Source: an uncultured Candidatus Saccharibacteria bacterium | GTDB taxonomy: Bacteria > Patescibacteriota > Minisyncoccia > Phycocordibacterales > UBA2100 | NCBI GenBank assembly: GCA_964648335.1 | Contig: CAZYLZ010000003.1 | Span: forward strand, 7,100 to 71,099 | Direction: 5' to 3' | DNA: 64,000 nt | Shown here: positions 1-64,000 of the stretch, in pieces | Layout of the letters: each line of letters starts with the position of its first letter | Position numbering within the stretch: the stretch's first letter is position 1 | The notes under the pieces: model-generated | Databases searched by the model: none | What the model was told of the DNA's origin: nothing | The model's input: only the letters and a program-made list of their open reading frames with translations | Translations under genes and position numbers: made by a program

Positions 1-46
1 GGCTTCAGACAATTACCTCGGGCACTCTGCCGCAAGCGCGGACGCT

Positions 47-544
47 TTGATTCGATATGGAGAGGGAACGCTTGGTATGTTTAGGCTTACCGGTATTTCA
101 AAAATTCATGACATATACGGAAAAGTCTTCAAGGATGTCGGCAGCTTGCTTGCAACGACCATCCAAGGATCTCCTCATATGCTTGAGGCCATAGCAAGCG
201 TGGCGAAGACTGGTTCGTACGAAGAAATAGAGCTCGAAGAAAATCCAGGGAGTACCGTTGATGTAGAGACCATGAGCGCGAGCTTCGATGATACCCATGA
301 GACAAGCTCATTTGAGCAAAAAATCCTGGATCCCGACTTTGAAGTAGGCGGCAGGAAATGGAGTTCCTTAGGCTCCAACTCGGACAAGCGTGCATTTATC
401 GACGAGTACTGTGCGGACGAGGTGCGCTCCCATCGAATCGCCACGGCTGCCGATAAAAAAGGCTTCCTCTCGATGTGGCTTTCTGGTCTTCTTAAGGGTT
501 CGTGGAATAAGGTCGCGACTGATCTAAAAACAAAATACCCATAA
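47..544 (+). CDS. hypothetical protein (165 aa), first of four tightly stacked small ORFs
   Basis: Uninterrupted ORF; stop at 544 is 1 nt from the next start at 546; no recognisable motif. The window start may truncate upstream context. Confidence 0.4.
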   Translation: MIRYGEGTLGMFRLTGISKIHDIYGKVFKDVGSLLATTIQGSPHMLEAIASVAKTGSYEEIELEENPGSTVDVETMSASFDDTHETSSFEQKILDPDFEVGGRKWSSLGSNSDKRAFIDEYCADEVRSHRIATAADKKGFLSMWLSGLLKGSWNKVATDLKTKYP

Positions 545-545
545 T

Positions 546-815
546 ATGGAAAAGACCATCGTAGATATTTACAATGAATTTCTGGCTCTCACAGCTGCCT
601 CTGACGAGGCTGGTGCGCGAAAACTGATCATCGACAACTATATGTCGCTACCCGTGGATGTACAGGGAGACGTATTGCTCGCACTCGTTACCGAAGCAGC
701 CGACAAGGCACGCCAAGAGGAGGTGCTCCACGACCTTCGTACGCGCGCAATAGCCATGCTTGAGAAGTTCGAGAAGGAAGGCGAGGCGCCTGCTGTGGTA
801 CACCCCGAGGAATAA
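546..815 (+). CDS. small helical hypothetical protein (89 aa); paralog of 1176..1385
   Basis: Shares a block (ARKLIIDNYMSLPVDVQGDVLLALVTEAA vs ARAYIKKIFSSLDEDMRGKVLLAVYSAALLE) with ORF 1176..1385; operon-like spacing. Confidence 0.45.
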   Translation: MEKTIVDIYNEFLALTAASDEAGARKLIIDNYMSLPVDVQGDVLLALVTEAADKARQEEVLHDLRTRAIAMLEKFEKEGEAPAVVHPEE

Positions 816-836
816 CCGGCTTTCGTTTGACGGCCG

Positions 837-1172
837 GTGCTTTTTTATCGGACGATGCTAAGACCAATCACAACCAACGAGCTGCCGTGGTACGATAACC
901 CCATCATGTTTCCAGAACAGCCTCAATTCCAAAAAACACCGAGACACGAGAGTGTGGATCTCGCACTTAGCACAATAACTCCAACAGACATCGAAACCAT
1001 CCGAGCGCGAGCGAAGGAGCCCGGAAGCGAATCATGGGCAGGTCTGTTTTCGGATCTGACAGGCGATTCGTCGGCAACCGACATTGCAGCACAATTAAAC
1101 CAGGCTGCGAAGTCACAGAATTCTATAGCGCCGTCTATGCAATCTCCAGAGAAAGGTCCTGCCACGCTCTAA
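837..1172 (+). CDS. hypothetical protein (111 aa)
   Basis: ORF in the same orientation, 21 nt after the previous stop and 3 nt before the next start; no recognisable domain. Confidence 0.35.
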   Translation: MLFYRTMLRPITTNELPWYDNPIMFPEQPQFQKTPRHESVDLALSTITPTDIETIRARAKEPGSESWAGLFSDLTGDSSATDIAAQLNQAAKSQNSIAPSMQSPEKGPATL

Positions 1173-1175
1173 ATC

Positions 1176-1385
1176 ATGGAGACTTCACCTGACGTACTAC
1201 TTACTTTGACCGAGCTCTTGCGAGCAAACGACCTAACGGCCGCCCGCGCCTATATAAAGAAGATTTTCAGCTCGCTTGACGAAGACATGCGTGGAAAAGT
1301 CCTGTTAGCTGTCTATAGTGCCGCACTTCTTGAGATCCAAGAAAAACAAAAGCAATCCGAACCGTCAGACAAAGAAAGTAAGTAG
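1176..1385 (+). CDS. small helical hypothetical protein (69 aa); paralog of 546..815
   Basis: Sequence similarity to 546..815 (conserved 'G(D/K)VLLA' helix); Lys/Glu-rich tail. Confidence 0.45.
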   Translation: METSPDVLLTLTELLRANDLTAARAYIKKIFSSLDEDMRGKVLLAVYSAALLEIQEKQKQSEPSDKESK

Positions 1386-1401
1386 AATCCCGGAAGTAGG
1401 C

Positions 1402-2415
1402 CTAGAAAGGGTTTTTTGCGCCACGAATCTCGAAGTGGAGATGGGTACCGGTCGATTTGCCGGTCGATCCCATATAGCCGATAACCTGACCCTGCACGAC
1501 ATCTTGGCCCTCGCTCACGATATTGCTGAGCAAGTGTCCATAGAGCGTTTGCGTACCGTTGCCGTGCTTGATGACGATATAGTTTCCGTATCCTCCGTTC
1601 CACCCACCCTGACGCGAGATGATCACGGTACCGCCCGCCGCTGATAGTATCGGTGCACCCGACTTGCTCGCGAGGTCAACGCCGTTGAAACCATGGAGAC
1701 CCTGGGTCCTCACTCCACCCACGACCGGACGTATGAAGTAACCGTCATAGGTGGGAAGCGACGATATATTGACCAGGAGCGGCTCAAAAGCGCGGGCGCT
1801 ACCCGAGCGAGCAGTGGTCTTTTTAGCTGGTGCTGCAACTGGCGCCGCGATCTCCCCATTAGGGATGAGGATGTCAGCGCCGACCTCGAGGGCGTCGCGA
1901 GAATCGAGACCGTTGAACTGGGCGATCTCTTCGGCGTCGGCGTTGAACTTTTTGGCCAAAGATGCAAGAGTATCGCCCGAGCGAACTGTGTGGCCGACAC
2001 CCGAAATCGGCAATATAGTAAGTGTCATACCCTCTTTAAGGATCGTTCCCTTGGGGAGGTCATTCGCCCAAAGGATGGTGTTTGTTGTGACGCCGAAGAG
2101 CTTGGCAATCTGCGAAAGTGTATCGCCTGGGCGGACTACATATACAGAAATCATGTGACTGTCCGATCCGGTAATGTCGGCGATGGTTCCGGAAGGTCCT
2201 TCCTCGGAAAGGAGGGCCGAATCGTCTACAATCGTAGTCTCGCCACCACCTTTAGAAGGATTGGGATCAAAGTTAGTTGCGGCATGCAAAAGCGGCATGG
2301 TCTGAACAGTCTGGGGAGCTGCTTCCTGAGCTGCTTCGGCCTTTTTTGGGTTCAGAAAGTCGACGATGTCACTCCAAATACTAGCCTTGACCGTGACCGG
2401 CATGACGAGCGCCAT
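1402..2415 (-). CDS. LysM-domain M23 family metallopeptidase (murein endopeptidase)
   Basis: Two LysM-like segments (VRPGDTLSQIAKLFGV..., VRSGDTLASLAKKFNADAEEIAQFNGL) plus M23 signature YGHL...GYMGSTGKSTGTHLHFEIR at the C-terminus; N-terminal TM/signal. Confidence 0.85.
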   Translation of the reverse strand: MALVMPVTVKASIWSDIVDFLNPKKAEAAQEAAPQTVQTMPLLHAATNFDPNPSKGGGETTIVDDSALLSEEGPSGTIADITGSDSHMISVYVVRPGDTLSQIAKLFGVTTNTILWANDLPKGTILKEGMTLTILPISGVGHTVRSGDTLASLAKKFNADAEEIAQFNGLDSRDALEVGADILIPNGEIAAPVAAPAKKTTARSGSARAFEPLLVNISSLPTYDGYFIRPVVGGVRTQGLHGFNGVDLASKSGAPILSAAGGTVIISRQGGWNGGYGNYIVIKHGNGTQTLYGHLLSNIVSEGQDVVQGQVIGYMGSTGKSTGTHLHFEIRGAKNPF

Positions 2416-2753
2416 AACCGCGATAAGCGAAACAACACGAAAACCCTTCTTTAGGAAGGACCCTTGGTGCCGGGAGGCACTTTGAGCATCTTTTTGTGTC
2501 TGGCAACGGGAGAGCCGCCCCCCAGGGCCAGAGTTTCGAAATTTAGTTGAAATAGGCAGTTTTTAAGCGGTTTTCTGGATTTCTGGACTTTTGCGCGACT
2601 CCCAAGTGTCAGGTGGGGGCAAAATTCGGTAGTGACTGTCGACCGCTGTACCTATCACTGTACTCACGAGGGGCTGAGCGTCAATGACGCTCTCATGAAG
2701 ACGGTGGATAGCGAAATAGTCAACATTTCCCGATTCCGACATGTTTTTTATAC

Positions 2754-4748
2754 GTGGATGATATAGTTTCGAGCGTGAAGTATCTCGAAGGACTCAACGA
2801 CCGCCAGCGTGAAGCAGTTTTGGCTCCGAGCGCCCCTTTAATGGTGCTTGCGGGAGCCGGAGCAGGGAAGACCAAGATGCTCACGCATCGCATAGCCCGC
2901 TTTATCGCCGAGGGCGTACCGGCCGAAGCCATCCTCGCAGTCACATTTACCAACAAGGCCGCCAAGGAGATGCGGGAGCGCGTCATCTCGATCATCAACA
3001 CCCTGCCGGCAGCTAACGTGCCACTCTCTTCGTTTGCAGACAGCCGCGTTCCAACGGTATCGACCTTTCACTCGCTCGGCGTCCGGATACTCCGCGAGCA
3101 CGCTGGTATTCTGGGCATACCTCGCTCGTTCTCGATCTGGGATAGGGCCGACAGCATTCGCGCCATCAAGGCGGCCCTCACGGCACGGGGCCTCGAGAAG
3201 CGCTACGAGGCCAAGCACGTGCTCGGACGCATCTCGAAGAGCAAAGGGGAGAGTGTCGACGCACAGGCCTTCCGAGCATCGGCTCACACCCCCTGGGAAG
3301 ACGTGGTAGCCGAGCTCTGGGAAGCATACGACGTTGCCCGTTTCAAGGAGGGAGCACTCGACTTTGATGATCTACTCCTCTCCACGCACGCTCTTCTTAC
3401 CAAGGACAAGGAGGTTCTCTCTAAGCTGCAGCACCGCTGGACCCACCTCTTGATCGACGAGTACCAAGACACGAACCGCGTCCAGTATGAGATCGCCCGT
3501 CTCTTGGCGGGTGCGAATAAGAACCTCACCGTCGTTGGTGATATAGACCAGAATATCTACAGCTGGCGGGGGGCCGATATCGGCCACCTGCTGTCTTTCG
3601 AGAAGACATTCCCGGGCGCAACTGTGGTCATGCTCGAGCAAAATTACCGCTCAACCCGCACTATCGTAGGAGCTGCCAACGGTGTGATCGCCCGCAACAA
3701 GAATCGCTACGACAAAACCTTGTTTACCGAGAACGATGGAGGCGAGCAGATCGACCTCTATTACGCCACCGGCGAGTCCGACGAAGCGATGTTCGTGGCA
3801 AAGACCGCGCGCGAATACATGCAAAAAGGAACACCGGCCCATGAGATAGCGGTGCTCTACCGAGCAAACTTTCAGTCGCGAGCACTTGAGGAGGCGTTTA
3901 TAAAGATGGGAGTACCGTACCGTCTCTTGGGAACGAAGTTTTTCGAGCGATCCGAAGTCAAAGACGTCCTCTCGTACCTACGCGCCGCCTTGAATCCGCA
4001 GTCTTCGGGAGATATTGCGCGCATCGTCGCGTCTCCGCCGCGCGGCATTGGCAAGACGACCCTTGCCAAGGTGCTTGAGGGAGCAATCGACACGCTTCCA
4101 GCCACTTCGCGCAACAAGGTAGAGGTGTTCTTTAGCCTACTTGCCCGGATTGCCGAGTGCGCCAAGACCCAGCCAGTTTCGCACACGATAAAGTTCATCA
4201 TTCGCGAGAGCGGTCTCGAAACGCACCTGACACAGGGAAGCGAAGAAGACAAAGAGAGGCTTTTGAACGCGAAGGAGCTCGTCAACCTCGCAACAAAATA
4301 CGATGCTCTCGAGCCCTTGGCTGCAGCCGAGAAGTTACTGGAAGAAGCAGCGCTCATGACAGACCAGGATTCTCTTATGAACGTCGAAGAGAATAATGCC
4401 GTCTCACTTATGACAGTTCATGCTTCGAAGGGTCTCGAGTTCGATGTTGTGTTCATTACCGGCCTCGAGGAAGGGTTGTTTCCTTACGAGTCCGACGATG
4501 ACGACCGCGACCAAGAAGAAGAGCGTCGTTTGTTTTACGTCGCCCTGACCCGCGCACGCAAGAAGGTGTACCTTACGTCGGCCGCGACGCGCATGATGTT
4601 CGGAAACCGAGAGCTCTGTACACCATCGCAATTCTTGTCCGACATCGAGCCTGCGTACTTACGCGCGGCCTTTGGCGGCACTACCGCTCCGGAGAAGCCA
4701 CGGCGATCTTTTGATGAATTCGGTTACGAGGAAGACACCATCTACTGA
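2754..4748 (+). CDS. uvrD: ATP-dependent DNA helicase UvrD/PcrA
   Basis: Helicase motif I AGAGAGKTKMLTHRIA, motif II LLIDEYQDTN, motif VI-like VALTRARKKVYLT; 664 aa. Confidence 0.9.
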   Translation: MDDIVSSVKYLEGLNDRQREAVLAPSAPLMVLAGAGAGKTKMLTHRIARFIAEGVPAEAILAVTFTNKAAKEMRERVISIINTLPAANVPLSSFADSRVPTVSTFHSLGVRILREHAGILGIPRSFSIWDRADSIRAIKAALTARGLEKRYEAKHVLGRISKSKGESVDAQAFRASAHTPWEDVVAELWEAYDVARFKEGALDFDDLLLSTHALLTKDKEVLSKLQHRWTHLLIDEYQDTNRVQYEIARLLAGANKNLTVVGDIDQNIYSWRGADIGHLLSFEKTFPGATVVMLEQNYRSTRTIVGAANGVIARNKNRYDKTLFTENDGGEQIDLYYATGESDEAMFVAKTAREYMQKGTPAHEIAVLYRANFQSRALEEAFIKMGVPYRLLGTKFFERSEVKDVLSYLRAALNPQSSGDIARIVASPPRGIGKTTLAKVLEGAIDTLPATSRNKVEVFFSLLARIAECAKTQPVSHTIKFIIRESGLETHLTQGSEEDKERLLNAKELVNLATKYDALEPLAAAEKLLEEAALMTDQDSLMNVEENNAVSLMTVHASKGLEFDVVFITGLEEGLFPYESDDDDRDQEEERRLFYVALTRARKKVYLTSAATRMMFGNRELCTPSQFLSDIEPAYLRAAFGGTTAPEKPRRSFDEFGYEEDTIY

Positions 4749-4749
4749 T

Positions 4750-5532
4750 ATGCGAGATGGTACCAAGACACCTAAGCTCGGCCAGCACTTTTTGACCTCG
4801 ACCAAGGCGCTCAGTCAGATAGTCGCAGCAGGGGATATCGCAGCGACAGACACCGTGCTCGAGATAGGACCCGGTAAAGGTGTTTTGACCGCAGAACTCC
4901 TTGCAAAAGCTGGAAAAGTCGTCGCACTCGAGAAAGATCCCGAGCTCGTGACCTATCTACGCGATCGGTTTGCGAAAGAAATCTCGGATGGAAAACTTGA
5001 ACTAGTAGAAGGAGATGCACTCGAATACGATCCATCGAGCCTCGACACCTACAAACTCATAGCCAACATTCCGTACTACATAACGGGAGCTATAATCCGT
5101 AAATTTTTGACCGAATCTGCGCAACCAGAGCGTATGGTCCTTTTGGTACAGAAAGAAATCGCCGAGCGGATAGCGCGGAGCGAAAAGGAGAGCATCCTCT
5201 CGATCTCAGTCAAAGCATATGGGACGCCGCGGTATGTCGACACCGTAAAGGCCGGCGCTTTCAGTCCACCGCCCAAGGTGGATTCGGCCATATTGGTAAT
5301 CGATAGTATTTCGAAACGATTGTTTAAGGACGTGACGGAGGACTGGTTCTTTACCGTTGTAAAAGCCGGCTTTGCGGCAAAACGCAAGCAGTTGCAGGGT
5401 AATCTAGGCACTATTGCGACAAGACAATCCATAACGGATGCGTTCGCTCATATCGGCATCGATAGCTTTTCGCGTGGCGAGGACGTGCATATAGAGACAT
5501 GGGTTGCCCTAGCTGATTCGCTCGCGGAATAA
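4750..5532 (+). CDS. rsmA: 16S rRNA (adenine1518/1519-N6)-dimethyltransferase RsmA/KsgA
   Basis: LGQHFL...VLEIGPGKGVLTAELL SAM motif and NIPYYIT motif typical of KsgA/Dim1. Start chosen at the internal Met just after the uvrD stop. Confidence 0.85.
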   Translation: MRDGTKTPKLGQHFLTSTKALSQIVAAGDIAATDTVLEIGPGKGVLTAELLAKAGKVVALEKDPELVTYLRDRFAKEISDGKLELVEGDALEYDPSSLDTYKLIANIPYYITGAIIRKFLTESAQPERMVLLVQKEIAERIARSEKESILSISVKAYGTPRYVDTVKAGAFSPPPKVDSAILVIDSISKRLFKDVTEDWFFTVVKAGFAAKRKQLQGNLGTIATRQSITDAFAHIGIDSFSRGEDVHIETWVALADSLAE

Positions 5533-5563
5533 CTGCACTCCGGATTCAAAAATCGTCGGGTGA

Positions 5564-5905
5564 TTATTGAGACGAACCCATCATGGTTATATGCTTTCCA
5601 GAAAACACGATAAGCGGCTGGATCTCGACGATGCAAAAATAAGGTGCACCATTGAGGCCCAGTATCCATTGACCAGCGTGTCGAGGCGGGCCGTTAAGGT
5701 AGGTGACGGTTCCCGCACTCCAAATATGTGGTCCTCCGATCGGCGGTCCGAGCATGGTCCAGATAACTTGGTTGTAGCAGGGGATCACGGTCGATGCCTG
5801 TCCTCCAAACGGTGCGGCTTGGACCTTTGGAGCCAAGAGCATAAAAGCAGCGAGTGCGACTATCACGACTAGGACGAACGAAAACATCGAAACGAGTGAA
5901 CGCAT
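5564..5905 (-). CDS. small secreted hypothetical protein
   Basis: ORF with a predicted signal peptide (MRSLVSMFSFVLVVIVALAAFMLLAPKVQAAP) from an internal Met; no domain recognised. Confidence 0.35.
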   Translation of the reverse strand: MRSLVSMFSFVLVVIVALAAFMLLAPKVQAAPFGGQASTVIPCYNQVIWTMLGPPIGGPHIWSAGTVTYLNGPPRHAGQWILGLNGAPYFCIVEIQPLIVFSGKHITMMGSSQ

Positions 5906-5947
5906 GCACTCAGTATACCCACGCATTTCTTTGAGACCTAGAGATGC

Positions 5948-6898
5948 GTGGGTACAATGACACATATGCATTGGGTGGGACTCTATCCGTACCGAGCCGC
6001 ACTTGCGGCTATCGTTCTTTTGGTACTCCTAGGCGGAGCCTTGGTAGTAAGCAAGAGCTCGCAGAGCCCACTTTCTACGACCCAGACCACCTGGGGGCAG
6101 GTGGGATCGTTGGTGCAGCAACCCGGGGCAGGAGGCACCCGAACGTCCGACACCGTGACACGACAAGTCTCGGACAGCGATATATACACCAGTCTCACGG
6201 CGGGCAAGACGGGTAAGTACGGCGATGTGTACGCAAACGACATCCCGGTACCGCAAAGCCCGATCATAACCAACACCGGAGACGGCTTCAAAGGAGGGGA
6301 GGTAGAGACCTTTTTAGCATCGGTAAAGCCAAGCGCCGAGGGTATAACGACCAAAAACCAAGACGGAGAGGACCTAAGCCTGTCCGACATCTATTCGTAC
6401 GTACCCTCGAACTCGATCCCGTTCGTAAAACCGACCACCTCTACCCGCACTCCGCTCCAAGACTCACTCTATAACTACGGTAACGATGCCGGCTCGATAG
6501 TCGAGTCGCACGACGAACGCTATCCCAATGTCGCGACCGTCATGGATGCGTTCTTTAAGAACCGCTCGGACCCGACTGCACTAAAGGGCGTCAAAGGGCT
6601 TGCCGCCTCTCTAGCTCAGGCGGGACAAGAGATAGCTGCTCTCGAAACGGTTCCTGCGAACGTCGCATCACTCAACGCCTCGCTAGCCCTCGACTACAAG
6701 GACCTCGCGACGAAGCTGTCCGCCTTGACCGAATCGAAAAGCGACACTGAGCTCGTCGGTGCGATCACGACCTACAACACAAGCGCTGAAGCCTTCGCTA
6801 AGACAAATGTCGGTATCGCGACCTTATTCTCAGCCGCAGGGGTGCATTTCTCATCGACCGAAGCAGGCCGGATGTTCCAGTTCACGCCGATGAACTAG
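5948..6898 (+). CDS. N-terminally membrane-anchored hypothetical protein (316 aa)
   Basis: Single N-terminal hydrophobic helix (AALAAIVLLVLLGGALVV) then a Thr/Ser-rich extracellular region; start may be at the downstream Met (5966). Confidence 0.5.
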   Translation: MGTMTHMHWVGLYPYRAALAAIVLLVLLGGALVVSKSSQSPLSTTQTTWGQVGSLVQQPGAGGTRTSDTVTRQVSDSDIYTSLTAGKTGKYGDVYANDIPVPQSPIITNTGDGFKGGEVETFLASVKPSAEGITTKNQDGEDLSLSDIYSYVPSNSIPFVKPTTSTRTPLQDSLYNYGNDAGSIVESHDERYPNVATVMDAFFKNRSDPTALKGVKGLAASLAQAGQEIAALETVPANVASLNASLALDYKDLATKLSALTESKSDTELVGAITTYNTSAEAFAKTNVGIATLFSAAGVHFSSTEAGRMFQFTPMN

Positions 6899-6977
6899 TC
6901 GCGGGTGCACACGATAAAAAGATAGGGAATGTGCAATAAAATACATCTTTATTGCTTTGACCCTCTGATACAATAAT

Positions 6978-7850
6978 GTGGTGCCGTACGCATCATCTGT
7001 TTCTAATCGACGTTCCATTCTAGCCGCGACATCGGTTGCCATACTATGCATCGTCGCTGGGTGGAGGATCGCCGAAGCGTTTCGTCCCAAAACCGAGCCA
7101 TCGATTGCAAAAATAGATCTCTCGGACCTCGCCGGGCCTGCCGATGAAACCGATACCGATGGCGACTCCGTACCCGACTGGCAAGAATTTCTGATCGGCT
7201 CCAACCCTGCGGTCGCAGACAAAGAAGTAGCGAATGCGCGACTCGCATCATCAACTGAAGTGTCTGCATCTTCAGTCGTCTCCACGCCCGAGACCTCAAA
7301 ACTCGTAGACAAAGTAGTGACGGCGTACACCGGCGCACAGATGACCGCCCAAGCACTCACCCCCGAAGACATCGCAAACCAGATATCCTCCGGCCTCGAG
7401 GCACCCGGCACCTACAAGCCGCACCTTGCATCCGAAATCAAGACTGTCGCCATCAACACTAAAGAGCGCGCTGCCCGGTATCAAGAAGATATGCGCAAAG
7501 CCATGGAGCCGATGCTCACATTTAAGAGCTCCGAGATCGAACTCATCGGCCGGTATGTCGCGCAAAAGGATCCTGCCGCGATGAGCGAGCTCGAGCACAT
7601 CGCCTCGGTCGACGATGCAGTCGCTTCTGCCATGCTCAAGGTCGTCGTCCCAACCGACGCGCTCGACCGTCACCTCGAAGCGATAAATGCGCTCACATAT
7701 TTCTCCGCGACCCTTCATACCATAGTCAAATACTCGAACGATCCGATCGCGTCACTCACGCTCCTGCGCGTCTTTAATGACGCCGAGAAGCGAATGAATG
7801 CGGCGTACGGTCAGCTCGGCGTCTATTACTCTCAGATGCGCGCACTATGA
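6978..7850 (+). CDS. N-terminally membrane-anchored hypothetical protein (290 aa)
   Basis: N-terminal TM (ILAATSVAILCIVAGW); stop overlaps the next gene start (7847); acidic DxDxD patch. Confidence 0.5.
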   Translation: MVPYASSVSNRRSILAATSVAILCIVAGWRIAEAFRPKTEPSIAKIDLSDLAGPADETDTDGDSVPDWQEFLIGSNPAVADKEVANARLASSTEVSASSVVSTPETSKLVDKVVTAYTGAQMTAQALTPEDIANQISSGLEAPGTYKPHLASEIKTVAINTKERAARYQEDMRKAMEPMLTFKSSEIELIGRYVAQKDPAAMSELEHIASVDDAVASAMLKVVVPTDALDRHLEAINALTYFSATLHTIVKYSNDPIASLTLLRVFNDAEKRMNAAYGQLGVYYSQMRAL

Positions 7851-9769
7851 CACTGACCACGCGCATATCGACGCTGTTTTTCATCTTGATGATTGTTGCA
7901 GGCTTTTCATCGGTCGCGGCCGCACAGGTCACGACCGACTGCACCCCGAACGCAGCGGGAGGGCAGACCTGCACATCGGTTGCGGTTGCCGGAAAGCCGA
8001 GCCCGCCCGTAATCCAGGTTTCGGGCGGAACGGGCGGGACAGGTGCGTACACTGTCCGCGGGCAAGCTGTGCCAGGGGCAACTGTCGCAATAAGTACACC
8101 GAGCGGCGCTAAGTGCCCTGACAACACCCAGGCAGATGCTAACGGCGCCTTTACGTGTACCTTAAGCGGTACTCCAGCAAATGGCGAGAGCATCAGCGCG
8201 CAGCAGACGGCACCCGATGGTCAGAGGTCTGACGTCGGCGAGACCCCGAACGCCATCAAGCAGCTCCCTGACACCGAGGCAAACCGTGCGTTCCTTAAGG
8301 ACGGCGTCTTCGGTTGTGGCACGGGTGCTTACGCCATGAACGTAGGCACGATGAACGCGATAGGTGGCGTGTACGTACCAGTCAACGATGCTGCAGTAAC
8401 CCAGAACACTGGGTATCTGGTGTATAAGTTCTGTATCCTCGATGGAGTAGTTGTGCGCGAACGCGAAGCGGCGACCTCGGCGTTCGTCAAAGCGGCGCTC
8501 GACAAGATAACCGGAAAGGGAGGGACTCCTGCATATGTGCTCAATATCCAGGAATATATTCGCGAGAAGCAGGACAAGACCATGGTCGAGTTTACCAAGA
8601 ACTACAATTTCAATGCGGCATGCACCCCATACCGCGACCCGGTCAAACGAGCCATCGTGCAGCAGTATCTTCAAACGCGCAACAAAAAGAACGCGAGTTT
8701 TACCTGCACCCTACCGAACGGAACCGCGTCAGCAGGGGTCGGCGCGCTTTGGCAGATTGCGCAGAACCCGGGAGGAAACACTCCACTCGGTGCCTACATG
8801 GCGGCCCAGATCCAAGCCGAAGAGGCCCTGTCCGAAACCGAGGATGATGTGCGCGATGAAGTGCAGCGCAACAACGGCTTCAAAGATGTGGTGAGGGATG
8901 ATACGTCACCGACCGAGACAGGGGAGCAGCGCGTGATCCCGCGTGTCCTGACGCCCGGCTCGGTCATCAAGGCCATAACGGATCAGATGGTCACATCTGG
9001 TTATCGTCAGCTCGAAAATGCAAGCGCCGTCGACCAGATTATCAATGCGCTCTTCAGCGGACTTTCGACACAAATCCTCACCGACGCCGGCGGCCTCGCT
9101 GGTATCTCGCAGCAACAAGGAGCGACGCCCTCGTACCTAAACCAGGCATCGCAAAATGCAGTATCGGGACTGCGTACGACCGTCACAAACAATGCACTTA
9201 CTATCGTATTCAACGCCCTTGCGGTCGAAGGTCAGTATCATAAAGCGCAAGAGACAATCGGGCAGGCGGTCCTCGATGCGCGCAGCAAGCTCCGTGTTGC
9301 CGAGAACGCATGTTGGAACATGATCATCCCCAAGGTACAGGAGCGTGCTGCACAAGATACGAGCGGGGCCGTGACTTTGGTCATCGCTACATCTACGCAA
9401 TTCTCGGATGCGGTTATCAGGACACAGCTCCAGCCCCTAGCCGACGCTGCACGACAGGGAATAGACAACTCCGATCAGGCGCTCGCCGCCCTTAAAACGC
9501 TTGCAGCGAGCCTCCAGAACACCGCATCACTCTCGGTGCAGAATGTCGCACTTCATCAACTCGACAACCTGCTCGCTAATCACACCGTCCACACACAATT
9601 CGATCTGAAGACGGTGCAGGGGCAGGCCGACACCGTACAGACTGCCATGACCAACCTGGTCACTGACACCGTCAAGTCATGGGGCGACAACCCAGCAAAT
9701 CCGCCCGGTTGGTGCAATGTGAATAAGGTGGAAGTGATCGACTTCTGGCTTGCCCAGTGGAAGAAGTAA
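7847..9769 (+). CDS. secreted hypothetical protein (640 aa), first gene of the T4SS-like block
   Basis: Signal peptide MTLTTRISTLFFILMIVAGFSSVAAAQ; Cys-containing Ig-like N-terminal segment; overlaps the upstream stop. Confidence 0.5.
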   Translation: MTLTTRISTLFFILMIVAGFSSVAAAQVTTDCTPNAAGGQTCTSVAVAGKPSPPVIQVSGGTGGTGAYTVRGQAVPGATVAISTPSGAKCPDNTQADANGAFTCTLSGTPANGESISAQQTAPDGQRSDVGETPNAIKQLPDTEANRAFLKDGVFGCGTGAYAMNVGTMNAIGGVYVPVNDAAVTQNTGYLVYKFCILDGVVVREREAATSAFVKAALDKITGKGGTPAYVLNIQEYIREKQDKTMVEFTKNYNFNAACTPYRDPVKRAIVQQYLQTRNKKNASFTCTLPNGTASAGVGALWQIAQNPGGNTPLGAYMAAQIQAEEALSETEDDVRDEVQRNNGFKDVVRDDTSPTETGEQRVIPRVLTPGSVIKAITDQMVTSGYRQLENASAVDQIINALFSGLSTQILTDAGGLAGISQQQGATPSYLNQASQNAVSGLRTTVTNNALTIVFNALAVEGQYHKAQETIGQAVLDARSKLRVAENACWNMIIPKVQERAAQDTSGAVTLVIATSTQFSDAVIRTQLQPLADAARQGIDNSDQALAALKTLAASLQNTASLSVQNVALHQLDNLLANHTVHTQFDLKTVQGQADTVQTAMTNLVTDTVKSWGDNPANPPGWCNVNKVEVIDFWLAQWKK

Positions 9770-9778
9770 ACTAATGTT

Positions 9779-11998
9779 ATGTTCCGCGCACTCTCATATA
9801 TCTATCGCCACAAAGGGCACATCGCCACCGCACTTGCGACCGCGGCAATCGTAGTGCTTGCTCCGGCATTCCTGCGAATTGATCATGGACACATCGTGCT
9901 CCACCTGAGTGCAGCAGAGGCAGCATGGACGTTCTCGGGCATGATGCGCGAGTTCGTCGCGTGGATCGGCCTTCTCTTCATCTCGTTTGGCGCGCTCGTT
10001 CTTACGATTTCTGGAGCGCTGTTCGATGTCCTCATGGACTGGACCATCATCAATTTTGCGCAGCATTTAGCAGATAATGGCTTGCTATCGAGTATTTCCG
10101 GTGCAAATGATGGAGTCGCAGCGGGACAGGGGTCGATCGAAGTCGTTTGGACAGCCTTCAGGGACATCTCTAACATCGTGATCATCGGAATGTTCATCTT
10201 TGTCGGTATATCGACCATACTCGGTATAGACGAGTTTGGATACAAGAAGTTCATAGCGCGACTCCTTATTGTGGCCATCCTAATCAACTTCAGTCTGTTC
10301 TTCACCAAGATTACAATCGACATCTCGCATGCGCTCGCCGGAACGTTCTACAAGGCGCTTGGTGTACAAATTGAAGGCACGAATACTGGAGGCGGGATAG
10401 CGTCCGGGAGCAACGAGGCGTTTGCGAATTCAGCAGGGAACAACCTCACCGGTGCCAAGGGCATCGCCGGGGCATTCATGACCGCCATGGGCATATCGGG
10501 CACCTACACCGCACAGAAGAATGAGTTGATAAAGATAGGCGAACAAGCAGACAGCACCTTCATGATCCTCTGGGTCGCCATACTGACCACTATCATGCTC
10601 ATCGCGCTTGCGGTGGTGCTCTTTTACGGCTGCTTCCTGCTCGGCACCCGTGGGGTTCTCTTAATATTCCTCCTCCTTTCGTCTTCGTTTGCCTTCGGCT
10701 CGTTCATGATTCCGAAATTTCGCGACCACGACTATGGATGGAAAGGCTGGATCGATACCCTCATACGAAGCGCCTTGTTTGCGCCTTTGTTCCTTCTTTT
10801 CTTGTGGATGGTGCTTTTTGTACTGCGCCAGGTGCCGGCAAGCGCTAAGTCGAACGTGGCAGGGTTTGCGGTCGATGCGACGAATCCGGCTGTATGGACC
10901 TCGACCATCATCTATATACTCTCGCTCGGGCTTTTATATGTTTCGATGAAGGTCGCCAAGAGCTTTTCATCTAATGTCGGAATCATGAGCTCAAGTTTCA
11001 AGTTCGCAGACATGACAGCAGGAGCAGGTAAGTCTGCAGTGATTTTTGCTAGAAACCGGAATCGATTTAACGCAAGCGAGCGCGCACAAGCAACCCTCGC
11101 CAGTGGCACTAAGGACAAGCTCATAGCGCGCGCCAACGCGGGAGGTGTCGGAGGATATGCTGCACAAGTGCAGTTAAACAGGCTCCAGAAGCAGGCGAAA
11201 GGGGAATTCGGTATGGCAAGCGCCGCGATCACCACAAAATTAGATAACTACGCGAAGTCCTGGACGCAGGGTGCAGGCAAAGGAGGTGCTGCCGCGCGCG
11301 CCGCAGAGCATGAGAAACACGAGATTGAAAAGATCGAGAAGGGAATCACCACGGTCGCTCCAAGTAAGGAAGCAGAGAAAAAAGTACTCGAAACCGGAAT
11401 GCAAGAAGCAAAGAGTGCCATCAAAGCCGAATATCAGAAGGCATTGGACGATCACAAAGCCAATAACCAAGCACTGAAAGATAGTGAGGCAGAAGTCGAG
11501 CGTGACGAGAAAGAAATCGAGACAATCACCAAAAAAGTTACGGAAGGTAACGCAAGTGCACAAGATATAGCAAGAAAGAATAACCTTGCCCTCAACGTTA
11601 AGGCAGTTGCCTCAAAGATCGCCATAACGAAAGCTGCGATCAACGCAGATAGAGAGAAGGGCATCAAATCATTTAGTGAAGCGATTGACGAGCATGTAGA
11701 AAAAACCATGGACCAAACTCATGGCAAGGTGATACAAGACTCACTCAAGAGAGCGAAGTCAAAAATTGAAGATATGAAAAATGAGAATCGTGACCTGTAT
11801 CTGACCCGCACAGTATCGAATCCTGTTAGACGCGACCAGATGCGTAGTGCCCTGAAGAGCAGTGCCGATGATAAGAAACTCAAGGCCGCCGCAAAGGCAT
11901 TTGCAAAACTGAGCGGTGCGGCAGAACCAGCTCCGCAAGCAGCACCATCCGCACCAGCACCTGGAACCCCGGCAGCAAATCCGCCCACCACTCCTTAA
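9779..11998 (+). CDS. VirB6/TrbL-like polytopic membrane protein with coiled-coil and Pro/Ala-rich tail
   Basis: At least 7 predicted TM helices in the first 400 aa; Lys/Glu-rich coiled coil and C-terminal PAPQAAPSAPAPGTPAANPPTTP. Architecture resembles large VirB6/TrbL proteins; sits next to a VirB4 ATPase. Confidence 0.5.
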   Translation: MFRALSYIYRHKGHIATALATAAIVVLAPAFLRIDHGHIVLHLSAAEAAWTFSGMMREFVAWIGLLFISFGALVLTISGALFDVLMDWTIINFAQHLADNGLLSSISGANDGVAAGQGSIEVVWTAFRDISNIVIIGMFIFVGISTILGIDEFGYKKFIARLLIVAILINFSLFFTKITIDISHALAGTFYKALGVQIEGTNTGGGIASGSNEAFANSAGNNLTGAKGIAGAFMTAMGISGTYTAQKNELIKIGEQADSTFMILWVAILTTIMLIALAVVLFYGCFLLGTRGVLLIFLLLSSSFAFGSFMIPKFRDHDYGWKGWIDTLIRSALFAPLFLLFLWMVLFVLRQVPASAKSNVAGFAVDATNPAVWTSTIIYILSLGLLYVSMKVAKSFSSNVGIMSSSFKFADMTAGAGKSAVIFARNRNRFNASERAQATLASGTKDKLIARANAGGVGGYAAQVQLNRLQKQAKGEFGMASAAITTKLDNYAKSWTQGAGKGGAAARAAEHEKHEIEKIEKGITTVAPSKEAEKKVLETGMQEAKSAIKAEYQKALDDHKANNQALKDSEAEVERDEKEIETITKKVTEGNASAQDIARKNNLALNVKAVASKIAITKAAINADREKGIKSFSEAIDEHVEKTMDQTHGKVIQDSLKRAKSKIEDMKNENRDLYLTRTVSNPVRRDQMRSALKSSADDKKLKAAAKAFAKLSGAAEPAPQAAPSAPAPGTPAANPPTTP

Positions 11999-12014
11999 TA
12001 ATCATCACTAATGT

Positions 12015-12626
12015 ATGTCTCAGACCGAATTTGATCAGATGGTAGCCACCGAGTTCCAGAAACTCCCCAAGGTGGTGCAAGAAGCCATCAGTGCTGCCGA
12101 TGTTCAAAAACACCTGCGTGCACTTTCGCAGAAGCACCAACTGCACCTGGACCAATGGAGCGCGCTTGAAAACGAGGTGATGATGATCGTGATAGGGATG
12201 GACCCCACTGATGCGCTCGAGGCGAACATCATAAAAGAAGTAGGACTGGCGCCCGATGTGGCCCGAAACGTCGCAAACGATATCAACACCGAAGTATTCG
12301 AGCCTATCCGCAAAAAACTGGAATCGACAGTGGCGGAAAACGCGCCTGCACCCCTTGTCGAAGAAGCGGACCCTACACAGCTCGCGTCCGAGCGCGCGCC
12401 AGAAGTCACGGTACCGAAAGTTGTCGAGCCTCCACCACCCAAGGCGACACCGACGGAAGTGACACTCTCACACCTTAAGAGCTCGCCTGATGTCGGTATC
12501 GCCCATGAAGCGCCCGCCGCTTCCACCGAACCTAAGGCAAAGAGGGGATCGCTCGACGCCGGAACCGCACCAGTGCACGCGACGATGCCACGGCAGAGCG
12601 ACCCATACCGCGAGCCGCTCGCATAA
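12015..12626 (+). CDS. hypothetical protein, Pro-rich C-terminal half
   Basis: ORF with consistent orientation and spacing in the cluster; no known motif. Confidence 0.4.
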   Translation: MSQTEFDQMVATEFQKLPKVVQEAISAADVQKHLRALSQKHQLHLDQWSALENEVMMIVIGMDPTDALEANIIKEVGLAPDVARNVANDINTEVFEPIRKKLESTVAENAPAPLVEEADPTQLASERAPEVTVPKVVEPPPPKATPTEVTLSHLKSSPDVGIAHEAPAASTEPKAKRGSLDAGTAPVHATMPRQSDPYREPLA

Positions 12627-12686
12627 CGATTGCTTTGTTCCCACACAAACGCCGTTTGTGCGTGGTTTGATTGCTATACTGTATTC

Positions 12687-13178
12687 ATGCAATTTCAGGT
12701 ACCTCAGTTCATCGAGGTCGAAGACAAAATCTTCGGGCCTTTTACCTTGAAACAGTTCATATTCATCATCGGCGGAGCAGGGCTCTCGTTTGTCCTGTGG
12801 AAGCAGCTGCCGTCATTTGCATCTTTGCCGCTCGTCATAATGGTACTGAGCGCAAGCGGCGCCCTGGCCTTCATGAAATACAACGACCGACCGTTCATTA
12901 TGGGTGTCGAGAACGCCTTTTATTTCTTTTTTCGCGAAAAGCTCTATCTTTGGAACTCTGACAAGAAGAAAAAGAGCAAAAAGGCCGTAGAAGCGGCGAT
13001 AGCCCAGGAGCAGGTCCGCATACCAACGCTGTCTGACAGCAAGCTCCATGACCTCGCGTGGAGTCTCGATATCAAAGAGAAAGTCGACCAGGCACATAAC
13101 CGCGAATCGACCTTGGTAAGCCGCGGCCTGGGCGGAATATCCGGACTTACCAGCGCTCGGGACGCTCGAATACGCTAA
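12687..13178 (+). CDS. small two-TM membrane protein, VirB3/PrgI-like candidate
   Basis: MQFQVPQFIEVEDKIFGPFTLKQFIFIIGGAGLSFVLW... plus a second helix LVIMVLSASGALAF; size and topology like VirB3/PrgI; located upstream of the VirB4-like ATPase. Confidence 0.45.
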   Translation: MQFQVPQFIEVEDKIFGPFTLKQFIFIIGGAGLSFVLWKQLPSFASLPLVIMVLSASGALAFMKYNDRPFIMGVENAFYFFFREKLYLWNSDKKKKSKKAVEAAIAQEQVRIPTLSDSKLHDLAWSLDIKEKVDQAHNRESTLVSRGLGGISGLTSARDARIR

Positions 13179-13180
13179 TT

Positions 13181-13846
13181 ATGGTCTCTCAAAAAGGAAA
13201 AGCATCGCAGGATTTCGTGCCCGTCCAGGAGGTGCGCGATGGCGTCGTGGTGCTCAAAGACGGGGGATTGCGAGTTATCCTCATGGCATCATCGCTCAAC
13301 TTTGCACTCAAATCCGAGGACGAGCAGACGGCGTTCATCATGCAGTTTCAGAACTTTCTTAACTCACTCGATTTCTCGTGCCAGATCTTCATTCAATCGC
13401 GTCAGCTCGATATCAGGCCCTATATAGCCTCGCTCGAGGTCGAGTACAAGCGTCAGCTCGACGACCTCATGCGCATCCAGATACGCGAATACATCGAGTT
13501 CGTAAAGAGCTTCACCGAGGCTGCAAGCATCATGACCAAGAACTTCTTCGTGATTGTCCCGTACAGCCCCGCCTTGGTCGGCCCTAATTCGGGCAATAGC
13601 GCATTCCCGGCGATGCCCTGGTCAAAAGCGAAGACCGATGCTGCCGAGGTAAACCACACTTTCGAAGAGAATGTGTCGCAGATGGAGCAACGTGTCTCGG
13701 TAGTGCAGCAGGGTCTCATTCGCAGCGGCGTGCGCACTGTGCAGTTAGGCAGCGAGGAGGCAATCGAGCTCTTGTACCGCATGTTCAACCCAGGAGAACA
13801 AGACAAGCCCGTTCATATCCTTGAACAAGAAGCAGGAACCCAATGA
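13181..13846 (+). CDS. hypothetical protein, T4SS-associated (possibly VirB4 N-terminal-like)
   Basis: Immediately precedes the VirB4-like gene in a different frame; N-terminal FVPVQEVRDGVVVLKDGGL... loosely resembles VirB4/TraC N-terminal regions. Confidence 0.4.
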   Translation: MVSQKGKASQDFVPVQEVRDGVVVLKDGGLRVILMASSLNFALKSEDEQTAFIMQFQNFLNSLDFSCQIFIQSRQLDIRPYIASLEVEYKRQLDDLMRIQIREYIEFVKSFTEAASIMTKNFFVIVPYSPALVGPNSGNSAFPAMPWSKAKTDAAEVNHTFEENVSQMEQRVSVVQQGLIRSGVRTVQLGSEEAIELLYRMFNPGEQDKPVHILEQEAGTQ

Positions 13847-13869
13847 CGAACGGGTGATAGAATGTTCCC

Positions 13870-15789
13870 ATGTCTCTTCTCGATATGTTGGGCAAGAAGA
13901 AGGAGCAAGAAGCTGCGGCGCAGGTGATGCCGGTCTTGCCCGACGAGATTTACGAACGCGGCGTGCTCGAGCTGCAGGACGTGATAGCTCCATCAGCGCT
14001 CAAGATCTCATCTCGCGAGCTTAATTTAGGAGAAAAGATAGCACGCACGTTCTTTGTTATCTCATACCCACGCTTCCTTACGACCGGCTGGTTCTCGCCG
14101 ATCATCAACCTCGACAAGGTGCTCGACATCTCGATTTTTGTTCACCCAATGGATACAAATACCGTCTTGCGTAAATTCCAGAAGAAAGTCGCCGAGGTCC
14201 AGAGCCAGATAACTATTCGCGAAGAGAAGGGGATGGTGCGTGATCCGATGCTCGACACCGCGTACGCAGACCTCGAGCAGTTGCGCGACTCGCTTCAACA
14301 GGCGCAAGAGAAGCTCTTCGAGGTGGGTCTCTATATGACCATCTATGGCACGAGCCGCGAAGACGTCGACAAGGCCGAGTCCGAGATCCGCTCGATCCTC
14401 GAGTCGCGCCTCGTGTATGTGCGACCAGCCCTTTTCCAGCAAGAACAAGGCTTCAGATCGGTGTTGCCTATAGCCAAAGACGAACTCAATGTACACACCA
14501 AACTCAATTCATCCCCGCTTTCCTCGATATTCCCGTTCATTTCGTTCGACCTTACGTCGGACAAAGGCATCCTCTACGGCATCAACAGGCATAACTCGTC
14601 CCTTATATTGTTCGACCGTTTTTCCCTCGAAAACTACAATTCAGTCACCTTTGCGAAGTCGGGATCCGGAAAGTCATATACCACCAAGCTCGAGATCTTG
14701 CGCAGTCTCATGTTCGACACCGAGGTCATCGTCATCGACCCTGAGCGCGAATATGAGTATCTTGCCGAGACCGTCGGCGGTCGGTATTTCAACATATCAC
14801 TCTCTTCCGAGCACCATATAAACCCGTTCGATTTGGCTCCGCCGCGCGAGGATGAAGCCGCAGCCGACGTTTTGCGCAACAATATCATCACCCTGGTCGG
14901 CTTGTTCCGGATCATGCTCGGCGGTCTCACCCCCGAGGAAGATGCGATCATTGACCGAGCCATCACCGAAACATATGCGCTCAAGGACATCACACAAGAC
15001 GCCGACTTTACCTCAATCGAGCCGCCGCTTCTCTCTGACTTCGAACTGGTGCTCTCTGGCATGGAAGGGTCCGACAGCTTAGTACAGCGTCTCTCTAAGT
15101 ACACCAAGGGAACATGGTCGGGCTTCATGAACAAGCCAACGAACGTCGACATGAACAAGAAACTCATCGTATTCTCAGTGCGCGACATGGAAGACGATCT
15201 CAAGCCGGTCGCTATGTACATAATCACGCACCACATATGGAATATGGTGCGCAAAGAACTGCGCAAGCGCCTTCTCGTGATCGACGAGGCCTGGTGGATG
15301 ATGCGCAGCCAAGACACCGCGTCGTTCTTGTTTGGCATCGCCAAGCGCGGTCGTAAGTACTACCTCGGGATATCGACCATAACCCAGGACGTCTCGGACT
15401 TCTTGAACTCGCCTTATGGCATACCGATGATCACCAACTCATCGATCCAGCTTTTGTTGCGCCAATCGCCGACGTCGGTGGACCTTGTGCAGCAGACATT
15501 CAAGCTCTCCGACGAAGAGAAATACCTGCTTCTCGAGTCAGATGTAGGGGAGGGAATCTTCTTCGCAGGACTCAAGCACGTCGCCATCAAGATCATCGCA
15601 AGTTACACAGAAGATCAGATCATCACCTCGGACCCGTCCCAGATACTCGCCATCAAAAAGGCTAAACAAGCACAGTCTGCTGACGCTGACATCGACAATC
15701 CACTTCCTCCACCCACAACAACCGCATCAGCACCTCGATTTGCAACACAAGAAGGAGCGGCACTACAGGGAAGCCAGGTACCCAATTAG
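13870..15789 (+). CDS. VirB4/TraC/TrbE-family type IV secretion ATPase
   Basis: Walker A FAKSGSGKSYTTK, Walker B with the family-specific RLLVIDEAWWMM (DEAW) motif, and GISTITQ motif. Confidence 0.8.
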   Translation: MSLLDMLGKKKEQEAAAQVMPVLPDEIYERGVLELQDVIAPSALKISSRELNLGEKIARTFFVISYPRFLTTGWFSPIINLDKVLDISIFVHPMDTNTVLRKFQKKVAEVQSQITIREEKGMVRDPMLDTAYADLEQLRDSLQQAQEKLFEVGLYMTIYGTSREDVDKAESEIRSILESRLVYVRPALFQQEQGFRSVLPIAKDELNVHTKLNSSPLSSIFPFISFDLTSDKGILYGINRHNSSLILFDRFSLENYNSVTFAKSGSGKSYTTKLEILRSLMFDTEVIVIDPEREYEYLAETVGGRYFNISLSSEHHINPFDLAPPREDEAAADVLRNNIITLVGLFRIMLGGLTPEEDAIIDRAITETYALKDITQDADFTSIEPPLLSDFELVLSGMEGSDSLVQRLSKYTKGTWSGFMNKPTNVDMNKKLIVFSVRDMEDDLKPVAMYIITHHIWNMVRKELRKRLLVIDEAWWMMRSQDTASFLFGIAKRGRKYYLGISTITQDVSDFLNSPYGIPMITNSSIQLLLRQSPTSVDLVQQTFKLSDEEKYLLLESDVGEGIFFAGLKHVAIKIIASYTEDQIITSDPSQILAIKKAKQAQSADADIDNPLPPPTTTASAPRFATQEGAALQGSQVPN

Positions 15790-15794
15790 CCTCC

Positions 15795-16844
15795 ATGAAC
15801 CGACTCGCTTTCTCTTTCTTACTCATCTTGTCTGGACTCCTTTCGGTGCCGGTATTCACGTACGCACAATCACTGCTCGACGATGTTGGTTCAACGCTCA
15901 CTATTCAACTGACCCCAGAAAACGTCGCTCCGGGCCAAGTGATTACAGTCGAACTATCGAATTTCAGCCGTGACTTCAGTCTCGCCACAGTGGCATGGTC
16001 GGTTGATGGAAAAATTGTCGCAAGCGGTTTAGGACTAACCACTACCACTGTGCAGGCCGGATCTCTCGGTTCCCAGAAAAGAGTTGCGGTTGCTGCCCAG
16101 TTTCCCGACGGGTCGATACTTAGCGGCTCTACGACATTGACACCTTCGGTCGTAAGTCTGGTATGGGAAGCGGAGACGTACACACCCCCATGGTACCGTG
16201 GAAAAGCCCTCGCCTCGCCCGGGTCGGTAGTCCGCGCATCGGCCGAAGCATGGTTTATCCGCAAGGACGGATCTCGGATCTCGAACGACCAGATACTATT
16301 CAGCTGGAAACGCAACGGGATTCTTCTCACAACATTGTCCGGAGTAGGAAAGAGCACCTTAACAATGCCGGCCCCCCAGCTACACGCCGATGACAGTCTC
16401 TCAGTCACTGCCTCGAGCCGGGACGGATCATTCGAGGGTAATTCGATAGTCGTCATCCCATCTGCTTCCGTACAACCCGTCTTATACCCGACATCGCCAA
16501 CCGGCGGTGTCTCGTACATTTCAGCACTCGGTGAATCGGTTACGGTCATCGACAGCGAAACGACGGTCGTCGCTGAACTATATTTTGCAAGCATACGTAA
16601 CCGCAATGACGCGCAGATGCAATACCAATGGTCGGTCAACGGCGAGGTGTCACGACCGGAATCAGAAGCATCTAAACTCACGATCGCGCTTGCCAACACC
16701 GGTGCCGTCACAGCGAAAATCACTCTTGCCGTCAATCATGCTGCCAATATCTTACAAGCGGCTACTCGTACTTGGATACTCAATCTCGACTCGCGCGGGA
16801 TTCCATCGACAGCAGCCGATCCGTTCACCTCATCAGTGCTATGA
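15795..16844 (+). CDS. secreted hypothetical protein (349 aa)
   Basis: Signal peptide MNRLAFSFLLILSGLLSVPVFTYAQ; β-rich composition; stop overlaps the next start (ATGA). Confidence 0.5.
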   Translation: MNRLAFSFLLILSGLLSVPVFTYAQSLLDDVGSTLTIQLTPENVAPGQVITVELSNFSRDFSLATVAWSVDGKIVASGLGLTTTTVQAGSLGSQKRVAVAAQFPDGSILSGSTTLTPSVVSLVWEAETYTPPWYRGKALASPGSVVRASAEAWFIRKDGSRISNDQILFSWKRNGILLTTLSGVGKSTLTMPAPQLHADDSLSVTASSRDGSFEGNSIVVIPSASVQPVLYPTSPTGGVSYISALGESVTVIDSETTVVAELYFASIRNRNDAQMQYQWSVNGEVSRPESEASKLTIALANTGAVTAKITLAVNHAANILQAATRTWILNLDSRGIPSTAADPFTSSVL

Positions 16845-18070
16845 ATAAGAACTCGCGTTCGTTTGGATGGACAGGGTTCGTCATCGGACTCGTGGTCATC
16901 ATAGCGTTAGCACTCTTTGCTTGGTATCTCTACCTACACAATGCCCAAAATCGCCTCGATACTGTCTCGAGCGGCCGCGGTTTTGGACAGAATACAGAGG
17001 TCTTTGGAACTCCCATCGGCGCTCTCTCGGTCGTCGGGGTTGAGCGTGGCAAAGGAATCGTCGCGACAGCGACATTACCAGCATTCGCTCAGGCGAGCGC
17101 GGCGCCCAGTAGCGCACCATATTATTCTGGATCGAGCACGATAGCGCGATTCGCCGACATCCAGAATGGAAACATCTACGATGTCGATCTTTCTAATGGC
17201 AGCATCACGCGCGTCACGAACACTCTCATCGCCAAGGTAGGGGAGGTGGTGTGGATCGACTCATCACGAGTCCTTTTGCGTGCCGTCGATGACGCAGGAC
17301 ACATCACAACACTCAATGCCTCAATCTCGGGTAGCACTACGCCAAAAATTCTCACCGGGACGTATCTCGAGGAGGATATTGCGTCTTTGGCAGCATCACC
17401 TGACGGGACGATGCTCGCACGATTGGTGCCTACCTCAAAAGGGGTCGATCTTATTCGATCGAAACCTGATGGATCTGCGGCAAAACGCCTATGGTCAAGC
17501 GGGGTACGCGGATGGACCTTGTCTTGGATAAAACCGCGCACTATCTTTGCCACAAGCCGCGCAAGCGCAGGGGTCAGCGGCTCCTTGTATGGAATCAATG
17601 CAGACACCGGGGACAGTACGGCCTATATCGTCGATGTGCCAGGCCTCACTGCGCGCATGAGCCCAAAGAACGCAAATCTCGTTTATAGCGCTTCATATAG
17701 TGACCGAACAGTGCTCTTTTACCGTGCTGCGAGCTCAACAGACGCGGTACGTCTTCCACTTAAAACACTCGCCGAGAAATGTGTATGGAGCACTACGGAA
17801 GCAGACATTCTTTACTGCGCCGTACCTCGATCGATACCTGCCAATGTTGTGTACCCCGATGATTGGTACCGCGGCGAATTTCACACGAGCGATGACTGGT
17901 TTATAATCCATCTCGCAGACAATACTGTTGTACCGCTTTCGGGTACCGAATTCGACACAATAGGCGATGTCGATGTAAGTAACCCGACCATCGACCATTC
18001 AGGAAAGCATATCGTCTTCATCGACGCAAAGACCAACAACCCATTCATCATAACCATCGCAAAGCAATGA
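16841..18070 (+). CDS. membrane-anchored protein with a TolB/PD40-like β-propeller region
   Basis: N-terminal TM (GFVIGLVVIIALALFAWYLYL); repeated SPDG.../DG.. blades (ASPDGTMLARL, KPDGSAAKRL); start from the internal Met overlapping the upstream stop. Confidence 0.45.
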   Translation: MNKNSRSFGWTGFVIGLVVIIALALFAWYLYLHNAQNRLDTVSSGRGFGQNTEVFGTPIGALSVVGVERGKGIVATATLPAFAQASAAPSSAPYYSGSSTIARFADIQNGNIYDVDLSNGSITRVTNTLIAKVGEVVWIDSSRVLLRAVDDAGHITTLNASISGSTTPKILTGTYLEEDIASLAASPDGTMLARLVPTSKGVDLIRSKPDGSAAKRLWSSGVRGWTLSWIKPRTIFATSRASAGVSGSLYGINADTGDSTAYIVDVPGLTARMSPKNANLVYSASYSDRTVLFYRAASSTDAVRLPLKTLAEKCVWSTTEADILYCAVPRSIPANVVYPDDWYRGEFHTSDDWFIIHLADNTVVPLSGTEFDTIGDVDVSNPTIDHSGKHIVFIDAKTNNPFIITIAKQ

Positions 18071-18573
18071 AACAAAATCCGCTCATAGAACGAATGAAGG
18101 GTGCCCGGCTCGCATATCCCACGTTCCTGGTGAGTGATTTTCAGAACGCAAACCTGTTTAAAAACATGACGGCGGCCAACGACCTTTCAGGTTTTATAAA
18201 CGGCATTTTCAAGATAGCTATCGTTGTTGGCGCAATGCTCGCGGTATTGCGCCTGGTTTACGCAGGATTCCTCTATATGGGGACCGATATTTTCGATAAG
18301 AAAGGGGCAGCGAAAGAGGCCATCCAGAATGCACTGATCGGCCTTCTCCTTCTCGTCACGACATACATCTTACTCAACCAGATAAATCCCGACATCCTCA
18401 ACCTTAATATCACCCAGAACCTAAAGGCTCCCTCCACAGCAAACGACCCTTCGACACCCCAAAGCGCGGGTACCGCCTCATCTGCGGCGACCTACCAAGC
18501 ACCGAACATCATCACTGATCCAATAAGTGGTGAATCAAAATATTGCTCGCTGGACACTGGAATCTGTCAATAG
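18067..18573 (+). CDS. small membrane protein, VirB2/TrbC-like pilin candidate
   Basis: Two hydrophobic helices (IFKIAIVVGAMLAVLRLVYAGFL; LIGLLLLVTTYILL) separated by a short loop, about 168 aa; last gene of the block. Confidence 0.4.
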   Translation: MKQNPLIERMKGARLAYPTFLVSDFQNANLFKNMTAANDLSGFINGIFKIAIVVGAMLAVLRLVYAGFLYMGTDIFDKKGAAKEAIQNALIGLLLLVTTYILLNQINPDILNLNITQNLKAPSTANDPSTPQSAGTASSAATYQAPNIITDPISGESKYCSLDTGICQ

Positions 18574-18579
18574 CCCGGA

Positions 18580-19032
18580 CTACGCAGCTTTGTACTTGAT
18601 GACGACGCGACGATTCTTTCCTTCGCCTTGTGACTCCGTTTTGAGATCCTGCATTTCACCGAGCGTCGCATGTACGATGAGTCTCTCGTAGGCACTCATT
18701 GGGGGGAGCTCTACATCGTACTGAAAAGACCGAGCTCGTTCAGCCATCATCTTTGCACGTGTTTGGATCTCTTGGATTTGTTCTTTACGGAAACCGTTTA
18801 CGTCCACTGTGTAGTGCTCACTCTCGATACCACGATGCTCCGCTATCTTCTTTATTATCAGCTCGAAGGCGCGCAATGTCTCACCACGAGGTCCGATGAG
18901 AGCTCGCGGGTCGGGAACAAGGATAGAAAACAAGGTTTGCCCGGCCATAGTCTCGACAACCACAGAATCTGGCGTAACTCCTAGGGTGACCAACAGTTCT
19001 GTTATGACGGTTTGTATCAGTGTTGTATCCAT
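18580..19032 (-). CDS. jag: Jag/KhpB RNA-binding protein (KH + R3H domains)
   Basis: Conserved Jag block LIGPRGETLRAFELII and C-terminal R3H-like motif; sits immediately downstream of yidC as in most bacteria. Confidence 0.8.
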   Translation of the reverse strand: MDTTLIQTVITELLVTLGVTPDSVVVETMAGQTLFSILVPDPRALIGPRGETLRAFELIIKKIAEHRGIESEHYTVDVNGFRKEQIQEIQTRAKMMAERARSFQYDVELPPMSAYERLIVHATLGEMQDLKTESQGEGKNRRVVIKYKAA

Positions 19033-19035
19033 ATA

Positions 19036-19776
19036 TTATGCTTGTGTTTCGTGATTCTCGCGGCGTACCAGGTATTCCTGCACTAAAGAGAATAGGTTAC
19101 TCACCGTTAGGTAGAGAGCGACGCCTGCGCTCGCTTTGTATGCGATAAATCCCACTATAAGTGGAAGGACGTATCGCATTTGGAGGCTCATACTGCGGGC
19201 GAAATCGTCCTGAAAGGATGGTGGAGCGTCTTTCTTTGGTGGTGTTGCAGCCGGTGTTGCAAGCCATGCGTACGCCATTTGGGATGCCGCAGCTGTTATC
19301 GCCAGTATAATGCTTGGAACCGCGAGATTCACAAGGCCGATAAACAACATATTGACCTCTCCAGGAACCGGCACGAATGAATACAGGAGTGTCGGATCGA
19401 TTACGGGGAGGTGTCCTTTAAAAAAGACCCAGTAGAGACCTATGATGATCGGTAATTGAACCAGAATAGGGACAAGACCCGAAAGAGGGTGGATATTGTG
19501 CTCTTTATAGAGCTCGAGCATCTTTTTTGCCTGTTCTTCTTTATTTTGGTACTTACGCTTCAGTTCTTCGAGCTTAGGCGCAAGCTTTTTCATCTCGATC
19601 TGGGTGCGTGTCGCTTCGCGAGCGATAGGGAACAGTATGAATTTAACGAGGAGTGTGAGTGCAATCGTCGCAAGTCCCACATCATGGTTTGGTACCACTG
19701 ATATGAGAGTAACCAAACCATTGTAGAGAGGAACGAAAATCGCACTATGGAAAGCGGCAGAAATCATCCTGCGCAT
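19036..19776 (-). CDS. yidC: membrane protein insertase YidC/Oxa1 (short form)
   Basis: YidC signature: TM1, KFILFPIA, coiled loop (LAPKLEELKRKYQNKEEQAKKMLELYKEHNIHPLSG), C-terminal TMs; classic rnpA-yidC synteny. Confidence 0.85.
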   Translation of the reverse strand: MRRMISAAFHSAIFVPLYNGLVTLISVVPNHDVGLATIALTLLVKFILFPIAREATRTQIEMKKLAPKLEELKRKYQNKEEQAKKMLELYKEHNIHPLSGLVPILVQLPIIIGLYWVFFKGHLPVIDPTLLYSFVPVPGEVNMLFIGLVNLAVPSIILAITAAASQMAYAWLATPAATPPKKDAPPSFQDDFARSMSLQMRYVLPLIVGFIAYKASAGVALYLTVSNLFSLVQEYLVRRENHETQA

Positions 19777-19809
19777 TCTATCTCACAAACCATGACCTGC
19801 ACAGTCTTA

Positions 19810-20136
19810 TTAGGCTATCGCAGAGAACATCCGTGTCATCTCGGCCTTAATATCACTAAAAGGGGCAGTAAAAACTGTCTTGTTAAGCGAAATAACCCCA
19901 ATAATAGGGGAGGTAAGGGTAGGACTTGCCTGTGTCAGGGCCTCGCGAACCCGGCGCTTGGCACGATTGCGGTCTACCGAGAGCGGGGCGACCTTTTTTG
20001 ACACAGAAACACTAATATATGACGTATTTCCTTGGTTTTGTACGTATGAGAACGAAAAAAACACCGAGGAAAGGCGTTTTTTGGGCTTGATTGCCACCGA
20101 TTGGAGGAGTGCCGAAGTTGCCCGGCCCAGCTTCAT
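19810..20136 (-). CDS. rnpA: ribonuclease P protein component
   Basis: Basic RnpA motif (VSKKVAPLSVDRNRAKRRVREAL); position between rpmH and yidC. Confidence 0.8.
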   Translation of the reverse strand: MKLGRATSALLQSVAIKPKKRLSSVFFSFSYVQNQGNTSYISVSVSKKVAPLSVDRNRAKRRVREALTQASPTLTSPIIGVISLNKTVFTAPFSDIKAEMTRMFSAIA

Positions 20137-20139
20137 AAC

Positions 20140-20277
20140 CTAAACCTGGGTCAGCTTTGCGCGACCCTTCTGGCGACGGCGCTTGAGAAGCCTGCGACCC
20201 GACGCAGTCTTGTTGCGGTTCATAAAACCGTGTGCACTGCTTCGCTTCTTCTTCTTTGGCTGGTATGTTCTGCTCAT
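20140..20277 (-). CDS. rpmH: 50S ribosomal protein L34
   Basis: Not in the ORF track (45 aa). Manual minus-strand translation gives [45 protein letters not shown], a clear L34. Confidence 0.85.
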
Positions 20278-20464
20278 AAACGCATCATACCTCTAATGGG
20301 ATAAAATTTCAATAGCTTGGCCATTAGTATGGATTCTCTGTCTATTTCGTCGGATAAGGGGTTGTCCTTTGAGTTATACACAGGTTACCCACACCTTTAA
20401 GCTCCATAGGGGTCAATAGGCGATTGAAAGCGATTAGGTATAATGGCTCCACCTTAGGGTGCGT
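20278..20464. promoter_or_regulatory. rpmH/dnaA divergent control region with a perfect TATAAT and a DnaA-box-like site
   Basis: TATAAT at about 20439-20444; TTATACACA (one mismatch to TTATCCACA) at about 20374-20382; intergenic between divergent rpmH and dnaA. Confidence 0.4.
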
Positions 20465-21811
20465 ATGACCGACAGAGAACTCTGGCAGAATGCTTTAGTG
20501 CAGATAGAACTGGCATTACCGGAAGCGAGCTTTCGCACATGGTTCAAAGGAACCGATATCATCCGCCGTGAAGGGGCAGGGGATATCCAAGTGGGAGTGC
20601 CAAGCAAGATCGTAAAGGAGTGGCTCCGCGACAAACATCACAAGCTTATCCTCAAAACTATTCGTTCGCTTGATGAACACATCCGCTCTATAGACTACAT
20701 CGTACACAAGACGGTACGGACCACTCCGCAACGTGATTTTCCTACCGGTTCGGCGTCGCAGACCATGCCGCTCACCGAGCTCTATATCGACAAACGCGAC
20801 AATCTTAATCCTCGATATACGCTCGAGACCTTTATTGTCGGTCCATTCAACCAACTTGCACACGCTGCTGCGCAAGCAGTGATGCAGAAACCAGGACTCG
20901 CTTACAATCCACTCTTCATATATGGCAAGACTGGTCACGGTAAGACACATCTCATTCAGGCTATAGGCAACTATCTCAAGAAGTCACATTCGAATAAGAA
21001 GGTTTTCTATGTGAGCTCGGAGCGATTTGCTATGGATTACATCAATGCTGTGCGGGCAGGTCGAGGTAACAGCTTTAAAGACCAGTACCGTCAGTATGAC
21101 GTGCTTATACTCGATGACGTGCAATTCATTGCCGATAAGGAAAAGACTCAAGAAGAGCTTTTTCACCTCTTTAACGCTCTCCATGACAACAATAAACAGA
21201 TCATCTTCTCGTCCGATAAGCACCCGAACCATATGCCAGGCCTCGAGGACCGACTCAAGGGCCGTTTCTCTGCAGGAATGATTGCCGAGATACCTGAGCC
21301 CGACCTTGATTCGCGCATATCAATCATCACAGCCAAAGTCGAGCAGCACGGGTTCTCGGTTCCGCCCGAAGTCATTAAATTCATTGCCGAGCAGGTACCT
21401 GGCAACATCCGAGAACTCGAAGGTGTGCTTAACACCATCATCTGCAAGACACAGCTAAAAGGAAAGATCCTTTCCGAGATAGAGGTGCGTTCAGTCATAA
21501 AGAACAACGTCAGGGTACAAAGAGGGGTCTCGGTAGAAGAGGTGGTCCGTAAGATCGCCCGATATTACGAGATAGAAGAAAGTAGTATCTACGAGAAGAC
21601 CAGGAAGAAGGAAGTGGTGAAGCCGCGCCAGGTGACTATGTATATATTGCGCGAAGAATATGGTGTTTCGTACCCGTCGATAGGGGAGAAGCTCGGCGGA
21701 CGCGACCACACGACCGTTATTCACTCGTGCGAGAAGATAAAAGAAGAACTTAAGCGTGACCCAGCTCTCGAGCAGGAGATAATGCACGTCAAGAACCTCT
21801 TAGTGACGTAA
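20465..21811 (+). CDS. dnaA: chromosomal replication initiator DnaA
   Basis: AAA+ Walker A GKTGHGKTHL, Walker B VLILDDVQF, sensor/box VII, C-terminal DNA-binding HTH (GRDHTTVIH). Start may be GTG at 20459 or ATG at 20465. Confidence 0.9.
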   Translation: MTDRELWQNALVQIELALPEASFRTWFKGTDIIRREGAGDIQVGVPSKIVKEWLRDKHHKLILKTIRSLDEHIRSIDYIVHKTVRTTPQRDFPTGSASQTMPLTELYIDKRDNLNPRYTLETFIVGPFNQLAHAAAQAVMQKPGLAYNPLFIYGKTGHGKTHLIQAIGNYLKKSHSNKKVFYVSSERFAMDYINAVRAGRGNSFKDQYRQYDVLILDDVQFIADKEKTQEELFHLFNALHDNNKQIIFSSDKHPNHMPGLEDRLKGRFSAGMIAEIPEPDLDSRISIITAKVEQHGFSVPPEVIKFIAEQVPGNIRELEGVLNTIICKTQLKGKILSEIEVRSVIKNNVRVQRGVSVEEVVRKIARYYEIEESSIYEKTRKKEVVKPRQVTMYILREEYGVSYPSIGEKLGGRDHTTVIHSCEKIKEELKRDPALEQEIMHVKNLLVT

Positions 21812-22043
21812 AAAAATTTGTGGGTAAGGTGTGGATAAGGTGTGTGTCGGGACTGCCTTTATACACTCCTTGTGTGGACAAAAAGCCAAGTGACGGCATT
21901 ATACACACAGCTATCCTTCTTTTCCGTGAGTTGTTAGTCCGGTAGTCCCCAGTTGAAAAGGTAATAAAACCGAGTAAATAAGCCAAAAAAAGACGTTATC
22001 CACTTATCCCCGCGCTTAATAGTATTAGTAGTAGTATTTATAC
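21812..22043. promoter_or_regulatory. candidate oriC: DnaA-box cluster plus AT-rich unwinding element in the dnaA-dnaN spacer
   Basis: Perfect TGTGGATAA (reverse of TTATCCACA) at 21830-21838; one-mismatch boxes at 21819-21827, 21873-21881, 21996-22004; AT-rich AGTATTAGTAGTAGTATTTATAC just before dnaN. Confidence 0.6.
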
Positions 22044-23153
22044 ATGAAAGTAACTTGCTTAACGGATAACTTACTTAAGGCGATTTCCGCATCGGAAAGA
22101 CTCGTAGGTAAGAAGGAATCGTTGCCGGTACTTTCGTGTTTCTTGCTCGAAGTAACGAAACAAGGACTTATCTTACGGGCCACGAACCTCGAGGCTGGTA
22201 TCGAGATAGCAATTCCTGGCGAAAACACCGAACCAGGCACGGTAGCGGTACCGGCACAGGTACTCGGGAACATCCTGCGTATAACCCGAGGGGATAAAAT
22301 TACGATATCTGCCGATGAATCGACACTATCGATCGTTGCAGCGTCCGGAACGACCTCGATACGCGCCGTACCACACGAAGAATTTCCCCCAATACCGTTT
22401 TTGGATGATACGAACCTGATTGAGATGTCACGCCAGGCGCTCGTAGACGGTATCCAGTCCGTTTTATATGCAGCATCCCACTCAATGGTGCGTCCCGAGC
22501 TTGCAAGCGTGTCTGTGAGCTATTTAGAGGGCTCTTTGGTGTTTGCGGCGACCGATTCGTTCCGATTGGCAGAAAAAAAGGTCCAGACGGCGATGTCGAA
22601 TGATTTTTCCGATATCCTTCTACCACAAAAGAATGCATCCGAACTCGTGCATGTTCTTGCCTCATTGAGTGAAGATACTGTATCGATCAGCACCGACGAT
22701 TCTCAGTTATACCTAAAGAGTATGTCGGCACTCTCAGTACGGTTCATTTCGAGAGTTATCGACGCATCATTCCCTAATTATCGCGAAATAATCCCTAAGG
22801 CATTTACGACGGAGGCAACTATCCTTACAAAAGATCTCTCGAGCGTCCTTAAGAAGGCTAAGTTATTCTCTAACGCTTCGCAGCAGGTGAGTTTCCATAT
22901 ATACCCTAAAAAGAAGGTGTTTTCAGTCACTGCGCAGAATCAGGACGTGGGTGAGATGGATGAATTGATCGAGGCTGCTGTAACTGGCGAAGATATTGAT
23001 ATTAATTTCAATAGCACTTATGTTGGTGATTCGCTCCAATCGATACATGCTGATAGTCTTACATTCTCTTTTGCGGGAAATGGGAAGCCATTGGTAATAC
23101 GGCCGATTGGCGACCTTTCATTCATGTATCTCGTGATGCCACTCAATAGGTAG
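22044..23153 (+). CDS. dnaN: DNA polymerase III β sliding clamp
   Basis: 369 aa, three-domain length; N-terminal MKVTCLTDNLLKAISASERLV typical of DnaN; directly downstream of dnaA. Confidence 0.9.
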   Translation: MKVTCLTDNLLKAISASERLVGKKESLPVLSCFLLEVTKQGLILRATNLEAGIEIAIPGENTEPGTVAVPAQVLGNILRITRGDKITISADESTLSIVAASGTTSIRAVPHEEFPPIPFLDDTNLIEMSRQALVDGIQSVLYAASHSMVRPELASVSVSYLEGSLVFAATDSFRLAEKKVQTAMSNDFSDILLPQKNASELVHVLASLSEDTVSISTDDSQLYLKSMSALSVRFISRVIDASFPNYREIIPKAFTTEATILTKDLSSVLKKAKLFSNASQQVSFHIYPKKKVFSVTAQNQDVGEMDELIEAAVTGEDIDINFNSTYVGDSLQSIHADSLTFSFAGNGKPLVIRPIGDLSFMYLVMPLNR

Positions 23154-23154
23154 T

Positions 23155-23418
23155 ATGAATCGGATAGGGGATTTCCTTGCACGATTCAACCTTTTTGTCC
23201 CTGTAGACACGATTGTCTCGAGGACAATCAGTGATGGAATACGGGATGTGACCGGAGTCACTATTGATCCCAAGCAAATAACACATACCTCAGGAAAGGC
23301 GTTCGTGGCTACACATGCTGTAACTAAGACAAATATAGCCCTTAATCAAAAGAAGATACTCGAAACAGTGAATCTACGACTTAAGCCCTATAAGGTGTCT
23401 TTAAGCTCGATCAGTTGA
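23155..23418 (+). CDS. small hypothetical protein downstream of dnaN (possible DUF721/DciA-like)
   Basis: 87-aa ORF starting 2 nt after the dnaN stop; weak resemblance (N-terminal ...GDFLARF...) to DUF721 proteins that commonly follow dnaN. Confidence 0.3.
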   Translation: MNRIGDFLARFNLFVPVDTIVSRTISDGIRDVTGVTIDPKQITHTSGKAFVATHAVTKTNIALNQKKILETVNLRLKPYKVSLSSIS

Positions 23419-25896
23419 CTACTCGACCGTTACAGCAACCTGAGAAGAGTATCCTCCTGAGTCACCACCAGTCACTGCGCGGATTATTACGGTACCTGGT
23501 TCGCTTGGCATGAAGGATATTGAGTATGGAGCACTACTAGAAGAGCCGATCGATACACCATTGATGTAGTAGGCAACATGACGTGTCTGACTGAGAGCCT
23601 CACCCTCTACAGTAACAGTTATCAAAGATCCGGATTTGACGGCACTGCCATCTGAAGGGGATGTGATGGTGAAAACAGATGGAACATACGGCGCATTACC
23701 TATCGGTGTCGGTACCGAAGGGAAGTTTGGAAGATTCGAGGGGATACTAGAAGAGCCGAGATTTGGTTGTTGTCCCGCCCAGAGTGCTACGGGATACTCC
23801 CAATAGTTATATTGACCATCTGATTGAGGATTCGAAGGGGGTGGTCCTAATGGGTCGTCCTTATTAACATACTGCAGAATATCATGCACGACTCCGTTCT
23901 GATTCCATACGCCAAGAAATGGCGGTTTCATCGCCGGGTCTTCAGCTGGTGGTGCAGGGAATGGTGCGTCCGTCGTGCTTGCAAGTGCAAACTGCATGAA
24001 CTCATTCCACATCGGAGCAACGATGAATCCTGCAATCTTCTTTACCATAGGGGAATTATCGTTGTTACCAGCCCATGATCCGACAGATAACGTCGGTGTG
24101 TACCCAATGATCCACGTATCTCGATAATCATTAGTGGTTCCGGTTTTGACCGCTACATGATGTCCAGGTACTACAAGTGCTGAATTGACCCCAAATTCGG
24201 GGGTACGTGCCACATCGTCGGAAAGTATATCTGAGATCATATGAGTTACCTCGGGTGAAATCACTTGCGCACCAGCGGTATCCTTGTATTCCTCGAGAAC
24301 AGTACCTTTCCCATCCTCAATCCTAAGGATGACCGTGTCGCTATGGCGAACCCCTTCATTAGCAAATACACCATAAGCACTCGTCATTTCAAGAAGTGAT
24401 ACTTCGCCGCCGCCGAGTACGAGAGTAAGACCGTATGTTCCCGCATCAGCTAACGATGTAATTCCCATGCGTAAAGCGGTCGCAATGGATTCCTTTATCC
24501 CTGCAAGGTAGAGTAATTTAACTGCGGGAATGTTACGTGACTGGGCAAGCGCATCCTTAAGAGTCATGGGACCTAAGAAATTATTATCGTAGTTATCTGG
24601 CGAGTAGCAGATATCAGTGGTCTCGAAGAAATTCGGTGCGCAACTCGTTGAAAACTGAGTTTTGAGATCGAAGAGCACTGTTTTTTCTGTGTAGCCCTTG
24701 CCGAAAGCTGTAGCGTATATGAATGGCTTGAATGATGAACCAGGTTGCCGGTATGCTGTAGCAACATTGAACTTTCCATCGATTTTCTCGTCGAAGTAAT
24801 CGCGTGACCCGACCATGGTGAGTATTTGTCCTGTCTTGGGATCGACAGCAACCAAGGCTGCATTGCTCGCGTTGAATTGGGAGGCGTTCGAGAGGGCACG
24901 ACGCTTGACTATCTCTTCCGCTTTTTGCTGTAAGTTATAGTCGAGAGATGTTATGACCTTGAGTCCTCCGCTCTGGACCTGATCGGCGCCATATTTTGCC
25001 TCAAGATATTCTCTGACATAAAAGACAAAGTGGGGAGCCTTTATACCGTTTGATGCTTGATCCAAAAAAACCACCTTCTCCGCTTTTGCGACATCGTACT
25101 CTGCTTTGGTTGCGAATCCACGCTGGAGCATGCGTTCGAGAACGAGGTTTTTTCTGTTCTCAAGACCTTCGCGGTGGTTACCAAAAGGTGAATAGTAGGT
25201 TGGTGCCTGTGGTATGGCGGCGAGATATGCCGATTCAGCTAACGAAAGATCTTTCGCATCCTTCCCAAAAAAGGATTGCGAAGCCTCCTCGGCGCCATAG
25301 AGTGTCCCGCCATAGGGCGCCTCGTTAAAATACACCTCAAGAATCTGGTCTTTCGTGAAAGCTCGCTCGAGCTTGAGTGCAAGTATCCACTCCTTAACCT
25401 TACGGGTGATGGTCTTGTCAGTCGTAAGAAGTGTATTCTTCACCACCTGCTGAGTGATGGTAGATCCGCCTTGTCCGCGCAAAAGCTCTCCGGTTGTTAT
25501 GTCGGTATAGATTGCACGCGCTATCGCCTTTGGGAGCACCCCGTGATGTTGGTAGAAATCCGGGTCCTCGATGGCTATGGTCGCGTTTCGAAGATATAGA
25601 GATATCTCATTTAATGGAACCTTCGTCCTTCGGATCGATCCATGTACGTCATAGAGCAGGATTTTGCCGGTGCGGTCATAAATCTTGGTAGATTCGGGCA
25701 CGCGACGCGTCTCGAACGCTGTAATTGACGGTACTTTGAGTGTGGCGAACCAGATAAGCACGATGCCGGCGCAAAGGAAGAATATGATACCGACGATTGC
25801 GGCTATAAGTTCGATGAACTGACTTCTAGTGCGGGGCTTGCGCCGGCTCAACTCTCTTACAAAAGACGGCCAATGTTTAGAAGTGATTTTATTCAT
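23419..25896 (-). CDS. class A penicillin-binding protein (transglycosylase + transpeptidase), PBP1A-like
   Basis: N-terminal TM; GT51 motifs (IAIEDPDFYQHHGV; RGQGGSTITQQVVKN); transpeptidase SxxK-like (SSFKPF), SxN, KTGT (VKTGTTND); long Ser/Pro-rich C-terminal extension. Confidence 0.85.
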   Translation of the reverse strand: MNKITSKHWPSFVRELSRRKPRTRSQFIELIAAIVGIIFFLCAGIVLIWFATLKVPSITAFETRRVPESTKIYDRTGKILLYDVHGSIRRTKVPLNEISLYLRNATIAIEDPDFYQHHGVLPKAIARAIYTDITTGELLRGQGGSTITQQVVKNTLLTTDKTITRKVKEWILALKLERAFTKDQILEVYFNEAPYGGTLYGAEEASQSFFGKDAKDLSLAESAYLAAIPQAPTYYSPFGNHREGLENRKNLVLERMLQRGFATKAEYDVAKAEKVVFLDQASNGIKAPHFVFYVREYLEAKYGADQVQSGGLKVITSLDYNLQQKAEEIVKRRALSNASQFNASNAALVAVDPKTGQILTMVGSRDYFDEKIDGKFNVATAYRQPGSSFKPFIYATAFGKGYTEKTVLFDLKTQFSTSCAPNFFETTDICYSPDNYDNNFLGPMTLKDALAQSRNIPAVKLLYLAGIKESIATALRMGITSLADAGTYGLTLVLGGGEVSLLEMTSAYGVFANEGVRHSDTVILRIEDGKGTVLEEYKDTAGAQVISPEVTHMISDILSDDVARTPEFGVNSALVVPGHHVAVKTGTTNDYRDTWIIGYTPTLSVGSWAGNNDNSPMVKKIAGFIVAPMWNEFMQFALASTTDAPFPAPPAEDPAMKPPFLGVWNQNGVVHDILQYVNKDDPLGPPPSNPQSDGQYNYWEYPVALWAGQQPNLGSSSIPSNLPNFPSVPTPIGNAPYVPSVFTITSPSDGSAVKSGSLITVTVEGEALSQTRHVAYYINGVSIGSSSSAPYSISFMPSEPGTVIIRAVTGGDSGGYSSQVAVTVE

Positions 25897-26019
25897 ATGT
25901 GCCGCACCCGAGATGTGGGGATAATGTGTGGATTATAGAATGGAGCGACGGTAAGGCCAAGTTGAATTGTTCATACCTTAGTCGCTACCATAAGCAAGAC
26001 GCCAAACTCCATGAATTTA

Positions 26020-26496
26020 TTACACGAGACGGTAACAGGCCATATGTGTGAGTCCGACTGCAATCGCGTCGTACTCATCATCGAATTCGATTGATTTCGT
26101 GATTGTTACAAGTTTCGGGATCATCTTCATCATCTGTCCCTTCGTGGCTGCACCGTACCCAGTGACTGATAACTTTATCTGGTTTGGTGTGTATTCGATG
26201 ATTGGGATTTGGTGTGCACCGGCAAGCGCAAGTAAGGCACCGCGTGTCTCCGCAACCGCCATAGCAGTCTTTTGGTTTTTTGCGAAAAAGAGCTTTTCGA
26301 GTGCTATGGAGGTCGGTGCAAACTGCGCAATCGCACCTTCTACACCGGCGCAGATCATAGCTAGGCGTAAAGAAAAATCATCGGACTTGTTTGACCGCAG
26401 GCAGTCCGAATGAAGGAGTATCTCGCGACCCGAGACTTTCTCGAGTACCGCGATACCACAACGGTCATAACCTGGATCGATGGCGAGGATGCGCAT
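26020..26496 (-). CDS. ruvC: crossover junction endodeoxyribonuclease RuvC
   Basis: MRILAIDPGYDRCGIAVLE N-terminus (catalytic Asp); RNase-H-like fold length; start at the internal Met of the longer ORF. Confidence 0.85.
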   Translation of the reverse strand: MRILAIDPGYDRCGIAVLEKVSGREILLHSDCLRSNKSDDFSLRLAMICAGVEGAIAQFAPTSIALEKLFFAKNQKTAMAVAETRGALLALAGAHQIPIIEYTPNQIKLSVTGYGAATKGQMMKMIPKLVTITKSIEFDDEYDAIAVGLTHMACYRLV

Positions 26497-26570
26497 CTCT
26501 AGAGTGTAGGGGAAGTAGGGGAATATACAAGAAATGAATCGGCCCCACAAATTCATGCGGGGCCGATGGG

Positions 26571-27152
26571 TTATTTAGCGGTGGTGAGTATTTTCAGGTC
26601 GAGTGCCATCCATACATTTGGATCTATATACGACTGTCGCATGATCCATCGCTTAAACGCGGTATCGTGCCACAACAAGATCCTGTCAGATTGATTATCA
26701 AGGACATAGTCTCCTATTGATGTCCGTACAGTGAGTACTGCGTGATTCTCGCCATGAGCGTCTACCACCACAGTCATAAGGAGCGCTCCTGCCGGCCAAC
26801 CACGCCTAATAAGCAGATGTCGCTTTAGGAGCGCGTAATCCTCGCAGTCGCCACGGAGCTCTATTGGGATAGTCCAATACTCCTCGACCTTATACAGCTG
26901 TCGGTCGGTCATCGGCTTGACGTTTTGATTAACCCACCGGTTAACAGTGTCGAGCTCGAGTAAACGCTCCTTCGTTACTACGTACTTAGTGTGTTCGGTC
27001 GATCCTTTCATGCACTGATCTGGTGTCCGTTCACAAAAGTGATGCCAGCCGTACGGGCCCGGAACCACTCCATGCACCCTCATTGAACGAATCTGTGCCT
27101 CGGCCCAAGAAGGGAACGCGAGTAACAAAAATATGAGCGCTGAGCGCGACAT
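26571..27152 (-). CDS. secreted transglutaminase-like cysteine peptidase (BTLCP-like) candidate
   Basis: Signal peptide MSRSALIFLLLAFPSWAEAQ; Cys-His-Asp arrangement (GDCEDYALLK ... DAHGENHAVLTV ... DYVLDN) resembling bacterial transglutaminase-like cysteine proteinases. Confidence 0.45.
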   Translation of the reverse strand: MSRSALIFLLLAFPSWAEAQIRSMRVHGVVPGPYGWHHFCERTPDQCMKGSTEHTKYVVTKERLLELDTVNRWVNQNVKPMTDRQLYKVEEYWTIPIELRGDCEDYALLKRHLLIRRGWPAGALLMTVVVDAHGENHAVLTVRTSIGDYVLDNQSDRILLWHDTAFKRWIMRQSYIDPNVWMALDLKILTTAK

Positions 27153-27244
27153 GTGCCGCCTCCCTTAGTTTGGTTTCTGCCTACTGATTGTATTATATAA
27201 TAAATATAAAAAATGTCCACGTACCCACCGCGACTCTGGTGTCG

Positions 27245-27775
27245 CTACTCTGCGTTCGTATAGACCGATTGAACATCATCTCGTTCCTCGAGTCGCTCAA
27301 TAAGATCATTCAGCCGTTCCCCGTCCTCTCCAGTGATTGGTGTCATTGTCTTTGGGATGAAGCCATCAATAGTCTTTTCAAAGGCCCATGCAGCAGATCC
27401 AGGGGTTGCAAGCTCGTACCCCAGCTCGCTTACAAGATGTTTTATCTCTTGTGCGCTCCGGTTGCGACTATCGGTCAGAATATCCATAAGAATCGCGACG
27501 CCGCCAGGACCATACATCTCATATACTATCGACTCCATATCGGTGGCTCCTGCTCCTAATCCTTTGGCTACGGCGCGCTCGATATTCTCTTTCGGCATGT
27601 TTGCCGCGCGTGCTCGCTCGATCACGGCTCGTAATGTGGGTGAATCCGTCTTGCCGGCGACCTTCTTACTTTCGAGCGCTATGACATTGGCAAATTTGGC
27701 GAATACTTTTGACCGGGCGGTGTCGGTGATCGCTTTTTTGCGCTTTATCTGTGACCATTTCGAATGTCCTGCCAT
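27245..27775 (-). CDS. yebC: YebC/PmpR-family DNA-binding regulator (short form)
   Basis: MAGHSKWSQIKRKKA N-terminus diagnostic of the YebC family. Confidence 0.8.
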   Translation of the reverse strand: MAGHSKWSQIKRKKAITDTARSKVFAKFANVIALESKKVAGKTDSPTLRAVIERARAANMPKENIERAVAKGLGAGATDMESIVYEMYGPGGVAILMDILTDSRNRSAQEIKHLVSELGYELATPGSAAWAFEKTIDGFIPKTMTPITGEDGERLNDLIERLEERDDVQSVYTNAE

Positions 27776-27780
27776 ATCGA

Positions 27781-28800
27781 TTAGAGTAACGTATCGTTTT
27801 CTTTCGGTATATCGTATCCGAGATGGGTATAGGCCTTCTTGGTGGCAGCCCGTCCGCGGGGAGTGCGCTCGAGGAGCCCTATCTGCATAAGATAAGGCTC
27901 ATGCACTTCCTCGACTGTCGCCGCTTCTTCGGACAAGGCGGCTGCGATAGTGTTGAGTCCTACAGGACCACCTTTAAAGGTGTCGATGATCACGTTCAGT
28001 ATGTCGCGGTCGGTGTTCGTGAGACCTAATTCGTCGACCTCGAGAAGTGCTAGTGCCTGACGCACGGTCTTTTCGTCTATACTACCTCCCTGTACTTGGG
28101 CGAAGTCGCGGGCGCGCTTAAGGAGATAGTTTGCGGTGCGCGGTGTTGCCCGGCTGCGCTTGGCAATCTCTTGCACTGCCTTGGGCTCGGCTTCGATACC
28201 GAGTATTTTTGCGGATCGCGCGAGGACCTCGGCAACCTCATTCTCGGTGTAGTACACAAGGCGGAAGGTTCCTCCCGAGAAACGGCTTCGCAGTGGGGCT
28301 GAAAGCATCGAGATGCGAGTAGTGGCGGCTACGAGCGTAAACGGCGGCAGTTCGAGTTGCACAGTTCGTGCCGACGGTCCTTTGCCGATGACGATATCGA
28401 GCACTCCAGACTCCATGGCAGGGTAGAGGACCTCCTCGATCGACTTATTAAGCCGATGTATCTCGTCTATAAAAAGCACATCACCCGGGGATAGGTTGGT
28501 GAGTATCGACGCGAGATCACCGACTCGCTCTATGGCGGGCCCTGAGGTGCCGCGCATCTGCGCCCCAATCTCTTTAGTGATGAGGTGCGCAAGTGTCGTC
28601 TTGCCGAGTCCTGGTGGGCCGTATAAAAGGACGTGCTCAGGTTGCTGCTTACGTTCTTTGGCTGCGCGAAGAAGTATGCGCAAGTTCTCTTTTATCACCG
28701 CCTGGCCGACATATTCGTCCCAGACGCCCGGTCGCAGTGCCTGATCGAGCGATCGAGGGGAGCGCTCGATGAGCTTTTCGTCTGTGTTCAGATCTTTCAT
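27781..28800 (-). CDS. ruvB: Holliday junction branch-migration ATPase RuvB
   Basis: Walker [15 protein letters not shown], Walker [10 protein letters not shown], sensor 2 and winged-helix C-terminal region; 339 aa. Confidence 0.9.
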
Positions 28801-29384
28801 GACTGTAGTGTACCTAAAATATTCATAGGACGCTCAGACCGAGAGAATTACGAGGTAGTTGACAACAGTGATATACCATGATACCATTCCTTCAGCACGC
28901 GAGACAGCGCGCTTTTTTGTGCCCGGCCAAAGGGGTCGTAAGTACTAAAAAACCTCCAAATACAAGCCTAAAATAGGAACCGCAAGGTGACTAAAAGGTA
29001 AGATCGGACGCGTAAACCTCTCAACAACTTTAGGGCTTATCCGAGGATACAGCGGTACCAAGCACCTTTTTGCGCAGTATATGCGGTATGTCTTCTTTAC
29101 GAAGACCTATCCGCGATAGTGCCTAGAAAGGTGCTCGGACCACGGCTTTACTCCTAAGGCATAAGAACCGCTTTCGATGACCATTGAAAGTATTGTTGAG
29201 AGGTTTACGAGCCCGATTTTTCGCATAAGCGCTCGGTGCGCTTATGTATAAGAACGTATCATCTAATCCGAAGTACGCAACGCACTGGAGCAGATGTTTT
29301 TCAAAAAATACAATGCGTGGTACGTCGGATTGACACCGTGCATAACGAAATCGAAAAATCGCAAACCTGCCGTTCGGCAGTTTT

Positions 29385-31079
29385 TTATTGCGAACCGCGA
29401 AACAGTCCTCCCTCACTTAAATCTACCACACGTGCGAGTTCATCTAATGAAGTCACTCCTTTGAAAACCTTGACGATGCCATCTTCTTGCATGGTGCGAA
29501 TGTTCTGATGCCAAGATGCTTTCCAGAGGTCTCGGTCCGAAGGGGAGGATCGGATCGTGTTCTCAATCTCGCGGTCCATAAGAATCGCCTCGACAATACC
29601 GATACGTCCGCGGTAGCCGGTATTGCCACACTCGGCACATCCAGCCGCCTTCCACATTTTTTCTTTGCTCTCGGGCATATCTTCCGGATGTGGCATGACT
29701 GCGATGTGGCGATCCATGAGCGCATGTGCCGCGGCGTCGACCGGGATCTCTTGTCGGCAGTGGACGCATAGGCGGCGCACGAGGCGCTGTGCCATTGCAA
29801 GGGTGACTGCAGACCCGAGGATATCCGGCGAGACACCCATGTCGATGAGGCGGGGGAAGGTACCGGCCGCATCGTTGGTATGTAAGGTCGAGAACACTAA
29901 GTGACCAGTCAAGGATGCTTGTACTGCAGTAGACGCCACCTCGCTGTCTCGGATCTCACCAACCATGATCACATCTGGGTCTTGGCGCAATGTACTGCGA
30001 AGTCCTTGGGCAAATGTGTAGTTTTTTTCTACCTGGGTCTGCACGATTCCGGCCAAGTGATACTCGATAGGGTCTTCGATGGTGATTATCTTTATCTCGG
30101 GGCTGTAGATAGTGCGAAGGAATGCATACAACGTGGTCGTCTTACCGGAGCCGGTTGGTCCGGTGTTAAGGATCATGCCGTTGGGCTTATTGATCTCGCG
30201 CCGGAATGTCTCGAGGAGGTATGAGTCGAAACCGAGGTCTTCGAGCTTGAGCTGGATAGTGTGCGGATCGAGGATACGCATCACGACCGATTCGCCATAG
30301 TTTCCGGGGAGAATCGAAGAGCGTATCTCGATCTCGCTGTTGTTTACGTTGATGGTGAAGCGGCCATCTTGCGCGATGTCCTTGAGGTTGAGTTTGAGTC
30401 CCGAGAGCAGCTTGATGCGAGAGATTACGAGTGCGTAGGTTGGGTGGTCGAACTGGAGCACTTCCATGAGGACTCCGTCGAGGCGGTATCGCATACGCAC
30501 GATTTCTTGCTCGGGCTCGATATGGATATCCGAAACCTTGAGTGCGAGTCCTCCCGCCATAAGCACTTCAAGCACGTGCGAGACGCGGTGAGCGTCTTTG
30601 CTTCCCGCAAGCGCGTCGACCTCAGCCTTGACGTCTGACACGGTCTTGAGTTTCTGGAGCATCGTCGTTATCGAATCGTTCGAGAGTGTGAGCATTCCCG
30701 CCTCGGTCTCGGTTGCATAGGAGAGGTCCTTGTATCGATCCCAGGCATGTTCGAGTGACGCTTGCGACACCATGAAGCGTCGTACCTGGTAACCGAGCTT
30801 CTCGATCTCGGCAATCTGGATGAGGGAGTCGGGTCGGTCGGGGGATCGCATCGCGACGAACAGCCTCTTACCGATCTTGCGAAATGGAGCGATCTCGGCG
30901 GCACGCGCGTTCTTCTCTAAGACGAGCCTGAGCGCGTCAGAATCTATTGCCTGGCTCGTAAGGTCTGCGTATTCGACATTATATTTCTGCGAGAGTATCC
31001 GTGCGAGCTCTTCCTCTTCCCTGTGGTGGAGTTCGGATAGTCGTTCTGAGGGTTTTCGGTCATTGAATTGCACTACCAT
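29385..31079 (-). CDS. pilB: type IV pilus / type II secretion assembly ATPase (PilB/GspE family)
   Basis: Walker A ILNTGPTGSGKTTTLYA, Asp box, Walker B VIMVGEIRD, His box, tetracysteine zinc motif CVHC...CAECGNTGYRGRIG. Confidence 0.85.
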   Translation of the reverse strand: MVVQFNDRKPSERLSELHHREEEELARILSQKYNVEYADLTSQAIDSDALRLVLEKNARAAEIAPFRKIGKRLFVAMRSPDRPDSLIQIAEIEKLGYQVRRFMVSQASLEHAWDRYKDLSYATETEAGMLTLSNDSITTMLQKLKTVSDVKAEVDALAGSKDAHRVSHVLEVLMAGGLALKVSDIHIEPEQEIVRMRYRLDGVLMEVLQFDHPTYALVISRIKLLSGLKLNLKDIAQDGRFTINVNNSEIEIRSSILPGNYGESVVMRILDPHTIQLKLEDLGFDSYLLETFRREINKPNGMILNTGPTGSGKTTTLYAFLRTIYSPEIKIITIEDPIEYHLAGIVQTQVEKNYTFAQGLRSTLRQDPDVIMVGEIRDSEVASTAVQASLTGHLVFSTLHTNDAAGTFPRLIDMGVSPDILGSAVTLAMAQRLVRRLCVHCRQEIPVDAAAHALMDRHIAVMPHPEDMPESKEKMWKAAGCAECGNTGYRGRIGIVEAILMDREIENTIRSSPSDRDLWKASWHQNIRTMQEDGIVKVFKGVTSLDELARVVDLSEGGLFRGSQ

Positions 31080-31104
31080 ATGGCAATCATTCTACACCCT
31101 TGTC

Positions 31105-32061
31105 TTATCCCTCGAGCTCTTTTTCGAGGGCATTCACGGCGTCGTTCATGAATCGGCGCGACAATCCCGATCCATCATCGAGCGTGCTGTGGTAGACGCG
31201 CATCAAATTGTCGAAATCACCGCATAAGAGGACTACTTTTTCTTGGACGAGCCTCGAATCCGAGAGGGGGAATGCTAGTTTTACGAATCCAGGATCGGTC
31301 ACTCGGTTTGTCGGGCCGTTTCCGACCGAATCGATGACGATAATCTTCTTTGTGTTCGTGAGGGTGCTTTTGCACTCGTTCTCGAAGCTACGAAATCCAT
31401 GACCCCAGTACACAGGCTTGTCGTACGACAACTCTTCGTTAGCCGAGAAGACAAACAGGGTGTTGGCACGAAGTTCGGGACGAGAAAGAATGACATGCAA
31501 CATCACCGCAACTCCAGACGCGTTGTCGATAGCTCCGGACTCAATACTGTCGTAGTGCGAAAAGACAATCTTGCGCGGACTGGTAGTGTTACCCACAAGA
31601 ATATCGCGCGCACTGTGGTTCACTTTGTTGGCAACAACCGTTGCCTGCACCTTTTTGGCTTTTAAAACGCGCGAGAGAACCGAACGATCGACGGCGATTG
31701 CAGGTGCGAAGTAATGATTACTGCGCGATATCCCTTTCGAGCGAGGGTTAAAGGAAATGTTTGGCGTCTCTTGCAAGACCGAAGAAGAGACGAGAGAGCT
31801 GATAATCGTATAGTTCGAGTCGATAGTACCACTCACGAGGCCGACACCTGCAGCTGGTGTGCGCACGCCGTCGAGAAAGAGCTTTGCTGTGATGCGCGGG
31901 ATGTCTACCTGGAATTCGCGATTCGTGAACGGGATATTGTTTTGTACAAGAACTTTCTCTATAAGAGCAGCTGCTTTCGTCTCGTTCTCGAGCTGTCGCT
32001 CGCCTAGGGCGACGAGCCGTGCAACAAATTCCATCGTGTCGAATTTCTTACGGGATCTCAT
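31105..32061 (-). CDS. M28-family aminopeptidase-like metallopeptidase
   Basis: Zn ligand blocks FSHYDSIESGAIDNASGVAVML and FSANEELS resemble M28 peptidases (H..D...D.ASG; EE). Start at the internal Met. Confidence 0.6.
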   Translation of the reverse strand: MRSRKKFDTMEFVARLVALGERQLENETKAAALIEKVLVQNNIPFTNREFQVDIPRITAKLFLDGVRTPAAGVGLVSGTIDSNYTIISSLVSSSVLQETPNISFNPRSKGISRSNHYFAPAIAVDRSVLSRVLKAKKVQATVVANKVNHSARDILVGNTTSPRKIVFSHYDSIESGAIDNASGVAVMLHVILSRPELRANTLFVFSANEELSYDKPVYWGHGFRSFENECKSTLTNTKKIIVIDSVGNGPTNRVTDPGFVKLAFPLSDSRLVQEKVVLLCGDFDNLMRVYHSTLDDGSGLSRRFMNDAVNALEKELEG

Positions 32062-32143
32062 GTGGTAGAAAAAATGAATGAATAAAGAATAAAAAAGAGG
32101 TGTGGTGGGGCGATAATCGCCCCACCGACCCTCCAAGTGCTCG

Positions 32144-32929
32144 CTATGCGAGCACTGACCACGCATTCGCTATGAATGCGTCGTCTACCACACCATACGA
32201 GTCCCATTTCTCCGTCGCCGGGAAATAGTGCATGCCATCTTTCCATGGCATACGCACGATGAGGGGTGTGATTCCGAGCTTAGCGAACACGCTCGCGAAA
32301 CTCGGCTCGAAGACATCCTCGGTGAATGACCCGAGTGCATCACCCGACTCTCCGCCGTGGAAATCCTCGAATAGGATTCCGTGTGCCAAGAAGGGCATGA
32401 GGTACCACGAGTAATAATCGCGGGCACGCTCGTTCTCCTTCCAAGGCTTACCGGCGTCGATTCTTCGCACGGGACCCAAGAGAGTGTCTTGGAGCTCGTG
32501 ATGATAGTCGACGACCGATCGAGATCCATCATCGAGAACCACGCTCGAAAGCGGGGTTCGCTCCCATTTGGCAATGGTCGCGAGACGCTTCTTGACGACG
32601 ATAGGTCCTCCTTTGCCCAAGCCGGTGCATACGTACGGATTCAACAGCGTACGTTTGTATTTCGAGGCCGAGACAAAGATGTCGCCGGTGCCCTCGAGCC
32701 AGAATGGCGAAAGGCCCCCTTTCAGTGCGAGCTCCCTGAACACGAAGTCCTCGAACCGGGCGGTTGAGATTTGTCGGGCGAGTATCGCGAGATCTGGCAC
32801 TTTTGGAATCTGGGGGAATAGATATCCTTTGCGTTTCCATAAGTACTCGACTTCCTCACGAAGCCCGTTTCTCTGGCGTTTGCCAAGCTCAGCACGCGCC
32901 TCGGCGATCGGGGTGTAGTAGTCAGTCAT
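32144..32929 (-). CDS. hypothetical protein (261 aa)
   Basis: Start at internal Met MTDYYTPIAE... preceded by a GGAGG Shine-Dalgarno on the minus strand; upstream part of the long ORF is likely non-coding. Confidence 0.45.
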   Translation of the reverse strand: MTDYYTPIAEARAELGKRQRNGLREEVEYLWKRKGYLFPQIPKVPDLAILARQISTARFEDFVFRELALKGGLSPFWLEGTGDIFVSASKYKRTLLNPYVCTGLGKGGPIVVKKRLATIAKWERTPLSSVVLDDGSRSVVDYHHELQDTLLGPVRRIDAGKPWKENERARDYYSWYLMPFLAHGILFEDFHGGESGDALGSFTEDVFEPSFASVFAKLGITPLIVRMPWKDGMHYFPATEKWDSYGVVDDAFIANAWSVLA

Positions 32930-33153
32930 CGCTGCCTCCGTTAAAGAACAATCGCCAGATACGAAAAAGAGCCCCGGGCGGGGCTCTTTGGTGTCTGGTT
33001 TTAGGCAAACCGCATCACACAAAAGCCCCTCGGGTGCTACGCATCCAAGTAAAGCAATGTGCGAGTCGTACGGCTTGCATAAATCGATACTACCCGAGCC
33101 TCTAAAGCTGTCAAGCGAACCCTTTGTCGTGCAGGTTGTGCTAGCATGCCGGA

Positions 33154-33585
33154 ATGGAAGAATTAGTGCACTCAAGGGAACAAATGTTCGAAAGAGCAGC
33201 TGAGTTCGTCGAGACTCTCGTGCCAGGAAAAATGGCGACCATCGTTGCACTTTCTGGCGACCTCGGGGCCGGAAAGACCACATTCTCGCAAGGGGTTGCA
33301 CGAGCGCTCGGTGTCGAGGAGCAGGTTACGAGCCCGACCTTCGTGCTCCAAAAGATCTATCTATTGAAGGATCAGTCATTTGACCGACTTGTCCATATGG
33401 ATGCCTACCGGCTCGAGCGCCCCGAGCAGCTGAATGCCCTGGGGTGGAATGAGATTACAAGCGATCCAAAAACCCTAGTACTTCTTGAGTGGCCCGAGCA
33501 TGTCTCTGGGGGTCTGCCGGGGAACGCCCATCGGGTCTCTCTCGTGTTTGTCGACGAGCATACGAGGAAAATCGGCATACGATAG
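33154..33585 (+). CDS. tsaE: tRNA threonylcarbamoyladenosine biosynthesis protein TsaE (YjeE ATPase)
   Basis: Walker A LSGDLGAGKTTF and VTSPTFVLQKIY motif characteristic of TsaE/YjeE. Confidence 0.7.
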   Translation: MEELVHSREQMFERAAEFVETLVPGKMATIVALSGDLGAGKTTFSQGVARALGVEEQVTSPTFVLQKIYLLKDQSFDRLVHMDAYRLERPEQLNALGWNEITSDPKTLVLLEWPEHVSGGLPGNAHRVSLVFVDEHTRKIGIR

Positions 33586-33645
33586 GGATGGTGCGACTTT
33601 CGGTCGTACGCACGAGAGAAAAGTGTCGCATGCTATGATGCCCGC

Positions 33646-36057
33646 ATGACCGCTGCTACGAAGAAGGTGACAGGCAGTAAACGGCTTGTGCTCTTGGATG
33701 CGCATGCCATCATCCACCGCGCATACCACGCACTACCTGACTTCGCGTCATCGACCGGAGAGCCGACCGGCGCCCTCTATGGTCTCTCCTCGATACTCAT
33801 TCGTATCATCCAGGATCTCGAGCCCGACTACATTGCGGCATGCTTCGATCTTCCACAGCCTACGCATCGCCACGAAGCGTTTGAAGGATATAAAGGCACA
33901 CGCAAAGCGACCGACGACAATCTCGTGGCACAGCTCAAGCGCGCACGGGACATCTTTGCGGCATTCTCGATCCCAATCTACGAGGCCCCAGGATTCGAGG
34001 CCGACGATTGTCTGGGAACTATAGTGCACGAACTCAAGAAAAAACCGATTGACATCATCATTGCTTCGGGGGACATGGACACGCTCCAGCTAGTCGAGAA
34101 GAAGAAGGTGCAGGTGTATACACAGCGAAAAGGACCTAATGATATCGTGCTCTATGACGAGGATGCCGTGAACACCCGGTACGGATTCGGTCCGCTGCGC
34201 ATACCCGATTACAAAGGTCTCCGCGGAGATCCGTCGGACAACATTCCAGGCATAAAGGGGATTGGAGAAAAGACTGCAACTCAGCTCATAGTCGCTTTCG
34301 GTACCATCGAGGATATCTACAAGGCACTCAAGAAGGATGACGAAGCCTTGCTGAAAGCGAATATAAAAGGAAAGACTGCAGAGCTCATCAAGGCAGGCGA
34401 GGACGAAGCGGTCTTCTCTAAGATGATCGCGACAATCCGGACCGATGCACCTATCAAATTCGAGATCCCCAAAAAAACCTGGACGGACGGTCTCGATGCG
34501 CAGAAGATCCTTCGGATGTTCGACGAACTCGGGTTCAGGTCGCTTATGCCGCGTGCAAAGAGTCTGTTTGGTATAAAAGAGAAAGGGGAAGAGGTTACCG
34601 GTAACCTCCTTGCGACCGAGCCGGAAAAACCAAAAGAGGCAGTCGATGACCGAGAGCTCAGAGAGACAACTATCGCGCTGTGGCTCCTCAACTCCGACGT
34701 ATCGTACCCGGAACTCGACGACGTCCTGCGCTACGGAAAGACTGAGAGCTTTGCCACTGCAAAGGCGAAGATCTTCGCGGACCTTACTGCTACCGGGCGC
34801 CTGTTCGAGGTCTTCGAAACTATCGAGAAACCACTTATTCCGGTAGTAGAGGCAATGTGCAAGCGCGGCATACGTCTCGATACAAGGTATCTGGCAGACC
34901 TTTCTGCCGAGTACCATACGGTACTCGAGGGCATATCGGCTCGCATCTTCGGACACGTTGGTCACGAGTTCAATATCAGCTCACCAAAACAGCTGGGTGA
35001 CGTCTTGTTCGACGAGCTCCAGCTTGGAGGCCCTAAGCAAAAGAAGACCGCGGGCGGTCAGCGCTCTACTAAAGAAGAGGAGTTGTTGAAACTTGCAGAT
35101 TCGCATCCGATCATCGGCGAGATACTCAGTTTTCGCGAGCTGAGCAAGCTCGTCGGTACCTATGTCGACACCTTGCCGACTATGGTCGATTCTGATTCGC
35201 GTTTGCATACCCGCTTCATGCAGGCAGGCACCACCACCGGCCGCATGGCGTCTTTGGACCCTAATCTCCAGAATATTCCTATAAAGACCGAATACGGCCG
35301 ACGTATCCGCGAAGCATTCGTTGCCGACAAGGGGTACCGGCTCCTGGCTATCGACTACTCGCAGATCGAGCTTCGAATTGCAGCGGCCCTGTCGGGCGAT
35401 ACCAAGCTCATCAGTATCTTCAAAAGCGGGGGTGATGTTCATGCTGCCGTCGCTTCACAGGTGTTCAAGGTTCCAGCTGATGCTGTCGACCGCGAAATGC
35501 GCCGCCGGGCAAAGGTGATTAACTTTGGCATCATTTACGGCATGGGTGTGAATGCGCTGCGCCAGAATCTCGGGAGCGATGTCTCACGCGATGAGAGTGC
35601 GCAGTTTTTGGCAGATTACTTCGATAACTTCCAAGGACTCGCGGCATATTTGGAAAAGGTAAAGGCCGACGCTGCGCGTCTTGGCTACACCGAGACCCTC
35701 TTCGGACGTCGCCGCTCGTTTGCTGGCTTCCGGTCTCCATTGCCGTATGTCCGCGCACAAGCCGAGCGAATGGCGATAAATGCGCCGGTGCAGGGAACGG
35801 CAGCAGACGTGATAAAAAAAGCGACCGTCGATGCAGACCGGATGCTCTCGCGCGAAGGACAGCAAGAGAATGTGCGTCTCTTGCTCCAGGTTCATGACGA
35901 ACTCGTTTACGAAGTAAAGGCGGATCTCGTCGATTCTATGGCGCAAAAACTACGCCATGTCATGTGTGCGGTCGTTATGCCCGAGCAGTTGGGCGGAGTG
36001 CCGTTGGTGGTCGATGCAAAAACAGGGAAGAACTGGGGAGATATGGAAAAGATATGA
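33646..36057 (+). CDS. polA: DNA polymerase I (5'-3' exonuclease + polymerase domains)
   Basis: N-terminal FEN-like domain (LLDAHAIIHRAYHAL, GIKGIGEKTA); polymerase motifs A (DYSQIELR), B (RRRAKVINFGIIYGMG) and C (LLQVHDELVYE). Confidence 0.9.
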   Translation: MTAATKKVTGSKRLVLLDAHAIIHRAYHALPDFASSTGEPTGALYGLSSILIRIIQDLEPDYIAACFDLPQPTHRHEAFEGYKGTRKATDDNLVAQLKRARDIFAAFSIPIYEAPGFEADDCLGTIVHELKKKPIDIIIASGDMDTLQLVEKKKVQVYTQRKGPNDIVLYDEDAVNTRYGFGPLRIPDYKGLRGDPSDNIPGIKGIGEKTATQLIVAFGTIEDIYKALKKDDEALLKANIKGKTAELIKAGEDEAVFSKMIATIRTDAPIKFEIPKKTWTDGLDAQKILRMFDELGFRSLMPRAKSLFGIKEKGEEVTGNLLATEPEKPKEAVDDRELRETTIALWLLNSDVSYPELDDVLRYGKTESFATAKAKIFADLTATGRLFEVFETIEKPLIPVVEAMCKRGIRLDTRYLADLSAEYHTVLEGISARIFGHVGHEFNISSPKQLGDVLFDELQLGGPKQKKTAGGQRSTKEEELLKLADSHPIIGEILSFRELSKLVGTYVDTLPTMVDSDSRLHTRFMQAGTTTGRMASLDPNLQNIPIKTEYGRRIREAFVADKGYRLLAIDYSQIELRIAAALSGDTKLISIFKSGGDVHAAVASQVFKVPADAVDREMRRRAKVINFGIIYGMGVNALRQNLGSDVSRDESAQFLADYFDNFQGLAAYLEKVKADAARLGYTETLFGRRRSFAGFRSPLPYVRAQAERMAINAPVQGTAADVIKKATVDADRMLSREGQQENVRLLLQVHDELVYEVKADLVDSMAQKLRHVMCAVVMPEQLGGVPLVVDAKTGKNWGDMEKI

Positions 36058-36755
36058 TCTACCTCTATCTCGGGGAAGATACGATACTCGCGCGTAAGAA
36101 GCTACGCGAAGCGGTAGACAAGCTCGTGGCGCGCGTACCGGACGCCGATGTCCTCACGATCAATGACGAGAATTATGGTGACGAAAGCATCGACCTACTC
36201 CTACGGGAGCAGGGCCTTTTCTATAAGAAGCGCATACTCATACTCGACGGAGTATTCTCGACCGATGAGCCCGAAGCGTACCTCAAGGCACTGAAAGGGA
36301 TGGAGCAGTCCGAGCACGTGATCTTTGTGCTCGAGCGAAAACTGGACGCAAAAACAAGAAAACTTTTTGAAAAGCACGCGGCAAAGATAACCGAGTTCGA
36401 TACGGCAGAAAAGAAAGCGGCGCACTTTGACGGATTTGCGATCGCTGATCATCTCGGTTCCAAAAACCGCAACGAGCTCTGGCTTGCGTACCGTCGCGGC
36501 ATCCTGCGCGGCGAGCCAGCCGAGCGAATCTACGGGCTCTTATTCTGGGCTGCTAAGGCGCTCTACGCTGCGGCCATAAGCGAGACCCCGAAGGATGCCG
36601 GGCTTAAGGAATATCCGTTTACCAAAAGCAAGCGTGCGGCAAAGAACTTTACACAGAAAGAGCTCGCCAGGATCGTGGCAGACCTGTCGGAGCTGCCTGC
36701 GACCGCGAATATGGAAATGGAGTACGCCCTCGAGCGCTTCGTGCTTTCTATCTAA
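36054..36755 (+). CDS. holA: DNA polymerase III δ subunit-like (HolA family) candidate
   Basis: Start ATG overlaps the polA stop (ATGA); MIYLYLGEDTILARKKL N-terminus and size resemble δ-subunit N-terminal regions; weak similarity only. Confidence 0.5.
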   Translation: MIYLYLGEDTILARKKLREAVDKLVARVPDADVLTINDENYGDESIDLLLREQGLFYKKRILILDGVFSTDEPEAYLKALKGMEQSEHVIFVLERKLDAKTRKLFEKHAAKITEFDTAEKKAAHFDGFAIADHLGSKNRNELWLAYRRGILRGEPAERIYGLLFWAAKALYAAAISETPKDAGLKEYPFTKSKRAAKNFTQKELARIVADLSELPATANMEMEYALERFVLSI

Positions 36756-36781
36756 GGTAAGGCTGAAAGAAGTGAGGGTCC

Positions 36782-38119
36782 GTGTGCATAAGACCTTTTG
36801 ACGTACTACCTAACTCGCGTAGCATTGCAATAACTATGAAATCACACTCTCTTATGCGTCTATGCATCGTCTCCACGATTCTATTCCTTAGCTGTTCAGT
36901 ATTAGTCCTTATGATTCCGGTTCCTGCAAACGCAGTATCGACCGCTTGTATACGCTGTGGTCTCGGACCCAACGATCCTCCCTGTGGCCAGGTCTGTCCC
37001 GACAATACTAATCCGCAATGTGTCGGCGTCTGCACTCCTGGTGTCGGAGGCGACCCTCAGCAGTGCAAGGCAATCAAGTGTACTCAGGGAGATGGATTGG
37101 AAAGCAAGGCGGCGGCGGGCGGAGCAGAGCAGGTCATGAAGATGGCCCAGGATCTGTTAGGAAAGCTCATGCAAGGCGGCGGCGGGGGAGGTGGTGGTGA
37201 CACGCCACAAGCGCCGGTGCAGCAACCTACAACGCCGACGTTGGGCGACAGCTTGCTCAACAATCTCGGCGACCTTAGTAGCGGTTCGAGCTCGATTGGC
37301 GCCGCTTTGAGTAATATTACCGACTCACTGTTGAATGGCAGCACGGCCGAACTCCCGAAAAGCACGGTCACTACCACGTTTGCGACGTCAACGGCGGCGA
37401 CGACCGGTAGCGATGCGGCCGACGATACGGACGACACGACAAAGAAACCGTCCCTCGCGACCGGTTTCGAGAAGCCCAAGTCGGGCTTCGGCGCGTTTTT
37501 CGGTGGAGAGGGCGTGATAAACAGCATCTGCAAATCAAAACCCTGGGAGACGTCAGTGGTGTCGCAGATCTTTCCACCAGCATTCTTCGATTCACTTTGT
37601 TTCAAAATTGGTTACGTAGAGCCTCGACCGGCAGCCAAGGCACCCACTGCGGTCGCTCAGGTACGAGCAAAGCTCTCGTGTCCTGCCGGAGCACGACCTG
37701 GCGATTCTGTTGTAATTGCATGGCAATGCCCAGCAGGGTCGAGAAGTTCTGGTGTCGGATTTGACACGAAGGGACTTTCTCGCGGAGAAGTCGAGATTGC
37801 CGTTGGGTCTTCGACGCGCCGGTTCGATCTTGCGTGCGGACAAGGCGGGTCCGATTCATGTGTTGTCGAGGTGGTCCGTCCGGTGGTGCAAATTGTGGCA
37901 CATCCGGCGCGCGTACCGCTCGGAACTCGATCGAAAGTTTTCTGGACCTCGTCGGGCGTTGTGAGCTGTGAAATAATCGGCCCTAACTTTAAAGAGACAG
38001 GCGTGCAGGGCGCCGCGACGACTGGAACCATCCTCGAATCCACTCCATTCACGATCACGTGCAAAACCGCAGGAGGTATCACGGTCACGGAGTCTACGAC
38101 GATCGATATCGGCAAATAA
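36782..38119 (+). CDS. secreted Cys-/Gly-rich protein, family member 1 (conserved C-x-x-KPW...FFD-x-LC motif; C-terminal Ig-like domain)
   Basis: Signal/TM; Cys-rich N-terminus; Gly-rich helix LLGKLMQGGGGGGGG; motif ICKSKPWETSVVSQIFPPAFFDSLCFKIGYVEP; C-terminal domain paralogous to 38123..39853. Confidence 0.6.
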   Translation: MCIRPFDVLPNSRSIAITMKSHSLMRLCIVSTILFLSCSVLVLMIPVPANAVSTACIRCGLGPNDPPCGQVCPDNTNPQCVGVCTPGVGGDPQQCKAIKCTQGDGLESKAAAGGAEQVMKMAQDLLGKLMQGGGGGGGGDTPQAPVQQPTTPTLGDSLLNNLGDLSSGSSSIGAALSNITDSLLNGSTAELPKSTVTTTFATSTAATTGSDAADDTDDTTKKPSLATGFEKPKSGFGAFFGGEGVINSICKSKPWETSVVSQIFPPAFFDSLCFKIGYVEPRPAAKAPTAVAQVRAKLSCPAGARPGDSVVIAWQCPAGSRSSGVGFDTKGLSRGEVEIAVGSSTRRFDLACGQGGSDSCVVEVVRPVVQIVAHPARVPLGTRSKVFWTSSGVVSCEIIGPNFKETGVQGAATTGTILESTPFTITCKTAGGITVTESTTIDIGK

Positions 38120-38122
38120 GCC

Positions 38123-39853
38123 ATGGTACGTTTGCTCAAGTACGCCGGCACACTCACGCTAATCGTTTACATAACGGCACCAATCTCGACGTACGCGGCC
38201 TCGACGGGACAGGCGGTAACGCAGACGGTGGTCGCCACCGGCGTCGGTATCGGTGGCGCGATGCTCGTAAGCTCACTCATCCAATCACCGTACTCAAAAT
38301 GGCCGGTGACGCCGACGAACCCCGATTGTCTCTTCCGTTCTGTCGTTGTGACTCCGCCGGGAAACAGCGAGCCGCGCAATCCGAACCCTAACGGTAAAGA
38401 CCAATGTTTTAACTTTTGTTTCTACATCGACCCGGTCACGGGTCCACAGGCATGTGTAAATCCTAACTCGGGGGGAAGTGTCTTATCCAAATTTGGTGGA
38501 ATCGGCGGCGGTGCGGCGGCGAGTCCTCTGTCCAGTTTCGTAAACGGGCTCGCACAGGGGATAGGGAACGGGCTCGGGTCTGCGCTCATAGGTAAGCTTT
38601 TTCAGGGCGGATCGGGTAGTGGATCTTCTGGTGGGGTGGCAGGGCAAAACTGCACGCTCATGTTTACATCAAGCACTATCGCCGTCGTCCCCATTGGATG
38701 CGGCTGTCCCGACCCGGCAACGATTCCGGCCGGCGTCACCGTTTCTGGTTGCATGAGCGCAGTATCGCAACAACTTCTTGCGCAGCCGATTGCGCCTTAC
38801 GATTCTGCTACCACCACCGCGTCGATACAGATCGATCCTGGATTGGGTACGATCCCTGCGACTCAAAGTCCTGATGTGGTCACTACAGTCCGTGCCGAAG
38901 CAGAAGGGCAGGGTCCGGTAATAGGTAGCGCCACAAGGAGGACTGGTACTGCGACCTTGGCCCCGACAATGCTGCCATCTGCCGCCAAACCCGCACCATC
39001 ATTAATGGAGAAGCTCAAGCTCTCGGATGTCGCACAACAGACGTATACAATCGAAGAGCGAGATACCTCAAACCCAACACAAAGTACTCCGTCCTCTCTG
39101 GGGTCCTCGGTACCGGTTTTCGAGACCTCTCCTAAAAAAGACAGTGTTATGGGTTTTTCGGGGAGCGCTGCGACACAGCAGTCTTCGTCGGGGATCATAA
39201 ACACGACATGCTCCTCGCGCCCGTGGCAGTCGGGGCTCATGTCGCGACTCTTTGCTCCGGCTTTTTTCGATTCGCTCTGCGAGCGATATGGGTTTGTTCA
39301 ACGTCCTACCGCGCCTGCAGCAGCGTTTGACACGACGACGGCAGAGAGGAGAGTGCGGGCTCCGGCATCGGTACGCGACGACTCTCTTATAGTGACGCGG
39401 CCCGACAAAGGTATCTCGTGCATTCCCAGTGTCGTAATGGCAGAAAAACCTATTACGCTTTCGTGGTCATGTGGCGCCTCGAGCGTCGTTCAGACCAAGG
39501 GATTCACCGCGACAACCGGAGGGGCCAAGAGCATGACACCATCGTCTAATGCTACGTACGGCATCGTCTGTGCCGATGGGTTCGAGAGTTCGTGCGCGGT
39601 GCGCGTGATCCGTCCGACTGCACAGATAGCTGCTCGCCCCGCTTTGGTGCGCCTTGGTACGCGCACGACCATCTATTGGCGAGGTGTGGATATGCAGTCG
39701 TGTTCCGTTTCTGGTCCGGGGGTGCAAGCGTCTGGTCTTGAGGGTGCCATAATGACGCCACCAGTAAACGAGGTTACTACCTACTCGCTTGTCTGCGCAC
39801 GCCTCGACGGAGCGACGAGTACCGCGCATGTCTCGGTCGATATTGGAGGTTAG
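38123..39853 (+). CDS. secreted Cys-/Gly-rich protein, family member 2 (paralog of 36782..38119)
   Basis: Signal peptide MVRLLKYAGTLTLIVYITAPISTYAAS; Gly-rich LIGKLFQGGSGSGSSGG; motif CSSRPWQSGLMSRLFAPAFFDSLCERYGFVQRP; C-terminal ...SCSVSGPGVQASG...VSVDIGG matching member 1. Confidence 0.6.
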   Translation: MVRLLKYAGTLTLIVYITAPISTYAASTGQAVTQTVVATGVGIGGAMLVSSLIQSPYSKWPVTPTNPDCLFRSVVVTPPGNSEPRNPNPNGKDQCFNFCFYIDPVTGPQACVNPNSGGSVLSKFGGIGGGAAASPLSSFVNGLAQGIGNGLGSALIGKLFQGGSGSGSSGGVAGQNCTLMFTSSTIAVVPIGCGCPDPATIPAGVTVSGCMSAVSQQLLAQPIAPYDSATTTASIQIDPGLGTIPATQSPDVVTTVRAEAEGQGPVIGSATRRTGTATLAPTMLPSAAKPAPSLMEKLKLSDVAQQTYTIEERDTSNPTQSTPSSLGSSVPVFETSPKKDSVMGFSGSAATQQSSSGIINTTCSSRPWQSGLMSRLFAPAFFDSLCERYGFVQRPTAPAAAFDTTTAERRVRAPASVRDDSLIVTRPDKGISCIPSVVMAEKPITLSWSCGASSVVQTKGFTATTGGAKSMTPSSNATYGIVCADGFESSCAVRVIRPTAQIAARPALVRLGTRTTIYWRGVDMQSCSVSGPGVQASGLEGAIMTPPVNEVTTYSLVCARLDGATSTAHVSVDIGG

Positions 39854-40098
39854 GGTATAGGAAGAGCGTCCGAGCTCGTCGAGAAACAACCGATCACCAC
39901 TTGGTGCATCGTCTTTCCGCCGTCGACGACGAGGAGCTTCTTCTGCAACAGCGTGAGGCCGGCGTCGCACTCGTTCTTCATGTTGTCGAGCAGCATCTTG
40001 TCGCTAAATGCCGACCGCATCTGGAGCGCCCAAACAGTGACGAAGACTACAATGAAGGCGAGGATTATGACTATAGCTGTGGTCTCTCCTCGGGGCAT
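39850..40098 (-). CDS. small membrane hypothetical protein (82 aa)
   Basis: One TM helix (AIVIILAFIVVFVTVWAL); ORF only, low support. Confidence 0.3.
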   Translation of the reverse strand: MPRGETTAIVIILAFIVVFVTVWALQMRSAFSDKMLLDNMKNECDAGLTLLQKKLLVVDGGKTMHQVVIGCFSTSSDALPIP

Positions 40099-40261
40099 GT
40101 GGGTATGGTACCAAATTTACTACTAACGGATAGTATGGTTTTTTTTCGAAAATGAGGTGTCGCCTCGGGCTGCGAAGAAAATGGTCGTCACCCGTCGTTT
40201 CTTACTAAAAACGCGGTCGACCCCGCCTCGCAGCCAAGCTGCTCCTGCTCGGACCCATGTG

Positions 40262-40289
40262 AAAAAACAGTGCTCTAGCACTGTTTTTT
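40262..40289. terminator. bidirectional rho-independent terminator hairpin
   Basis: AAAAAA-CAGTGCT-ct-AGCACTG-TTTTTT perfect inverted repeat flanked by A- and T-runs, directly 3' of the minus-strand tRNA-Lys. Confidence 0.7.
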
Positions 40290-40297
40290 CTACTGGG

Positions 40298-40370
40298 TCC
40301 GCCCACCTGGACTCGAACCAGGGACCAACTCCTTAAAAGGGAGCTGCTCTACCAACTGAGCTATAGGCGG
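40298..40370 (-). tRNA. tRNA-Lys (anticodon UUU)
   Basis: Manual fold of the reverse complement: acceptor CCGCCTA/TGGGCGG, D arm GCTC-AGTTGGTA-GAGC, anticodon stem GCTCC/GGAGT with loop CTTTTAA, T arm CCTGG-TTCGAGT-CCAGG. Exact 5' end uncertain by 1 nt. Confidence 0.65.
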
Positions 40371-40431
40371 ATAGCTAATCGGCCGAACTATACCACTCAT
40401 CATGCGAATGCGCGAGGGGCGTGCCGGTCCT

Positions 40432-40800
40432 TTAGAAGGGAAAATCGATCCCAAAGGGCCCGGGGCCCGTGATGATAAGCGACACGGCCATTATTAGTGC
40501 CAGAGCGATGGTGCTCGACGGGTAGGAGGAAATGCGGGGGCGAGCCAGCCAGGCACAAAGAATGGCGGCAGCCACGAGTGCCGACGCCTGGGTGTAAACA
40601 CCGAGCACAACCGCAATAGCGACGAGTATTTCGAGAAGTGCCAAAATACGGTAGAGGGGTGTGCGAGCGGCCGAGATGCGCGACCATCCTGCGCTGCCGA
40701 TGATAAAGCCTATCGCCATGCGCATCATGAGGGCCGAGAAGGGTGCGAGAAAGAGTATCTGCGGGAAAAGGCTCGGTATTAGATTAAACATCGCAAGCAT
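40432..40800 (-). CDS. DoxX-family small membrane protein
   Basis: Four hydrophobic helices in 122 aa with a DoxX-like layout (MAIGFIIGSAGWSRI...LALLEILVAIAVVLG). Confidence 0.55.
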   Translation of the reverse strand: MLAMFNLIPSLFPQILFLAPFSALMMRMAIGFIIGSAGWSRISAARTPLYRILALLEILVAIAVVLGVYTQASALVAAAILCAWLARPRISSYPSSTIALALIMAVSLIITGPGPFGIDFPF

Positions 40801-40806
40801 TGTAGC

Positions 40807-41289
40807 ATGGCGAACATGGCTCGAATCGCGGCAGTTTTACATAATGTACGGAGCGCCCACAACGTGGGGTCGGTGTTTAGGACCGCCGATGGCGCTGGAG
40901 TCTCTCTGGTGGTGCTTTCGGGGTACACGCCGCGCCCTATTGATCGTTTTGGTCGTCCGCAGAAAGAGATAGCTAAGACAGCACTTGGAGCAGAAAAGAG
41001 CGTTCCATGGAAAGGGTACGCAACTATCAAGGCTGCTGTTGCTGCCCTTGAGGTCGAGGGATGGATCGTGGCGGCAGTTGAGCTCGATCTACGTGCACAA
41101 AAGTACACTGATGTCTTACCGGTGACTGACGACACCGCGTTTGTGTTTGGGAACGAGGTACGCGGACTCTCGGCAGATGCAAAGGCACTCTGTGCACGGC
41201 TTATCGAGATCCCAATGAAGGGTAGCAAAGAGTCCCTTAACGTTTCTGTGACCGCGGGTATTATTTTATTTGCTGCGCTGAACGAGTGA
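40807..41289 (+). CDS. SpoU/TrmH-family RNA 2'-O-methyltransferase
   Basis: SPOUT motifs: VLHNVRSAHNVGSVFRTADGAG, FVFGNEVRGLS, IPMKGSKESLNVSVTAGIILF. Confidence 0.75.
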   Translation: MANMARIAAVLHNVRSAHNVGSVFRTADGAGVSLVVLSGYTPRPIDRFGRPQKEIAKTALGAEKSVPWKGYATIKAAVAALEVEGWIVAAVELDLRAQKYTDVLPVTDDTAFVFGNEVRGLSADAKALCARLIEIPMKGSKESLNVSVTAGIILFAALNE

Positions 41290-41301
41290 TATCATGTTCG
41301 C

Positions 41302-42816
41302 ATGTATCGGTATGCAATCGGTCTCTCTGTTGGTGTTGTAACCGGGTTCAGTGTCTTTACCGTTCCATTTTTTGTACATGCAGCATCCGAAGAGGTCTGT
41401 ATCGAGGTGCGCAAGACTGGAGTAGAGTGTGACGCGTCGACTCCCGAGTCGACAATCGATAAGAGACTCCTCGGTGTCACGGGCGGCATTACTCCTACCC
41501 AAGCAGAAAACGCACTCGCTGCCTTTTTGTGCCCTGGATTCAAGCTCGGCTATGATCAATCTATCGATCCTGCGCAATTGAAAGAAAGCAGGGTCTACTT
41601 TACAGCAGGAACAGCGACGATGGACCCGAGTTTTGCAAAATGCACGGCTCAGTTTTTTACTGAGGCTAACGCCGCAGGGATCTACGGTCGCGTTTGTATC
41701 GCTGCAGCACTCAGATCTGTCGACCATCAAAGGGCATCGTGTCTCGATCGGTCAAATTCGCAGGCATGCGGCCGCAAGAATAATTGCACCTCGTTTGCTG
41801 GTTGTCCGCATGTGAACGGTATAGCCATCGACTTGCGCCAGAACGGAGGAGTTCCGACACCGAAGTTGATTGCATTTGCAGCATCCAAAGGACTCAAGCT
41901 TGGTTTCGTGCCTAATGACTCGTGGCATATGGAGCCAAACGGCGCCGGCTGTGCTCAATCTGGATTTACAAATCCGACCGTTGCAGGACTGAGCTCGGCC
42001 TCGGGAGGGATGGACCCACTCGGAGGAGGTGTACTTTCGGGAGGGGGTACTGGGGGACTGTTCGGAACCGGATCGAGTTTCTTGAGCGGAATAGCGCGCG
42101 GGGTCGGGACGGCTGTCGGTATGCAGATAGTGCAAAGCCTTTTCCAGCCAAATTCCAATGTCGGTCTTTCACAAGGCGTGGCAGTCTCATCTCCCTTGCC
42201 CACTCCGGTGCAGAGTCAACAGTCGACATACCTCGACGGTACGTACCCGATCTTTGGGCAAAGCAAGCTCAGCAGCGACCTTGCAGCGCTCTTGCGGAGT
42301 GTCACCACATCACCGACGACGGTCATCGTAAGTGGTGCCGTCGTCCCAGCACCAAAGCCTACAGAAAAGACGATCGCACTCTCAGGCATCACCGAAGGGG
42401 GAGTTCGCGTGGTACCGACCGTGCCACGTCCGCAGGATGTTGTGGTGCAGCCGATCATGGCAACCGGCATGCAATCATTCGACACAACAGACCCTCGACA
42501 CTCATCCAATCTTGGTATCTCAATCGAGTCATCCTCGACGGCGACTTCGGCGCCGCAGGCAATTGTCACGACACGAGAGGTCGAGGACCAGCGACTGGCG
42601 TACGCCACTATCGATCAGGTTGCCGAGCGGCAGCGCAATCTCGGAAGCGGCGCGTTTTATGGCGACGCGACCGATGACGGTAGGAGCAAAACATTCTTGG
42701 GGCGCCTGTGTGTTACGAGGCCGTGGGCCACAGGATTGTTCTCATCGATACTGAATCCGCAGCCGTTCGACAACTACTGCATCATGCACGGATACGTAAA
42801 TGAGTCGGTCGAGTAG
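41302..42816 (+). CDS. secreted protein with M15 (VanY/D-Ala-D-Ala carboxypeptidase-like) zinc peptidase motifs and the family C-terminal motif
   Basis: Signal peptide; CPHVNGIAIDL (H-x-x-G-x-A-x-D) and DSWHMEP (x-W-H-x-E) match M15 zinc ligand blocks; Gly-rich stretch; C-terminal CVTRPWATGLFSSILNPQPFDNYCIMHGYV shared with 36782 and 38123 proteins. Confidence 0.6.
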   Translation: MYRYAIGLSVGVVTGFSVFTVPFFVHAASEEVCIEVRKTGVECDASTPESTIDKRLLGVTGGITPTQAENALAAFLCPGFKLGYDQSIDPAQLKESRVYFTAGTATMDPSFAKCTAQFFTEANAAGIYGRVCIAAALRSVDHQRASCLDRSNSQACGRKNNCTSFAGCPHVNGIAIDLRQNGGVPTPKLIAFAASKGLKLGFVPNDSWHMEPNGAGCAQSGFTNPTVAGLSSASGGMDPLGGGVLSGGGTGGLFGTGSSFLSGIARGVGTAVGMQIVQSLFQPNSNVGLSQGVAVSSPLPTPVQSQQSTYLDGTYPIFGQSKLSSDLAALLRSVTTSPTTVIVSGAVVPAPKPTEKTIALSGITEGGVRVVPTVPRPQDVVVQPIMATGMQSFDTTDPRHSSNLGISIESSSTATSAPQAIVTTREVEDQRLAYATIDQVAERQRNLGSGAFYGDATDDGRSKTFLGRLCVTRPWATGLFSSILNPQPFDNYCIMHGYVNESVE

Positions 42817-42838
42817 ATCGACGCATGGGCGAGGCTTG

Positions 42839-43885
42839 TCAGTACGACCAGACACTTACCGTCCTTCCTTGTGCATCGAGAAGCCGTAGTACATCGTGTC
42901 GATCTTGCCAGAGTCCACGCTCGGATCCCAAGTACAGCCGCCATGTGCCGTCGGTAAAATCGGCGCGCCAGCGATGTTGCTCAACGCATCCATTGTACGA
43001 GATAGCTTGCCGCACAAAAGACGCGCAGGCGGGCGATACAGAGGTAGGGAGTTCGCCGATGAAATACGTGCAGCTCGGCATCGACGCAAGCAATTCGAAG
43101 CATGATTCGCCGTACCGTGCGAGGTTGTCGGGGGTGGGAACGAGTTCGGTATCCGGCGCAGGACACGAGCGAGAAAGGTCGGGAGCGAACTCTTGGAACT
43201 GCGTCAGGTATCCGCTACAGACGTTCTCGCGAAAGCTCGTCCCGACCGGCGAGGTGCCGCTCGTTACGTATATCGATTCGCCCGGGCCGAGTATCACATC
43301 AGAGAGGGGAGCGACCTCGCCGACTCTAAGGGCTACCGAGCCTCTTGGTAGATATGCACGCACTCCGGTGATCGCACTCTGAAGCGACCATCCCGACAAA
43401 GATACGTTCTTTGAATTGCCGTATGGTGACGTAAGCTGCAAATATTCTTGATGCGGATCAGACTCGCGCGGGGCACTAGCATTTGATATGGAAATTGCTC
43501 CCTTAAAGGGGGATATCTCGCCAAAAGTTTTGGCCTCGTTCACTTTTTTTGCAAGGTCTGCGTACTCTTGGTCGAGATCCGAATACCGGTCCTCGATACC
43601 GTACAGAGTATCGGCCTCTGACGAACCTGCAGAAATTGAAGACCCTGTGCCGCCGAGAGCGGCCTCATCGAGCGATGAGGGGAGCGGGATACCGGGCATC
43701 TTCGGTGGCGGGAAGTACAAAAAAGATGTGCCGGTCGCTATCTGGCCTCCAAGTAAAACGCCAAACGGATTTGCAAACTGGCCCGACTTGCTGAGTATCT
43801 GCTTACCTGCGCCGCCGGCGATCCATGCGACCACCAGTACGATCACGATCACAAAAAAAAGAATCAAGAGGACACGCTGTAGCAT
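42839..43885 (-). CDS. N-terminally membrane-anchored hypothetical protein (possible lamin-tail-like C-terminal domain)
   Basis: TM helix LLILFFVIVIVLVVAWIA; C-terminal ...WRLYLGSERGLWQDRHDVLRLLDAQGRTVSVWSY loosely LTD-like; weak. Confidence 0.45.
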   Translation of the reverse strand: MLQRVLLILFFVIVIVLVVAWIAGGAGKQILSKSGQFANPFGVLLGGQIATGTSFLYFPPPKMPGIPLPSSLDEAALGGTGSSISAGSSEADTLYGIEDRYSDLDQEYADLAKKVNEAKTFGEISPFKGAISISNASAPRESDPHQEYLQLTSPYGNSKNVSLSGWSLQSAITGVRAYLPRGSVALRVGEVAPLSDVILGPGESIYVTSGTSPVGTSFRENVCSGYLTQFQEFAPDLSRSCPAPDTELVPTPDNLARYGESCFELLASMPSCTYFIGELPTSVSPACASFVRQAISYNGCVEQHRWRADFTDGTWRLYLGSERGLWQDRHDVLRLLDAQGRTVSVWSY

Positions 43886-43909
43886 GTTCTCGACAGTATA
43901 CCATCGTGC

Positions 43910-45211
43910 TTACGCCAGCGCTGGCGATGGTTCGGTCGCCGCTCCTGGATTCTTATCGAAAAGTTTGCGCGCGATTTCTTCACGTAAGACATCGGCGTCG
44001 CTCCAGGGTATCTTTGTTCCTCCAGGGCCCATCATGGTGGTCTCGCTGCCTTTTCCACTTACAAGCACTGCTGTTCCAGGTTCAGCAAGCTCCAAGGCTC
44101 GTCTGATCGCGAGCCGTCGGTCGATGATGATCTCGGGGCGGGTGTGCTTTATCCCGAGTGCAATTGAGGCCGTTATTGCAAACGGATCTTCGTCGTACGG
44201 ATCTTCGTTGGTGAGGATGATGTGATCGCACAGTTCGTCGGCGATCTTTCCCATCTCGGGTCGTTTCCAGACGTCGCGGCCGCCGCCAGCGGCGCCCAAG
44301 ACACACACCTTCTTGCGCCCTTTGTACGAGGTGTAGAGCGCTCGCAGAGAGTCTGGCGTATGTGCGTAGTCGACGACTGCAAGAAATGGCTGCGACTTAT
44401 CGATCTGTATCTCTTCGGTTCGACCCGGTATGACGCGGAGCTTCGCGATGCCGGCGGCAATAATGGACGGCTCGATGCCGAAGGCGCGTGCCATCGTTGC
44501 TGCCGCGAGCGCGTTCATCATATTGTGTTCACCTGCGACATGCACGTGCATCGTGGTGTTCTCGAGCACGAACGTGCTGCCACGCTCATCGCTCGCATAC
44601 GGACGCACCTCTTCTTTGGTATAGGGGAGAGCGAGGTCGACGGGGAGGGTAAGGAAGCGAACACTCTCCTTATCTTCGGTATTAGCTGCCAGGATGCGCG
44701 GTCGCTTTTTCGAACGTACCAGGGCGTGTCCTATCGAGAGTTTCGCTTGTACATATGCGTCGTACGATCCGTGCGATTCGATATGCTCGGGCGAGAGGTT
44801 CGTGAATATGAGCCCGTTGAGCTGAATGAATCGATGACGGTGCTGCAGAGTGCCTTCGGACGTCATCTCGATGAACGCGATGTTGCATTTTGCCTTGACC
44901 GCGTCGGCCAAGAACTGTTGCATGAAGAATCGTCCCGGCATGCTCATCTTGCGCCGGTTCTGCTCGCTTTTGCCAGCGACCTTGAAACGGATGGTGCTCG
45001 TGCTTGCAGTCGTGTAGCCCGCCGTCTCGAAGATGACGTTCAAGAACTCGATGGTACTCGACTTGCCTTTGGTCCCGGTGACGCCAATAACGAGAATACG
45101 CTGGGAGGGAAAGTTGTTTATGAGTGCTCCTAAGAAGGCGTTCCCAAAGTGGTATGCCGAAAGCACGGGTCTCGGTATCAGCTGCCGAACCATTGATTTG
45201 AGTGCATGCAT
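43910..45211 (-). CDS. Mur ligase family protein (MurE/MurF-like)
   Basis: ATP-binding P-loop VIGVTGTKGKSST; Mur ligase middle-domain length; exact paralog (MurE, MurF or MurT) not resolvable by eye. Confidence 0.65.
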   Translation of the reverse strand: MHALKSMVRQLIPRPVLSAYHFGNAFLGALINNFPSQRILVIGVTGTKGKSSTIEFLNVIFETAGYTTASTSTIRFKVAGKSEQNRRKMSMPGRFFMQQFLADAVKAKCNIAFIEMTSEGTLQHRHRFIQLNGLIFTNLSPEHIESHGSYDAYVQAKLSIGHALVRSKKRPRILAANTEDKESVRFLTLPVDLALPYTKEEVRPYASDERGSTFVLENTTMHVHVAGEHNMMNALAAATMARAFGIEPSIIAAGIAKLRVIPGRTEEIQIDKSQPFLAVVDYAHTPDSLRALYTSYKGRKKVCVLGAAGGGRDVWKRPEMGKIADELCDHIILTNEDPYDEDPFAITASIALGIKHTRPEIIIDRRLAIRRALELAEPGTAVLVSGKGSETTMMGPGGTKIPWSDADVLREEIARKLFDKNPGAATEPSPALA

Positions 45212-45218
45212 ATCGCTG

Positions 45219-45794
45219 TTATCGTGATCCGCCGAGAATTTTCAACGCTTCGCGCAGTCGTGTGCTGCTTCCTTGGTGTTCGCGAGGGACGAGCTTGAGG
45301 GCGTCGCGAGCCTCGGAGCGTGAATAACCTAGGGCTTCGAGTGCCTCGACAGCGTCGGTGTCGCCGGTGTGTATTGCCTTTTCGCCTTCGATCGCGAGGC
45401 CGACCTTGTCGCGAAGCTCGATGATGATCTTTTCGGCGGTCTTTTTTCCAATACCGGACATCTTAGTAAGGTACGCGAGATTACCTTCGGCGATCGCACT
45501 TTTAAGAGAGCTCGGTGTTGCGACCGAAAGAATGCCGAGTGCCGATTTAGGTCCTATCCCGGTAACGGTAAGGAGTAGCTCGAAGAGGGAGAGCTCGGTC
45601 CGGGTCGCGAATCCGTAGAGATCGAGTGCCGTTTCGCGCACCGCCATGTGTGTCCAAAGCGATGTCCGCGTACCTACCGAAAGCCCACCTAACGTATCGA
45701 CGGCGCCAAAGACCTTGTACCCGACCCCGCCTGTGCTCACGATCGCATGGGTATCGCCTATATAGAGAACGGTACCCTCAAGATGACCTATCAT
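45219..45794 (-). CDS. ruvA: Holliday junction DNA helicase subunit RuvA
   Basis: MIGHLEGTV...GVGYKV (OB domain), tandem helix-hairpin-helix LLTVTGIGPKSALGIL / LTKMSGIGKKTAEKII, C-terminal domain III. The long upstream extension in the track is not RuvA-like and overlaps rpsT antisense. Confidence 0.8.
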   Translation of the reverse strand: MIGHLEGTVLYIGDTHAIVSTGGVGYKVFGAVDTLGGLSVGTRTSLWTHMAVRETALDLYGFATRTELSLFELLLTVTGIGPKSALGILSVATPSSLKSAIAEGNLAYLTKMSGIGKKTAEKIIIELRDKVGLAIEGEKAIHTGDTDAVEALEALGYSRSEARDALKLVPREHQGSSTRLREALKILGGSR

Positions 45795-45893
45795 GCTGCA
45801 ATCATACAATAGAGAGGGCAGAAGTTCATGGGTGTGGGGGCAATAACACAGATTAGTTGCTTTTTTGGGGTTTTTAGGTACTATAGCCCCCAT

Positions 45894-46160
45894 ATGGCTA
45901 TCACATCGTCTGCAAAGAAGGCACAGCGCGCATCTCTTAAGAAGCGCGTCTTCAACGTGCGCCGCAAAGACACCATGCGCGACGCCTTCAAGGACTTCTC
46001 TAAGCTTGTCGCAGCCAAGAAGGTTAAGGAGGCAGGTGCTATGGTCTCGACGGTCTACCAAGCGGTAGACAAGGCTGCAAAGCGCGGAATCATCAAGGCA
46101 AACGCCGCATCGCGCCGGAAAGCTCGCGTTGCACGCATGCTCGCTGGAATCTCGAAATAA
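45894..46160 (+). CDS. rpsT: 30S ribosomal protein S20
   Basis: MAITSSAKKAQRASLKKRVFNVRRK... classic S20 N-terminus; 88 aa from the internal Met. Confidence 0.85.
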   Translation: MAITSSAKKAQRASLKKRVFNVRRKDTMRDAFKDFSKLVAAKKVKEAGAMVSTVYQAVDKAAKRGIIKANAASRRKARVARMLAGISK

Positions 46161-46269
46161 CGGCTCAAAACAATCACAAAACCGCGCTTTCTGGCGCGGT
46201 TTTGTGTCGGGGTATCGGTTTTTTGGCTTCGGTCGTTTGTTATTGTAGACGCCTCTGCTTGCCGCCATT

Positions 46270-46515
46270 AGGGTGGCCGCGGCTCGCGCCGTCGCGCTGC
46301 GCCCTGCGACCATCAGGGTCGCGAGCACATTTTTGTGGCCACCGTAATTTGCTACTGCAAATTCGGCCGGCCCCGGCTCGGCACGCCTGCCTCCGCCGAG
46401 CACAAATCTGCGCTCACTCGATTTGTGTGGCTACCCATAATTTTCTGGTGAAAATTTGGTCAGCCCCGCCTCGGCAGGCCTTTGGCTAGCACAAACTCCA
46501 TGTATTCGTTTGTGC
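46270..46515. repeat. three tandem degenerate two-hairpin repeat units (about 70-90 nt), last one abutting the tRNA-Arg 3' end
   Basis: Each unit: inverted repeat GCTCGNG...CNCGAGC then AGCACAAA-loop-TTTGTG hairpin (CACAAATctgcgctcactcgATTTGTG; CACAAACtccatgtattcGTTTGTG); spacers carry perfect small palindromes AATTTGCtactGCAAATT and AATTTTCtggtGAAAATT. Confidence 0.5.
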
Positions 46516-46584
46516 TCCCGCTAGGAATCGAACCTAGATCACAAGCTCCGCAAGCTTGCATTCTATCCATTGAACTACGGGAGC
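46513..46584 (-). tRNA. tRNA-Arg (anticodon GCG)
   Basis: Reverse complement folds as acceptor GCTCCCG/CGGGAGC, D arm GTTC-AATGGAT-GAAT, anticodon stem CAAGC/GCTTG with loop TTGCGGA (G37), T arm CTAGG-TTCGATT-CCTAG, discriminator A. Confidence 0.65.
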
Positions 46585-46693
46585 GTCGGTCGTACTGTAG
46601 CATGTTTTTCGAGAATATCTATCTTTCTGGGACAGGCTGGTGCAATCCACTGTGCAAAGCGTTGGAAAAGGTGGGGGAGTGCCGCATGATATG

Positions 46694-49423
46694 GCTATGC
46701 ATCGATCTCGCGGCTCTGCGTCGTTGTTAGTAAATCTCTTCTCATTCGCCATAGTCGCTGGATTGTCACTCGGTGCCAGCGCCTATAGCCACGGCAAGGT
46801 CGCGCTCGGCATCGACGTGCCACAACGCTCGCAGATGACTGCAGCGGCAGATGCGGCATCGTCGCGCGATGGCGACAATGGTCGAGGGGCCAGTGGAGCA
46901 CCAATCCCGAGCGGTGAAGAGATAGGAAAAGCTAGCGATTGTCCTGCAGGAACGACGCAAAACGTCTCGGCTGCCACCGGCGGAGATAATCCTGGTGAGG
47001 TCGCGATAGTGCAAGCGCCCGGCGCCGATCTTAACTCGTGCGTTGTTTCGTGGGATTCGCCCGATGGGAAAAAAATATTTGTCGCCGGAGCTTCGTCGTA
47101 CGCGGGAGCTATCAGTGCCTGTGGTGGCGCTGCGGCAACCACATGTGTTACACAAAAGATGGAAAGTCAGTTTCCAAACGGCGCCGCAAACGGAACTGCC
47201 GAAACGAAGGTAAAAGAGCTCGCTGGCCTTAAGGGATATGCTGCGCCGTCGGATGTTTTGAATGATGCGTTTGGTGTAGGTGGCTCCGAGGCGAAGGCTG
47301 CAGTGGAGAAAGAAGTCGAGAACAATCTTAAAGCGCTCGAGGCATATACCAATAAGACGATTAGCGCGACCGACGACAAAGACAAAGAAAGGCTTGGGTT
47401 AGGCACGGCCAACCTCGAGACGCTTAAAGAGTCGGTCGGCCGCATCCCAGCGGGGGACAGTCCGTTCAAAACCGACCTGCAGAATGAGCGATTAAATACA
47501 ACACCTGCGGGCGAGACTAAAACCAATCCGATAGGTAATACGTTCGGATCTCATCGTGCTGATGAACAGACTTCGATGGAAGCTCTCGATCGTTACAATT
47601 CAAAAAAGGAACTCGCGGGTACGTTCGGTGCTAAAGAGGCCGCTCTACAGATTGCGCGCAACGCATACGATGCCGGATTGCGAAACGATCTCACTAACGA
47701 CGAGATCTCTGCGCTTGCGAGGGATAAGGCAAAGGCAGAAAGCGAATATGAAGCCGCACTTAAGGCTAAGAATGAGCTAGATGCATCGAATAAAGAAAAT
47801 GCGTTGGCTAAGGCAGGTCCGTGCACGGCAGGTTGGCCGGCATGTGCTATTCGCGAAAACATCGTGAACCCCATACGGCAATTTATTGGGTGGGCACCTA
47901 TCCAAGAAACGCCCGGTGCTGGCGGCGTAAAAACTGAAACCGCAGTTGCGGGCGCTGCGACAACAAATACGGTTCCAACTACGCGCGAAACTGTCTCGAA
48001 TTCCGTAAACCCTGCCGATGCCTTTAAGGGCAACGAAAAACTTATCGCTGATTCCGATGAGCGACTCCATGCGGCGGTCGAAGGATATACGAAGGATGTA
48101 CCCACGGTGAGTGATCGCGACCACGATAAGGCATATGTCGAGAGTTGGGAGGCGCGCAAGGCGTATATCAACAACCTCGAAAAAACGCTTGCCGACCCCA
48201 AGACTCAGGAAGCGGGCAGCGCAGAAATTGGAAGAAAGCTCGATGCCGCACGAGCAGATTTAAAAGAGTTCGAAGGTCAGTTCAAGAAGGGGGCAGGGAG
48301 CCCTGGGGGCGCAGAAGAACTCCAGGCAATGAAGGATAGTCTGGGTGAACAAGCAGCTGCTGATAAAAAATCAGCAGACGATGCAGAGGCAGCGCGAAAG
48401 CGCGCCGAGCAAGAGGCTGCAGACCGCAGTCGCGTCGGGGGTGGAAATGGTGGCGGAGGGAGCGGAGGCGGGGGTGCAAATAAAAGTATCGCAGATGTGT
48501 TGAGTGGACTCATGGGTGGCGGGCAGAATTCGGCAGAGTGCGAGGCCGCAAAGTCGCAGTGCAGCGCAAATAGAAGTACGGCTGCGTGCCAAAAGGTTGC
48601 GCAGTGCCAGTCGCAAAGCAGCAACCCACTCTCGCAGCTCGGACAGATGCTCGGTAAAGCATTGGGCGGCGGTGGAAGTAGCGGGAGTGCCGCACAACCC
48701 GGTAGTGTTGCAGCGAATGCGGCGTGCAATGCGTATCCAGGAACGACGCTTACGAACGGGCAGTGTGCGTGCCAGCAGAGCGGCTACTCGTTCTACCAGG
48801 CAGGGACGACGCTTAACGGCGCGCCCGTACCGACATCGGGGTGTTACGCACCATCGGTTGCAGCTGGAACCAATCCTGGCGGGCAGACGCCTGTTGCCAC
48901 CATCTCGTGCGCAACAAATGCCGCAGATGTCGGTATGACGATTCCAGTCTCGTGGTCGTGCCAGAATTCGGTCACAGCGCGCGTCGACGGATTTACTCCC
49001 GCAGCACAAGAATTGGCACAGCTCTCGGGCTCGAGCCAAGTTACTGTCGCCAAACCAGCAAGCGGATCAAGCGTCGACTACACGGTCACGTGCATTAATC
49101 AGGGACAGACCGACGTAAAAAAGTGCACGGTCGCGATAGGTCAGCCTGGTCTTGCAATTGTTGCCATTCCCGACCGGCCCGAGGTAGGTAAGACGTCAAT
49201 CATCGGATGGTACTCGACCGGCATGAGCTCGTGCAGTATCAAGGGAGGAAGGATGAAGGGAGGTACCGGATCTCCAATCGACGAATTTACCAAAGAGGGG
49301 ACGAGCGGGTCAATAACCTTGCCACCCATAGAAGACGGCGATGTTTTCGAGGCAGGGCTTGCCTGCGTAAGTACGAGCGGACAGACAACCACCAAAGGAA
49401 TCGAGATAAGGCAGAAACAATAG
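46694..49423 (+). CDS. large secreted coiled-coil/Gly-rich protein with C-terminal tandem Ig-like domains (family-related)
   Basis: Signal/TM (LLVNLFSFAIVAGLSLGASA); long Lys/Glu/Ala coiled-coil region; Gly-rich (GGGNGGGGSGGGG; LGKALGGGGSSGS); C-terminal ...TIPVSWSCQNS...VTCINQG... β-sandwich repeats resembling C-termini of the 36782, 38123 and 50452 proteins. Start could be 46640. Confidence 0.6.
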   Translation, partial: AMHRSRGSASLLVNLFSFAIVAGLSLGASAYSHGKVALGIDVPQRSQMTAAADAASSRDGDNGRGASGAPIPSGEEIGKASDCPAGTTQNVSAATGGDNPGEVAIVQAPGADLNSCVVSWDSPDGKKIFVAGASSYAGAISACGGAAATTCVTQKMESQFPNGAANGTAETKVKELAGLKGYAAPSDVLNDAFGVGGSEAKAAVEKEVENNLKALEAYTNKTISATDDKDKERLGLGTANLETLKESVGRIPAGDSPFKTDLQNERLNTTPAGETKTNPIGNTFGSHRADEQTSMEALDRYNSKKELAGTFGAKEAALQIARNAYDAGLRNDLTNDEISALARDKAKAESEYEAALKAKNELDASNKENALAKAGPCTAGWPACAIRENIVNPIRQFIGWAPIQETPGAGGVKTETAVAGAATTNTVPTTRETVSNSVNPADAFKGNEKLIADSDERLHAAVEGYTKDVPTVSDRDHDKAYVESWEARKAYINNLEKTLADPKTQEAGSAEIGRKLDAARADLKEFEGQFKKGAGSPGGAEELQAMKDSLGEQAAADKKSADDAEAARKRAEQEAADRSRVGGGNGGGGSGGGGANKSIADVLSGLMGGGQNSAECEAAKSQCSANRSTAACQKVAQCQSQSSNPLSQLGQMLGKALGGGGSSGSAAQPGSVAANAACNAYPGTTLTNGQCACQQSGYSFYQAGTTLNGAPVPTSGCYAPSVAAGTNPGGQTPVATISCATNAADVGMTIPVSWSCQNSVTARVDGFTPAAQELAQLSGSSQVTVAKPASGSSVDYTVTCINQGQTDVKKCTVAIGQPGLAIVAIPDRPEVGKTSIIGWYSTGMSSCSIKGGRMKGGTGSPIDEFTKEGTSGSITLPPIEDGDVFEAGLACVSTSGQTTTKGIEIRQKQ

Positions 49424-49489
49424 GGACGGTTGGAAAAAGAGAGTCCCTGTGGCATAACGGGGGCAGGAAGTCTCAGAAAGGAGCACTCG

Positions 49490-49957
49490 ATGCGAATCTT
49501 CATATGCATGCTCTGCCTGTTCGCGACATCAGCGAGCGCTCGGACAGTAAGTCTGACCGAAATCCTCGCGTATCACGGCGTCATTCGTGACAAGACAAAA
49601 ACGGTCGAGAAATGGTACGAGCGCGAACTCCATATGCGCCCGATACGGTTTTTGGTAACCAATGAGAACGGTGTTCTCGAGTGTAGCGTCACGCGCAACG
49701 ACGTGTACCTGGTAGATCGGCCGGGGCAAGAGCAAAAGCAAATGGTCCGGGCGACGTATCAGATTTTCGACAGCGGATGCAAAGGAAAAGCGACCAGAAT
49801 CACTATCAAGTTTCGAGGGCCCGGTGCTATCGAGACCGATGAGTGGCTCCGGAAAAATTTTCAGACCGTATACGCGTCCTACATCGAGTACATCACCCAG
49901 CTCGAACGGGAAGACGTCATCGACAGGAACGCGAGTAGGTACATCACCCGCTGGTAA
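49490..49957 (+). CDS. small secreted hypothetical protein
   Basis: Signal peptide MRIFICMLCLFATSASA from an internal Met; no recognisable domain. Confidence 0.4.
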   Translation: MRIFICMLCLFATSASARTVSLTEILAYHGVIRDKTKTVEKWYERELHMRPIRFLVTNENGVLECSVTRNDVYLVDRPGQEQKQMVRATYQIFDSGCKGKATRITIKFRGPGAIETDEWLRKNFQTVYASYIEYITQLEREDVIDRNASRYITRW

Positions 49958-50134
49958 TGTAAGCGACGGCAGGAAAACCCTGCCGTCTTTGTTTTAAGCC
50001 AAAAAAGAGGCGTCATCTTTTTCATGAACCTTTCACCACAAGGGAATATGCTGAGAACTGGACAAAAGTACGATAAGACGGTATAATGGGACTCAGTTAA
50101 TTTCGACGACGGCAAACAAAAAAGGAGATTTGCC

Positions 50135-50341
50135 ATGCTCACTAAAATCTGTGCGGCATTTGCTCTGGTTGCCGTCGCTACGGCGGCTCCCGCAGCAACA
50201 GCGCCGACCCGGCTCGTTGGACACATTCCCGTGTGTTCCGGCTCGCCCAAGGTCTGTGTGCAGACCGCAGTCAACTTCAAGGTCGTTCCGACTCCTGTAG
50301 CGCAAGTCCTTCGGGATTTTGCGGTCATGGATGAGGAGTAG
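50135..50341 (+). CDS. small secreted peptide (68 aa) upstream of the giant gene
   Basis: Strong AAGGAGA Shine-Dalgarno 6 nt upstream of the ATG; signal peptide MLTKICAAFALVAVATAAPAATAP; own terminator downstream. Confidence 0.5.
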   Translation: MLTKICAAFALVAVATAAPAATAPTRLVGHIPVCSGSPKVCVQTAVNFKVVPTPVAQVLRDFAVMDEE

Positions 50342-50347
50342 ATCGAG

Positions 50348-50374
50348 AAAGCGCGCACCCCGGTGCGCGCTTTT
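50348..50374 (+). terminator. rho-independent terminator
   Basis: GCGCGCAC-cccg-GTGCGCGC hairpin followed by TTTTGTT. Confidence 0.65.
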
Positions 50375-50451
50375 GTTATGCAAAAAATATCGGCAGCTTT
50401 GCACACCAAAGCGCACAATAAAAACGCCTGCGGGCTATATCATTAGGGCAC

Positions 50452-53400
50452 ATGCGCCGCATACCGCAGGTCTTTTCTGCTTACGTCTTTATCATCGCCT
50501 GTGCGACTGTGATCACGGCGGTATCACTCTTGCCGCTTAGACTTGGTGCTGAGGTCGGGACTGCAAACTGCGCCGCGGGCTATGTAGAGGTGAATGGTGC
50601 CTGCAAGCCAGCGCAAGAGAACGAAAATGTAGGACAGACCAATGGTACGGATTCAAAAACAACTACTTCAAAAACGAACACTACAGATACTACTCATTGT
50701 GATCTCACTACATTTCAAGCTGCAGTAGGCGGATCACAGTCATGTTACGAACCCGGTGTGATCGGCGGAAAAAGCGGTCAGTGCAGTCCGCCGCCAGGAG
50801 CAGCTACCTGCGCCTCGCTAAAAGAGTCCGCCATCAACGCGATGGGGGGAGGTGGAGTAGGTGGCAGTGTACCCACAAAGCCCGAAGATATAATCTTCGG
50901 CCCCGAAACGCCGGTGCAGTCATCGGGGCAGGTCATTCCCAACTCGGGCCAGCAGGCTCCTCTCGAAGTAGTAAATACCAAGGTGGTGAATACTCCGAGC
51001 GCGCTCGACCGACTTGAGTCCATGCTCGGCCTCGGCGAAAACGGATCGGGAGACAAGCCGACGACGCTCTTGCCGGGACCGGCCTCAGCAAACTTGTCCG
51101 ACTACACCAAATTTACTCCGTACGACAACGGTGCTCCGCAGTTCGACATGGCATCGGTGCGCGCTGCGCGTGCGGGCGATGCGTTTTACGACGGCGTCAT
51201 GTCGAACCTGTTCAATAATCTTGATTCTCTACCGATGCAGTTTACGCCGCCGAACGTTGGCGACGTTTTAAGTGGAAGAATATTCGGACCACCGAGCACG
51301 TTTGCTCCTGTCGGTACCGCAGGGTTCACGCCGACGCCGGGGACAGGTATGGCACCGGGGCAGAATCTTGTTTCGCGGTCGGTTCCAACCAGTAATGTTC
51401 CAAATCCGCTCCAAAGTGCATACGACCGACTGACCAATCCGTTTTCTTCCTCTCCGCTTGCAGGGACAGCAGGCCTGCCAGGTGCACTTTTGGCGCAGAT
51501 GTCGCCGTCTGGTCTTGCTAGCCTTACTCCGTCGCAACAGGCTACTTTGCAAGAGCAACTCGCGCGGTATCAAGAACAGCAGCCACAGAACACCGTCTTC
51601 ATGACGACCGACGCGGCAGGGCGACCGGTGCTTGCTCCGACTCCTGATTCTTTGACGCAGCCGCTTACGAGCGACCCATTTGCAGGAGAGAGTGCTGCGC
51701 TTGCGCGACTCGCCAACGGCGACAACCTCCTCGATCCAAACACCCCTGTGATTCCCGGGACGACACCGAGTGATTCGCTCAAGGGTATCGTCGAGGTGAG
51801 TGCAGCAACCCCATTGACCCCTGACGGCGCGTCGCTTGTGTCGACCGAAGACGTGCGTGATGCATTCCAACGAGGAAATTTCGGTGAGGCAATTGCAAAG
51901 GCAGGAGAGGGGATGATCGAGTCTACACAGCGTCTCTTGGCTTCGATAGGGCAGGGTTCTATAAAACTAATAGGTTTGGGAGCCGTAGAAAATACCATGC
52001 AGTCCGTTTCCGATGCTCTGGGGTTTTCGGGCACGGGCGGCGTCGACACACTTGCGGGCAGTGGGCAGGACGATATCCCGACAGGGGACATCGTCTATAC
52101 CGATGCAAATAACAACGACCAAGGGACGCCGGGTGCACCGTCGGGAATTCCGGCACAGGCAACACCTGCATTGAGTCAATCCGAGAAAAATGCGCTTGCC
52201 GAGTACCAACAGGCACAGACCGCGGCGAACGATGTTGCCAACAGTACCGACGAACAAGTAAAAGCAGATGCGGCCGTCGCAAAGGCACAGAGTGCTCTCG
52301 AAAAATCGGGCATCGATCCGGAGACCGGTCAGAAGGTGGTCGAGACGAAACCGTTTAGTCCCGAGAATAATCCAGAACTCGGTGGGTCTAAGGAGCGTGC
52401 TGATGCGCTTAAGGACACAAATAAGACGACGACCGTCACGTATTGTGATCCTCCAAATTCCGATTGTACGAGGTTCAGGAATGTTGAATACCGGACTGAG
52501 GCGGAGGCGAAAGTTGCCGAGCAGGCTAACAAAACCGCAGAGTCGCTCGACCGTGACGTAAAGAGCATACAAGCAGAACAAAAAGCGCTCGCCGATGCAC
52601 GTACGTGGGATCAAAAGGCGCGTGATCTTTTGCCCGACAGCTTGCGACCGGCGCCGAGCAAAGATTACCTTATCTGCAATGACGCAGACTGCACTAATCC
52701 AAAACAGGCTACCTACAACGAGTACAAAACCGCGACCGATCAGCAAATCGAGAGCCTTAAGGCAGCAGAGGCAGTAGAGAAATCAAAAGCCGCCTATATA
52801 GAGAATGGACTGCCATCGTCTGACAAGGTGGCCGAGAAGCTCTCGGGCGCGACTCTTGATAACCAGCCGCAGCGGACCTACTACGATATGTTCGGTAATG
52901 AATATCGCAATGCCGAGGCGGCGAAGGGTGCCGATACTATTGCGCTCAATAACGAGTCACGTGCAGCGGCAATCAGCGGCACCGAAAAATCAGTGAGTGA
53001 CATGGAAGCTCAAAAGGCGAAATATGATGCCGACGTCCAGGCGCAGATCGATGCGGGGAAGATCAAGCAGGCGGACCCCTTTGTGGTCACCGTCAACCAG
53101 AATGGGAAGGAGGTCAAAATGTCGTTCGAAGAGTACAGGGCGCAGGCTGCAGCTAGCGTCGACGCGATGAAGCAGGAAATCGCCGATTCGAGTAAGGTGG
53201 CGCAAGATCTTAAACAGACCTTTGCACCACGTCCGGGCGACGGACCCTCGGTGCCACCAATAAGCGAAGAGGCAAAGATGCGAGACTTGGCCGAGCGGAA
53301 ACTAGAAGAGACCGCGGTGCTTAAAGCGGTCGAGGCTAAGACGAACCAAGACAAGGAGTTCGCTGCAATCGCCAAGCTTACCGATGCGCAGCGAAGAGAC

Positions 53401-56400
53401 CAGGCTCCGCAGATAGAGGCGCGTCTTGCACAGGCTGCCAAGGATGTGAATGCATACACGACGAAGGCACAAGAGTTGGCTGGTGTCGTGCCGCAGACGC
53501 AAGAGACGAAGGATGCTGTCGCCGCTGTGGAGCGTGTGCTTACCCAGGGTACGACACAGCTCGAGCGCAACATTGCCGGTCTCAAAGACTGGGGTAAGGA
53601 CATGACAGGACCTGTCGGGTTCATGGTGAGGTCTATCGGCGGAAGTCTCGGAAACGCGACAGAGCTGGTTACGAGTTATCTTCCGAATCAGCCCGCGCAG
53701 GTGGTGATAGGAAAGATGTTCGATACGAATCCCGAATTCACCAAGTTCATAACGCCGGTCAAGATCGCAGGCGAGCTCGTTAACGTGGTGAGCACGCCGT
53801 TGTTGCTCTCGTCACCAAGCCGTGCGATGGTCGAGAGTGCTCTTGCCTCGCAGCTTGAGGCGCGTACGGCCGCGCTCACATCCTCGCCGCTCATCTCTGC
53901 TCCATCGACCGCTGCCGCTACCGCCGACAGTGCGCTTGCGCGCGCTGCCGCTGTCCGTGCCGAGATTATGGATGCCGGTATACAGGCGCGCTTTGGGGCT
54001 CCAGTGGGTACGACCCCGGTAGTTGTGGAGTCGCGTCTGGCTCCTATTGCGTCGGTAGACGCGGCAGGAAATGGAGTGGTGCGCCTCGAGCCTGTCGTTA
54101 CCGCATCGTCGCGTGCCGAAGGTGCTGTTGTTGCGGAAGGACTCCCGGGTGCACGAGCAGGAGTGGGAGAGGTGGTCGGCGGCGGTATCGCTCGCGAGAT
54201 TACGGCAGCAGATATTGCAGCCAAAGCACCGGTTGCCGATTCGGCGTTCGGGCGCGTAGCACAGACCATAAAAGAAGCGGGTGGCCCTGACTTGCTCGGT
54301 CCGGCATGGAATAAGGCCGTGGCACCCGTAGAGACTGTAGTTTCGGGCGTCGAAGCAGCAGGTGCTTCGGCAGCACGACGCATCGATAACGCGGTTGCCG
54401 ATGCATACAAATTTATGAACGGTTCGTATCCGCCGGGCAGCTTTCGTGCATTTGAGGCGCAATTTCCGGCAGCAGAGAGGGCGGGGGTGAGTGCCGCCGT
54501 CGACGCCAATGCGGCGCTCGGCAGGACGCTCTCTGGCGAGGCAAAATCTGCCATCAGCGGTTATGAATCGGCTGCAGCGCAGGCAGCTGCCGAGCGTGCA
54601 CGTATGGAAGCAGCGACTGCCGCCGGACGTACGGCGACGGCTCGTGCCGAGGTGCAAGACGCACTAGCGGCTGCACGTGCCAGGCTCGAGCAGGCAGGAT
54701 TAGAGCCGGTGGCGGCAGATAGTCTCGCGGTGAGAACAAGACCGCAGGTCGTGCCGACGGTAGTGGAGTCAGGTGCTACCGTCGCCGAACTTCAAAAAGG
54801 AGTTGCGCTCGATGCAGCTGCTACAGCCAAAGCAGTACCTGTCGAGAATGTGTCAAAAGCCAATGCTGCGCTTGCCGATACGGTTGCAGCTGCTGACAAA
54901 GGCGCTGCCGCCCGGGCGATCAAGAATTACGAAAGTGCTCAGGCTGATTTTGCAAAACTTGCGCGCGAGAATCCGAGCTCGAGCGCGCTCGATGCATCGG
55001 CTGCACGCATGCGCTCTGCTGCGCAAGACCTCGCCAAGTACGACCTCGAGCCCGCGACAGCCGGTTCGAAGGTGCTACAGAAGAGTATCGTTCCACAAAA
55101 GGACATCGTGACGCTCACACAGATAGAGAAGGATGTGAGTCAGGCGGTAAGCAAAGGTGACTACGCGAAGGCCTACGATGCGCTTCAGAAAGAGCGGCCG
55201 GCGCTCGCGATGGGAGACAACTCGCAGGCGTACCTCTTGTCGCCGTCGGGCCGCGCCCGCATCGAGCTTGAGAACAGATTATTTAATTACACAAATGAGG
55301 TAGCGCAAGGGATACGGATGGAGAATGCGCTTGCAAAAGCGGAACTGGTCAATGTTGAAGCGGCAGCAAAGGCACAGCCAACGAGTTTCTCGACGAATAT
55401 TTCAAACGCGATAGCCGCTTGTTCCAAAGGTGGCTCGTGCGACCCGCGCATCCTGCTCACCAAGTCGCTCCCAAGTCCCGCACGGCTCTTGAACGGCGCA
55501 GTCACGGCAAGCATCGCGTTTCAGGCGCTGGCACCAACTGTTCAGGTGGCGCGCATGGTCGAAACTGGCGCTGCACGAGTAGCTGTAGTCTCGACTAAGG
55601 CGGCAAGTACGCCATACCTATATGGAAAGCTCGCCCCGGTCGTTTCGACAGACGCAGCGCGTGTCGCGTCGATAAAATCGGCAGTGACACCTGCACAGCT
55701 GGCGCAGTCGTATCGGATTCTCGCGTCGGTTCCCGAGGTAAAGGCGGCAGTAGCGTCACCCTCGGTACCGGCGGCGCAGGCAGCGGCAAGTCAGGCGACC
55801 GCAGTAGGCGACTACGCAACAAAGGTCGGATCTGCACTTAAGAGTGCCGGACTCGAGGCGACTCCCTTGGCGCAGACGATGGCACAGGTAGCGCGCGATC
55901 CGGCGCTTGCTCTGGCCGAGACTGCTCCGGTGCGCGCAGCACTTGCCGATGCAACTGCTCAGGCGCGAGCTGCGGCGATTGCTGCTTCGGCGGCAGGGAC
56001 TGCGAGTGTTGCGCCAGTTCCCGCGACACCTGATTTCAGGGGGCTCAACGCAACGGCTCCGGTGATAGCCGAGGTTCTTGCACAACAGGCGTTTCTTTCA
56101 GACCGGGGTCCGACTCTCTTCGAGAAACAACAACCAACAATACTCGGCTCGGCAGCAGAATTTATTAATCAAGTGGTCGGCATCACGCCTGCTGTTGCGC
56201 AGGGCCGCGACATTTGTGCAGGAAACAACTGCGGCGGGCATAAGTATGTCGGACAAGCGATGGAAAAAATTCGGTCAGTGCTTGGGTATGCACCAGGGGA
56301 AATGGGGGTACGTATAGGGAATGGCGGTGAGCGCTACGCCACATATGCAAATCTCGGCGAATGGCTTGCAGCCGACATAATCAAGCGTCAGGCATATGTG

Positions 56401-59400
56401 ACGCAGCTCGGAAAGGATGTGCTTTTGGGGAACGATACGAATAGGAGTCAAGATGCGGCGTGGGCTGTTCCTGATCGTGATCATGCGCAACCAGTCGCGG
56501 TTTTGCGACAGCAGCGTTTGAATGCGTTCGCGAAATCGGGCCTTACGACAGAAGAGGCGACGACGCCATTTACCGCAAATGACATAGATAGGATCGAGAA
56601 GATCTCTATCGCGACGGCCTGTGCTGAATATTCTAAGTGCAGTCCCGACTTTATTCCGCAAGCAGAGCGTGACCGCGCACGGCAGATATTGGCCCGAGCA
56701 GGTATTATTTCGCCGCAACAGACTGTTTCTGCTCCGTTAAGTGTGGCCGAGAAGCAAGTTGCGCAGAACGCGATCACCAATGCACAGGCTGCGGGTATGC
56801 GCATCCCAACGGCAGTGGCACAGGCACTCACGCCGTGGGCATTCCAAGAGCGACGCGCGGTCCTTGAGGGGCAGCGCATCATAAGTGAGGTCGCGCAGAA
56901 TCCGGCCCTTACCAATCCTGCTGCGCATGCGCAATACACCGCTCTCGCTCAAAGCGGCGGAGCAATACAGATTCCCGGTGCCGCCGGACAGACTATCTAT
57001 CTTCCAGGTTCAGAATTCTCGTCGGCGGTCCCGTCTCGTCAGTACCTGGTGATGCATCACCAGGCAGGTATGAACGCACTTAATCGCGCGACCCAGTATC
57101 ACACGGGTGCGGTAAATGTCGGCACTCGCTATTGGATTAAACAGAATGGGGACATAGTGGTGGCCCGAAGGGACGGGACTATCGAGGCGCATATCGGACA
57201 GATTGGCCCAAGCGATCTCGATGGGAGAAAGATTGTTTCAGCGAATAATGCAAACGCGACCGGTATTGAGTTCGAGGGATACGGTTATAACACGGCCGAG
57301 CAGATGCAGAGTGGTGTCGCACTTGCTCTTTTCTTGCAGACGCGTCATAGCATTTCCCCGGACCGCGTCATACCGCATCTTAAAGACACGGATCGCCAAG
57401 AGGGGGTGGCGATGACACAGGTGATGCGGACCATCGCATTCGTGCCACACAAAGCAGAAGAGCAGTTTGCAAAAATCGCCCAAGTCTTGCAAAAGGGAAT
57501 CCAAGGTATCGTGCAGGCAGCAGGGCAGAATGCTGCGACCTTGGCAGCAAAGATACAAGGCATCCAAAAGACCCTAAGGACTGTCTCGACTCCGTTTTCC
57601 GATTCCGCCGTAAGTAAGACGGCCCTTGCCCAGCCCATGTTTGCTACTCGAAGCGGTCCGCAATTGGGTGCTGTGCCGGCTGCCGAGGCAGGCGCAGTGC
57701 GAGCCGCACCCGCAGCGGCAGGCGCCGCTGCGGTCGTACCGTCTGCACTGGCGGTGACCGAAGCGCTTGCTAAGGCTTCGGCGGCAAGTGACGCGTACAA
57801 GCAGGCAGCAACGGGCTTTGTCCGTGCAGTCGAGAGTGGCGATCAGTCGCTCCTCAACTCTATCAATGCGCTCTCGAAGGCGTCAGACACCGCATACACC
57901 GAAGCATTTGAGGCGGCGCGGACGTACCTTGTCGAAGCAGGCGCTACAGACGCAGTAGTCGCTGCCAAAGCAAAGGCACTCAATGAAAGAGCGGTGTCGG
58001 CCAAAGCCAAGCTCGCATCTGACACAGCTTCCCTTAAGCAGAAAAATGCGCAATTGGCAGAGTATGTCGGCGCCTCGGACGCTCATGCCGCAGCGATGCG
58101 CGACATCATAAGCGAGGCGAAGGACCTCGTTGCGAAATCGCCAAGCTCGGGCATATCGCAAGTGCGTGTCACGACGGTACCAGTCTTGCCTGTCACCGAA
58201 AAGATTTCACCTCCGTCGAGTCTCAAGTTTCGTACTGGATCGAATATAAATCCAGAACAAGCCAGAGCATATCTCGCGACGGACGCTTCGATGATTCTCG
58301 GGGGAGATCCGAGTAGCGAAGGGTGGGATGCGCTCGCGAAAGCGGTCAAAGATTCAGGTGGCAGATTGCATATGTACGACTTCGGTCCTGGAGGTCCGAC
58401 TAACGGCGTTATGACCGTCGCAGAGAGCTCCGAGCAAGCAGCTAAGGCGCGCGAGCTTGGTCTTGCGCGTGATCAATGGCTCGCTGGTACATGGAACGAA
58501 GGAAAACCAACTGGGTGGCTCAAATCTTCGACCGATAGGATTGCCAAGTATCAGCCGTACTCGGTCGAATTCGACAACCTCGACAGGCTTCCGTGGCTGC
58601 GAAATGACGGCGCTGCCACCGTTTCGTTCTTCAAAGAATATCAAAAGTGGGCAGATGCGAACGGTGTCGCGACAAGGGTCATACTCAAGAACCTGGATCA
58701 AGTACAGTGGCAGGCGCTGGCGGGATCGATACGCTCTGGCGAACTTCGCGGTTCGACGTTCGCTAACATCGCGATAAACGAGGGTACTCTCGTCGCGGCT
58801 CCCGTCGCAAAAGCAATCGGAATAACGGAGGTGCGCACGACCGACAGCGGAAACTACCCGACGCCGAACGATTTGAGGTCGGACCCAGCTGCCAATGCGA
58901 TCTACGCTGCGTACCCGACCGCTGAGTCATCAGTAGGTGTGCGCACCGCGGGTGTGGGCAAGGTAGACGGCTTCGATCTCGCGCAAGCGACAAAGGCAGG
59001 GGTCAAACTTTCACTCGACCCACATGTTTTATCGACAGCTTCCGAGGAGGTTCCGTTCAAGATCGTGTATACCGATCCCGCTAGCAAACTCACTGCAGAC
59101 CTCACGATGGCCGACTATGCGCGCCTAACGCCGTCGGGCAGGAAAGAGGTGCAGATGGTAGTGACCGACGGGAATGGCAAAGCGCAAGCGCTTTCTCCTG
59201 CTGCGTTCGACGAATACATGAGCGCCAAGTTCAGTGTAGGACAGTCTGGCAACGCCGTGGCACAGCTCAAGAGTGACATTGAAAAGCTGACTGGAGTGAA
59301 GGCTACCGACATGAAGCCGCTTACGGGCAAAAATGCAACTACCGTGCACTCGAGCGAAGCAGGTAAGTACTCGGCGGTGGCAACCTATCGAAGTGGGGAT

Positions 59401-61845
59401 TCGATCGTGCGGGTCGGCACGATGATGCCTGATACCGCTGCGATCGTGAAAGCATTCGACGAATGCAAGAACGCAGGCGTGTGCGCCGCAAATGCGAAGC
59501 TCACGTTTGATATCAAGAGCAAGAATAGCTGGCGCAGTACTTCGGCAGATAGCAAACCGGTAGTGTTCGAGATAGAGGCAAGGGAGGTGCAGTCGGCCGT
59601 CGCTGCGAAGCCCGCCGCCCAATCTCCAGGGAATGGATCAGGAGCGCAATCGGCCCGGTTCGTTCAAGGCAACCACACTATCAATCCGTACATCGGGGCA
59701 TCAATGAAGGTTGCTGCTGAACACTGGGGTCCCGAATACGAATTCAGGGTTATCAGCGGTCAGGCGGGGCGGTCGTCAGGTACCAAGAACCACCCGGCAA
59801 ACCGGGCGGTAGACATCACTATCTATAAAAACGGTGTCGCCCTCAAGAATATCCGATCACCAGAGACGTTTGCTGTGTATCGCGACTTCATGCAAGACGT
59901 AAAGCACTTCCAAGATCAGCTGTTCCCTGAGCTGAGGGGTCAAGGACGGTGGGGCGGCTACTTTGTGAGCGGGGTAGGGCAAGACCTGATGCATTACGAT
60001 CTCGATCCTTCAAACGTTATGGCGGCAGGAAGCTGGGAAGGTGGCCTTCGACCGCAATACGCGTTTTATGGAATCCCGGGTGATGTCGGGAAAGGCATGG
60101 GGAATTTGGCGACGTATAAACCGGCAGGTACGAGTGTGGGTGGGCCAAGTGTTGCAGCAGCTCCTGCAAAACCGACCATCACGATCCAAAAGTCGGTTTC
60201 GATAAAGTTGGCAACGCCAGCAATCGCTGACCGTGGTATCGCTGATGCTGGTAGGTTACTCGGTAAAGAGATTTTTAATTATAAAGTTACCGGATCTGAG
60301 TCGACTCATGAGGTAAGGGTATACGCCAGCAAGAACAATGGAGTCTTGGCGGGGTCCCAATCACGGGGAAAAGGAGCGACCCCGACGAAGGCGACGGTAA
60401 GTATCGCCGATATCAACAGTTTGTCGGGGCTTACCGACTATCTCTCTCGTGCATATGCGCGTGGCGTCGTCGCGCCGTCGGTACCAGCTTTGCCGAGGGA
60501 CGGCACTATACGCGTCGCCGCGAACGCGGAATTCCCGAGTGTAGCTAGCGTCGTCAAAGAAGGTCAGGAGATTGGCGGTGGGGCACCAGTGCCACGAGTC
60601 CCGATACCGACGTTCTTGTCGCGTGCTGTTCCAGGAGCCAAAGTAGCAGCACCACGTGGAGGGACCTTGGCCAACGTCATCATGACCGCGCTCGGACTCG
60701 GATTGTTCCCGGTTATCAATCCTGGTCGCGTCTTTGGTCCCGATGATGCAGGTTCGTCAGCAGTGCCTTCGGTGGATACGCTCGACGACGAAGCCGAGCT
60801 CGAGCGTCTCTTGAACGAAGACAAGCCTACGATGACCAAACAGTTCACGCCGACTCCGGTTCAAGCGCCAACACCGGTCAAGCTTCATCTTGATCCAGAA
60901 AAGGGTTGGATGGTGATGACTGAGCAGACAGTGACGCAGACTCCGCCTCCGGGAACGTCACCGGGAGGGGGTGGAAACGGCGGAGGTGGAGGTGGCGCGC
61001 AGCAGAGCCCAATCCAAAAAGCGATGAGTGCGCTCCAGGACATGATGAAGAAAATGACAGATGCTGCAAAGAAAGCGGCCGGTGGAGGTGCCGCTTCGGG
61101 CGCGGCACCGGCGGCGCCGACGAATCCTCCAACCTCTGCAAATACGTCGCCGACTATACGCTGCACTCCTTCGTCAGTTGCATCCGCGACGACCAAGATA
61201 ACCGTATCGTGGACTTGTAGCGGCAGCACATCGTCTGTCGGAACCGGCTTCAGCACCACAGGTAAGGTCTCGGGAGTTACGACGGCCACCATTGCCGCGA
61301 CATCATCTCCTAAAGTGGATCTCACAATCTCGTGTCTCACCAACGCCGTGGTGACCGGTACTGCATCGTGTCCTATTGATGTCATCCATCCATCGGTGGC
61401 CGGGGCTGCCAATCCGTCGACGGTCGAATCAGGCAAAGGGTCTCAAGTCGTCTGGACATCGGTACAGACGACCGGCTGTTCGGTCTACGCGCCGCCGAGC
61501 GTAATGCTTGTTACGGGCGGATCATCGGGGCGCGTCGATACACCGGCCTTGGTACATACCAGTATTTATAAGGTCGTGTGCGGTACCAAGGCAGGAACAG
61601 CCGTAACCGCACCGGTGACCATAGTGGTAGCAGGGGATGATAGCGCGCCCCTTGAAGCGGTCGTTCCTGCAACCGCACAGACGAAAAGCATGACCACATC
61701 CGGTACCTCTGCGTCGGCTTCTGGAGTATCGGGGACAGCAGGAACTGTTGGTGCGACTATAGTAAACGGACAACCGGTGCAGCTGTGCAACCCCGGTGCG
61801 GGGATGACGGCGTTTGTGCACTGTATATCAGGGGGAAGATTTTGA
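50452..61845 (+). CDS. giant secreted multidomain protein (3,797 aa) with amidase_2-like and M15-like peptidoglycan-hydrolase modules and C-terminal Ig-like tandem domains
   Basis: Uninterrupted 11.4-kb ORF; signal peptide; Ala/Gln-rich low-complexity core; YLVMHHQAG...YHTG...YWIKQNGDIVVARRDGTIEAHIGQ...NATGIEFEG (amidase_2/PGRP-like, about 57040-57330); ISGQAGRSSGTKNHPANRAVDI...DLMHYDLD (M15_3-like, about 59690-60010); Gly-rich GGGGNGGGGGG; C-terminal ...ITVSWTCSG...ISCLTN... β-sandwich repeats. Confidence 0.8.
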   Translation: MRRIPQVFSAYVFIIACATVITAVSLLPLRLGAEVGTANCAAGYVEVNGACKPAQENENVGQTNGTDSKTTTSKTNTTDTTHCDLTTFQAAVGGSQSCYEPGVIGGKSGQCSPPPGAATCASLKESAINAMGGGGVGGSVPTKPEDIIFGPETPVQSSGQVIPNSGQQAPLEVVNTKVVNTPSALDRLESMLGLGENGSGDKPTTLLPGPASANLSDYTKFTPYDNGAPQFDMASVRAARAGDAFYDGVMSNLFNNLDSLPMQFTPPNVGDVLSGRIFGPPSTFAPVGTAGFTPTPGTGMAPGQNLVSRSVPTSNVPNPLQSAYDRLTNPFSSSPLAGTAGLPGALLAQMSPSGLASLTPSQQATLQEQLARYQEQQPQNTVFMTTDAAGRPVLAPTPDSLTQPLTSDPFAGESAALARLANGDNLLDPNTPVIPGTTPSDSLKGIVEVSAATPLTPDGASLVSTEDVRDAFQRGNFGEAIAKAGEGMIESTQRLLASIGQGSIKLIGLGAVENTMQSVSDALGFSGTGGVDTLAGSGQDDIPTGDIVYTDANNNDQGTPGAPSGIPAQATPALSQSEKNALAEYQQAQTAANDVANSTDEQVKADAAVAKAQSALEKSGIDPETGQKVVETKPFSPENNPELGGSKERADALKDTNKTTTVTYCDPPNSDCTRFRNVEYRTEAEAKVAEQANKTAESLDRDVKSIQAEQKALADARTWDQKARDLLPDSLRPAPSKDYLICNDADCTNPKQATYNEYKTATDQQIESLKAAEAVEKSKAAYIENGLPSSDKVAEKLSGATLDNQPQRTYYDMFGNEYRNAEAAKGADTIALNNESRAAAISGTEKSVSDMEAQKAKYDADVQAQIDAGKIKQADPFVVTVNQNGKEVKMSFEEYRAQAAASVDAMKQEIADSSKVAQDLKQTFAPRPGDGPSVPPISEEAKMRDLAERKLEETAVLKAVEAKTNQDKEFAAIAKLTDAQRRDQAPQIEARLAQAAKDVNAYTTKAQELAGVVPQTQETKDAVAAVERVLTQGTTQLERNIAGLKDWGKDMTGPVGFMVRSIGGSLGNATELVTSYLPNQPAQVVIGKMFDTNPEFTKFITPVKIAGELVNVVSTPLLLSSPSRAMVESALASQLEARTAALTSSPLISAPSTAAATADSALARAAAVRAEIMDAGIQARFGAPVGTTPVVVESRLAPIASVDAAGNGVVRLEPVVTASSRAEGAVVAEGLPGARAGVGEVVGGGIAREITAADIAAKAPVADSAFGRVAQTIKEAGGPDLLGPAWNKAVAPVETVVSGVEAAGASAARRIDNAVADAYKFMNGSYPPGSFRAFEAQFPAAERAGVSAAVDANAALGRTLSGEAKSAISGYESAAAQAAAERARMEAATAAGRTATARAEVQDALAAARARLEQAGLEPVAADSLAVRTRPQVVPTVVESGATVAELQKGVALDAAATAKAVPVENVSKANAALADTVAAADKGAAARAIKNYESAQADFAKLARENPSSSALDASAARMRSAAQDLAKYDLEPATAGSKVLQKSIVPQKDIVTLTQIEKDVSQAVSKGDYAKAYDALQKERPALAMGDNSQAYLLSPSGRARIELENRLFNYTNEVAQGIRMENALAKAELVNVEAAAKAQPTSFSTNISNAIAACSKGGSCDPRILLTKSLPSPARLLNGAVTASIAFQALAPTVQVARMVETGAARVAVVSTKAASTPYLYGKLAPVVSTDAARVASIKSAVTPAQLAQSYRILASVPEVKAAVASPSVPAAQAAASQATAVGDYATKVGSALKSAGLEATPLAQTMAQVARDPALALAETAPVRAALADATAQARAAAIAASAAGTASVAPVPATPDFRGLNATAPVIAEVLAQQAFLSDRGPTLFEKQQPTILGSAAEFINQVVGITPAVAQGRDICAGNNCGGHKYVGQAMEKIRSVLGYAPGEMGVRIGNGGERYATYANLGEWLAADIIKRQAYVTQLGKDVLLGNDTNRSQDAAWAVPDRDHAQPVAVLRQQRLNAFAKSGLTTEEATTPFTANDIDRIEKISIATACAEYSKCSPDFIPQAERDRARQILARAGIISPQQTVSAPLSVAEKQVAQNAITNAQAAGMRIPTAVAQALTPWAFQERRAVLEGQRIISEVAQNPALTNPAAHAQYTALAQSGGAIQIPGAAGQTIYLPGSEFSSAVPSRQYLVMHHQAGMNALNRATQYHTGAVNVGTRYWIKQNGDIVVARRDGTIEAHIGQIGPSDLDGRKIVSANNANATGIEFEGYGYNTAEQMQSGVALALFLQTRHSISPDRVIPHLKDTDRQEGVAMTQVMRTIAFVPHKAEEQFAKIAQVLQKGIQGIVQAAGQNAATLAAKIQGIQKTLRTVSTPFSDSAVSKTALAQPMFATRSGPQLGAVPAAEAGAVRAAPAAAGAAAVVPSALAVTEALAKASAASDAYKQAATGFVRAVESGDQSLLNSINALSKASDTAYTEAFEAARTYLVEAGATDAVVAAKAKALNERAVSAKAKLASDTASLKQKNAQLAEYVGASDAHAAAMRDIISEAKDLVAKSPSSGISQVRVTTVPVLPVTEKISPPSSLKFRTGSNINPEQARAYLATDASMILGGDPSSEGWDALAKAVKDSGGRLHMYDFGPGGPTNGVMTVAESSEQAAKARELGLARDQWLAGTWNEGKPTGWLKSSTDRIAKYQPYSVEFDNLDRLPWLRNDGAATVSFFKEYQKWADANGVATRVILKNLDQVQWQALAGSIRSGELRGSTFANIAINEGTLVAAPVAKAIGITEVRTTDSGNYPTPNDLRSDPAANAIYAAYPTAESSVGVRTAGVGKVDGFDLAQATKAGVKLSLDPHVLSTASEEVPFKIVYTDPASKLTADLTMADYARLTPSGRKEVQMVVTDGNGKAQALSPAAFDEYMSAKFSVGQSGNAVAQLKSDIEKLTGVKATDMKPLTGKNATTVHSSEAGKYSAVATYRSGDSIVRVGTMMPDTAAIVKAFDECKNAGVCAANAKLTFDIKSKNSWRSTSADSKPVVFEIEAREVQSAVAAKPAAQSPGNGSGAQSARFVQGNHTINPYIGASMKVAAEHWGPEYEFRVISGQAGRSSGTKNHPANRAVDITIYKNGVALKNIRSPETFAVYRDFMQDVKHFQDQLFPELRGQGRWGGYFVSGVGQDLMHYDLDPSNVMAAGSWEGGLRPQYAFYGIPGDVGKGMGNLATYKPAGTSVGGPSVAAAPAKPTITIQKSVSIKLATPAIADRGIADAGRLLGKEIFNYKVTGSESTHEVRVYASKNNGVLAGSQSRGKGATPTKATVSIADINSLSGLTDYLSRAYARGVVAPSVPALPRDGTIRVAANAEFPSVASVVKEGQEIGGGAPVPRVPIPTFLSRAVPGAKVAAPRGGTLANVIMTALGLGLFPVINPGRVFGPDDAGSSAVPSVDTLDDEAELERLLNEDKPTMTKQFTPTPVQAPTPVKLHLDPEKGWMVMTEQTVTQTPPPGTSPGGGGNGGGGGGAQQSPIQKAMSALQDMMKKMTDAAKKAAGGGAASGAAPAAPTNPPTSANTSPTIRCTPSSVASATTKITVSWTCSGSTSSVGTGFSTTGKVSGVTTATIAATSSPKVDLTISCLTNAVVTGTASCPIDVIHPSVAGAANPSTVESGKGSQVVWTSVQTTGCSVYAPPSVMLVTGGSSGRVDTPALVHTSIYKVVCGTKAGTAVTAPVTIVVAGDDSAPLEAVVPATAQTKSMTTSGTSASASGVSGTAGTVGATIVNGQPVQLCNPGAGMTAFVHCISGGRF

Positions 61846-61851
61846 CGAAAC

Positions 61852-61879
61852 AAAAAACGCCCCCGAAGGGGCATTTTTT
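61852..61879. terminator. bidirectional rho-independent terminator
   Basis: AAAAAAC-GCCCC-cgaa-GGGGC-ATTTTTT between the convergent giant gene and the 61886..62338 minus-strand gene. Confidence 0.75.
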
Positions 61880-61885
61880 GTGAGA

Positions 61886-62338
61886 TCAAAAGCCAAAGAA
61901 CTCCATTATCTTGTGCGAGAGCGGCTCGACTATGAGGTTCTCGGGAACATGGTCAGAAAGGAAGGTGCGGACGCGGTCAGCATCTTCGTCTGCAAGCGGG
62001 AGCACAAGGTGTGCATGCATAGGACGGTGCGTGTTGATGAGGAGCAGGTGCTCTTCATCGTTTATCCAGAATGCATCGATGATGTCGTACGAGAAGAACA
62101 TGTCGTCGGCTTTGATACCGCGATTCGAGATCTCGAAGCTGACTTCGCGAGCAGGGCGCATCGACATGATGGTAAGGGTCCCTGCCGCAACCAAGATTAA
62201 GATCGCGAAAAGTATGTCGGAAAGAAGGATTGCGGTGAGCGCGCTCGATACCGCGACAATACCGAGCACCCAGAACCAATCTCCCTCTTTGGGCTCGTGC
62301 TTATGCTCGAGCGCTCGCCATGCGATGGTTTCAGCCAT
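61886..62338 (-). CDS. small membrane hypothetical protein (150 aa)
   Basis: Two adjacent TM helices (WFWVLGIVAVSSALTAILL / ILFAILILVAAGTLTIM); no known motif. Confidence 0.45.
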   Translation of the reverse strand: MAETIAWRALEHKHEPKEGDWFWVLGIVAVSSALTAILLSDILFAILILVAAGTLTIMSMRPAREVSFEISNRGIKADDMFFSYDIIDAFWINDEEHLLLINTHRPMHAHLVLPLADEDADRVRTFLSDHVPENLIVEPLSHKIMEFFGF

Positions 62339-62383
62339 GGATAGAAGTATAACGCATCGCGTGCCGCATTAAGATGAAAACAA

Positions 62384-62409
62384 ATCACCCGCTCGTGCGA
62401 GCGGGTGAT
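62384..62409 (-). terminator. rho-independent terminator downstream of the pilin gene
   Basis: 11-bp perfect stem ATCACCCGCTC-gtgc-GAGCGGGTGAT followed on the minus strand by TTGTTTTCATCTT. Confidence 0.65.
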
Positions 62410-62422
62410 TATAACGTATCGA

Positions 62423-62836
62423 TTACGGACCAACGGTATTTCCGCATCCCGATGAAAATCCTTTTATAGTGTTGGTCTCAAGACAGAAGGAGAGAGTATA
62501 GGTGCTGCCAGTTGTCGATTGATAGGTGTACGAGTATTTGGGCGAAGGATCGCGCGGGGTCTTGGTCATGGACCCAGTGCTTACGAGCGTGGTCGAAAGG
62601 ATATCGGTGCCATTGATGGTGACCGCAGTCGCGGCCGTTGGGTATGATCCTGCGGCGGTCGCGTGGAGCGCGAGCGCCTTGCGTATCTGATCAATATCGT
62701 CGATTCGCCGCGCATCTCGCGCTTTGGTTCGTGCTAAGCCAAGTCCTGCCATGATGAGTCCCGATAAGAGCGCGATGATAGCAAGAACGACGAGCAGTTC
62801 TATGAGCGTAAAGCCCCGATCGGATTTTGTATGCAT
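62423..62836 (-). CDS. type IV pilin / pseudopilin (prepilin-type N-terminal cleavage/methylation domain)
   Basis: Class III signal: MHTKSDRG-FTLIELLVVLAIIALLSGLI with G(-1) and E(+5), hydrophobic N-terminal helix; 137 aa. Confidence 0.8.
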   Translation of the reverse strand: MHTKSDRGFTLIELLVVLAIIALLSGLIMAGLGLARTKARDARRIDDIDQIRKALALHATAAGSYPTAATAVTINGTDILSTTLVSTGSMTKTPRDPSPKYSYTYQSTTGSTYTLSFCLETNTIKGFSSGCGNTVGP

Positions 62837-62875
62837 GAATCAAGTGTAGTATGGCGTGCCGACGGCATCAATACT

Positions 62876-63901
62876 ATGATTGGGGACATGGTAGCGATAA
62901 AAGGCAAGAAACTCCCTAAGATAGTGACTATTGGTGGGGGTACCGGTCACTTCGTGTTGCTTTCGGGGCTCAAGGACGAGGCGGTCGACATAGCGGCTAT
63001 CGTTTCGATGGCCGACGATGGCGGGTCGACGGGTTTGTTGCGTGACGAGATGGGTGTCTTGCCGCCTGGCGATGTGCGCCAGTGCCTCGCCGCACTGTCC
63101 GAGGAGTCCGATCTGTTGCGCGCGCTTTTTTCATATCGATTCACGACGGCGGGTCTTGCGGGACATTCGTTTGGCAATCTTTTTCTTTCTGCCCTCGAGA
63201 AGATAAGCGGATCGTTTGATGCGGCGGTCGCCGAAGCGTCGCGTGTCTTGCACGTGAAGGGCGATGTCATTCCGGTAACTGAGGGAGATATGCGACTCGT
63301 GATAGAACGCAATGACGGCGATCTTCTCATGGGGGAGCGGCATCTCGACGACAACGATCACCTGAGGACGGTCGGTGTAAAGCAGGTACATCTCGCGCAT
63401 CCGGTCGTCGCTAACCCGCGCGCAATCGAGGCGTTGGCTCTTGCGGATGTTATCGTGCTCGGCCCCGGAGATCTCTACGGAAGTCTCTTGCCGCCACTCT
63501 TGGTCCCTGGCGTCTGTGAGGCGATCGTGTCTTCTAAGGCGATACTTGTCTATGTAGCGAACCTTACCAACAAGCGCGGGCAAACGGACGCCTTTACCGT
63601 GCAGTCGTATGTCGAGGTCATCAACCGCTATCTGGGTACCGAGCGGATAGACCGCGTGCTCATAAATAACACGATGCCGTCGAAGGCTCTCGTTGCACGC
63701 TACGAGAAGCAGGAGGGGAAGGGTATGATCGTGGCGAACGATACCGCCACGACCGGCTACGTTCCGCTCTATGACGATCTCCTTGCTCAGGATCCTCACG
63801 AGTCCCATAACGGAGACCAGTTTTCGCATACCAGGTCGTTCATACGTCACGACTCGCATAAGCTGGCGCATGCTATCGTACGGCTCGTAACCGGCCGATG
63901 A
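62876..63901 (+). CDS. YvcK/CofD-family protein (UPF0052, gluconeogenesis-factor-like)
   Basis: KIVTIGGGTGHFVLLSGLK nucleotide-binding loop and VSMADDGGSTGLLR...LPPGDVRQCL blocks typical of the YvcK/CofD family; start may be 62831, 62876 or 62888. Confidence 0.75.
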   Translation: MIGDMVAIKGKKLPKIVTIGGGTGHFVLLSGLKDEAVDIAAIVSMADDGGSTGLLRDEMGVLPPGDVRQCLAALSEESDLLRALFSYRFTTAGLAGHSFGNLFLSALEKISGSFDAAVAEASRVLHVKGDVIPVTEGDMRLVIERNDGDLLMGERHLDDNDHLRTVGVKQVHLAHPVVANPRAIEALALADVIVLGPGDLYGSLLPPLLVPGVCEAIVSSKAILVYVANLTNKRGQTDAFTVQSYVEVINRYLGTERIDRVLINNTMPSKALVARYEKQEGKGMIVANDTATTGYVPLYDDLLAQDPHESHNGDQFSHTRSFIRHDSHKLAHAIVRLVTGR

Positions 63902-64000
63902 AATAAAAGCGTCACCCGGGTGTAGTAGCAGTATCCGTGACACAATAGACCAATCATGACCACAGCAACACTCCGAACTGGGGCAGGAAGCATCGCAGCG

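Follow-up and report, generated by a model that had tools for sequence, protein, structure and literature searches.

An origin-proximal type IV secretion-like operon, probably of the Patescibacteria clade, in a Kaiserbacteria-like genome

Gene content of the operon and its recognizable secretion components

The window, that is, the entire 64-kb stretch of DNA analysed here, comes from a Kaiserbacteria-like member of Paceibacteria and encompasses, at positions 5948-18573, an operon of 11 tightly packed, intact genes, all in one direction. Starting from the first gene, g316, the intergenic spacings are 79, -4, 9, 16, 3, 2, 23, 5, -4 and -4 nt, in agreement with the co-oriented, overlapping genes described in the initial annotation. 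The operon encodes a VirB4 ATPase, a TrsD-like protein, a PrgI/VirB3-like protein, a VirB6-like protein and a VirB2-like pilin. The remaining six proteins are lineage-specific, and an N-terminal transmembrane (TM) or signal segment is found in five of them, as the earlier mention of several signal-peptide proteins implied. The translocon genes (VirB6-like, PrgI/VirB3 and the split VirB4) are co-transcribed with the genes for the pilin and the six lineage-specific proteins. [quoted passage not shown]

The VirB4 ATPase (13870..15789, plus strand, 639 aa) corresponds to a canonical monoderm VirB4 without its N-terminal third and contains the Walker A motif AKSGSGKS (residues 262-269) and the Walker B/DEAW motif LLVIDEAW (468-475). 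Support by an HMM had been set beforehand as the test of this assignment, and the protein matched the NCBIfam profile NF045971, "VirB4-like conjugal transfer ATPase, CD1110 family", with 366.2 bits against a cut-off of 325, across profile positions 185-733 of 752. It is also similar to the Pfam family P-loop_TraG (PF19044; 4e-25) and to the solved VirB4 domain (PDB 4AG5; 4.8e-42). The N-terminal domain of VirB4 is encoded by a gene of its own (13181..13846, plus strand), a 221-aa TrsD-like ORF that the initial annotation missed. Its product matches the NCBIfam profiles VirB4_plasma (3.5e-9, profile positions 101-233) and TrsD/TraD (1.1e-5), as well as positions 2-113 of the CD1110 VirB4 profile (5.7e-5). 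The split is maintained, with a separate ORF, mostly of 209-231 aa, in 77 loci among the best 80 of 573 relatives, and the median identity of the TrsD-like protein among relatives is 59%.

The genes for the TrsD-like protein and the PrgI/VirB3 homologue both lie directly upstream of virB4. The latter (12630..13178, plus strand) matches Pfam PF12666, PrgI, with 37.5 bits (3.6e-9; gathering score 27), and a TM scan places two helices at residues 38-56 and 63-81, which substantiates its earlier description as a two-TM VirB3/PrgI-like protein. The gene likely starts at the ATG at 12687, giving 163 aa; homologues span 136-196 aa and are present in 76 of the best 80 loci from the 573 relatives. The VirB2-like pilin (18067..18573, plus strand), the product of a gene located three genes downstream of virB4, likewise conforms to the prediction of a two-helix pilin-like protein, with TM segments at residues 43-61 and 85-103 (TM scan) and 29.6 bits against the T4SS_pilin family (PF18895; 7.2e-7; gathering score 26.6). 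It has a Ser/Thr/Pro-rich C-terminal extension with a Cys pair at the end. Most homologues in the alignment carry an N-terminal signal h-region, which this copy lacks, and it has no classical signal peptide. The pilin gene is found in 54 loci among the best 80 of 573, and in Nomurabacteria/Taylorbacteria-like loci it lies between g349 and g432.

The largest component, g739 (9779..11998, plus strand, 739 aa), contains about eight hydrophobic helices within residues 14-390, followed by a K/A/E-rich helical tail of about 340 aa. Its fold matches that of R388 TrwI, but it failed every direct sequence-HMM test for VirB6 that was run. The initial assignment to VirB6/TrbL is therefore retained for the polytopic architecture with a helical tail and for the fold, not for sequence family membership: on the strength of fold and position, g739 is probably an extended VirB6-like membrane protein.

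Lineage-specific accessory proteins

None of the six remaining genes corresponds to a T4SS component covered in the accessible part of Quinonero-Coronel et al. 2025 (PMC12102498). The operon begins with g316 (5948..6898, plus strand), which encodes a bitopic membrane protein with one N-terminal TM (residues 17-35) and no match in Pfam or NCBIfam, and is syntenic in 17 Kaiserbacteria-like loci; its true start may be the ATG at 5957 or 5966. A promoter-like site at 5931-5958 (10/12) overlaps the GVG start of g316, the count of such sites being not above chance. The next gene, g290 (6978..7850, plus strand), also encodes a bitopic membrane protein (TM at residues 14-32), and comparison of the two families with hhalign (probability 97.5%, E 6.9e-12 across the C-terminal ~140 aa) indicates that g316 and g290 are paralogues. 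The g290 protein contains a thrombospondin-type-3-like motif, D59-x-D61-x-D63-G64-x-x-D67-W68-x-E70, with invariant D, W and E columns, and PF18884 is a precomputed match for most of the 160 members found in the family; this motif presumably binds calcium. In the AF2 model of g290 (pLDDT 83; 92-98 across residues 150-290), the C-terminal part is predicted to form a four-helix bundle. In a Foldseek search, this model matched generic four-helix bundles only; neither NTF2/VirB8 nor VirB5 was among the matches, and none reached E<=0.001. The predicted fold thus speaks against g290 as a VirB8 or VirB5 equivalent.

The secreted or anchored protein g640 (7847..9769, plus strand) combines an N-terminal hydrophobic signal and an Ig-type domain (Big_6 at residues 69-129; Pfam, 1.8e-7) that varies, homologues having fn3 or other Ig domains in its place, with a conserved, Cys-containing C-terminal region (C287, C489 and C623 invariant) and has no match among PDB profiles; the gene is syntenic in 43 loci among the best 80 of 573 relatives. 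Between the VirB6 and PrgI genes, always in this position and syntenic in 56 loci of the same best 80 of 573, lies g203 (12015..12626, plus strand). It encodes a soluble protein (no TM in the scan) with a conserved N-terminal domain of ~100 aa, a Pro-rich linker and a C-terminal D-P-Y-x-E motif (D196, P197, Y198 and E200 invariant), and has no match in PDB, Pfam or NCBIfam.

Downstream of virB4, the secreted protein g349 (15795..16844, plus strand) has a signal-like segment at its N-terminus and three Ig-like repeats with a recurring W-x-x-N-G motif (W68, W171 and W279 invariant in the alignment). Its profile matches to Ig domains and T4 Hoc are weak (E 0.0015), and it is present in 77 of the best 80 loci from the 573 relatives. 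The adjacent membrane-anchored extracytoplasmic protein g432 (16841..18070, plus strand) is encoded in an ORF that is open from the TTG at 16772; the conserved start is the ATG at 16841, which overlaps the g349 stop by 4 nt, and the family consensus begins at M24 of the long ORF, with C337 and C349 invariant. The initial annotation called the product of 16772-18070 a beta-propeller membrane protein; the membrane segment (residues 37-55 of the long ORF) stands, but the propeller was over-called, the E to TolB being 0.013 and PD40 occurring in one homologue of 30, and we describe g432 as possibly a TolB-like beta-propeller. The gene is found in 67 loci (best 80 of 573). The surface components evolve fast, with 26-32% identity among relatives.

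The origin flank and conservation among relatives

The operon ends next to the genes for Jag (18580-19032), YidC (19036-19776), RnpA (19810-20136) and RpmH (20140-20277), all on the minus strand, which are followed on the plus strand by dnaA (20459-21811), 1.9 kb from the end of the pilin gene, and dnaN (22044-23153). Pfam matches and, for rpmH, the L34 sequence confirm this neighbourhood, on which the initial annotation had remarked; that the dnaA-proximal position is notable has already been published (PMC12102498, in its accessible part). A box scan located a DnaA-box cluster at 21819-22004; eight boxes (<=1 mismatch) lie at 20.3-22.0 kb, no other 2-kb bin holds more than 2, and cumulative GC skew reaches its minimum at 18-20 kb. 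The segment 18580..23153 is probably the oriC region and represents context, not part of the machine. On the other side, Pfam identifies an M23/LysM peptidoglycan peptidase (1402-2415, minus strand), uvrD/pcrA (2754-4748, plus strand) and ksgA (4672-5532, plus strand), an order that recurs in another locus (L028). The peptidase, 3.5 kb upstream and outside the operon, is the sole nearby candidate for a VirB1-type wall hydrolase; proteins containing M23/LysM are counted as VirB1 homologues in PMC12102498, as far as its accessible part goes.

The best 80 of 573 confirmed relatives from a species-level genome collection, all Patescibacteria MAGs, were compared for synteny. Across these 80 species genomes, the 11-gene operon recurs between ksgA and jag-yidC-rnpA-rpmH, with dnaA-dnaN beyond, such that the genes flanking virB4 are its recurrent neighbours and not unrelated housekeeping genes, and the whole 11-gene block, beyond the VirB homologues, is syntenic across Paceibacteria. 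VirB4 shares 76-89% identity with its counterparts in the 80 Paceibacteria loci and 28-36% with the best-ranked plasmid matches listed, which are CD1110-family VirB4 proteins of Bacillota and Actinomycetota; with identity used as a proxy for a tree, these values are consistent with membership in the Patescibacteria clade. The median identity of VirB4 is 79% compared to 55% for DnaA, and VirB4 is the more conserved of the two in 54 of 54 genomes. Judging from these identities, VirB4 appears to be under strong selection, and the recurrent gene order points to vertical, housekeeping-like inheritance of the locus.

Relationship to known systems and possible function

As the initial annotation stated, no VirD4, VirB11 or relaxase domain was detected in the large ORFs of the 64-kb window, and the relaxase and coupling protein are missing from the same block in relatives as well. 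A T2SSE ATPase (29385-31079, minus strand, 564 aa) was considered as VirB11 and rejected because it is PilB-like, with an MshEN domain. Homologues of the coupling protein (T4CP) are found elsewhere in most Patescibacteria genomes according to the accessible part of PMC12102498; the search here covered the 64-kb window. Among the 11 operon proteins, Pfam and NCBIfam searches revealed no SLT, CHAP or NTF2 domain, and no equivalents of VirB8, VirB1 or VirB5 were identified in the operon.

We consider it well supported, with a probability of about 85%, that this operon represents the Patescibacteria-clade T4SS in its Paceibacteria (Kaiserbacteria-like) form, a chromosomal, origin-proximal, vertically inherited system derived from the monoderm MPF-FATA (CD1110/pGO1-like) conjugation machinery that has lost its role in conjugation. 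The VirB4 clade, TrsD, PrgI, VirB6, the pilin, the absence of a relaxase and the origin proximity are all in Quinonero-Coronel et al. 2025 (PMC12102498), whose accessible part catalogues the system, including the pilin in a monoderm, in about 80% of Patescibacteria genomes and reports the same architecture and origin proximity for 2,417 genomes. As in that clade, the locus combines VirB4 with TrsD beside it, PrgI/VirB3, a VirB2-like pilin of family PF18895 and, on fold and position, a putative VirB6. Relaxase and T4CP are missing from the vicinity of virB4, and the position is chromosomal, by dnaA, dnaN, rnpA, rpmH and ksgA, as reported there for Paceibacteria. Its VirB6-x-VirB3-TrsD-VirB4 order is that given in Table S3 for Parcubacteria RAAC4_OD1_1. 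The locus has a single pilin gene where Saccharimonadia and Microgenomatia commonly have arrays of 2-11, but nothing of substance separates it from the clade as described in that part of the paper. The original likening to minimal Gram-positive-type T4SS-like systems of small-genome bacteria accords with this literature (PMC12102498, in its accessible part; PMC10633639), and because the system has been in print since 2023 and 2025, this copy is an ordinary one. The analysis adds the gene-by-gene anatomy of a Kaiserbacteria-type operon, the synteny of the 11-gene block, VirB homologues plus accessory genes, across Paceibacteria, the slower evolution of VirB4 than of DnaA, and the prediction that two paralogous accessory proteins form four-helix bundles and are not VirB8 or VirB5.

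With monoderm MPF-FATA systems (CTn2/CD1110, pGO1/pSK41 TrsD-TrsE), the locus has in common the CD1110-family VirB4 and a PrgI-family protein, with pGO1 also the separate TrsD-like N-domain (PMC12102498, accessible part), and with Clostridium botulinum pCDC3875 the VirB6-PrgI-x-VirB4 core order. In contrast to these systems, it is chromosomal and immobile, lacks VirD4 (CD1115), a relaxase and an SLT/CHAP hydrolase in the operon, adds a VirB2-like pilin that monoderm systems do not have, and encodes a VirB6-like protein of 739 aa compared to 260 aa. The VirB-type (MPF-T) systems of R388 and Agrobacterium share the two-helix VirB2-like pilin, VirB3-like protein, VirB4 and VirB6-like fold (TrwI) and provide a template for VirB4-driven pilus assembly on VirB6, whereas the locus lacks VirB5, VirB7-VirB10 and VirB11, serves a monoderm envelope and encodes a distant VirB4 (E 2.5e-7 to TrwK).

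By analogy with R388 and Agrobacterium, the TrsD/VirB4 hexamer would dock on PrgI and VirB6, pull the two-helix pilin out of the membrane and, with VirB6 as platform, polymerise it into a short tube or pilus touching the host cell. The fast-evolving surface proteins g316, g290, g640, g349 and g432 would form or decorate a wall-spanning, host-facing part. In Agrobacterium, T-pilus production requires VirB4 but not the coupling protein VirD4. On this analogy, the machine would most likely serve host contact rather than conjugation, as a pilus or conduit driven by VirB4, and that its core, strongly selected activity is the assembly of a pilus-like host-contact structure appears to us an even bet. 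A functional conjugation system was rejected, the relaxase and VirD4/TcpA being missing from both the operon and the window. The core genes do descend from monoderm conjugation machinery, as would be expected of a conjugative element (ICE) inserted by the origin, or of what is left of one in decay, but this reading is effectively refuted: there is no relaxase, T4CP or integrase domain in the window, no tRNA target within 20 kb and no Rfam element, flanking repeats are short and at chance level, GC content does not set the locus apart from its surroundings, all ORFs are intact, the chromosomal position is fixed across 80 species genomes (best 80 of 573), and conservation of VirB4 above DnaA is the opposite of decay or mobility.

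The system is among the most interesting unsolved CPR machines and is essential in the one species tested. In Southlakia epibionticum, epibiotic growth strictly requires the T4SS genes (SEML1_0006-0019; Wang et al. 2023, PMC10633639) and the pilin genes, but neither comEC nor the T4CP homologue (PMC10633639, PMC12857230); essentiality is known from Saccharimonadia only. The speculation favoured in the literature is that the system co-opts its host, bacterial or archaeal, by injecting effector proteins (PMC10633639, PMC11665869). This possibility, which has its parallel in the T4SSs of pathogens and against which we see the odds as standing, fits the contact-dependent CPR lifestyle, and the divergence of the surface components suggests host-specific interaction, but the coupling protein, the usual substrate receptor, is missing from the operon and window, its homologue is non-essential in S. 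epibionticum, and the conserved block holds no recognizable effector genes. Import of host DNA, nucleotides or other building blocks by these auxotrophic cells, in the manner of Helicobacter pylori ComB or archaeal Ced, seems unlikely to us. Both precedents are T4SS-derived, with VirB4 and without relaxase or coupling protein, and because S. epibionticum can do without comEC but not without the T4SS, the latter is a candidate route of nucleotide acquisition (PMC11665869, PMC12857230). The matches of VirB4 to CedB (5e-9) and CedD, however, are far under the cut-offs (35 bits vs 700), CedA, CedA1 and CedA2 are missing here, the operon contains no DNA-binding or nuclease component, ComB has outer-membrane VirB7-VirB10 parts, and no partner genes were recognized in the locus.

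In a distinctly improbable elaboration, the six accessory genes would build an undescribed wall-spanning, host-facing module that replaces VirB8, VirB1, VirB5 and adhesins, converting a conjugation machine to an essential, T4CP-independent conduit for the import of host building blocks. Its parts would be the paralogous TSP3-motif four-helix-bundle pair, the Cys-rich 640-aa protein, the Ig-repeat protein, the putative propeller and the DPYxE soluble protein; such a module, if real, would explain the conservation of VirB4 above that of DnaA.

Composition of the type IV secretion operon

[quoted passage not shown] This operon encodes a monoderm-type inner-membrane translocon (a VirB6-like protein, PrgI, TrsD and VirB4), a VirB2-like pilin and six lineage-specific proteins. 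The ATPase encoded at 13870-15789 (+; 639 aa), which the initial annotation, made from the sequence alone, had called VirB4, scores 366.2 bits against the NCBIfam profile NF045971 (“VirB4-like conjugal transfer ATPase, CD1110 family”; cut-off 325 bits), aligning with profile positions 185-733 of 752, and contains both the Walker A (AKSGSGKS, residues 262-269) and the DEAW-type Walker B (LLVIDEAW, 468-475) motifs, so that the assignment holds. It also matches Pfam P-loop_TraG (4e-25) and, among the solved structures, the Thermoanaerobacter VirB4 domain (4AG5; 4.8e-42) and R388 TrwK (2.5e-7). The gene at 13181-13846 (+; 221 aa), not called in the initial annotation, encodes a TrsD-like counterpart of the N-terminal third of VirB4, matching the N-terminal portion of three VirB4 profiles along with the TrsD/TraD family (NCBIfam). 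The split of VirB4 into two genes is not an assembly error, since 77 related loci likewise have a separate TrsD ORF, mostly of 209-231 aa.

The two small membrane components originally recognized as a two-TM VirB3/PrgI-like protein and a two-helix pilin both passed the respective Pfam profile searches. The former (12630-13178, +), with two TM helices, scores 37.5 bits against PrgI (threshold 27), its true start probably being the ATG at 12687. The latter (18067-18573, +) has the two-helix VirB2 architecture and scores 29.6 bits against T4SS_pilin, PF18895 (threshold 26.6). Most of its homologs possess a signal segment and an “AQ” site ahead of a conserved F-x-P-L motif; the pilin in the window has neither this hydrophobic signal-peptide segment nor the cleavage-like “AQ” site, and the signal segment is also missing from the pilins of a few relatives (loci L016, L018, L023 and L033).

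The 739-aa protein (9779-11998, +), initially described as a polytopic VirB6/TrbL-like protein with a coiled-coil tail, is probably an extended VirB6-like protein, an assignment that rests on fold and gene position. It contains about 8 hydrophobic helices within residues 14-390, followed by some 340 aa of K/A/E-rich helical tail, in accord with the original description, but matches no Pfam or NCBIfam profile, even at E<=10. A PDB sequence search with a profile of 47 homologs yielded only coiled-coil noise from the tail, and hhalign comparison of the family profile with one clostridial CD1112 VirB6 fell short of significance (E 0.46). Three homologs bear precomputed “PF19590” labels, but the current Pfam does not reproduce these, and no weight is placed on them. 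Despite the failure of these direct sequence tests, the VirB6 assignment is supported by fold, by a single TrbL match and by gene position. The membrane core of the AlphaFold model, built with the 47 homologs, has a pLDDT of 85-95, and its top Foldseek matches in the PDB are R388 TrwI/VirB6 chains (8rtd_L, 8rt9_F and 7o3v_F; probability 0.99, E 0.014, target TM-score 0.35-0.41); one family member matches Pfam TrbL at E 0.001, under the gathering score. The gene occupies the place of VirB6 both in a C. botulinum plasmid, where the order is VirB6-PrgI-x-VirB4, and in Parcubacteria RAAC4_OD1_1, for which Table S3 of PMC12102498 gives CDS 531 as VirB6 (MPF-T virB6 HMM), 533 as VirB3, 534 as TrsD and 535 as VirB4.

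Among the six lineage-specific accessory proteins, denoted here by length in residues, five carry an N-terminal TM or signal segment. The bitopic membrane proteins g316 (5948-6898) and g290 (6978-7850) are paralogous (hhalign probability 97.5%, E 7e-12 across the C-terminal 140 residues). An invariant D-x-D-x-D-G-x-x-D-W-x-E motif characterizes g290, and most of its 160 relatives found bear a precomputed assignment to PF18884, which we take to be a bacterial thrombospondin-type-3 calcium-binding repeat. The possibility that g290 or g316 is VirB8 or VirB5 was rejected because Foldseek with the confident AF2 model of g290 (pLDDT 83 overall, >92 for residues 150-290) retrieved only generic four-helix bundles. 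Behind a signal-like N-terminus, g640 (7847-9769) combines a swappable Ig/fn3 domain with a conserved, Cys-containing C-terminal region that has no detectable relatives, the PDB profile search being empty, and g349 (15795-16844) contains three Ig-like repeats (Hoc/Ig at E 0.0015 in the PDB profile search). The membrane anchor of g432 (ORF open from 16772, conserved start at 16841, end at 18070) stands, and the β-propeller fold originally proposed for it is only faintly discernible, with TolB at E 0.013 in the PDB profile search and PD40 in 1 of 30 homologs; a Pfam census of g432 and g640 homologs revealed no consistent domain. The soluble 203-aa protein g203 (12015-12626), always encoded between VirB6 and PrgI, has no known relatives and no match in the PDB profile search; it has a Pro-rich linker and, behind it, an invariant C-terminal D-P-Y-x-E motif that could be a docking peptide.

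Genomic neighborhood and conservation

A 415-nt gap separates the first gene of the operon from ksgA, upstream, and 6 nt lie between its last gene and the convergent jag, which is followed by yidC, rnpA, rpmH (20140-20277), dnaA and dnaN. Eight DnaA boxes (<=1 mismatch), 5 of them within the 232-nt dnaA-dnaN spacer, lie at 20374-22004, with no more than 2 in any other 2-kb bin of the window, and this cluster, some 3.2 kb away from the operon end, is the probable oriC. Given the location of these boxes and of the cumulative GC skew minimum (18-20 kb), the operon ends about 2-3.5 kb from the putative origin. The originally noted adjacency to jag-yidC-rnpA-rpmH/dnaA is confirmed. In Paceibacteria and Microgenomatia, dnaA, dnaN, rnpA, ksgA and rpmH are abundant close to virB4, according to Quinonero-Coronel et al. 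2025 (PMC12102498). Promoter-like sites in the region are no more frequent than in shuffled sequences, and those at 5931-5958 and 17880-17907 are leads only, the latter being the region's best sigma-70-like match (11/12), within g432 and just 5' of the pilin gene.

A VirB4 scan with one genome per species yielded 573 relatives, and the best 80 of these all come from Patescibacteria MAGs (76-89% identity), the names including Kaiserbacteria (closest), Nomurabacteria, Taylorbacteria, Adlerbacteria, Campbellbacteria, Zambryskiibacteria and “Paceibacterota”, with many generic or “uncultured Saccharibacteria” labels. Comparison of all window proteins with these 80 loci by tblastn shows that, wherever the contig reaches, the order uvrD-ksgA-g316-g290-g640-VirB6-g203-PrgI-TrsD-VirB4-g349-g432-pilin/jag-yidC-rnpA/dnaA-dnaN-PBP1 is kept, the sole rearrangement being the pilin ahead of g432 in more distant loci.

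In the 54 loci with all markers, which were picked by VirB4 similarity and compared within genomes, median identity is 79% for VirB4, 59% for TrsD, 55% for DnaA, 48% for PrgI, 44% for YidC, 41% for both DnaN and the pilin, and 26-32% for the surface and accessory proteins; in this VirB4-selected set, VirB4 identity exceeds that of DnaA in all 54 loci. The rate contrast inside one operon is extreme, 79% for VirB4 versus 26-32% for surface and accessory proteins. This pattern is one of vertical inheritance, with the motor under strong purifying selection and the exposed parts diverging fast. The nearest plasmid VirB4s among the matches listed belong to the CD1110 family of Bacillota and Actinomycetota, at only 28-36% identity.

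Possible functions of the system

In the R388 structure, the pilus is assembled on a platform formed by VirB6, with VirB4 as the associated ATPase; T-pilus production in Agrobacterium requires VirB4 but not VirD4. In Southlakia epibionticum, Tn-seq found the T4SS and pilin array essential for epibiotic growth, the missing recognizable coupling and relaxase proteins being remarked upon (Wang et al. 2023, PMC10633639), and PMC12102498 reports pilins, VirB3, VirB4, VirB6 and TrsD as essential and the T4CP homolog as dispensable. Given these roles and this essentiality pattern, the simplest essential activity independent of T4CP would be the polymerization of pilin, powered by VirB4, at the interface with the host, a reading to which we assign a probability of about 0.5. 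A 2025 FEMS review (PMC12857230) and a 2024 PNAS perspective (PMC11665869) both call the T4SS function unknown and list as ideas the delivery of effectors, a conduit formed by a pilus, and the uptake of nucleotides or DNA. That the pilin structure then carries effectors outward we consider somewhat unlikely, and that it carries host material inward, unlikely. Still less probable is that the accessory genes make up a novel module, facing the host, of a conduit for import, which, if true, would be of real interest.

Conjugation and an ICE remnant can effectively be dismissed as explanations. In line with the initial report that VirD4, VirB11 and relaxase are missing at the locus, the large ORFs across all 64 kb, scanned with Pfam, contain none of these, nor TcpA or an integrase; there are no tRNA or Rfam elements near the locus and no meaningful flanking direct repeats, and its GC content is not distinct from the surroundings. 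The operon is immobile, without DNA-processing or coupling components.

Every element of the original finding is already in print; what it observed has been confirmed, and how it was interpreted is supported. According to PMC12102498, 2,417 of the 3,035 Patescibacteria genomes contain VirB4, which forms a monophyletic clade within MPF-FATA. Of the components associated with it, TrsD is found most often, and the genes for PrgI/VirB3, VirB6 and PF18895-type VirB2 pilins are located close to virB4. Hardly any relaxases occur, and most T4CP homologs are distant from virB4. What remains new is that six uncharacterized accessory genes are conserved together with the machine across Paceibacteria, and that VirB4 evolves unusually slowly.

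Other genes in the window

The Pfam scan otherwise identified housekeeping genes (uvrD, ksgA, ruvABC, polA, a murein ligase, PBP1 and tsaE). A T2SSE ATPase at 29385-31079 (-) was rejected as a VirB11 candidate: with 564 aa and an MshEN N-domain, it is of the PilB/GspE type and drives a type IV pilus or a T2SS, the second envelope system whose essentiality in Saccharibacteria is known. Four large ORFs within 36782-39853, 41302-42816 and 46640-49423 (+; 445, 576, 504 and 927 aa) have no Pfam match at E<=0.001. The RuvA domains in the 394-aa ORF at 45219-46403 (-) begin only at residue 204, so that its N-terminus either is over-extended or has roughly 200 additional residues. A BTLCP transglutaminase-like cysteine protease is encoded at 26571-27152 (-), and a giant ORF at 50452-61845 (+; 3,797 aa), with Amidase_2 (N-acetylmuramoyl-L-alanine amidase; residues 2197-2310, E 9.6e-9) as its sole Pfam match, could encode a giant surface or peptidoglycan-attacking protein, possibly directed at the host.

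Follow-up and report, generated by a model that had tools for sequence, protein, structure and literature searches.

A Cys-framed mini-domain marks a family of putative surface proteins in Kaiserbacteria-type Patescibacteria

Here, we describe a Cys-framed motif that forms the core of a conserved extracellular mini-domain of ~50 residues, which is absent from domain catalogues. The protein family carrying it is confined to Kaiserbacteria-type Patescibacteria (ultrasmall CPR bacteria). We infer that the motif module most likely serves a lineage-specific surface protein as a structural or docking unit stapled by a disulfide. As a whole, the best explanation of the data is a conserved mini-domain that folds on its own, docks to a partner, and belongs to a family serving surface attachment, to which we assign a probability of about 55%.

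Three copies of the motif in the 64-kb window

The three open reading frames in which the motif was originally noticed (36782..38119, 38123..39853, and 41302..42816) were all present in the window, i.e., the whole 64-kb stretch of DNA that was analyzed. For the first of them (gene A), the reading frame stood but the GTG start at 36782 is probably too early. The true start is probably ATG 36836 (MKSHSLMRL...), since the orthologue P0001 is 427 aa long, the homologues all begin there, and a promoter-like site lies upstream. The features of A and of the other two genes (B and C) are as follows.

36798-36825, promoter-like site before gene A
36836..38119, + strand, gene A, 427 aa from the probable start ATG 36836, with the full family architecture and two Ig-like domains
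36836..36934, + strand, signal-peptide-like hydrophobic segment of A (residues 1-33, end ...PANA), from the sequence and an AF2 helix at 3-25
36935..37114, + strand, Cys-rich head of A with 8 Cys, of which C41, C66, and C77 are near-invariant across the family
37115..37198, + strand, amphipathic helix of A, AGGAEQVMKMAQDLLGKLMQ, then an 8-Gly run (AF2 helix 94-113; conserved in the family)
37481..37618, + strand, mini-domain of A, comprising the lead-in G-F-G-A-F-F-G and the Cys motif C232...K-P-W...F-F-D-S-L-C255...G-Y-V (motif proper 37529-37618)
37649..38113, + strand, predicted tandem Ig-like beta-sandwich pair of A (Ig1 ~37649-37873, Ig2 ~37865-38113; AF2 pLDDT 94-98)
38123..39853, + strand, gene B, A paralogue of 576 aa, starting 3 nt past the A stop codon
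38528..38635, + strand, Gly-rich helix segment of B, ...GLAQGIGNGLGSALIGKLFQGGSGSGSSGG
39140..39298, + strand, mini-domain of B, with the lead-in ..VMGFSGS.. and the Cys motif (motif proper 39209-39298)
39395..39847, + strand, two tandem Ig-like domains of B (BLASTP alignment with A, Ig HMMs)
41302..42816, + strand, gene C, 504 aa, with a different head, Gly-rich helix, linker, and C-terminal mini-domain, and without an Ig-like domain
41389..41946, + strand, head of C with H-x-x-G-I-A-x-D ... D-x-x-H-M (motif read by eye; residues kept in the orthologue of genome L001)
42571..42801, + strand, mini-domain of C, with G-A-F-Y-G and C..R-P-W...P-F-D-N-Y-C...G-Y-V (motif proper 42709-42798)

When all six frames of the window were searched with the regular expression C-x-x-[KR]-P-W-x12-x-F-D-x-x-C, exactly three copies were obtained, all on the + strand (nt 37529-37618, 39209-39298, and 42709-42798), and a profile HMM of the motif found no fourth copy in any frame. 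The corresponding degenerate DNA pattern gave 3 matches in the window versus 0.00 expected from 100 dinucleotide-preserving shuffles, and chance similarity was rejected. In C, the motif does end the protein, as had been claimed, with 6 residues following it (...NESVE).

By sequence, A and B are paralogues, aligning in BLASTP with an E value of 5e-36 over the motif and ~190 C-terminal residues. They represent two-Ig subtypes that arose by an ancient tandem duplication, which has been retained in several genomes. The alignment of B with C (E=1e-9) covered the Gly-rich helix region and the motif. The description of the 33-residue motif as near-identical in A and B was, however, an overstatement, with identity at 17/33 positions.

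The motif is absent from catalogues and restricted to one lineage

For A and B, Pfam yielded no families at a cutoff of E<=0.1, and it gave none of relevance among 39 family members. NCBIfam returned no match to the motif family, and the best hit of a motif-region profile against PDB sequences (E of 0.13) was at chance level. The motif thus lies outside characterized families, as originally suspected. In literature searches, the motif was not found and only the T4SS context of Patescibacteria was recovered (PMC12102498).

For recurrence, the species representatives of GTDB were scanned with a hand-made degenerate DNA pattern of about 39 bits. This returned 104 stretches, of which 2 were false matches and 102 lay in patescibacterial proteins with the family architecture described below. 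The 102 species-level genomes belong almost entirely to this phylum (Kaiserbacteria, Paceibacterota, Parcubacteria), and the viral contigs scanned gave 0 motif matches. The proposed lineage specificity was therefore upheld, with the motif neither explained by a known Pfam domain nor limited to one genome.

In an exhaustive HMMER search, 3331 proteins were retrieved at E<=0.001, mostly through Ig-like domains alone, and 47 of the best 150 matches fit the strict motif regex. Word-indexed homologue searching gave 0 matches for A 230-445 and returned a fragment of C alone for the motif profile. The full-family profile yielded only 7 matches, because poly-Gly words swamped the candidate list.

Conservation and predicted fold of the mini-domain

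The consensus of the mini-domain consists of the lead-in G-F-[YF]-G followed by [GS]-x-[VI]-x-x-[LWM]-C-x-x-R-P-W-A-x-[NS]-F-L-S-x-I-I-P-P-S-F-F-D-x-L-C-x-x-R-G-Y-x-V-G. Across the family, the two Cys, R-P-W, and F-F-D show virtually no variation. In the 102 genome matches, conservation of C, R, P, W, F, F, D, and C is partly forced by the search pattern; the pattern-free support comes from the HMMER search, the 39-sequence alignment, and further single-stretch matches. In the full-length alignment of 39 sequences, C232, P236, W237, F251, C255, and G259 were invariant, and the single-stretch matches retained C...[RK]-P-W...F-D..C ahead of a variable tail. Conservation also extends beyond what the pattern demands, to A6, N/S8, F9, L10, S11, I13, I14, P15, P16, L22, R26, G27, Y28, V30, and G31.

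When A was modeled by AF2 with 39 homologues, the motif was predicted as three short helices (227-234, 241-244, and 248-257) with a pLDDT of about 91, and helices 1 and 3 each carried one motif Cys. From the single sequence, the model was poor (mean pLDDT of 41). Of the disulfide-bonded fold envisaged in the original prediction, the confident three-helix fold and the invariance of the framing Cys were obtained, and a putative bond between these Cys would join helix 1 to helix 3.

Small three-helix modules such as the GA module, protein A domains, and FIVAR are known from Gram-positive surface proteins, and the villin headpiece is an analogue in fold size. Like these modules, the mini-domain appears as an autonomous unit of ~35-55 residues with three predicted helices and an aromatic core, set like a bead within a secreted protein of modular build. 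Unlike them, it has no Pfam similarity, carries an invariant Cys pair, is present in a single copy per protein instead of in arrays, and is found in Kaiserbacteria-type bacteria only.

The composition of the Cys-to-Cys segment could also be read differently. Some viral glycoproteins have disulfide-framed internal fusion loops, and the segment W-A-S-N-F-L-S-Y-I-I-P-P-S-F-F, framed by the putative disulfide, might likewise dip into the cell's own or the host's bilayer. Its residues are strongly hydrophobic and aromatic, the prolines at its center are conserved, and the consensus scores about -3.4 kcal/mol on the Wimley-White interfacial scale (hand calculation). A host-attached life is also presumed for these bacteria (PMC12102498). 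However, AF2 gives a compact helical fold at high confidence instead of an exposed loop, the same residues could make a buried core, and a heptad-repeat or trimeric fusion-protein context is absent. We regard such a loop as very unlikely.

Family architecture and position of the motif

Family members follow a fixed order of signal peptide, Cys-rich head, amphipathic helix with poly-Gly, long low-complexity stalk, lead-in G-F-[YF]-G, motif, P/T-rich linker, and one or two Ig-like domains. Every module is present in A, in that order, and in B, whose head has diverged (domain E=0.011), while C has only the Gly-rich helix, linker, and mini-domain of the family. The motif occurred in 84 of the 89 ORFs having the head. 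Signal peptides had been proposed for A and B; N-termini are of the Sec type on all five proteins discussed here (A to E), and a hydrophobic N-terminal segment was present in 82/86 complete homologues; the calls were made by eye and with a hydrophobicity window alone and are hence termed signal-peptide-like. The number of Cys in the mature part was even in 83/86 complete members, as is expected when every Cys is disulfide-paired.

The C-terminal β-sandwich domains were originally said to resemble the C-termini of two larger proteins near 46.6 kb and 50.4 kb (here D and E), and this likeness was confirmed. The C-terminal domain pair of A matched D at E=2e-6 and E at E=7e-12, and within the window the Ig1 and Ig2 HMMs matched only A, B, D, and E.

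48881..49408, + strand, Ig1 and Ig2 pair at the C-terminus of protein D (46640-49423, 927 aa), which lacks the motif
61138..61632, + strand, Ig1 and Ig2 pair near the C-terminus of protein E (50452-61845, 3797 aa), which lacks the motif

The C-termini of these four proteins are Ig-like, as their beta-sandwich fold matches Ig, FN3, or PKD modules in structure. The closest of these matches are to modules that function in adhesion, among them ICAM, invasin, PKD, and the GhpA grappling hook. In its signal peptide, long low-complexity stalk, and terminal Ig-like domains, the family is similar to fibrillar or stalk-plus-tip bacterial adhesins (invasin/intimin, Lap-type, and GhpA).

Being short, strictly conserved, carried by secreted proteins, and located at the extreme C-terminus in C, the motif might be a sorting signal, an idea raised in the original prediction, or a processing signal, read by a dedicated sortase-like or protease system. 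Restriction of a short motif to exported proteins of one lineage is a trait shared with the C-terminal sorting signals LPXTG, PEP-CTERM, GlyGly-CTERM, and PGF-CTERM. In contrast to these, the present motif is part of a predicted folded domain and lies internally in A, B, and 86/86 complete homologues, followed by 120-200 folded residues (Ig-like domain). No transmembrane segment or basic tail comes after it; a strongly hydrophobic 19-mer beyond residue 70 was found in 4/86 homologues. In addition, no conserved sortase- or protease-type neighbor was found over 103 loci. The sorting signal was consequently rejected as largely refuted by the internal position and the missing hydrophobic helix and basic tail, and we consider it hardly credible.

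In every member, the mini-domain is flanked by low-complexity linkers. This position would suit a passive structural spacer, a stable bead locked by a disulfide, which would stiffen or protect the stalk and have no ligand of its own while the head and Ig-like domains do all the binding. The conserved residues are chiefly hydrophobic and suit the core of a 35-residue three-helix fold. On the other hand, the polar R of R-P-W, the D of F-F-D, R26, and Y28 are as strictly conserved as the core in more than 100 species, and the module is the sole C-terminal domain of C, an arrangement hard to square with a mere spacer. A purely passive role therefore seems unlikely to us.

The motif on a different head in protein C

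The head of C gave 0 Pfam matches and 0 PDB sequence matches. By its sequence, it looks like a LAS-type metallopeptidase (M15). A second genome (L001) has kept the C type, in which the motif stands at the C-terminus. The metagenome scan for C-type proteins recovered only an L001-like genome, through the motif of its B-type protein, so the C type is known from two genomes only. The motif on a noncanonical head in two genomes only is thin support for a portable module.

Wall hydrolases typically have a C-terminal binding domain, and small helical wall-binding domains occur on many peptidoglycan hydrolases. Proteins combining PG_binding_1 with LAS (M15) peptidases resemble C in that a small helical module stands beside a head with H-x-x-G-x-A-x-D ... 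H. They differ in that the parts of C have no Pfam match, the order and spacing are not the same, and the module also occurs in the nonenzymatic A and B. The mini-domain could accordingly be a cell wall-binding module, for peptidoglycan or a secondary polymer, that keeps the proteins on their own wall or targets the host wall. The pairing in C of a LAS-like head with the mini-domain as sole C-terminal module would fit this, as would the abundance of wall-active genes in the region (Amidase_2 in E, LysM-M23 at 1402-2415). Against it, Pfam gave no match to PG_binding_1, LysM, SH3b, SLH, or other wall-binding models, the peptidase assignment of the C head rests on a motif read by eye, and the module has no enzymatic partner in the canonical family. 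Overall, wall binding appears quite unlikely.

Gene neighborhood of the family

The window holds a T4SS cluster (PrgI, VirB4-like ATPase, and T4SS_pilin) adjoining dnaA and dnaN, with A ~21 kb and roughly 20 genes away from virB4. A monoderm-type T4SS of Patescibacteria is reported to sit near dnaA (PMC12102498), and A, B, and C share the origin-proximal region with the cluster in the window. The neighbors of A across ~100 genomes are, however, polA, holA, and other housekeeping genes. In 103 loci of 8 kb each, polA was found in 72, a holA-like gene in 75, spoU in 45, an LTD protein in 44, pilB in 30, and a Mur ligase in 24; ruvA was also among the conserved neighbors. The family gene lay directly 3' of polA-holA in about 75 loci, and no T4SS family recurred near it in the 103 loci. 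The suspected close link to T4SS or pilus genes was not supported; the conserved neighbors were of another kind (polA, holA, spoU, LTD protein, Mur ligase, and ruvA). A component of the T4SS gene cluster was rejected because the recurrent neighbors are housekeeping genes, and phage or mobile-element cargo was rejected because chromosomal synteny is conserved. The family gene is an origin-proximal chromosomal core gene, conserved in the Kaiserbacteria lineage and probably at a single locus, and its housekeeping neighbors carry no functional information on the family.

Proposed role and significance

In the preferred reading, the mini-domain would fold alone after Sec export, its three short helices packing round an aromatic core (W, F, F, L, I). 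Locked by a disulfide that joins the invariant Cys, it would make a rigid knot, resistant to proteases, where two flexible linkers meet. With its conserved surface (R of R-P-W, D of F-F-D, R-G-Y), it would then dock to a common partner on the cell envelope or the host surface, which would position the terminal Ig-like domain or domains of A and B and hold the putatively enzymatic head of C in place. The data do not demand such a docking surface, since much of the conserved hydrophobicity may be just the core of a tiny fold. For the family overall, surface attachment in host-dependent bacteria is the most likely function. Anchoring or binding, both raised in the original prediction, would be plausible roles.

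A bolder proposal is that the disulfide-framed, Pro-Pro-centered aromatic segment acts, like a fusion loop, as a membrane- or envelope-engaging element with which Kaiserbacteria-type epibionts would fasten secreted adhesins and a wall hydrolase to host cells or, more modestly, as a universal docking tag. We consider this a long shot. If the docking tag were true, different secreted heads could be hung on one surface receptor or pilus.

On its own, the mini-domain overturns nothing established. It is a sharp sequence marker of the protein family, and defining it as a family would annotate hundreds of "hypothetical proteins." At ~50 residues, the module is also small and tractable for expression and testing. 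Patescibacteria (CPR) make up a large, mainly uncultured share of bacterial diversity, and to our knowledge, how they attach to and exploit their hosts is largely unknown. Therefore, an exported disulfide-rich protein ending in adhesion-type domains is a concrete candidate for a role at the surface or in attachment in these bacteria.

Motif copies and gene models

A Cys motif (C-x-x-[KR]-P-W...F-F-D-x-L-C...G-[YF]-V) had been predicted in the products of three open reading frames, 36782..38119, 38123..39853, and 41302..42816, and all three were confirmed. Their products are referred to here as A, B (a paralogue of A), and C. For A, the most likely start is ATG 36836, which corrects the earlier GTG 36782. 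A promoter-like site (TTGACG-16-TAGCAT, 36798-36825) ends 10 nt upstream of this ATG, making the GTG start unlikely, and the A transcript may be almost leaderless.

Six-frame translation of the window gave exactly three copies of the full motif, and the matching degenerate DNA pattern was found three times against 0.00 expected (100 shuffles). A profile HMM search detected no further copy in the window. The copies are about 52% identical, and thus not near-identical as originally described. A and B aligned from the motif through the C terminus (E=5e-36), and B and C were similar in the motif and in the region of the Gly-rich helix (1e-9). The reported likeness of the C-terminal domains held up: the two Ig-like domains of A recur in two larger proteins, D (927 aa; 46640-49423; 2e-6) and E (50452-61845; 7e-12), and within the window the HMM of each domain matched A, B, D, and E only.

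37529-37618, +, motif copy in A
39209-39298, +, motif copy in B
42709-42798, +, motif copy in C
37649-38113, Ig-like domains of A
39395-39847, Ig-like domains of B
48881-49408, Ig-like domains of D
61138-61632, Ig-like domains of E

Recurrence and taxonomic range

A word-indexed homologue search returned no matches. A profile built from A, B, and C matched 3331 representative proteins (E<=0.001) in an exhaustive HMMER search; many of these are giant proteins with the Ig-like repeat in up to 28 copies. A separate group of 430- to 570-aa proteins matched the profile end to end. The strict motif was present in 47 of the best 150 of the 3331 matches; other proteins had the motif with a variable tail, and both Cys were retained even in degenerate members. 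The 3331 matches place the Ig-like domain of A and B in a very large family of repeats, some of them in proteins as long as 4314 aa. These repeats are covered by no Pfam model, and two of the proteins (P0009 and P0013) had no Pfam match at all.

One genome from each of 185,579 species was then scanned with the degenerate DNA pattern C-x-x-[KR]-P-W-x12-F-F-D-x-[LIVMF]-C (~39 bits). Of 104 matching stretches, 102 were true family members, and motif positions left free by the pattern were also strongly conserved. The other two, in Proteobacteria open reading frames of 33 aa and 90 aa, were chance matches, about the number expected at the information content of the pattern. The motif therefore recurs beyond this genome. 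Record names included Candidatus Kaiserbacteria (at least 30), Paceibacterota, Parcubacteria, Nomurabacteria, and the Patescibacteria group, and no match was found in viral contigs, in agreement with the suggested lineage specificity. Many TPA assemblies bear an automated "Saccharibacteria" label. This label is probably a pipeline artefact, since the gene and its synteny are of the Kaiserbacteria type in assemblies named "uncultured Candidatus Saccharibacteria" (L007, L013, L014, L016, L020, L021, and many others). A true member on a 1.8-kb contig of a "Gammaproteobacteria" MAG (L058) probably reflects bin contamination.

Family architecture and predicted structure

In a 39-sequence full-length alignment, together with N-terminal sequences, the order of modules was fixed: a signal-peptide-like segment; a Cys-rich head in which three Cys are near-invariant; an amphipathic helix with poly-Gly after it; a long S/T/D/E/N/G-rich stalk, with PKD-like domains inserted in long members; a beta-hairpin-like stretch closing in G-F-[YF]-G; the Cys motif; a P/T/A-rich linker; and the Ig-like part, which among 86 complete members was a single domain in 75 and two domains in 11. 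A and B are two-Ig subtypes. The motif was present in 84 of 89 head-bearing open reading frames, and the number of Cys in the mature part was even in 83/86 members. A-type and B-type proteins form separate orthologous groups, and their tandem is retained in at least five other genomes (L001, L021, L035, L049, and L090), which indicates an old duplication.

C is the exception. It has a different head, with conserved H-x-x-G-I-A-x-D and D-x-x-H-M, that by these motifs resembles LAS-type metallopeptidases; Pfam and PDB sequence searches gave no support for this identity. The head is followed by a Gly-rich helix, a linker, and then the mini-domain (a short lead-in plus the Cys motif) as the last 50 residues. 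The corresponding gene of a syntenic 39-kb contig (L001) has the same layout.

When A was modelled with AF2 from its single sequence, the model was poor and the motif was its best-scoring part. With 39 homologues, the mean pLDDT was 71.5, reaching 94-98 in the Ig-like domains and ~91 in the motif (residues ~225-260), with the stalk disordered. The motif was modelled as three helices (227-234, 241-244, and 248-257), with C232 in the first and C255 in the third.

Genomic setting and conserved neighborhood

The window is a part of a Patescibacteria (CPR) chromosome near the replication origin. A monoderm-type T4SS cluster, which also encodes a Big_6 protein and a VirB6-like polytopic protein (+), lies beside dnaA, the same layout as the Patescibacteria arrangement in PMC12102498.

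7847-18573, +, T4SS cluster
12630-13178, +, PrgI
13870-15789, +, VirB4-like ATPase
18067-18573, +, T4SS_pilin
20459-21811, dnaA
22044-23153, dnaN
29385-31079, PilB-like ATPase (by synteny with the T2SSE-domain gene of L001)
between the PilB-like ATPase and polA, tsaE
33646-36057, polA, upstream of the holA-like gene and A
36054-36755, holA-like gene (TIGR01128 at 1.7e-13, below the curated cut-off of the family)

polA and the holA-like gene overlap by 4 nt, and 3 nt separate the A stop codon from the B start. The same gene order was found in L001: PBP, ruvC, yebC, ruvB, pilB, tsaE, polA, holA-like, A-type, and B-type, followed by a membrane protein, spoU, C-type, an LTD protein, Mur ligase, ruvA, S20, and a large protein.

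Neighbors were counted by clustering all open reading frames in 105 loci, namely L001 and the 104 stretches matched by the pattern; 103 of these loci encode a true member of the family. The motif gene adjoined the holA-like gene in 75 loci and polA in 72; spoU (45), the LTD protein (44), a small DoxX-like membrane protein (32), pilB (30), and Mur ligase (24) were also found nearby, and tsaE and ruvA recurred. In the complete chromosome CP066682.1, the motif gene lies at 64-72 kb. Given these conserved neighbors and the origin-proximal place, the motif gene belongs to the vertically inherited core and has a fixed site, and the conserved chromosomal neighborhood rules out mobile-element cargo. 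A link to the T4SS was not upheld, as the motif gene lies outside the T4SS cluster and its recurrent neighbors in these loci are those listed here. Over about 100 species, an exported surface protein thus stands directly behind replication genes.

Two of the conserved neighbors are membrane proteins. The LTD protein (42839-43885, -), conserved in Kaiserbacteria-type genomes, is membrane anchored, with a Lamin-tail domain and a Cys-rich C-terminal half. A small four-helix protein (40432-40800, -), also conserved, is encoded immediately downstream of the family; one relative scores exactly at the Pfam DoxX cut-off (23.6 bits), and the window copy falls below it. DoxX-type proteins are linked to thiol and redox functions, and by analogy such a role could be relevant to a disulfide-rich neighbor.

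Other secreted proteins are encoded in the region. E (3797 aa, +) has Amidase_2 at residues 2197-2310 and the Ig-like pair of A and B. Reading by eye adds a second segment of LAS-like type (H-x-x-x-x-x-x-D...H), a poly-Gly and helix segment, and a pair of Cys at the terminus; E is likely a wall-degrading factor. A LysM-LysM-Peptidase_M23 protein (1402-2415, -) and a Peptidase_M28-like protein (31105-32166, -), both exported hydrolases, enlarge the wall- and protein-degrading repertoire. A BTLCP/Peptidase_C93 protein with a signal peptide (LapG-like transglutaminase-like cysteine protease; 26571-27152, -; E=3.8e-59) is encoded between ruvC and yebC, which are adjacent in L001, so the gene looks like an insertion. 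LapG-type enzymes free giant adhesins in Proteobacteria, and the presence of such a protease in the same region as large secreted proteins is curious.

Role of the mini-domain

The mini-domain is real, strongly conserved, and lineage restricted, and the exported modular proteins that contain it form a coherent family. As the original prediction held, it is uncatalogued, with no match in Pfam, NCBIfam, or PDB sequences. Of the roles first proposed, that of a sorting signal can essentially be dismissed: the motif is internal, with folded domains after it. The disulfide-framed module fared better: both Cys are invariant and lie in the first and third modelled helices, where a bond between them would staple helix 1 to helix 3. 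The mini-domain may thus fold autonomously and serve as a rigid module, for docking or for structure, that positions the Ig-like domains; in C, it would tether the putative enzyme head. Were it a passive spacer, the strict conservation of polar residues and its place as the only C-terminal domain of C would be harder to explain, and on these sequence features we favor a binding role. Alternatively, it may be a wall-binding module or a mere spacer, or its hydrophobic Pro-Pro-centred segment may insert in the membrane.

In general, the mini-domain is comparable to the small helical modules found in surface proteins of Gram-positive bacteria, and the protein as a whole is similar to stalk-plus-tip adhesins. 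The mini-domain is a new domain family, familiar in kind, and useful to annotate and probe CPR surface biology.

Follow-up and report, generated by a model that had tools for sequence, protein, structure and literature searches.

The gene described here lies in a 64,000-nucleotide stretch of DNA (hereafter, the window) from a Parcubacteria-type CPR bacterium. Its open reading frame occupies positions 41302..42816 of the forward strand, starts with ATG and encodes 504 amino acids; the coordinates agree exactly with those of the original prediction, and all of the motifs quoted there are present. The gene is located between a SpoU gene and an LTD gene, and represents a lineage-specific insertion in a conserved PolA-holA-family-SpoU-LTD-Mur-RuvA block, which also harbors paralogues from the surface-protein family discussed below. 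A Mur ligase gene, the second gene on the opposite strand, is found around 1.1 kb downstream; the cell makes peptidoglycan, and this gene is counted as support. Scans for promoters and terminators in the sequences flanking the gene gave background levels. An identical copy of the protein was absent from the index of assemblies, a word-indexed homologue search returned two matches only, and the sole match in a search for related loci was the genome carrying P0002, one of the metagenomic relatives described below.

The protein begins with a predicted Sec signal peptide (residues 1-27, 41302..41382 of the forward strand; MYRYAIGLSVGVVTGFSVFTVPFFVHA, followed by ASEE), which has a basic N-terminus, a hydrophobic stretch at residues 6-24 (Kyte-Doolittle value 1.83), a V-H-A cleavage-like site and no lipobox Cys. 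Most full-length members of the M15 family to which we assign the protein likewise have a hydrophobic segment at the N-terminus. The total number of Cys residues is even, comprising 10 in the M15 domain and two, C470 and C493, in the C-terminal module, the latter being the sole Cys residues outside the M15 domain. The hydrophobic signal and the even Cys count agree with the earlier description of the protein as secreted, and we infer from the sequence that it would be exported and its signal cleaved off.

The signal peptide is followed by an M15/LAS zinc-peptidase domain (residues 28-226, 41383..41979, forward strand) with an N-terminal helical extension, 10 Cys residues and a conserved catalytic core at residues ~106-223 (41617-41970). 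Next to it are a Gly-rich run (residues 229-258) and a Gly-zipper-like amphipathic helix (residues 258-283, SSFLSGIARGVGTAVGMQIVQSLFQP), together encoded by 41986..42150 of the forward strand. This segment aligns with the paralogue at 38123-39853, and similar elements are found in the genes at 36782-38119 and 46640-49423; in a Pfam scan the helix gave a sub-threshold match to DUF5665 (E 0.0015, 19 bits against a cut-off of 27). Residues 284-449 (42151..42648, forward strand) form a low-complexity linker rich in S, T, V, P and Q, for which AlphaFold2 (AF2) gave pLDDT values of <50 in the part that was modelled (model of residues 402-458), and residues 450-504 (42649..42816, forward strand) constitute the C-terminal module. 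The gene is under purifying selection, the dN/dS ratios against a 90%-identical orthologue being 0.04 in the M15 domain, 0.085 in the C-terminal module, 0.14 in the linker and 0.55 in the fast-evolving signal region.

The window protein itself has no M15 match in Pfam, NCBIfam or PHROGs, even at E<=1, and thus fails the gathering threshold of Pfam VanY (PF02557), which is 25 bits; phmmer searches of PDB sequences with the M15 domain, and with a profile of three sequences, also returned no matches. The direct HMM search that had been proposed as a check on the M15 assignment is therefore negative for this protein, and it is the family profile and the predicted fold, and these only, that recover M15. 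A HMMER scan of 1.84 billion representatives with a profile of the N-terminal domain found 85 metagenomic relatives, 30 of them at E<=1e-10. The profile of these 85 relatives matched solved M15 enzymes in the PDB, namely LysB4 (6akv, 6.6e-10), VanY (5hnm, 1.3e-9) and Ply500 (2vo9, 4.8e-9), as well as LdcB, VanXY, ChiX and hedgehog. On their own sequences, 32 of 42 relatives matched Pfam VanY, and P0029, P0038 and P0078 scored above its gathering threshold (31.5, 30.4 and 28 bits, respectively), whereas the nearest relatives of the window protein (P0002, P0003, P0007 and P0009), which form a sub-clade with it, showed no Pfam VanY match. Since the query has no PF02557 match while relatives pass, its membership of the superfamily rests on transitive profile and fold evidence. 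Named relatives belong to Ca. Kaiserbacteria and Patescibacteria; the annotation of one of them already reads 'D-alanyl-D-alanine carboxypeptidase family protein'. A literature search for Patescibacteria together with 'peptidase M15' found nothing.

The AF2 model of residues 28-226 has a pLDDT of 88.1 and a pTM of 0.79. When this model was compared with the PDB by Foldseek, ranks 1-22 were all M15/LAS proteins, with a probability of 1.00 for the top matches; the best match was Ply500 (E 1.4e-4, probability 1.00, TM 0.51 normalised to target length), and the top BFVD matches were M15 endolysins. The structural similarity to PDB entries is moderate (TM 0.4-0.5, rmsd 4.8-6 A) because of the N-terminal extension and the Cys-rich insert.

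Three blocks of conserved residues make up the predicted active site. The first, of the type R-S/T-x-x-x-Q with near-invariant R and Q, is R138-S-V-D-H-Q143 (41713..41730, forward strand), in which R138 is the predicted oxyanion-stabilising Arg. The second, C168-P-H170-V-N-G-I-A-I-D177 (41803..41832, forward strand), contains the first two predicted zinc ligands, H170 and D177; it has an exact xHxxGxAxD core, and the Ser of the SxHxxGxAxD signature is replaced by Cys168, a position occupied by C or S in relatives. The third, D206-S-W-H209-M-E-P (residues 206-212, 41917..41937, forward strand), includes the predicted general base D206 and the third predicted zinc ligand H209, so that the H-x6-D ... 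H zinc triad is present. R138, Q143, H170, G173, A175, D177, D206 and H209 are invariant or at least 90% conserved in an alignment of 42 sequences. By hmmalign, R50, H80, D87, D129 and H132 of LysB4 correspond to R138, H170, D177, D206 and H209; in the LysB4 crystal structure H80, D87 and H132 are the zinc ligands, and mutagenesis showed that R50 is essential and that the D129A mutant is inactive (PMC6354061). Of the two zinc-ligand blocks originally proposed, H-x-x-G-x-A-x-D holds as written, but W-H-x-E has to be replaced by D206-x-x-H209, equivalent to D129/H132 of LysB4. The call of an M15 zinc peptidase is nevertheless upheld by the family-profile matches, the fold and this alignment of catalytic residues.

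For a single sequence without any direct database match, one might suppose that the frame has no M15 relative or is no real gene, and that the motif matches arose by chance. The probability of this is vanishingly small. The combined pattern R[ST]xxxQ ... HxxGxAxD ... [DE]xxH is found a single time when the window is translated in all six frames, and in none of 200 shuffles, 85 homologues exist, profile and fold both match M15, and an orthologue with conserved synteny reveals strong purifying selection; the homologues, the profile and fold matches and the dN/dS ratios refute such a reading. It is likewise very improbable that the domain is a dead hedgehog-like or peptidoglycan-binding remnant whose sole use would be as the adhesin head of a surface protein. 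The failure of curated HMMs, the Cys-rich insert, the change of the motif Ser to Cys and the origin of the remaining parts of the protein in a non-enzymatic surface-protein family would fit a remnant; however, dead homologues usually lose ligands, and here all five catalytic positions are kept and are near-invariant in 42 divergent relatives, with a dN/dS of 0.04 in the domain.

Among known enzymes, the L-alanoyl-D-glutamate endopeptidases LysB4 and Ply500 (PDB 6akv and 2vo9) are the best matches to the window M15 domain in sequence profile and in fold, respectively. They share with it the H/D/H zinc triad, the Asp three residues before the last His, the oxyanion Arg and the xHxxGxAxD block, at 23-25% identity over ~130 aligned columns. 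They differ in being phage endolysins, whereas the window protein is cellular and predicted to be Sec-exported. The window protein also has an N-terminal extension of ~78 residues, a Cys-rich insert between the Arg and His blocks, 10 Cys residues and a Cys in place of the motif Ser, and it lacks an SH3-type wall-binding domain, having instead the long linker and the CxxRPW module. The M15B DD- and LD-carboxypeptidases (VanY, VanXY, LdcB and DacB) have the same fold and metal-binding block, but VanY and LdcB carry Glu in an ExxH block, where the family of the window protein has Asp. Unlike the VanY group, the window protein plays no part in glycopeptide resistance and lies outside any van operon context.

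In the catalytic mechanism that we propose, H170, D177 and H209 would coordinate Zn2+, D206 would activate a water molecule bound to the zinc for attack on a peptide bond in the stem peptide of peptidoglycan, and the tetrahedral intermediate would be stabilised by R138. LysB4 (D129), Ply500 (D130) and ChiX (D120), all of them L-Ala-D-Glu endopeptidases, have Asp as the catalytic acid, whereas VanX uses Glu181 (PMC6354061). Because the window protein and its family have Asp at this position (D-x-x-H), as do LysB4, Ply500 and ChiX, and not the Glu of VanX, an L-alanyl-D-glutamate-type endopeptidase is the most likely chemistry judging from sequence. DD- or LD-carboxypeptidase activity, in which the enzyme would trim terminal D-Ala or other end residues of the stem peptide in the manner of VanY or LdcB, is possible and would be the less expected outcome. 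Such activity would be consistent with the Pfam VanY matches of the relatives, with the carboxypeptidase annotation of one of them and with the presence of VanY and LdcB structures among the top profile and fold matches; on the other hand, the Asp is near-invariant in the family, and the best sequence match and the best fold match are both endopeptidases. To our knowledge, specificity within M15 is not reliably readable from sequence.

The C-terminal module of the window protein reads AFYG...C470-V-T-R-P-W...P-F-D...C493...G-Y-V-N-E-S-V-E followed by the stop codon, with CVTRPW at residues 470-475, FD at 489-490, the second Cys at 493 and the end of the protein at 504. In an alignment of 34 modules ten positions are invariant (F, G, C, P, W, P, F, D, C and G), and all ten are retained here as F452, G454, C470, P474, W475, P486, F489, D490, C493 and G497. 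The C-x-x-RPW...FFD...C motif had been placed at the extreme C-terminus, and both the motif and its terminal position are correct, except that FFD is P-F-D in this protein. Back-translated to DNA, the motif has three matches in the window against 0.00 expected, and the pattern was found in 69 metagenomic stretches; the match in our gene is at 42709-42795. Searches with an alignment of four motif sequences gave zero candidates, and those with the 34-module alignment gave six fragments only. From a shallow alignment, AF2 gave a moderately confident model of ~40 residues of the module (pLDDT 75-82 for residues 461-501 only) with three short helices, and the module is probably a small helical unit bridged by a disulfide.

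The two other matches in the window belong to paralogues 1.4-4.5 kb upstream, which confirms that the peptidase is fused to a motif common to a surface-protein family. The first paralogue (36782..38119, forward strand, 445 amino acids) consists of a signal, a Cys-rich N-terminal module, a Gly run and helix, the motif (CKSKPW...FFD..C..GYV, 37529-37615, forward strand) and ~150 residues of Ig-like C-terminal domains; in the second (38123..39853, forward strand, 576 amino acids) the motif (CSSRPW...FFD..C..GFV, 39209-39295, forward strand) is followed by ~180 residues of Ig-like domains. Neither has a Pfam match. Other members of the family include hypothetical proteins of Ca. Kaiserbacteria and Ca. 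Pacebacteria, and the shared module, ~55-85 residues long, reads 'GDI..AGFYG..CxSRPWAxNFLSxIIPPxFFDxLCxWRGYQVG'. Typical members of the family are 420-750 amino acids long and contain Cys-rich N-terminal modules and a 'GCxxYYxTSD...DPCAxY' motif, and they have 110-137 residues after the C-terminal motif, consisting of a Pro-rich spacer and an Ig-like domain. Like the window protein, they have a signal peptide and the Gly-run/amphipathic-helix element. However, the window protein ends 11 residues past C493, without an Ig-like domain, and has no Cys-rich N-terminal modules; thus it is a chimera and not a typical member of the module family.

It had also been suggested that the family as a whole delivers or anchors cell-wall hydrolases, a generalization that the wider family does not bear out. 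None of 73 metagenomic members of typical organization has an M15 domain, Pfam found no significant domain, enzymatic or other, in five members (the two window paralogues and three typical proteins), and the fusion of M15 with the module was recognized in three sequences only, namely the window protein, P0001 and P0007. Nor do M15 genes generally adjoin module-family genes, as no M15 ORF was present in 69 metagenomic module loci.

A different C-terminal tail, 'QTFTSxDL...YLRPFGG', exists in 43 of the 86 other M15-family sequences (P0001-P0086) and is absent from the window protein. We considered whether this tail could be a diverged CxxRPW module, and rejected the idea because the hhalign probability between the two was 0.1%. 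The Patescibacteria proteins with this tail (for example MCR4325976.1, annotated as a 'D-alanyl-D-alanine carboxypeptidase family protein') resemble the window protein in their catalytic domain, which is homologous and keeps the same invariant residues, and also in their size of ~400-520 amino acids, their N-terminal signal and their long linker of low complexity. They differ from the sub-clade of the window protein in lacking its Cys-rich insert and N-terminal extension and in being detectable by Pfam. The -V-E carboxy-terminus of the window protein was also observed in M15 proteins with this other tail; more speculatively, this recurring ending might contribute to a signal for recognition or processing.

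Taken together, the gene product is most probably exported by the Sec pathway and belongs, as a highly divergent member, to the LAS/M15 class of zinc peptidases (VanY / Ply500 / LysB4 / LdcB fold); it would be tethered by its module and work on the wall of its own cell or at the cell surface. The catalytic domain, which up to five disulfides may stabilise, would be joined through the Gly-rich/amphipathic-helix element and a flexible linker of ~165 residues to the two-Cys helical module. We infer that the module docks the peptidase to an envelope partner bound by the module family, so that the enzyme would act locally on the producer's wall or surface. CwlK is a small single-domain protein with no linker or module. 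By analogy, our favoured functional counterparts are nonetheless the CwlK-type L,D-endopeptidases of Bacillus subtilis (named in PMC6354061), which are cell-encoded, exported M15 enzymes acting on the producer's own wall.

The same enzyme could instead be an offensive hydrolase with which an episymbiotic CPR cell breaches or remodels the wall of its host, the C-terminal module placing it at the contact surface. Cultivated Patescibacteria are all episymbionts, and in S. epibionticum peptidase and lysozyme homologues adjoining virB4 are essential for epibiotic growth (PMC12102498); moreover, among solved structures the nearest relatives belong to phage endolysins, enzymes that lyse cells from outside the membrane, and the window enzyme is predicted to be exported on a long flexible linker. 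We nevertheless regard a role of this kind as rather unlikely, for the gene is part of a block of housekeeping genes (SpoU, LTD, Mur ligase and RuvA) and not of a secretion or pilus cluster, and autolysins that share the fold, the CwlK type among them, serve as ordinary housekeeping enzymes. The VirB4/TraC-like ATPase of the window is encoded at 13870-15789, ~26 kb from the M15 gene. For this distance and the housekeeping neighbours, a VirB1-like role as a wall hydrolase associated with a type IV secretion system (T4SS) was also rejected. Action on the producer's own wall or surface remains our preferred reading.

The present analysis provides a concrete predicted biochemical function, with named active-site residues, for a protein that is 'hypothetical' in every curated model, and delimits an M15 clade that extends across the Patescibacteria and comprises at least 85 clusters at 50% identity. 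In episymbiotic CPR bacteria, hydrolases of the cell wall are candidates for roles in division, in the assembly of surface machines and in interaction with the host, and few of them have been characterised. Both the enzyme class and the modular logic of a catalytic domain plus a targeting module are textbook and constitute no new kind of system; the result is therefore useful to the specialist and unsurprising. Because an enzyme with an assayable activity carries the signature module of the family, the chimera offers a handle on an opaque, syntenically conserved surface-protein family of Parcubacteria. It is a speculative and doubtful extension that the two-Cys module is a Parcubacteria-specific docking or anchoring domain by which varied exported cargo, including Cys-rich/Ig-like proteins of the adhesin type and the wall peptidase of this gene, would be fixed to one shared structure of the envelope. 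If this were true, the module would represent a new surface-display system of ultra-small bacteria, and the chimera would be its first link to an identifiable enzymatic cargo.

The gene at 41302–42816 (+) has an ATG start and encodes a protein of 504 amino acids in which all of the strings quoted in the original prediction were located: CPHVNGIAID (residues 168–177), DSWHMEP (206–212), a Gly-rich run (229–258) and CVTRPW (470–475). In the C-terminal motif, proposed as C-x-x-RPW...FFD...C, CVTRPW and both Cys are present, the second at residue 493, 11 residues from the protein end; the F-D at 489–490 is preceded by Pro, and thus reads P-F-D, not F-F-D. The pattern R[ST]xxxQ...HxxGxAxD...[DE]xxH has a single match in the window translated in six frames and none in 200 shuffles, and chance motif matches are a very unlikely explanation.

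Direct HMM searches with the protein gave no M15 match, either in Pfam and NCBIfam (E ≤ 1) or in PHROGs (E ≤ 0.1), and nothing was found among PDB sequences by phmmer or with a three-sequence profile. A word-indexed search returned only two relatives, the 90%-identical orthologue P0001 and the 40%-identical P0002, related in the N-domain. Exhaustive HMMER searching of 1.84 billion representatives with an N-domain profile (residues 28–226) recovered 85 proteins, 30 of them at E ≤ 1e-10. Against the PDB, the family profile matched LysB4 (6akv, 6.6e-10), VanY (5hnm, 1.3e-9) and Ply500 (2vo9, 4.8e-9), followed by LdcB/DacB, VanXY and ChiX, with hedgehog N-domains only at marginal E-values. Pfam VanY is matched individually by 32 of 42 members (best 7.8e-12), and its gathering score is exceeded by three family members; the query's own sub-clade (P0002, P0003, P0007 and P0009) has no Pfam match.

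An AlphaFold2 model of residues 28–226, built on the family alignment, has a mean pLDDT of 88.1 and a pTM of 0.79. A Foldseek search of the PDB with this model gives only M15/LAS peptidases among the 22 best matches; Ply500 ranks first (E 1.4e-4, probability 1.00), and LysB4 is also among the leaders. The TM-scores are moderate (0.51 for Ply500, normalised by target length), and the viral models matched are M15 endolysins. The family profile, the relatives' VanY matches and the predicted fold show that the M15 call was right. The catalytic domain additionally has an N-terminal helical extension of about 78 residues, and a Cys-rich insert, ASCLDRSNSQACGRKNNCTSFAGC, between its Arg and His blocks.

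An alignment of 42 of the 85 domains shows full or at least 90% conservation at R138, Q143, H170, G173, A175, D177, D206 and H209, numbered as in the full-length protein. When LysB4 and the window protein are both aligned to the family HMM, R50, H80, D87, D129 and H132 of LysB4 correspond to R138, H170, D177, D206 and H209. The LysB4 crystal structure has zinc held by H80, D87 and H132, while D129 positions the nucleophilic water and R50 stabilises the oxyanion, the D129A and R50Q variants being inactive (PMC6354061). The H-x-x-G-x-A-x-D zinc block is therefore correctly identified, with H170 and D177 mapping to ligands H80 and D87; the second block is D206-x-x-H209 and not W-H-x-E, because the LysB4 catalytic residues map there. 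That the protein is a dead enzyme is very unlikely. With Asp as its predicted catalytic acid it resembles LysB4, Ply500 and ChiX, which are L-Ala-D-Glu endopeptidases, and differs from VanX, which uses Glu (PMC6354061); this tilts the prediction towards endopeptidase chemistry without settling the cleavage type. The alternative is that the same class of enzyme cleaves another bond, as a carboxypeptidase, and a D-Ala-D-Ala carboxypeptidase family annotation already exists on distant clade member(s); the enzyme is probably endopeptidase-like.

Residues 1–27 form a predicted signal peptide of typical form (hydrophobic core 6–24, V-H-A|A site). Ten Cys lie in the enzyme domain of the mature protein and two in its tail, as would suit export and stabilisation by disulfides. 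The Gly run is followed by an amphipathic, Gly-zipper-like helix (258–283), which aligns with its counterpart in the paralogue at 38123–39853 (+); then come an S/T/V/P/Q-rich linker of about 165 residues and the C-terminal module (around 450–504). In the comparison with the orthologue carried by contig L075, the enzyme domain has a dN/dS of 0.04 and the module one of 0.085, the linker has 0.14 and the signal peptide 0.55, so that both ends of the protein can be taken as functional.

The back-translated module motif matches the window three times (37529–37615, 39209–39295 and 42709–42795; 0.00 expected) and also 69 metagenomic stretches, many from 0.1-µm groundwater fractions. The 73 recovered proteins share a much larger conserved module, ...GDI...GAT..AG.RD...NTEVAGFYG......C.SRPWA.NFLS.IIPP.FFD.LC.WRGYQVG., with 10 invariant positions; its fragments with a named source belong to Ca. 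Pacebacteria and Ca. Kaiserbacteria. Typical members (420–750 amino acids) consist of a signal peptide, Cys-rich N-terminal modules, a Gly-run/helix, GCxxYYxTSD...DPCAxY, the module itself and, behind a Pro-rich spacer, a C-terminal Ig-like domain, with about 110–137 residues in total after the module motif. AlphaFold2 modelling of residues 402–504 from a shallow alignment is confident for 461–501 only (pLDDT 75–82), as three short helices that would place C470 and C493 in one small unit. The idea that this family delivers or anchors cell-wall hydrolases is unsupported, since an M15 domain occurs in none of the 73 proteins and no significant Pfam domain in the two window paralogues or three typical members scanned.

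A different conserved, uncharacterised tail (QTFTSxDL, 15–25 residues, an amphipathic helix, YL(R/K)PFGG, then 6–12 residues, the last of them usually Glu) ends 43 of the 86 Patescibacteria M15 relatives P0001–P0086, the window protein not counted, and was seen among P0009–P0085. It has no Pfam match, and hhalign found no relation to the CxxRPW module. M15 domain and module occur together only in the window protein, P0001 and P0007; these three and P0002 share a -(S/G)-V-E C-terminus.

The gene lies in a block strongly conserved in Parcubacteria: PolA, a holA-like gene, one or two module-family genes, a small membrane protein (-), SpoU methylase, an LTD protein (-), Mur ligase (-) and RuvA (-). 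It spans 33646–46403 here and recurs in more than 15 metagenomic contigs (among them L008, L016, L022, L024, L025, L033, L038, L041, L043, L045, L050, L059, L060, L065 and L070). In these contigs SpoU directly abuts the LTD gene, and only in the window lineage, comprising the window, L075 (P0001) and L005 (P0007), does an M15 gene lie between them; the M15 gene is therefore a lineage-specific insertion. P0002, with the other tail, has an unrelated gene context. The insertion site is a few kb downstream of the same-module paralogues (36782–38119 and 38123–39853, both +), consistent with a tail swap by local recombination, which would be old because module identity to these neighbours is only about 24–30%. 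Divergence from L075 is uneven: the LTD protein (42839–43885, -) is 97% identical, the M15 protein 90% and the SpoU fragment 86%. The RuvA domains occupy residues 204–390 of a GTG-initiated, 394-amino-acid ORF (45219–46403, -), whose N-terminal half is probably an over-extended call and not a fusion, because orthologous RuvA ORFs in related loci have only about 200 amino acids.

Downstream, 46640–49423 (+) encodes a large secreted protein (927 amino acids) with a coiled-coil-like Ala/Glu/Lys-rich middle, Gly runs accompanied by short amphipathic helices and, at its C-terminus, Ig-like domains similar to those of the module family; it has no CxxRPW motif and no Pfam match, and its homologues adjoin RuvA in L045 and L065. 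A single ORF at 50452–61845 (+) encodes a giant protein of 3797 amino acids, and such proteins are common in CPR genomes. DnaA at 20459–21811 suggests a replication origin region close by. A VirB4/TraC-like ATPase (13870–15789, +; TraG P-loop 4.1e-25) and flanking ORFs (5948–18573), several large and without Pfam match and one with a Big_6 Ig domain, are probably a Patescibacteria-type T4SS cluster. Other Patescibacteria are known to have wall hydrolases with T4SS-linked roles (PMC12102498); position does not support one here, the ATPase being about 26 kb from the M15 gene.

The gene product is best read as a zinc-dependent peptidase of the M15/LAS class that acts on peptidoglycan and is exported and rich in disulfides. 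Its catalytic domain would be tethered by the long linker to the small family-specific module, which we infer to be a docking element; alternatively, the same class of enzyme may act on a host wall instead of the cell's own. The enzyme class and the logic of a catalytic domain plus targeting module are well known. What is new is a Pfam-invisible M15 sub-clade with a Cys-rich insert, and a chimera of that sub-clade's enzyme with an uncharacterised Parcubacteria surface module.
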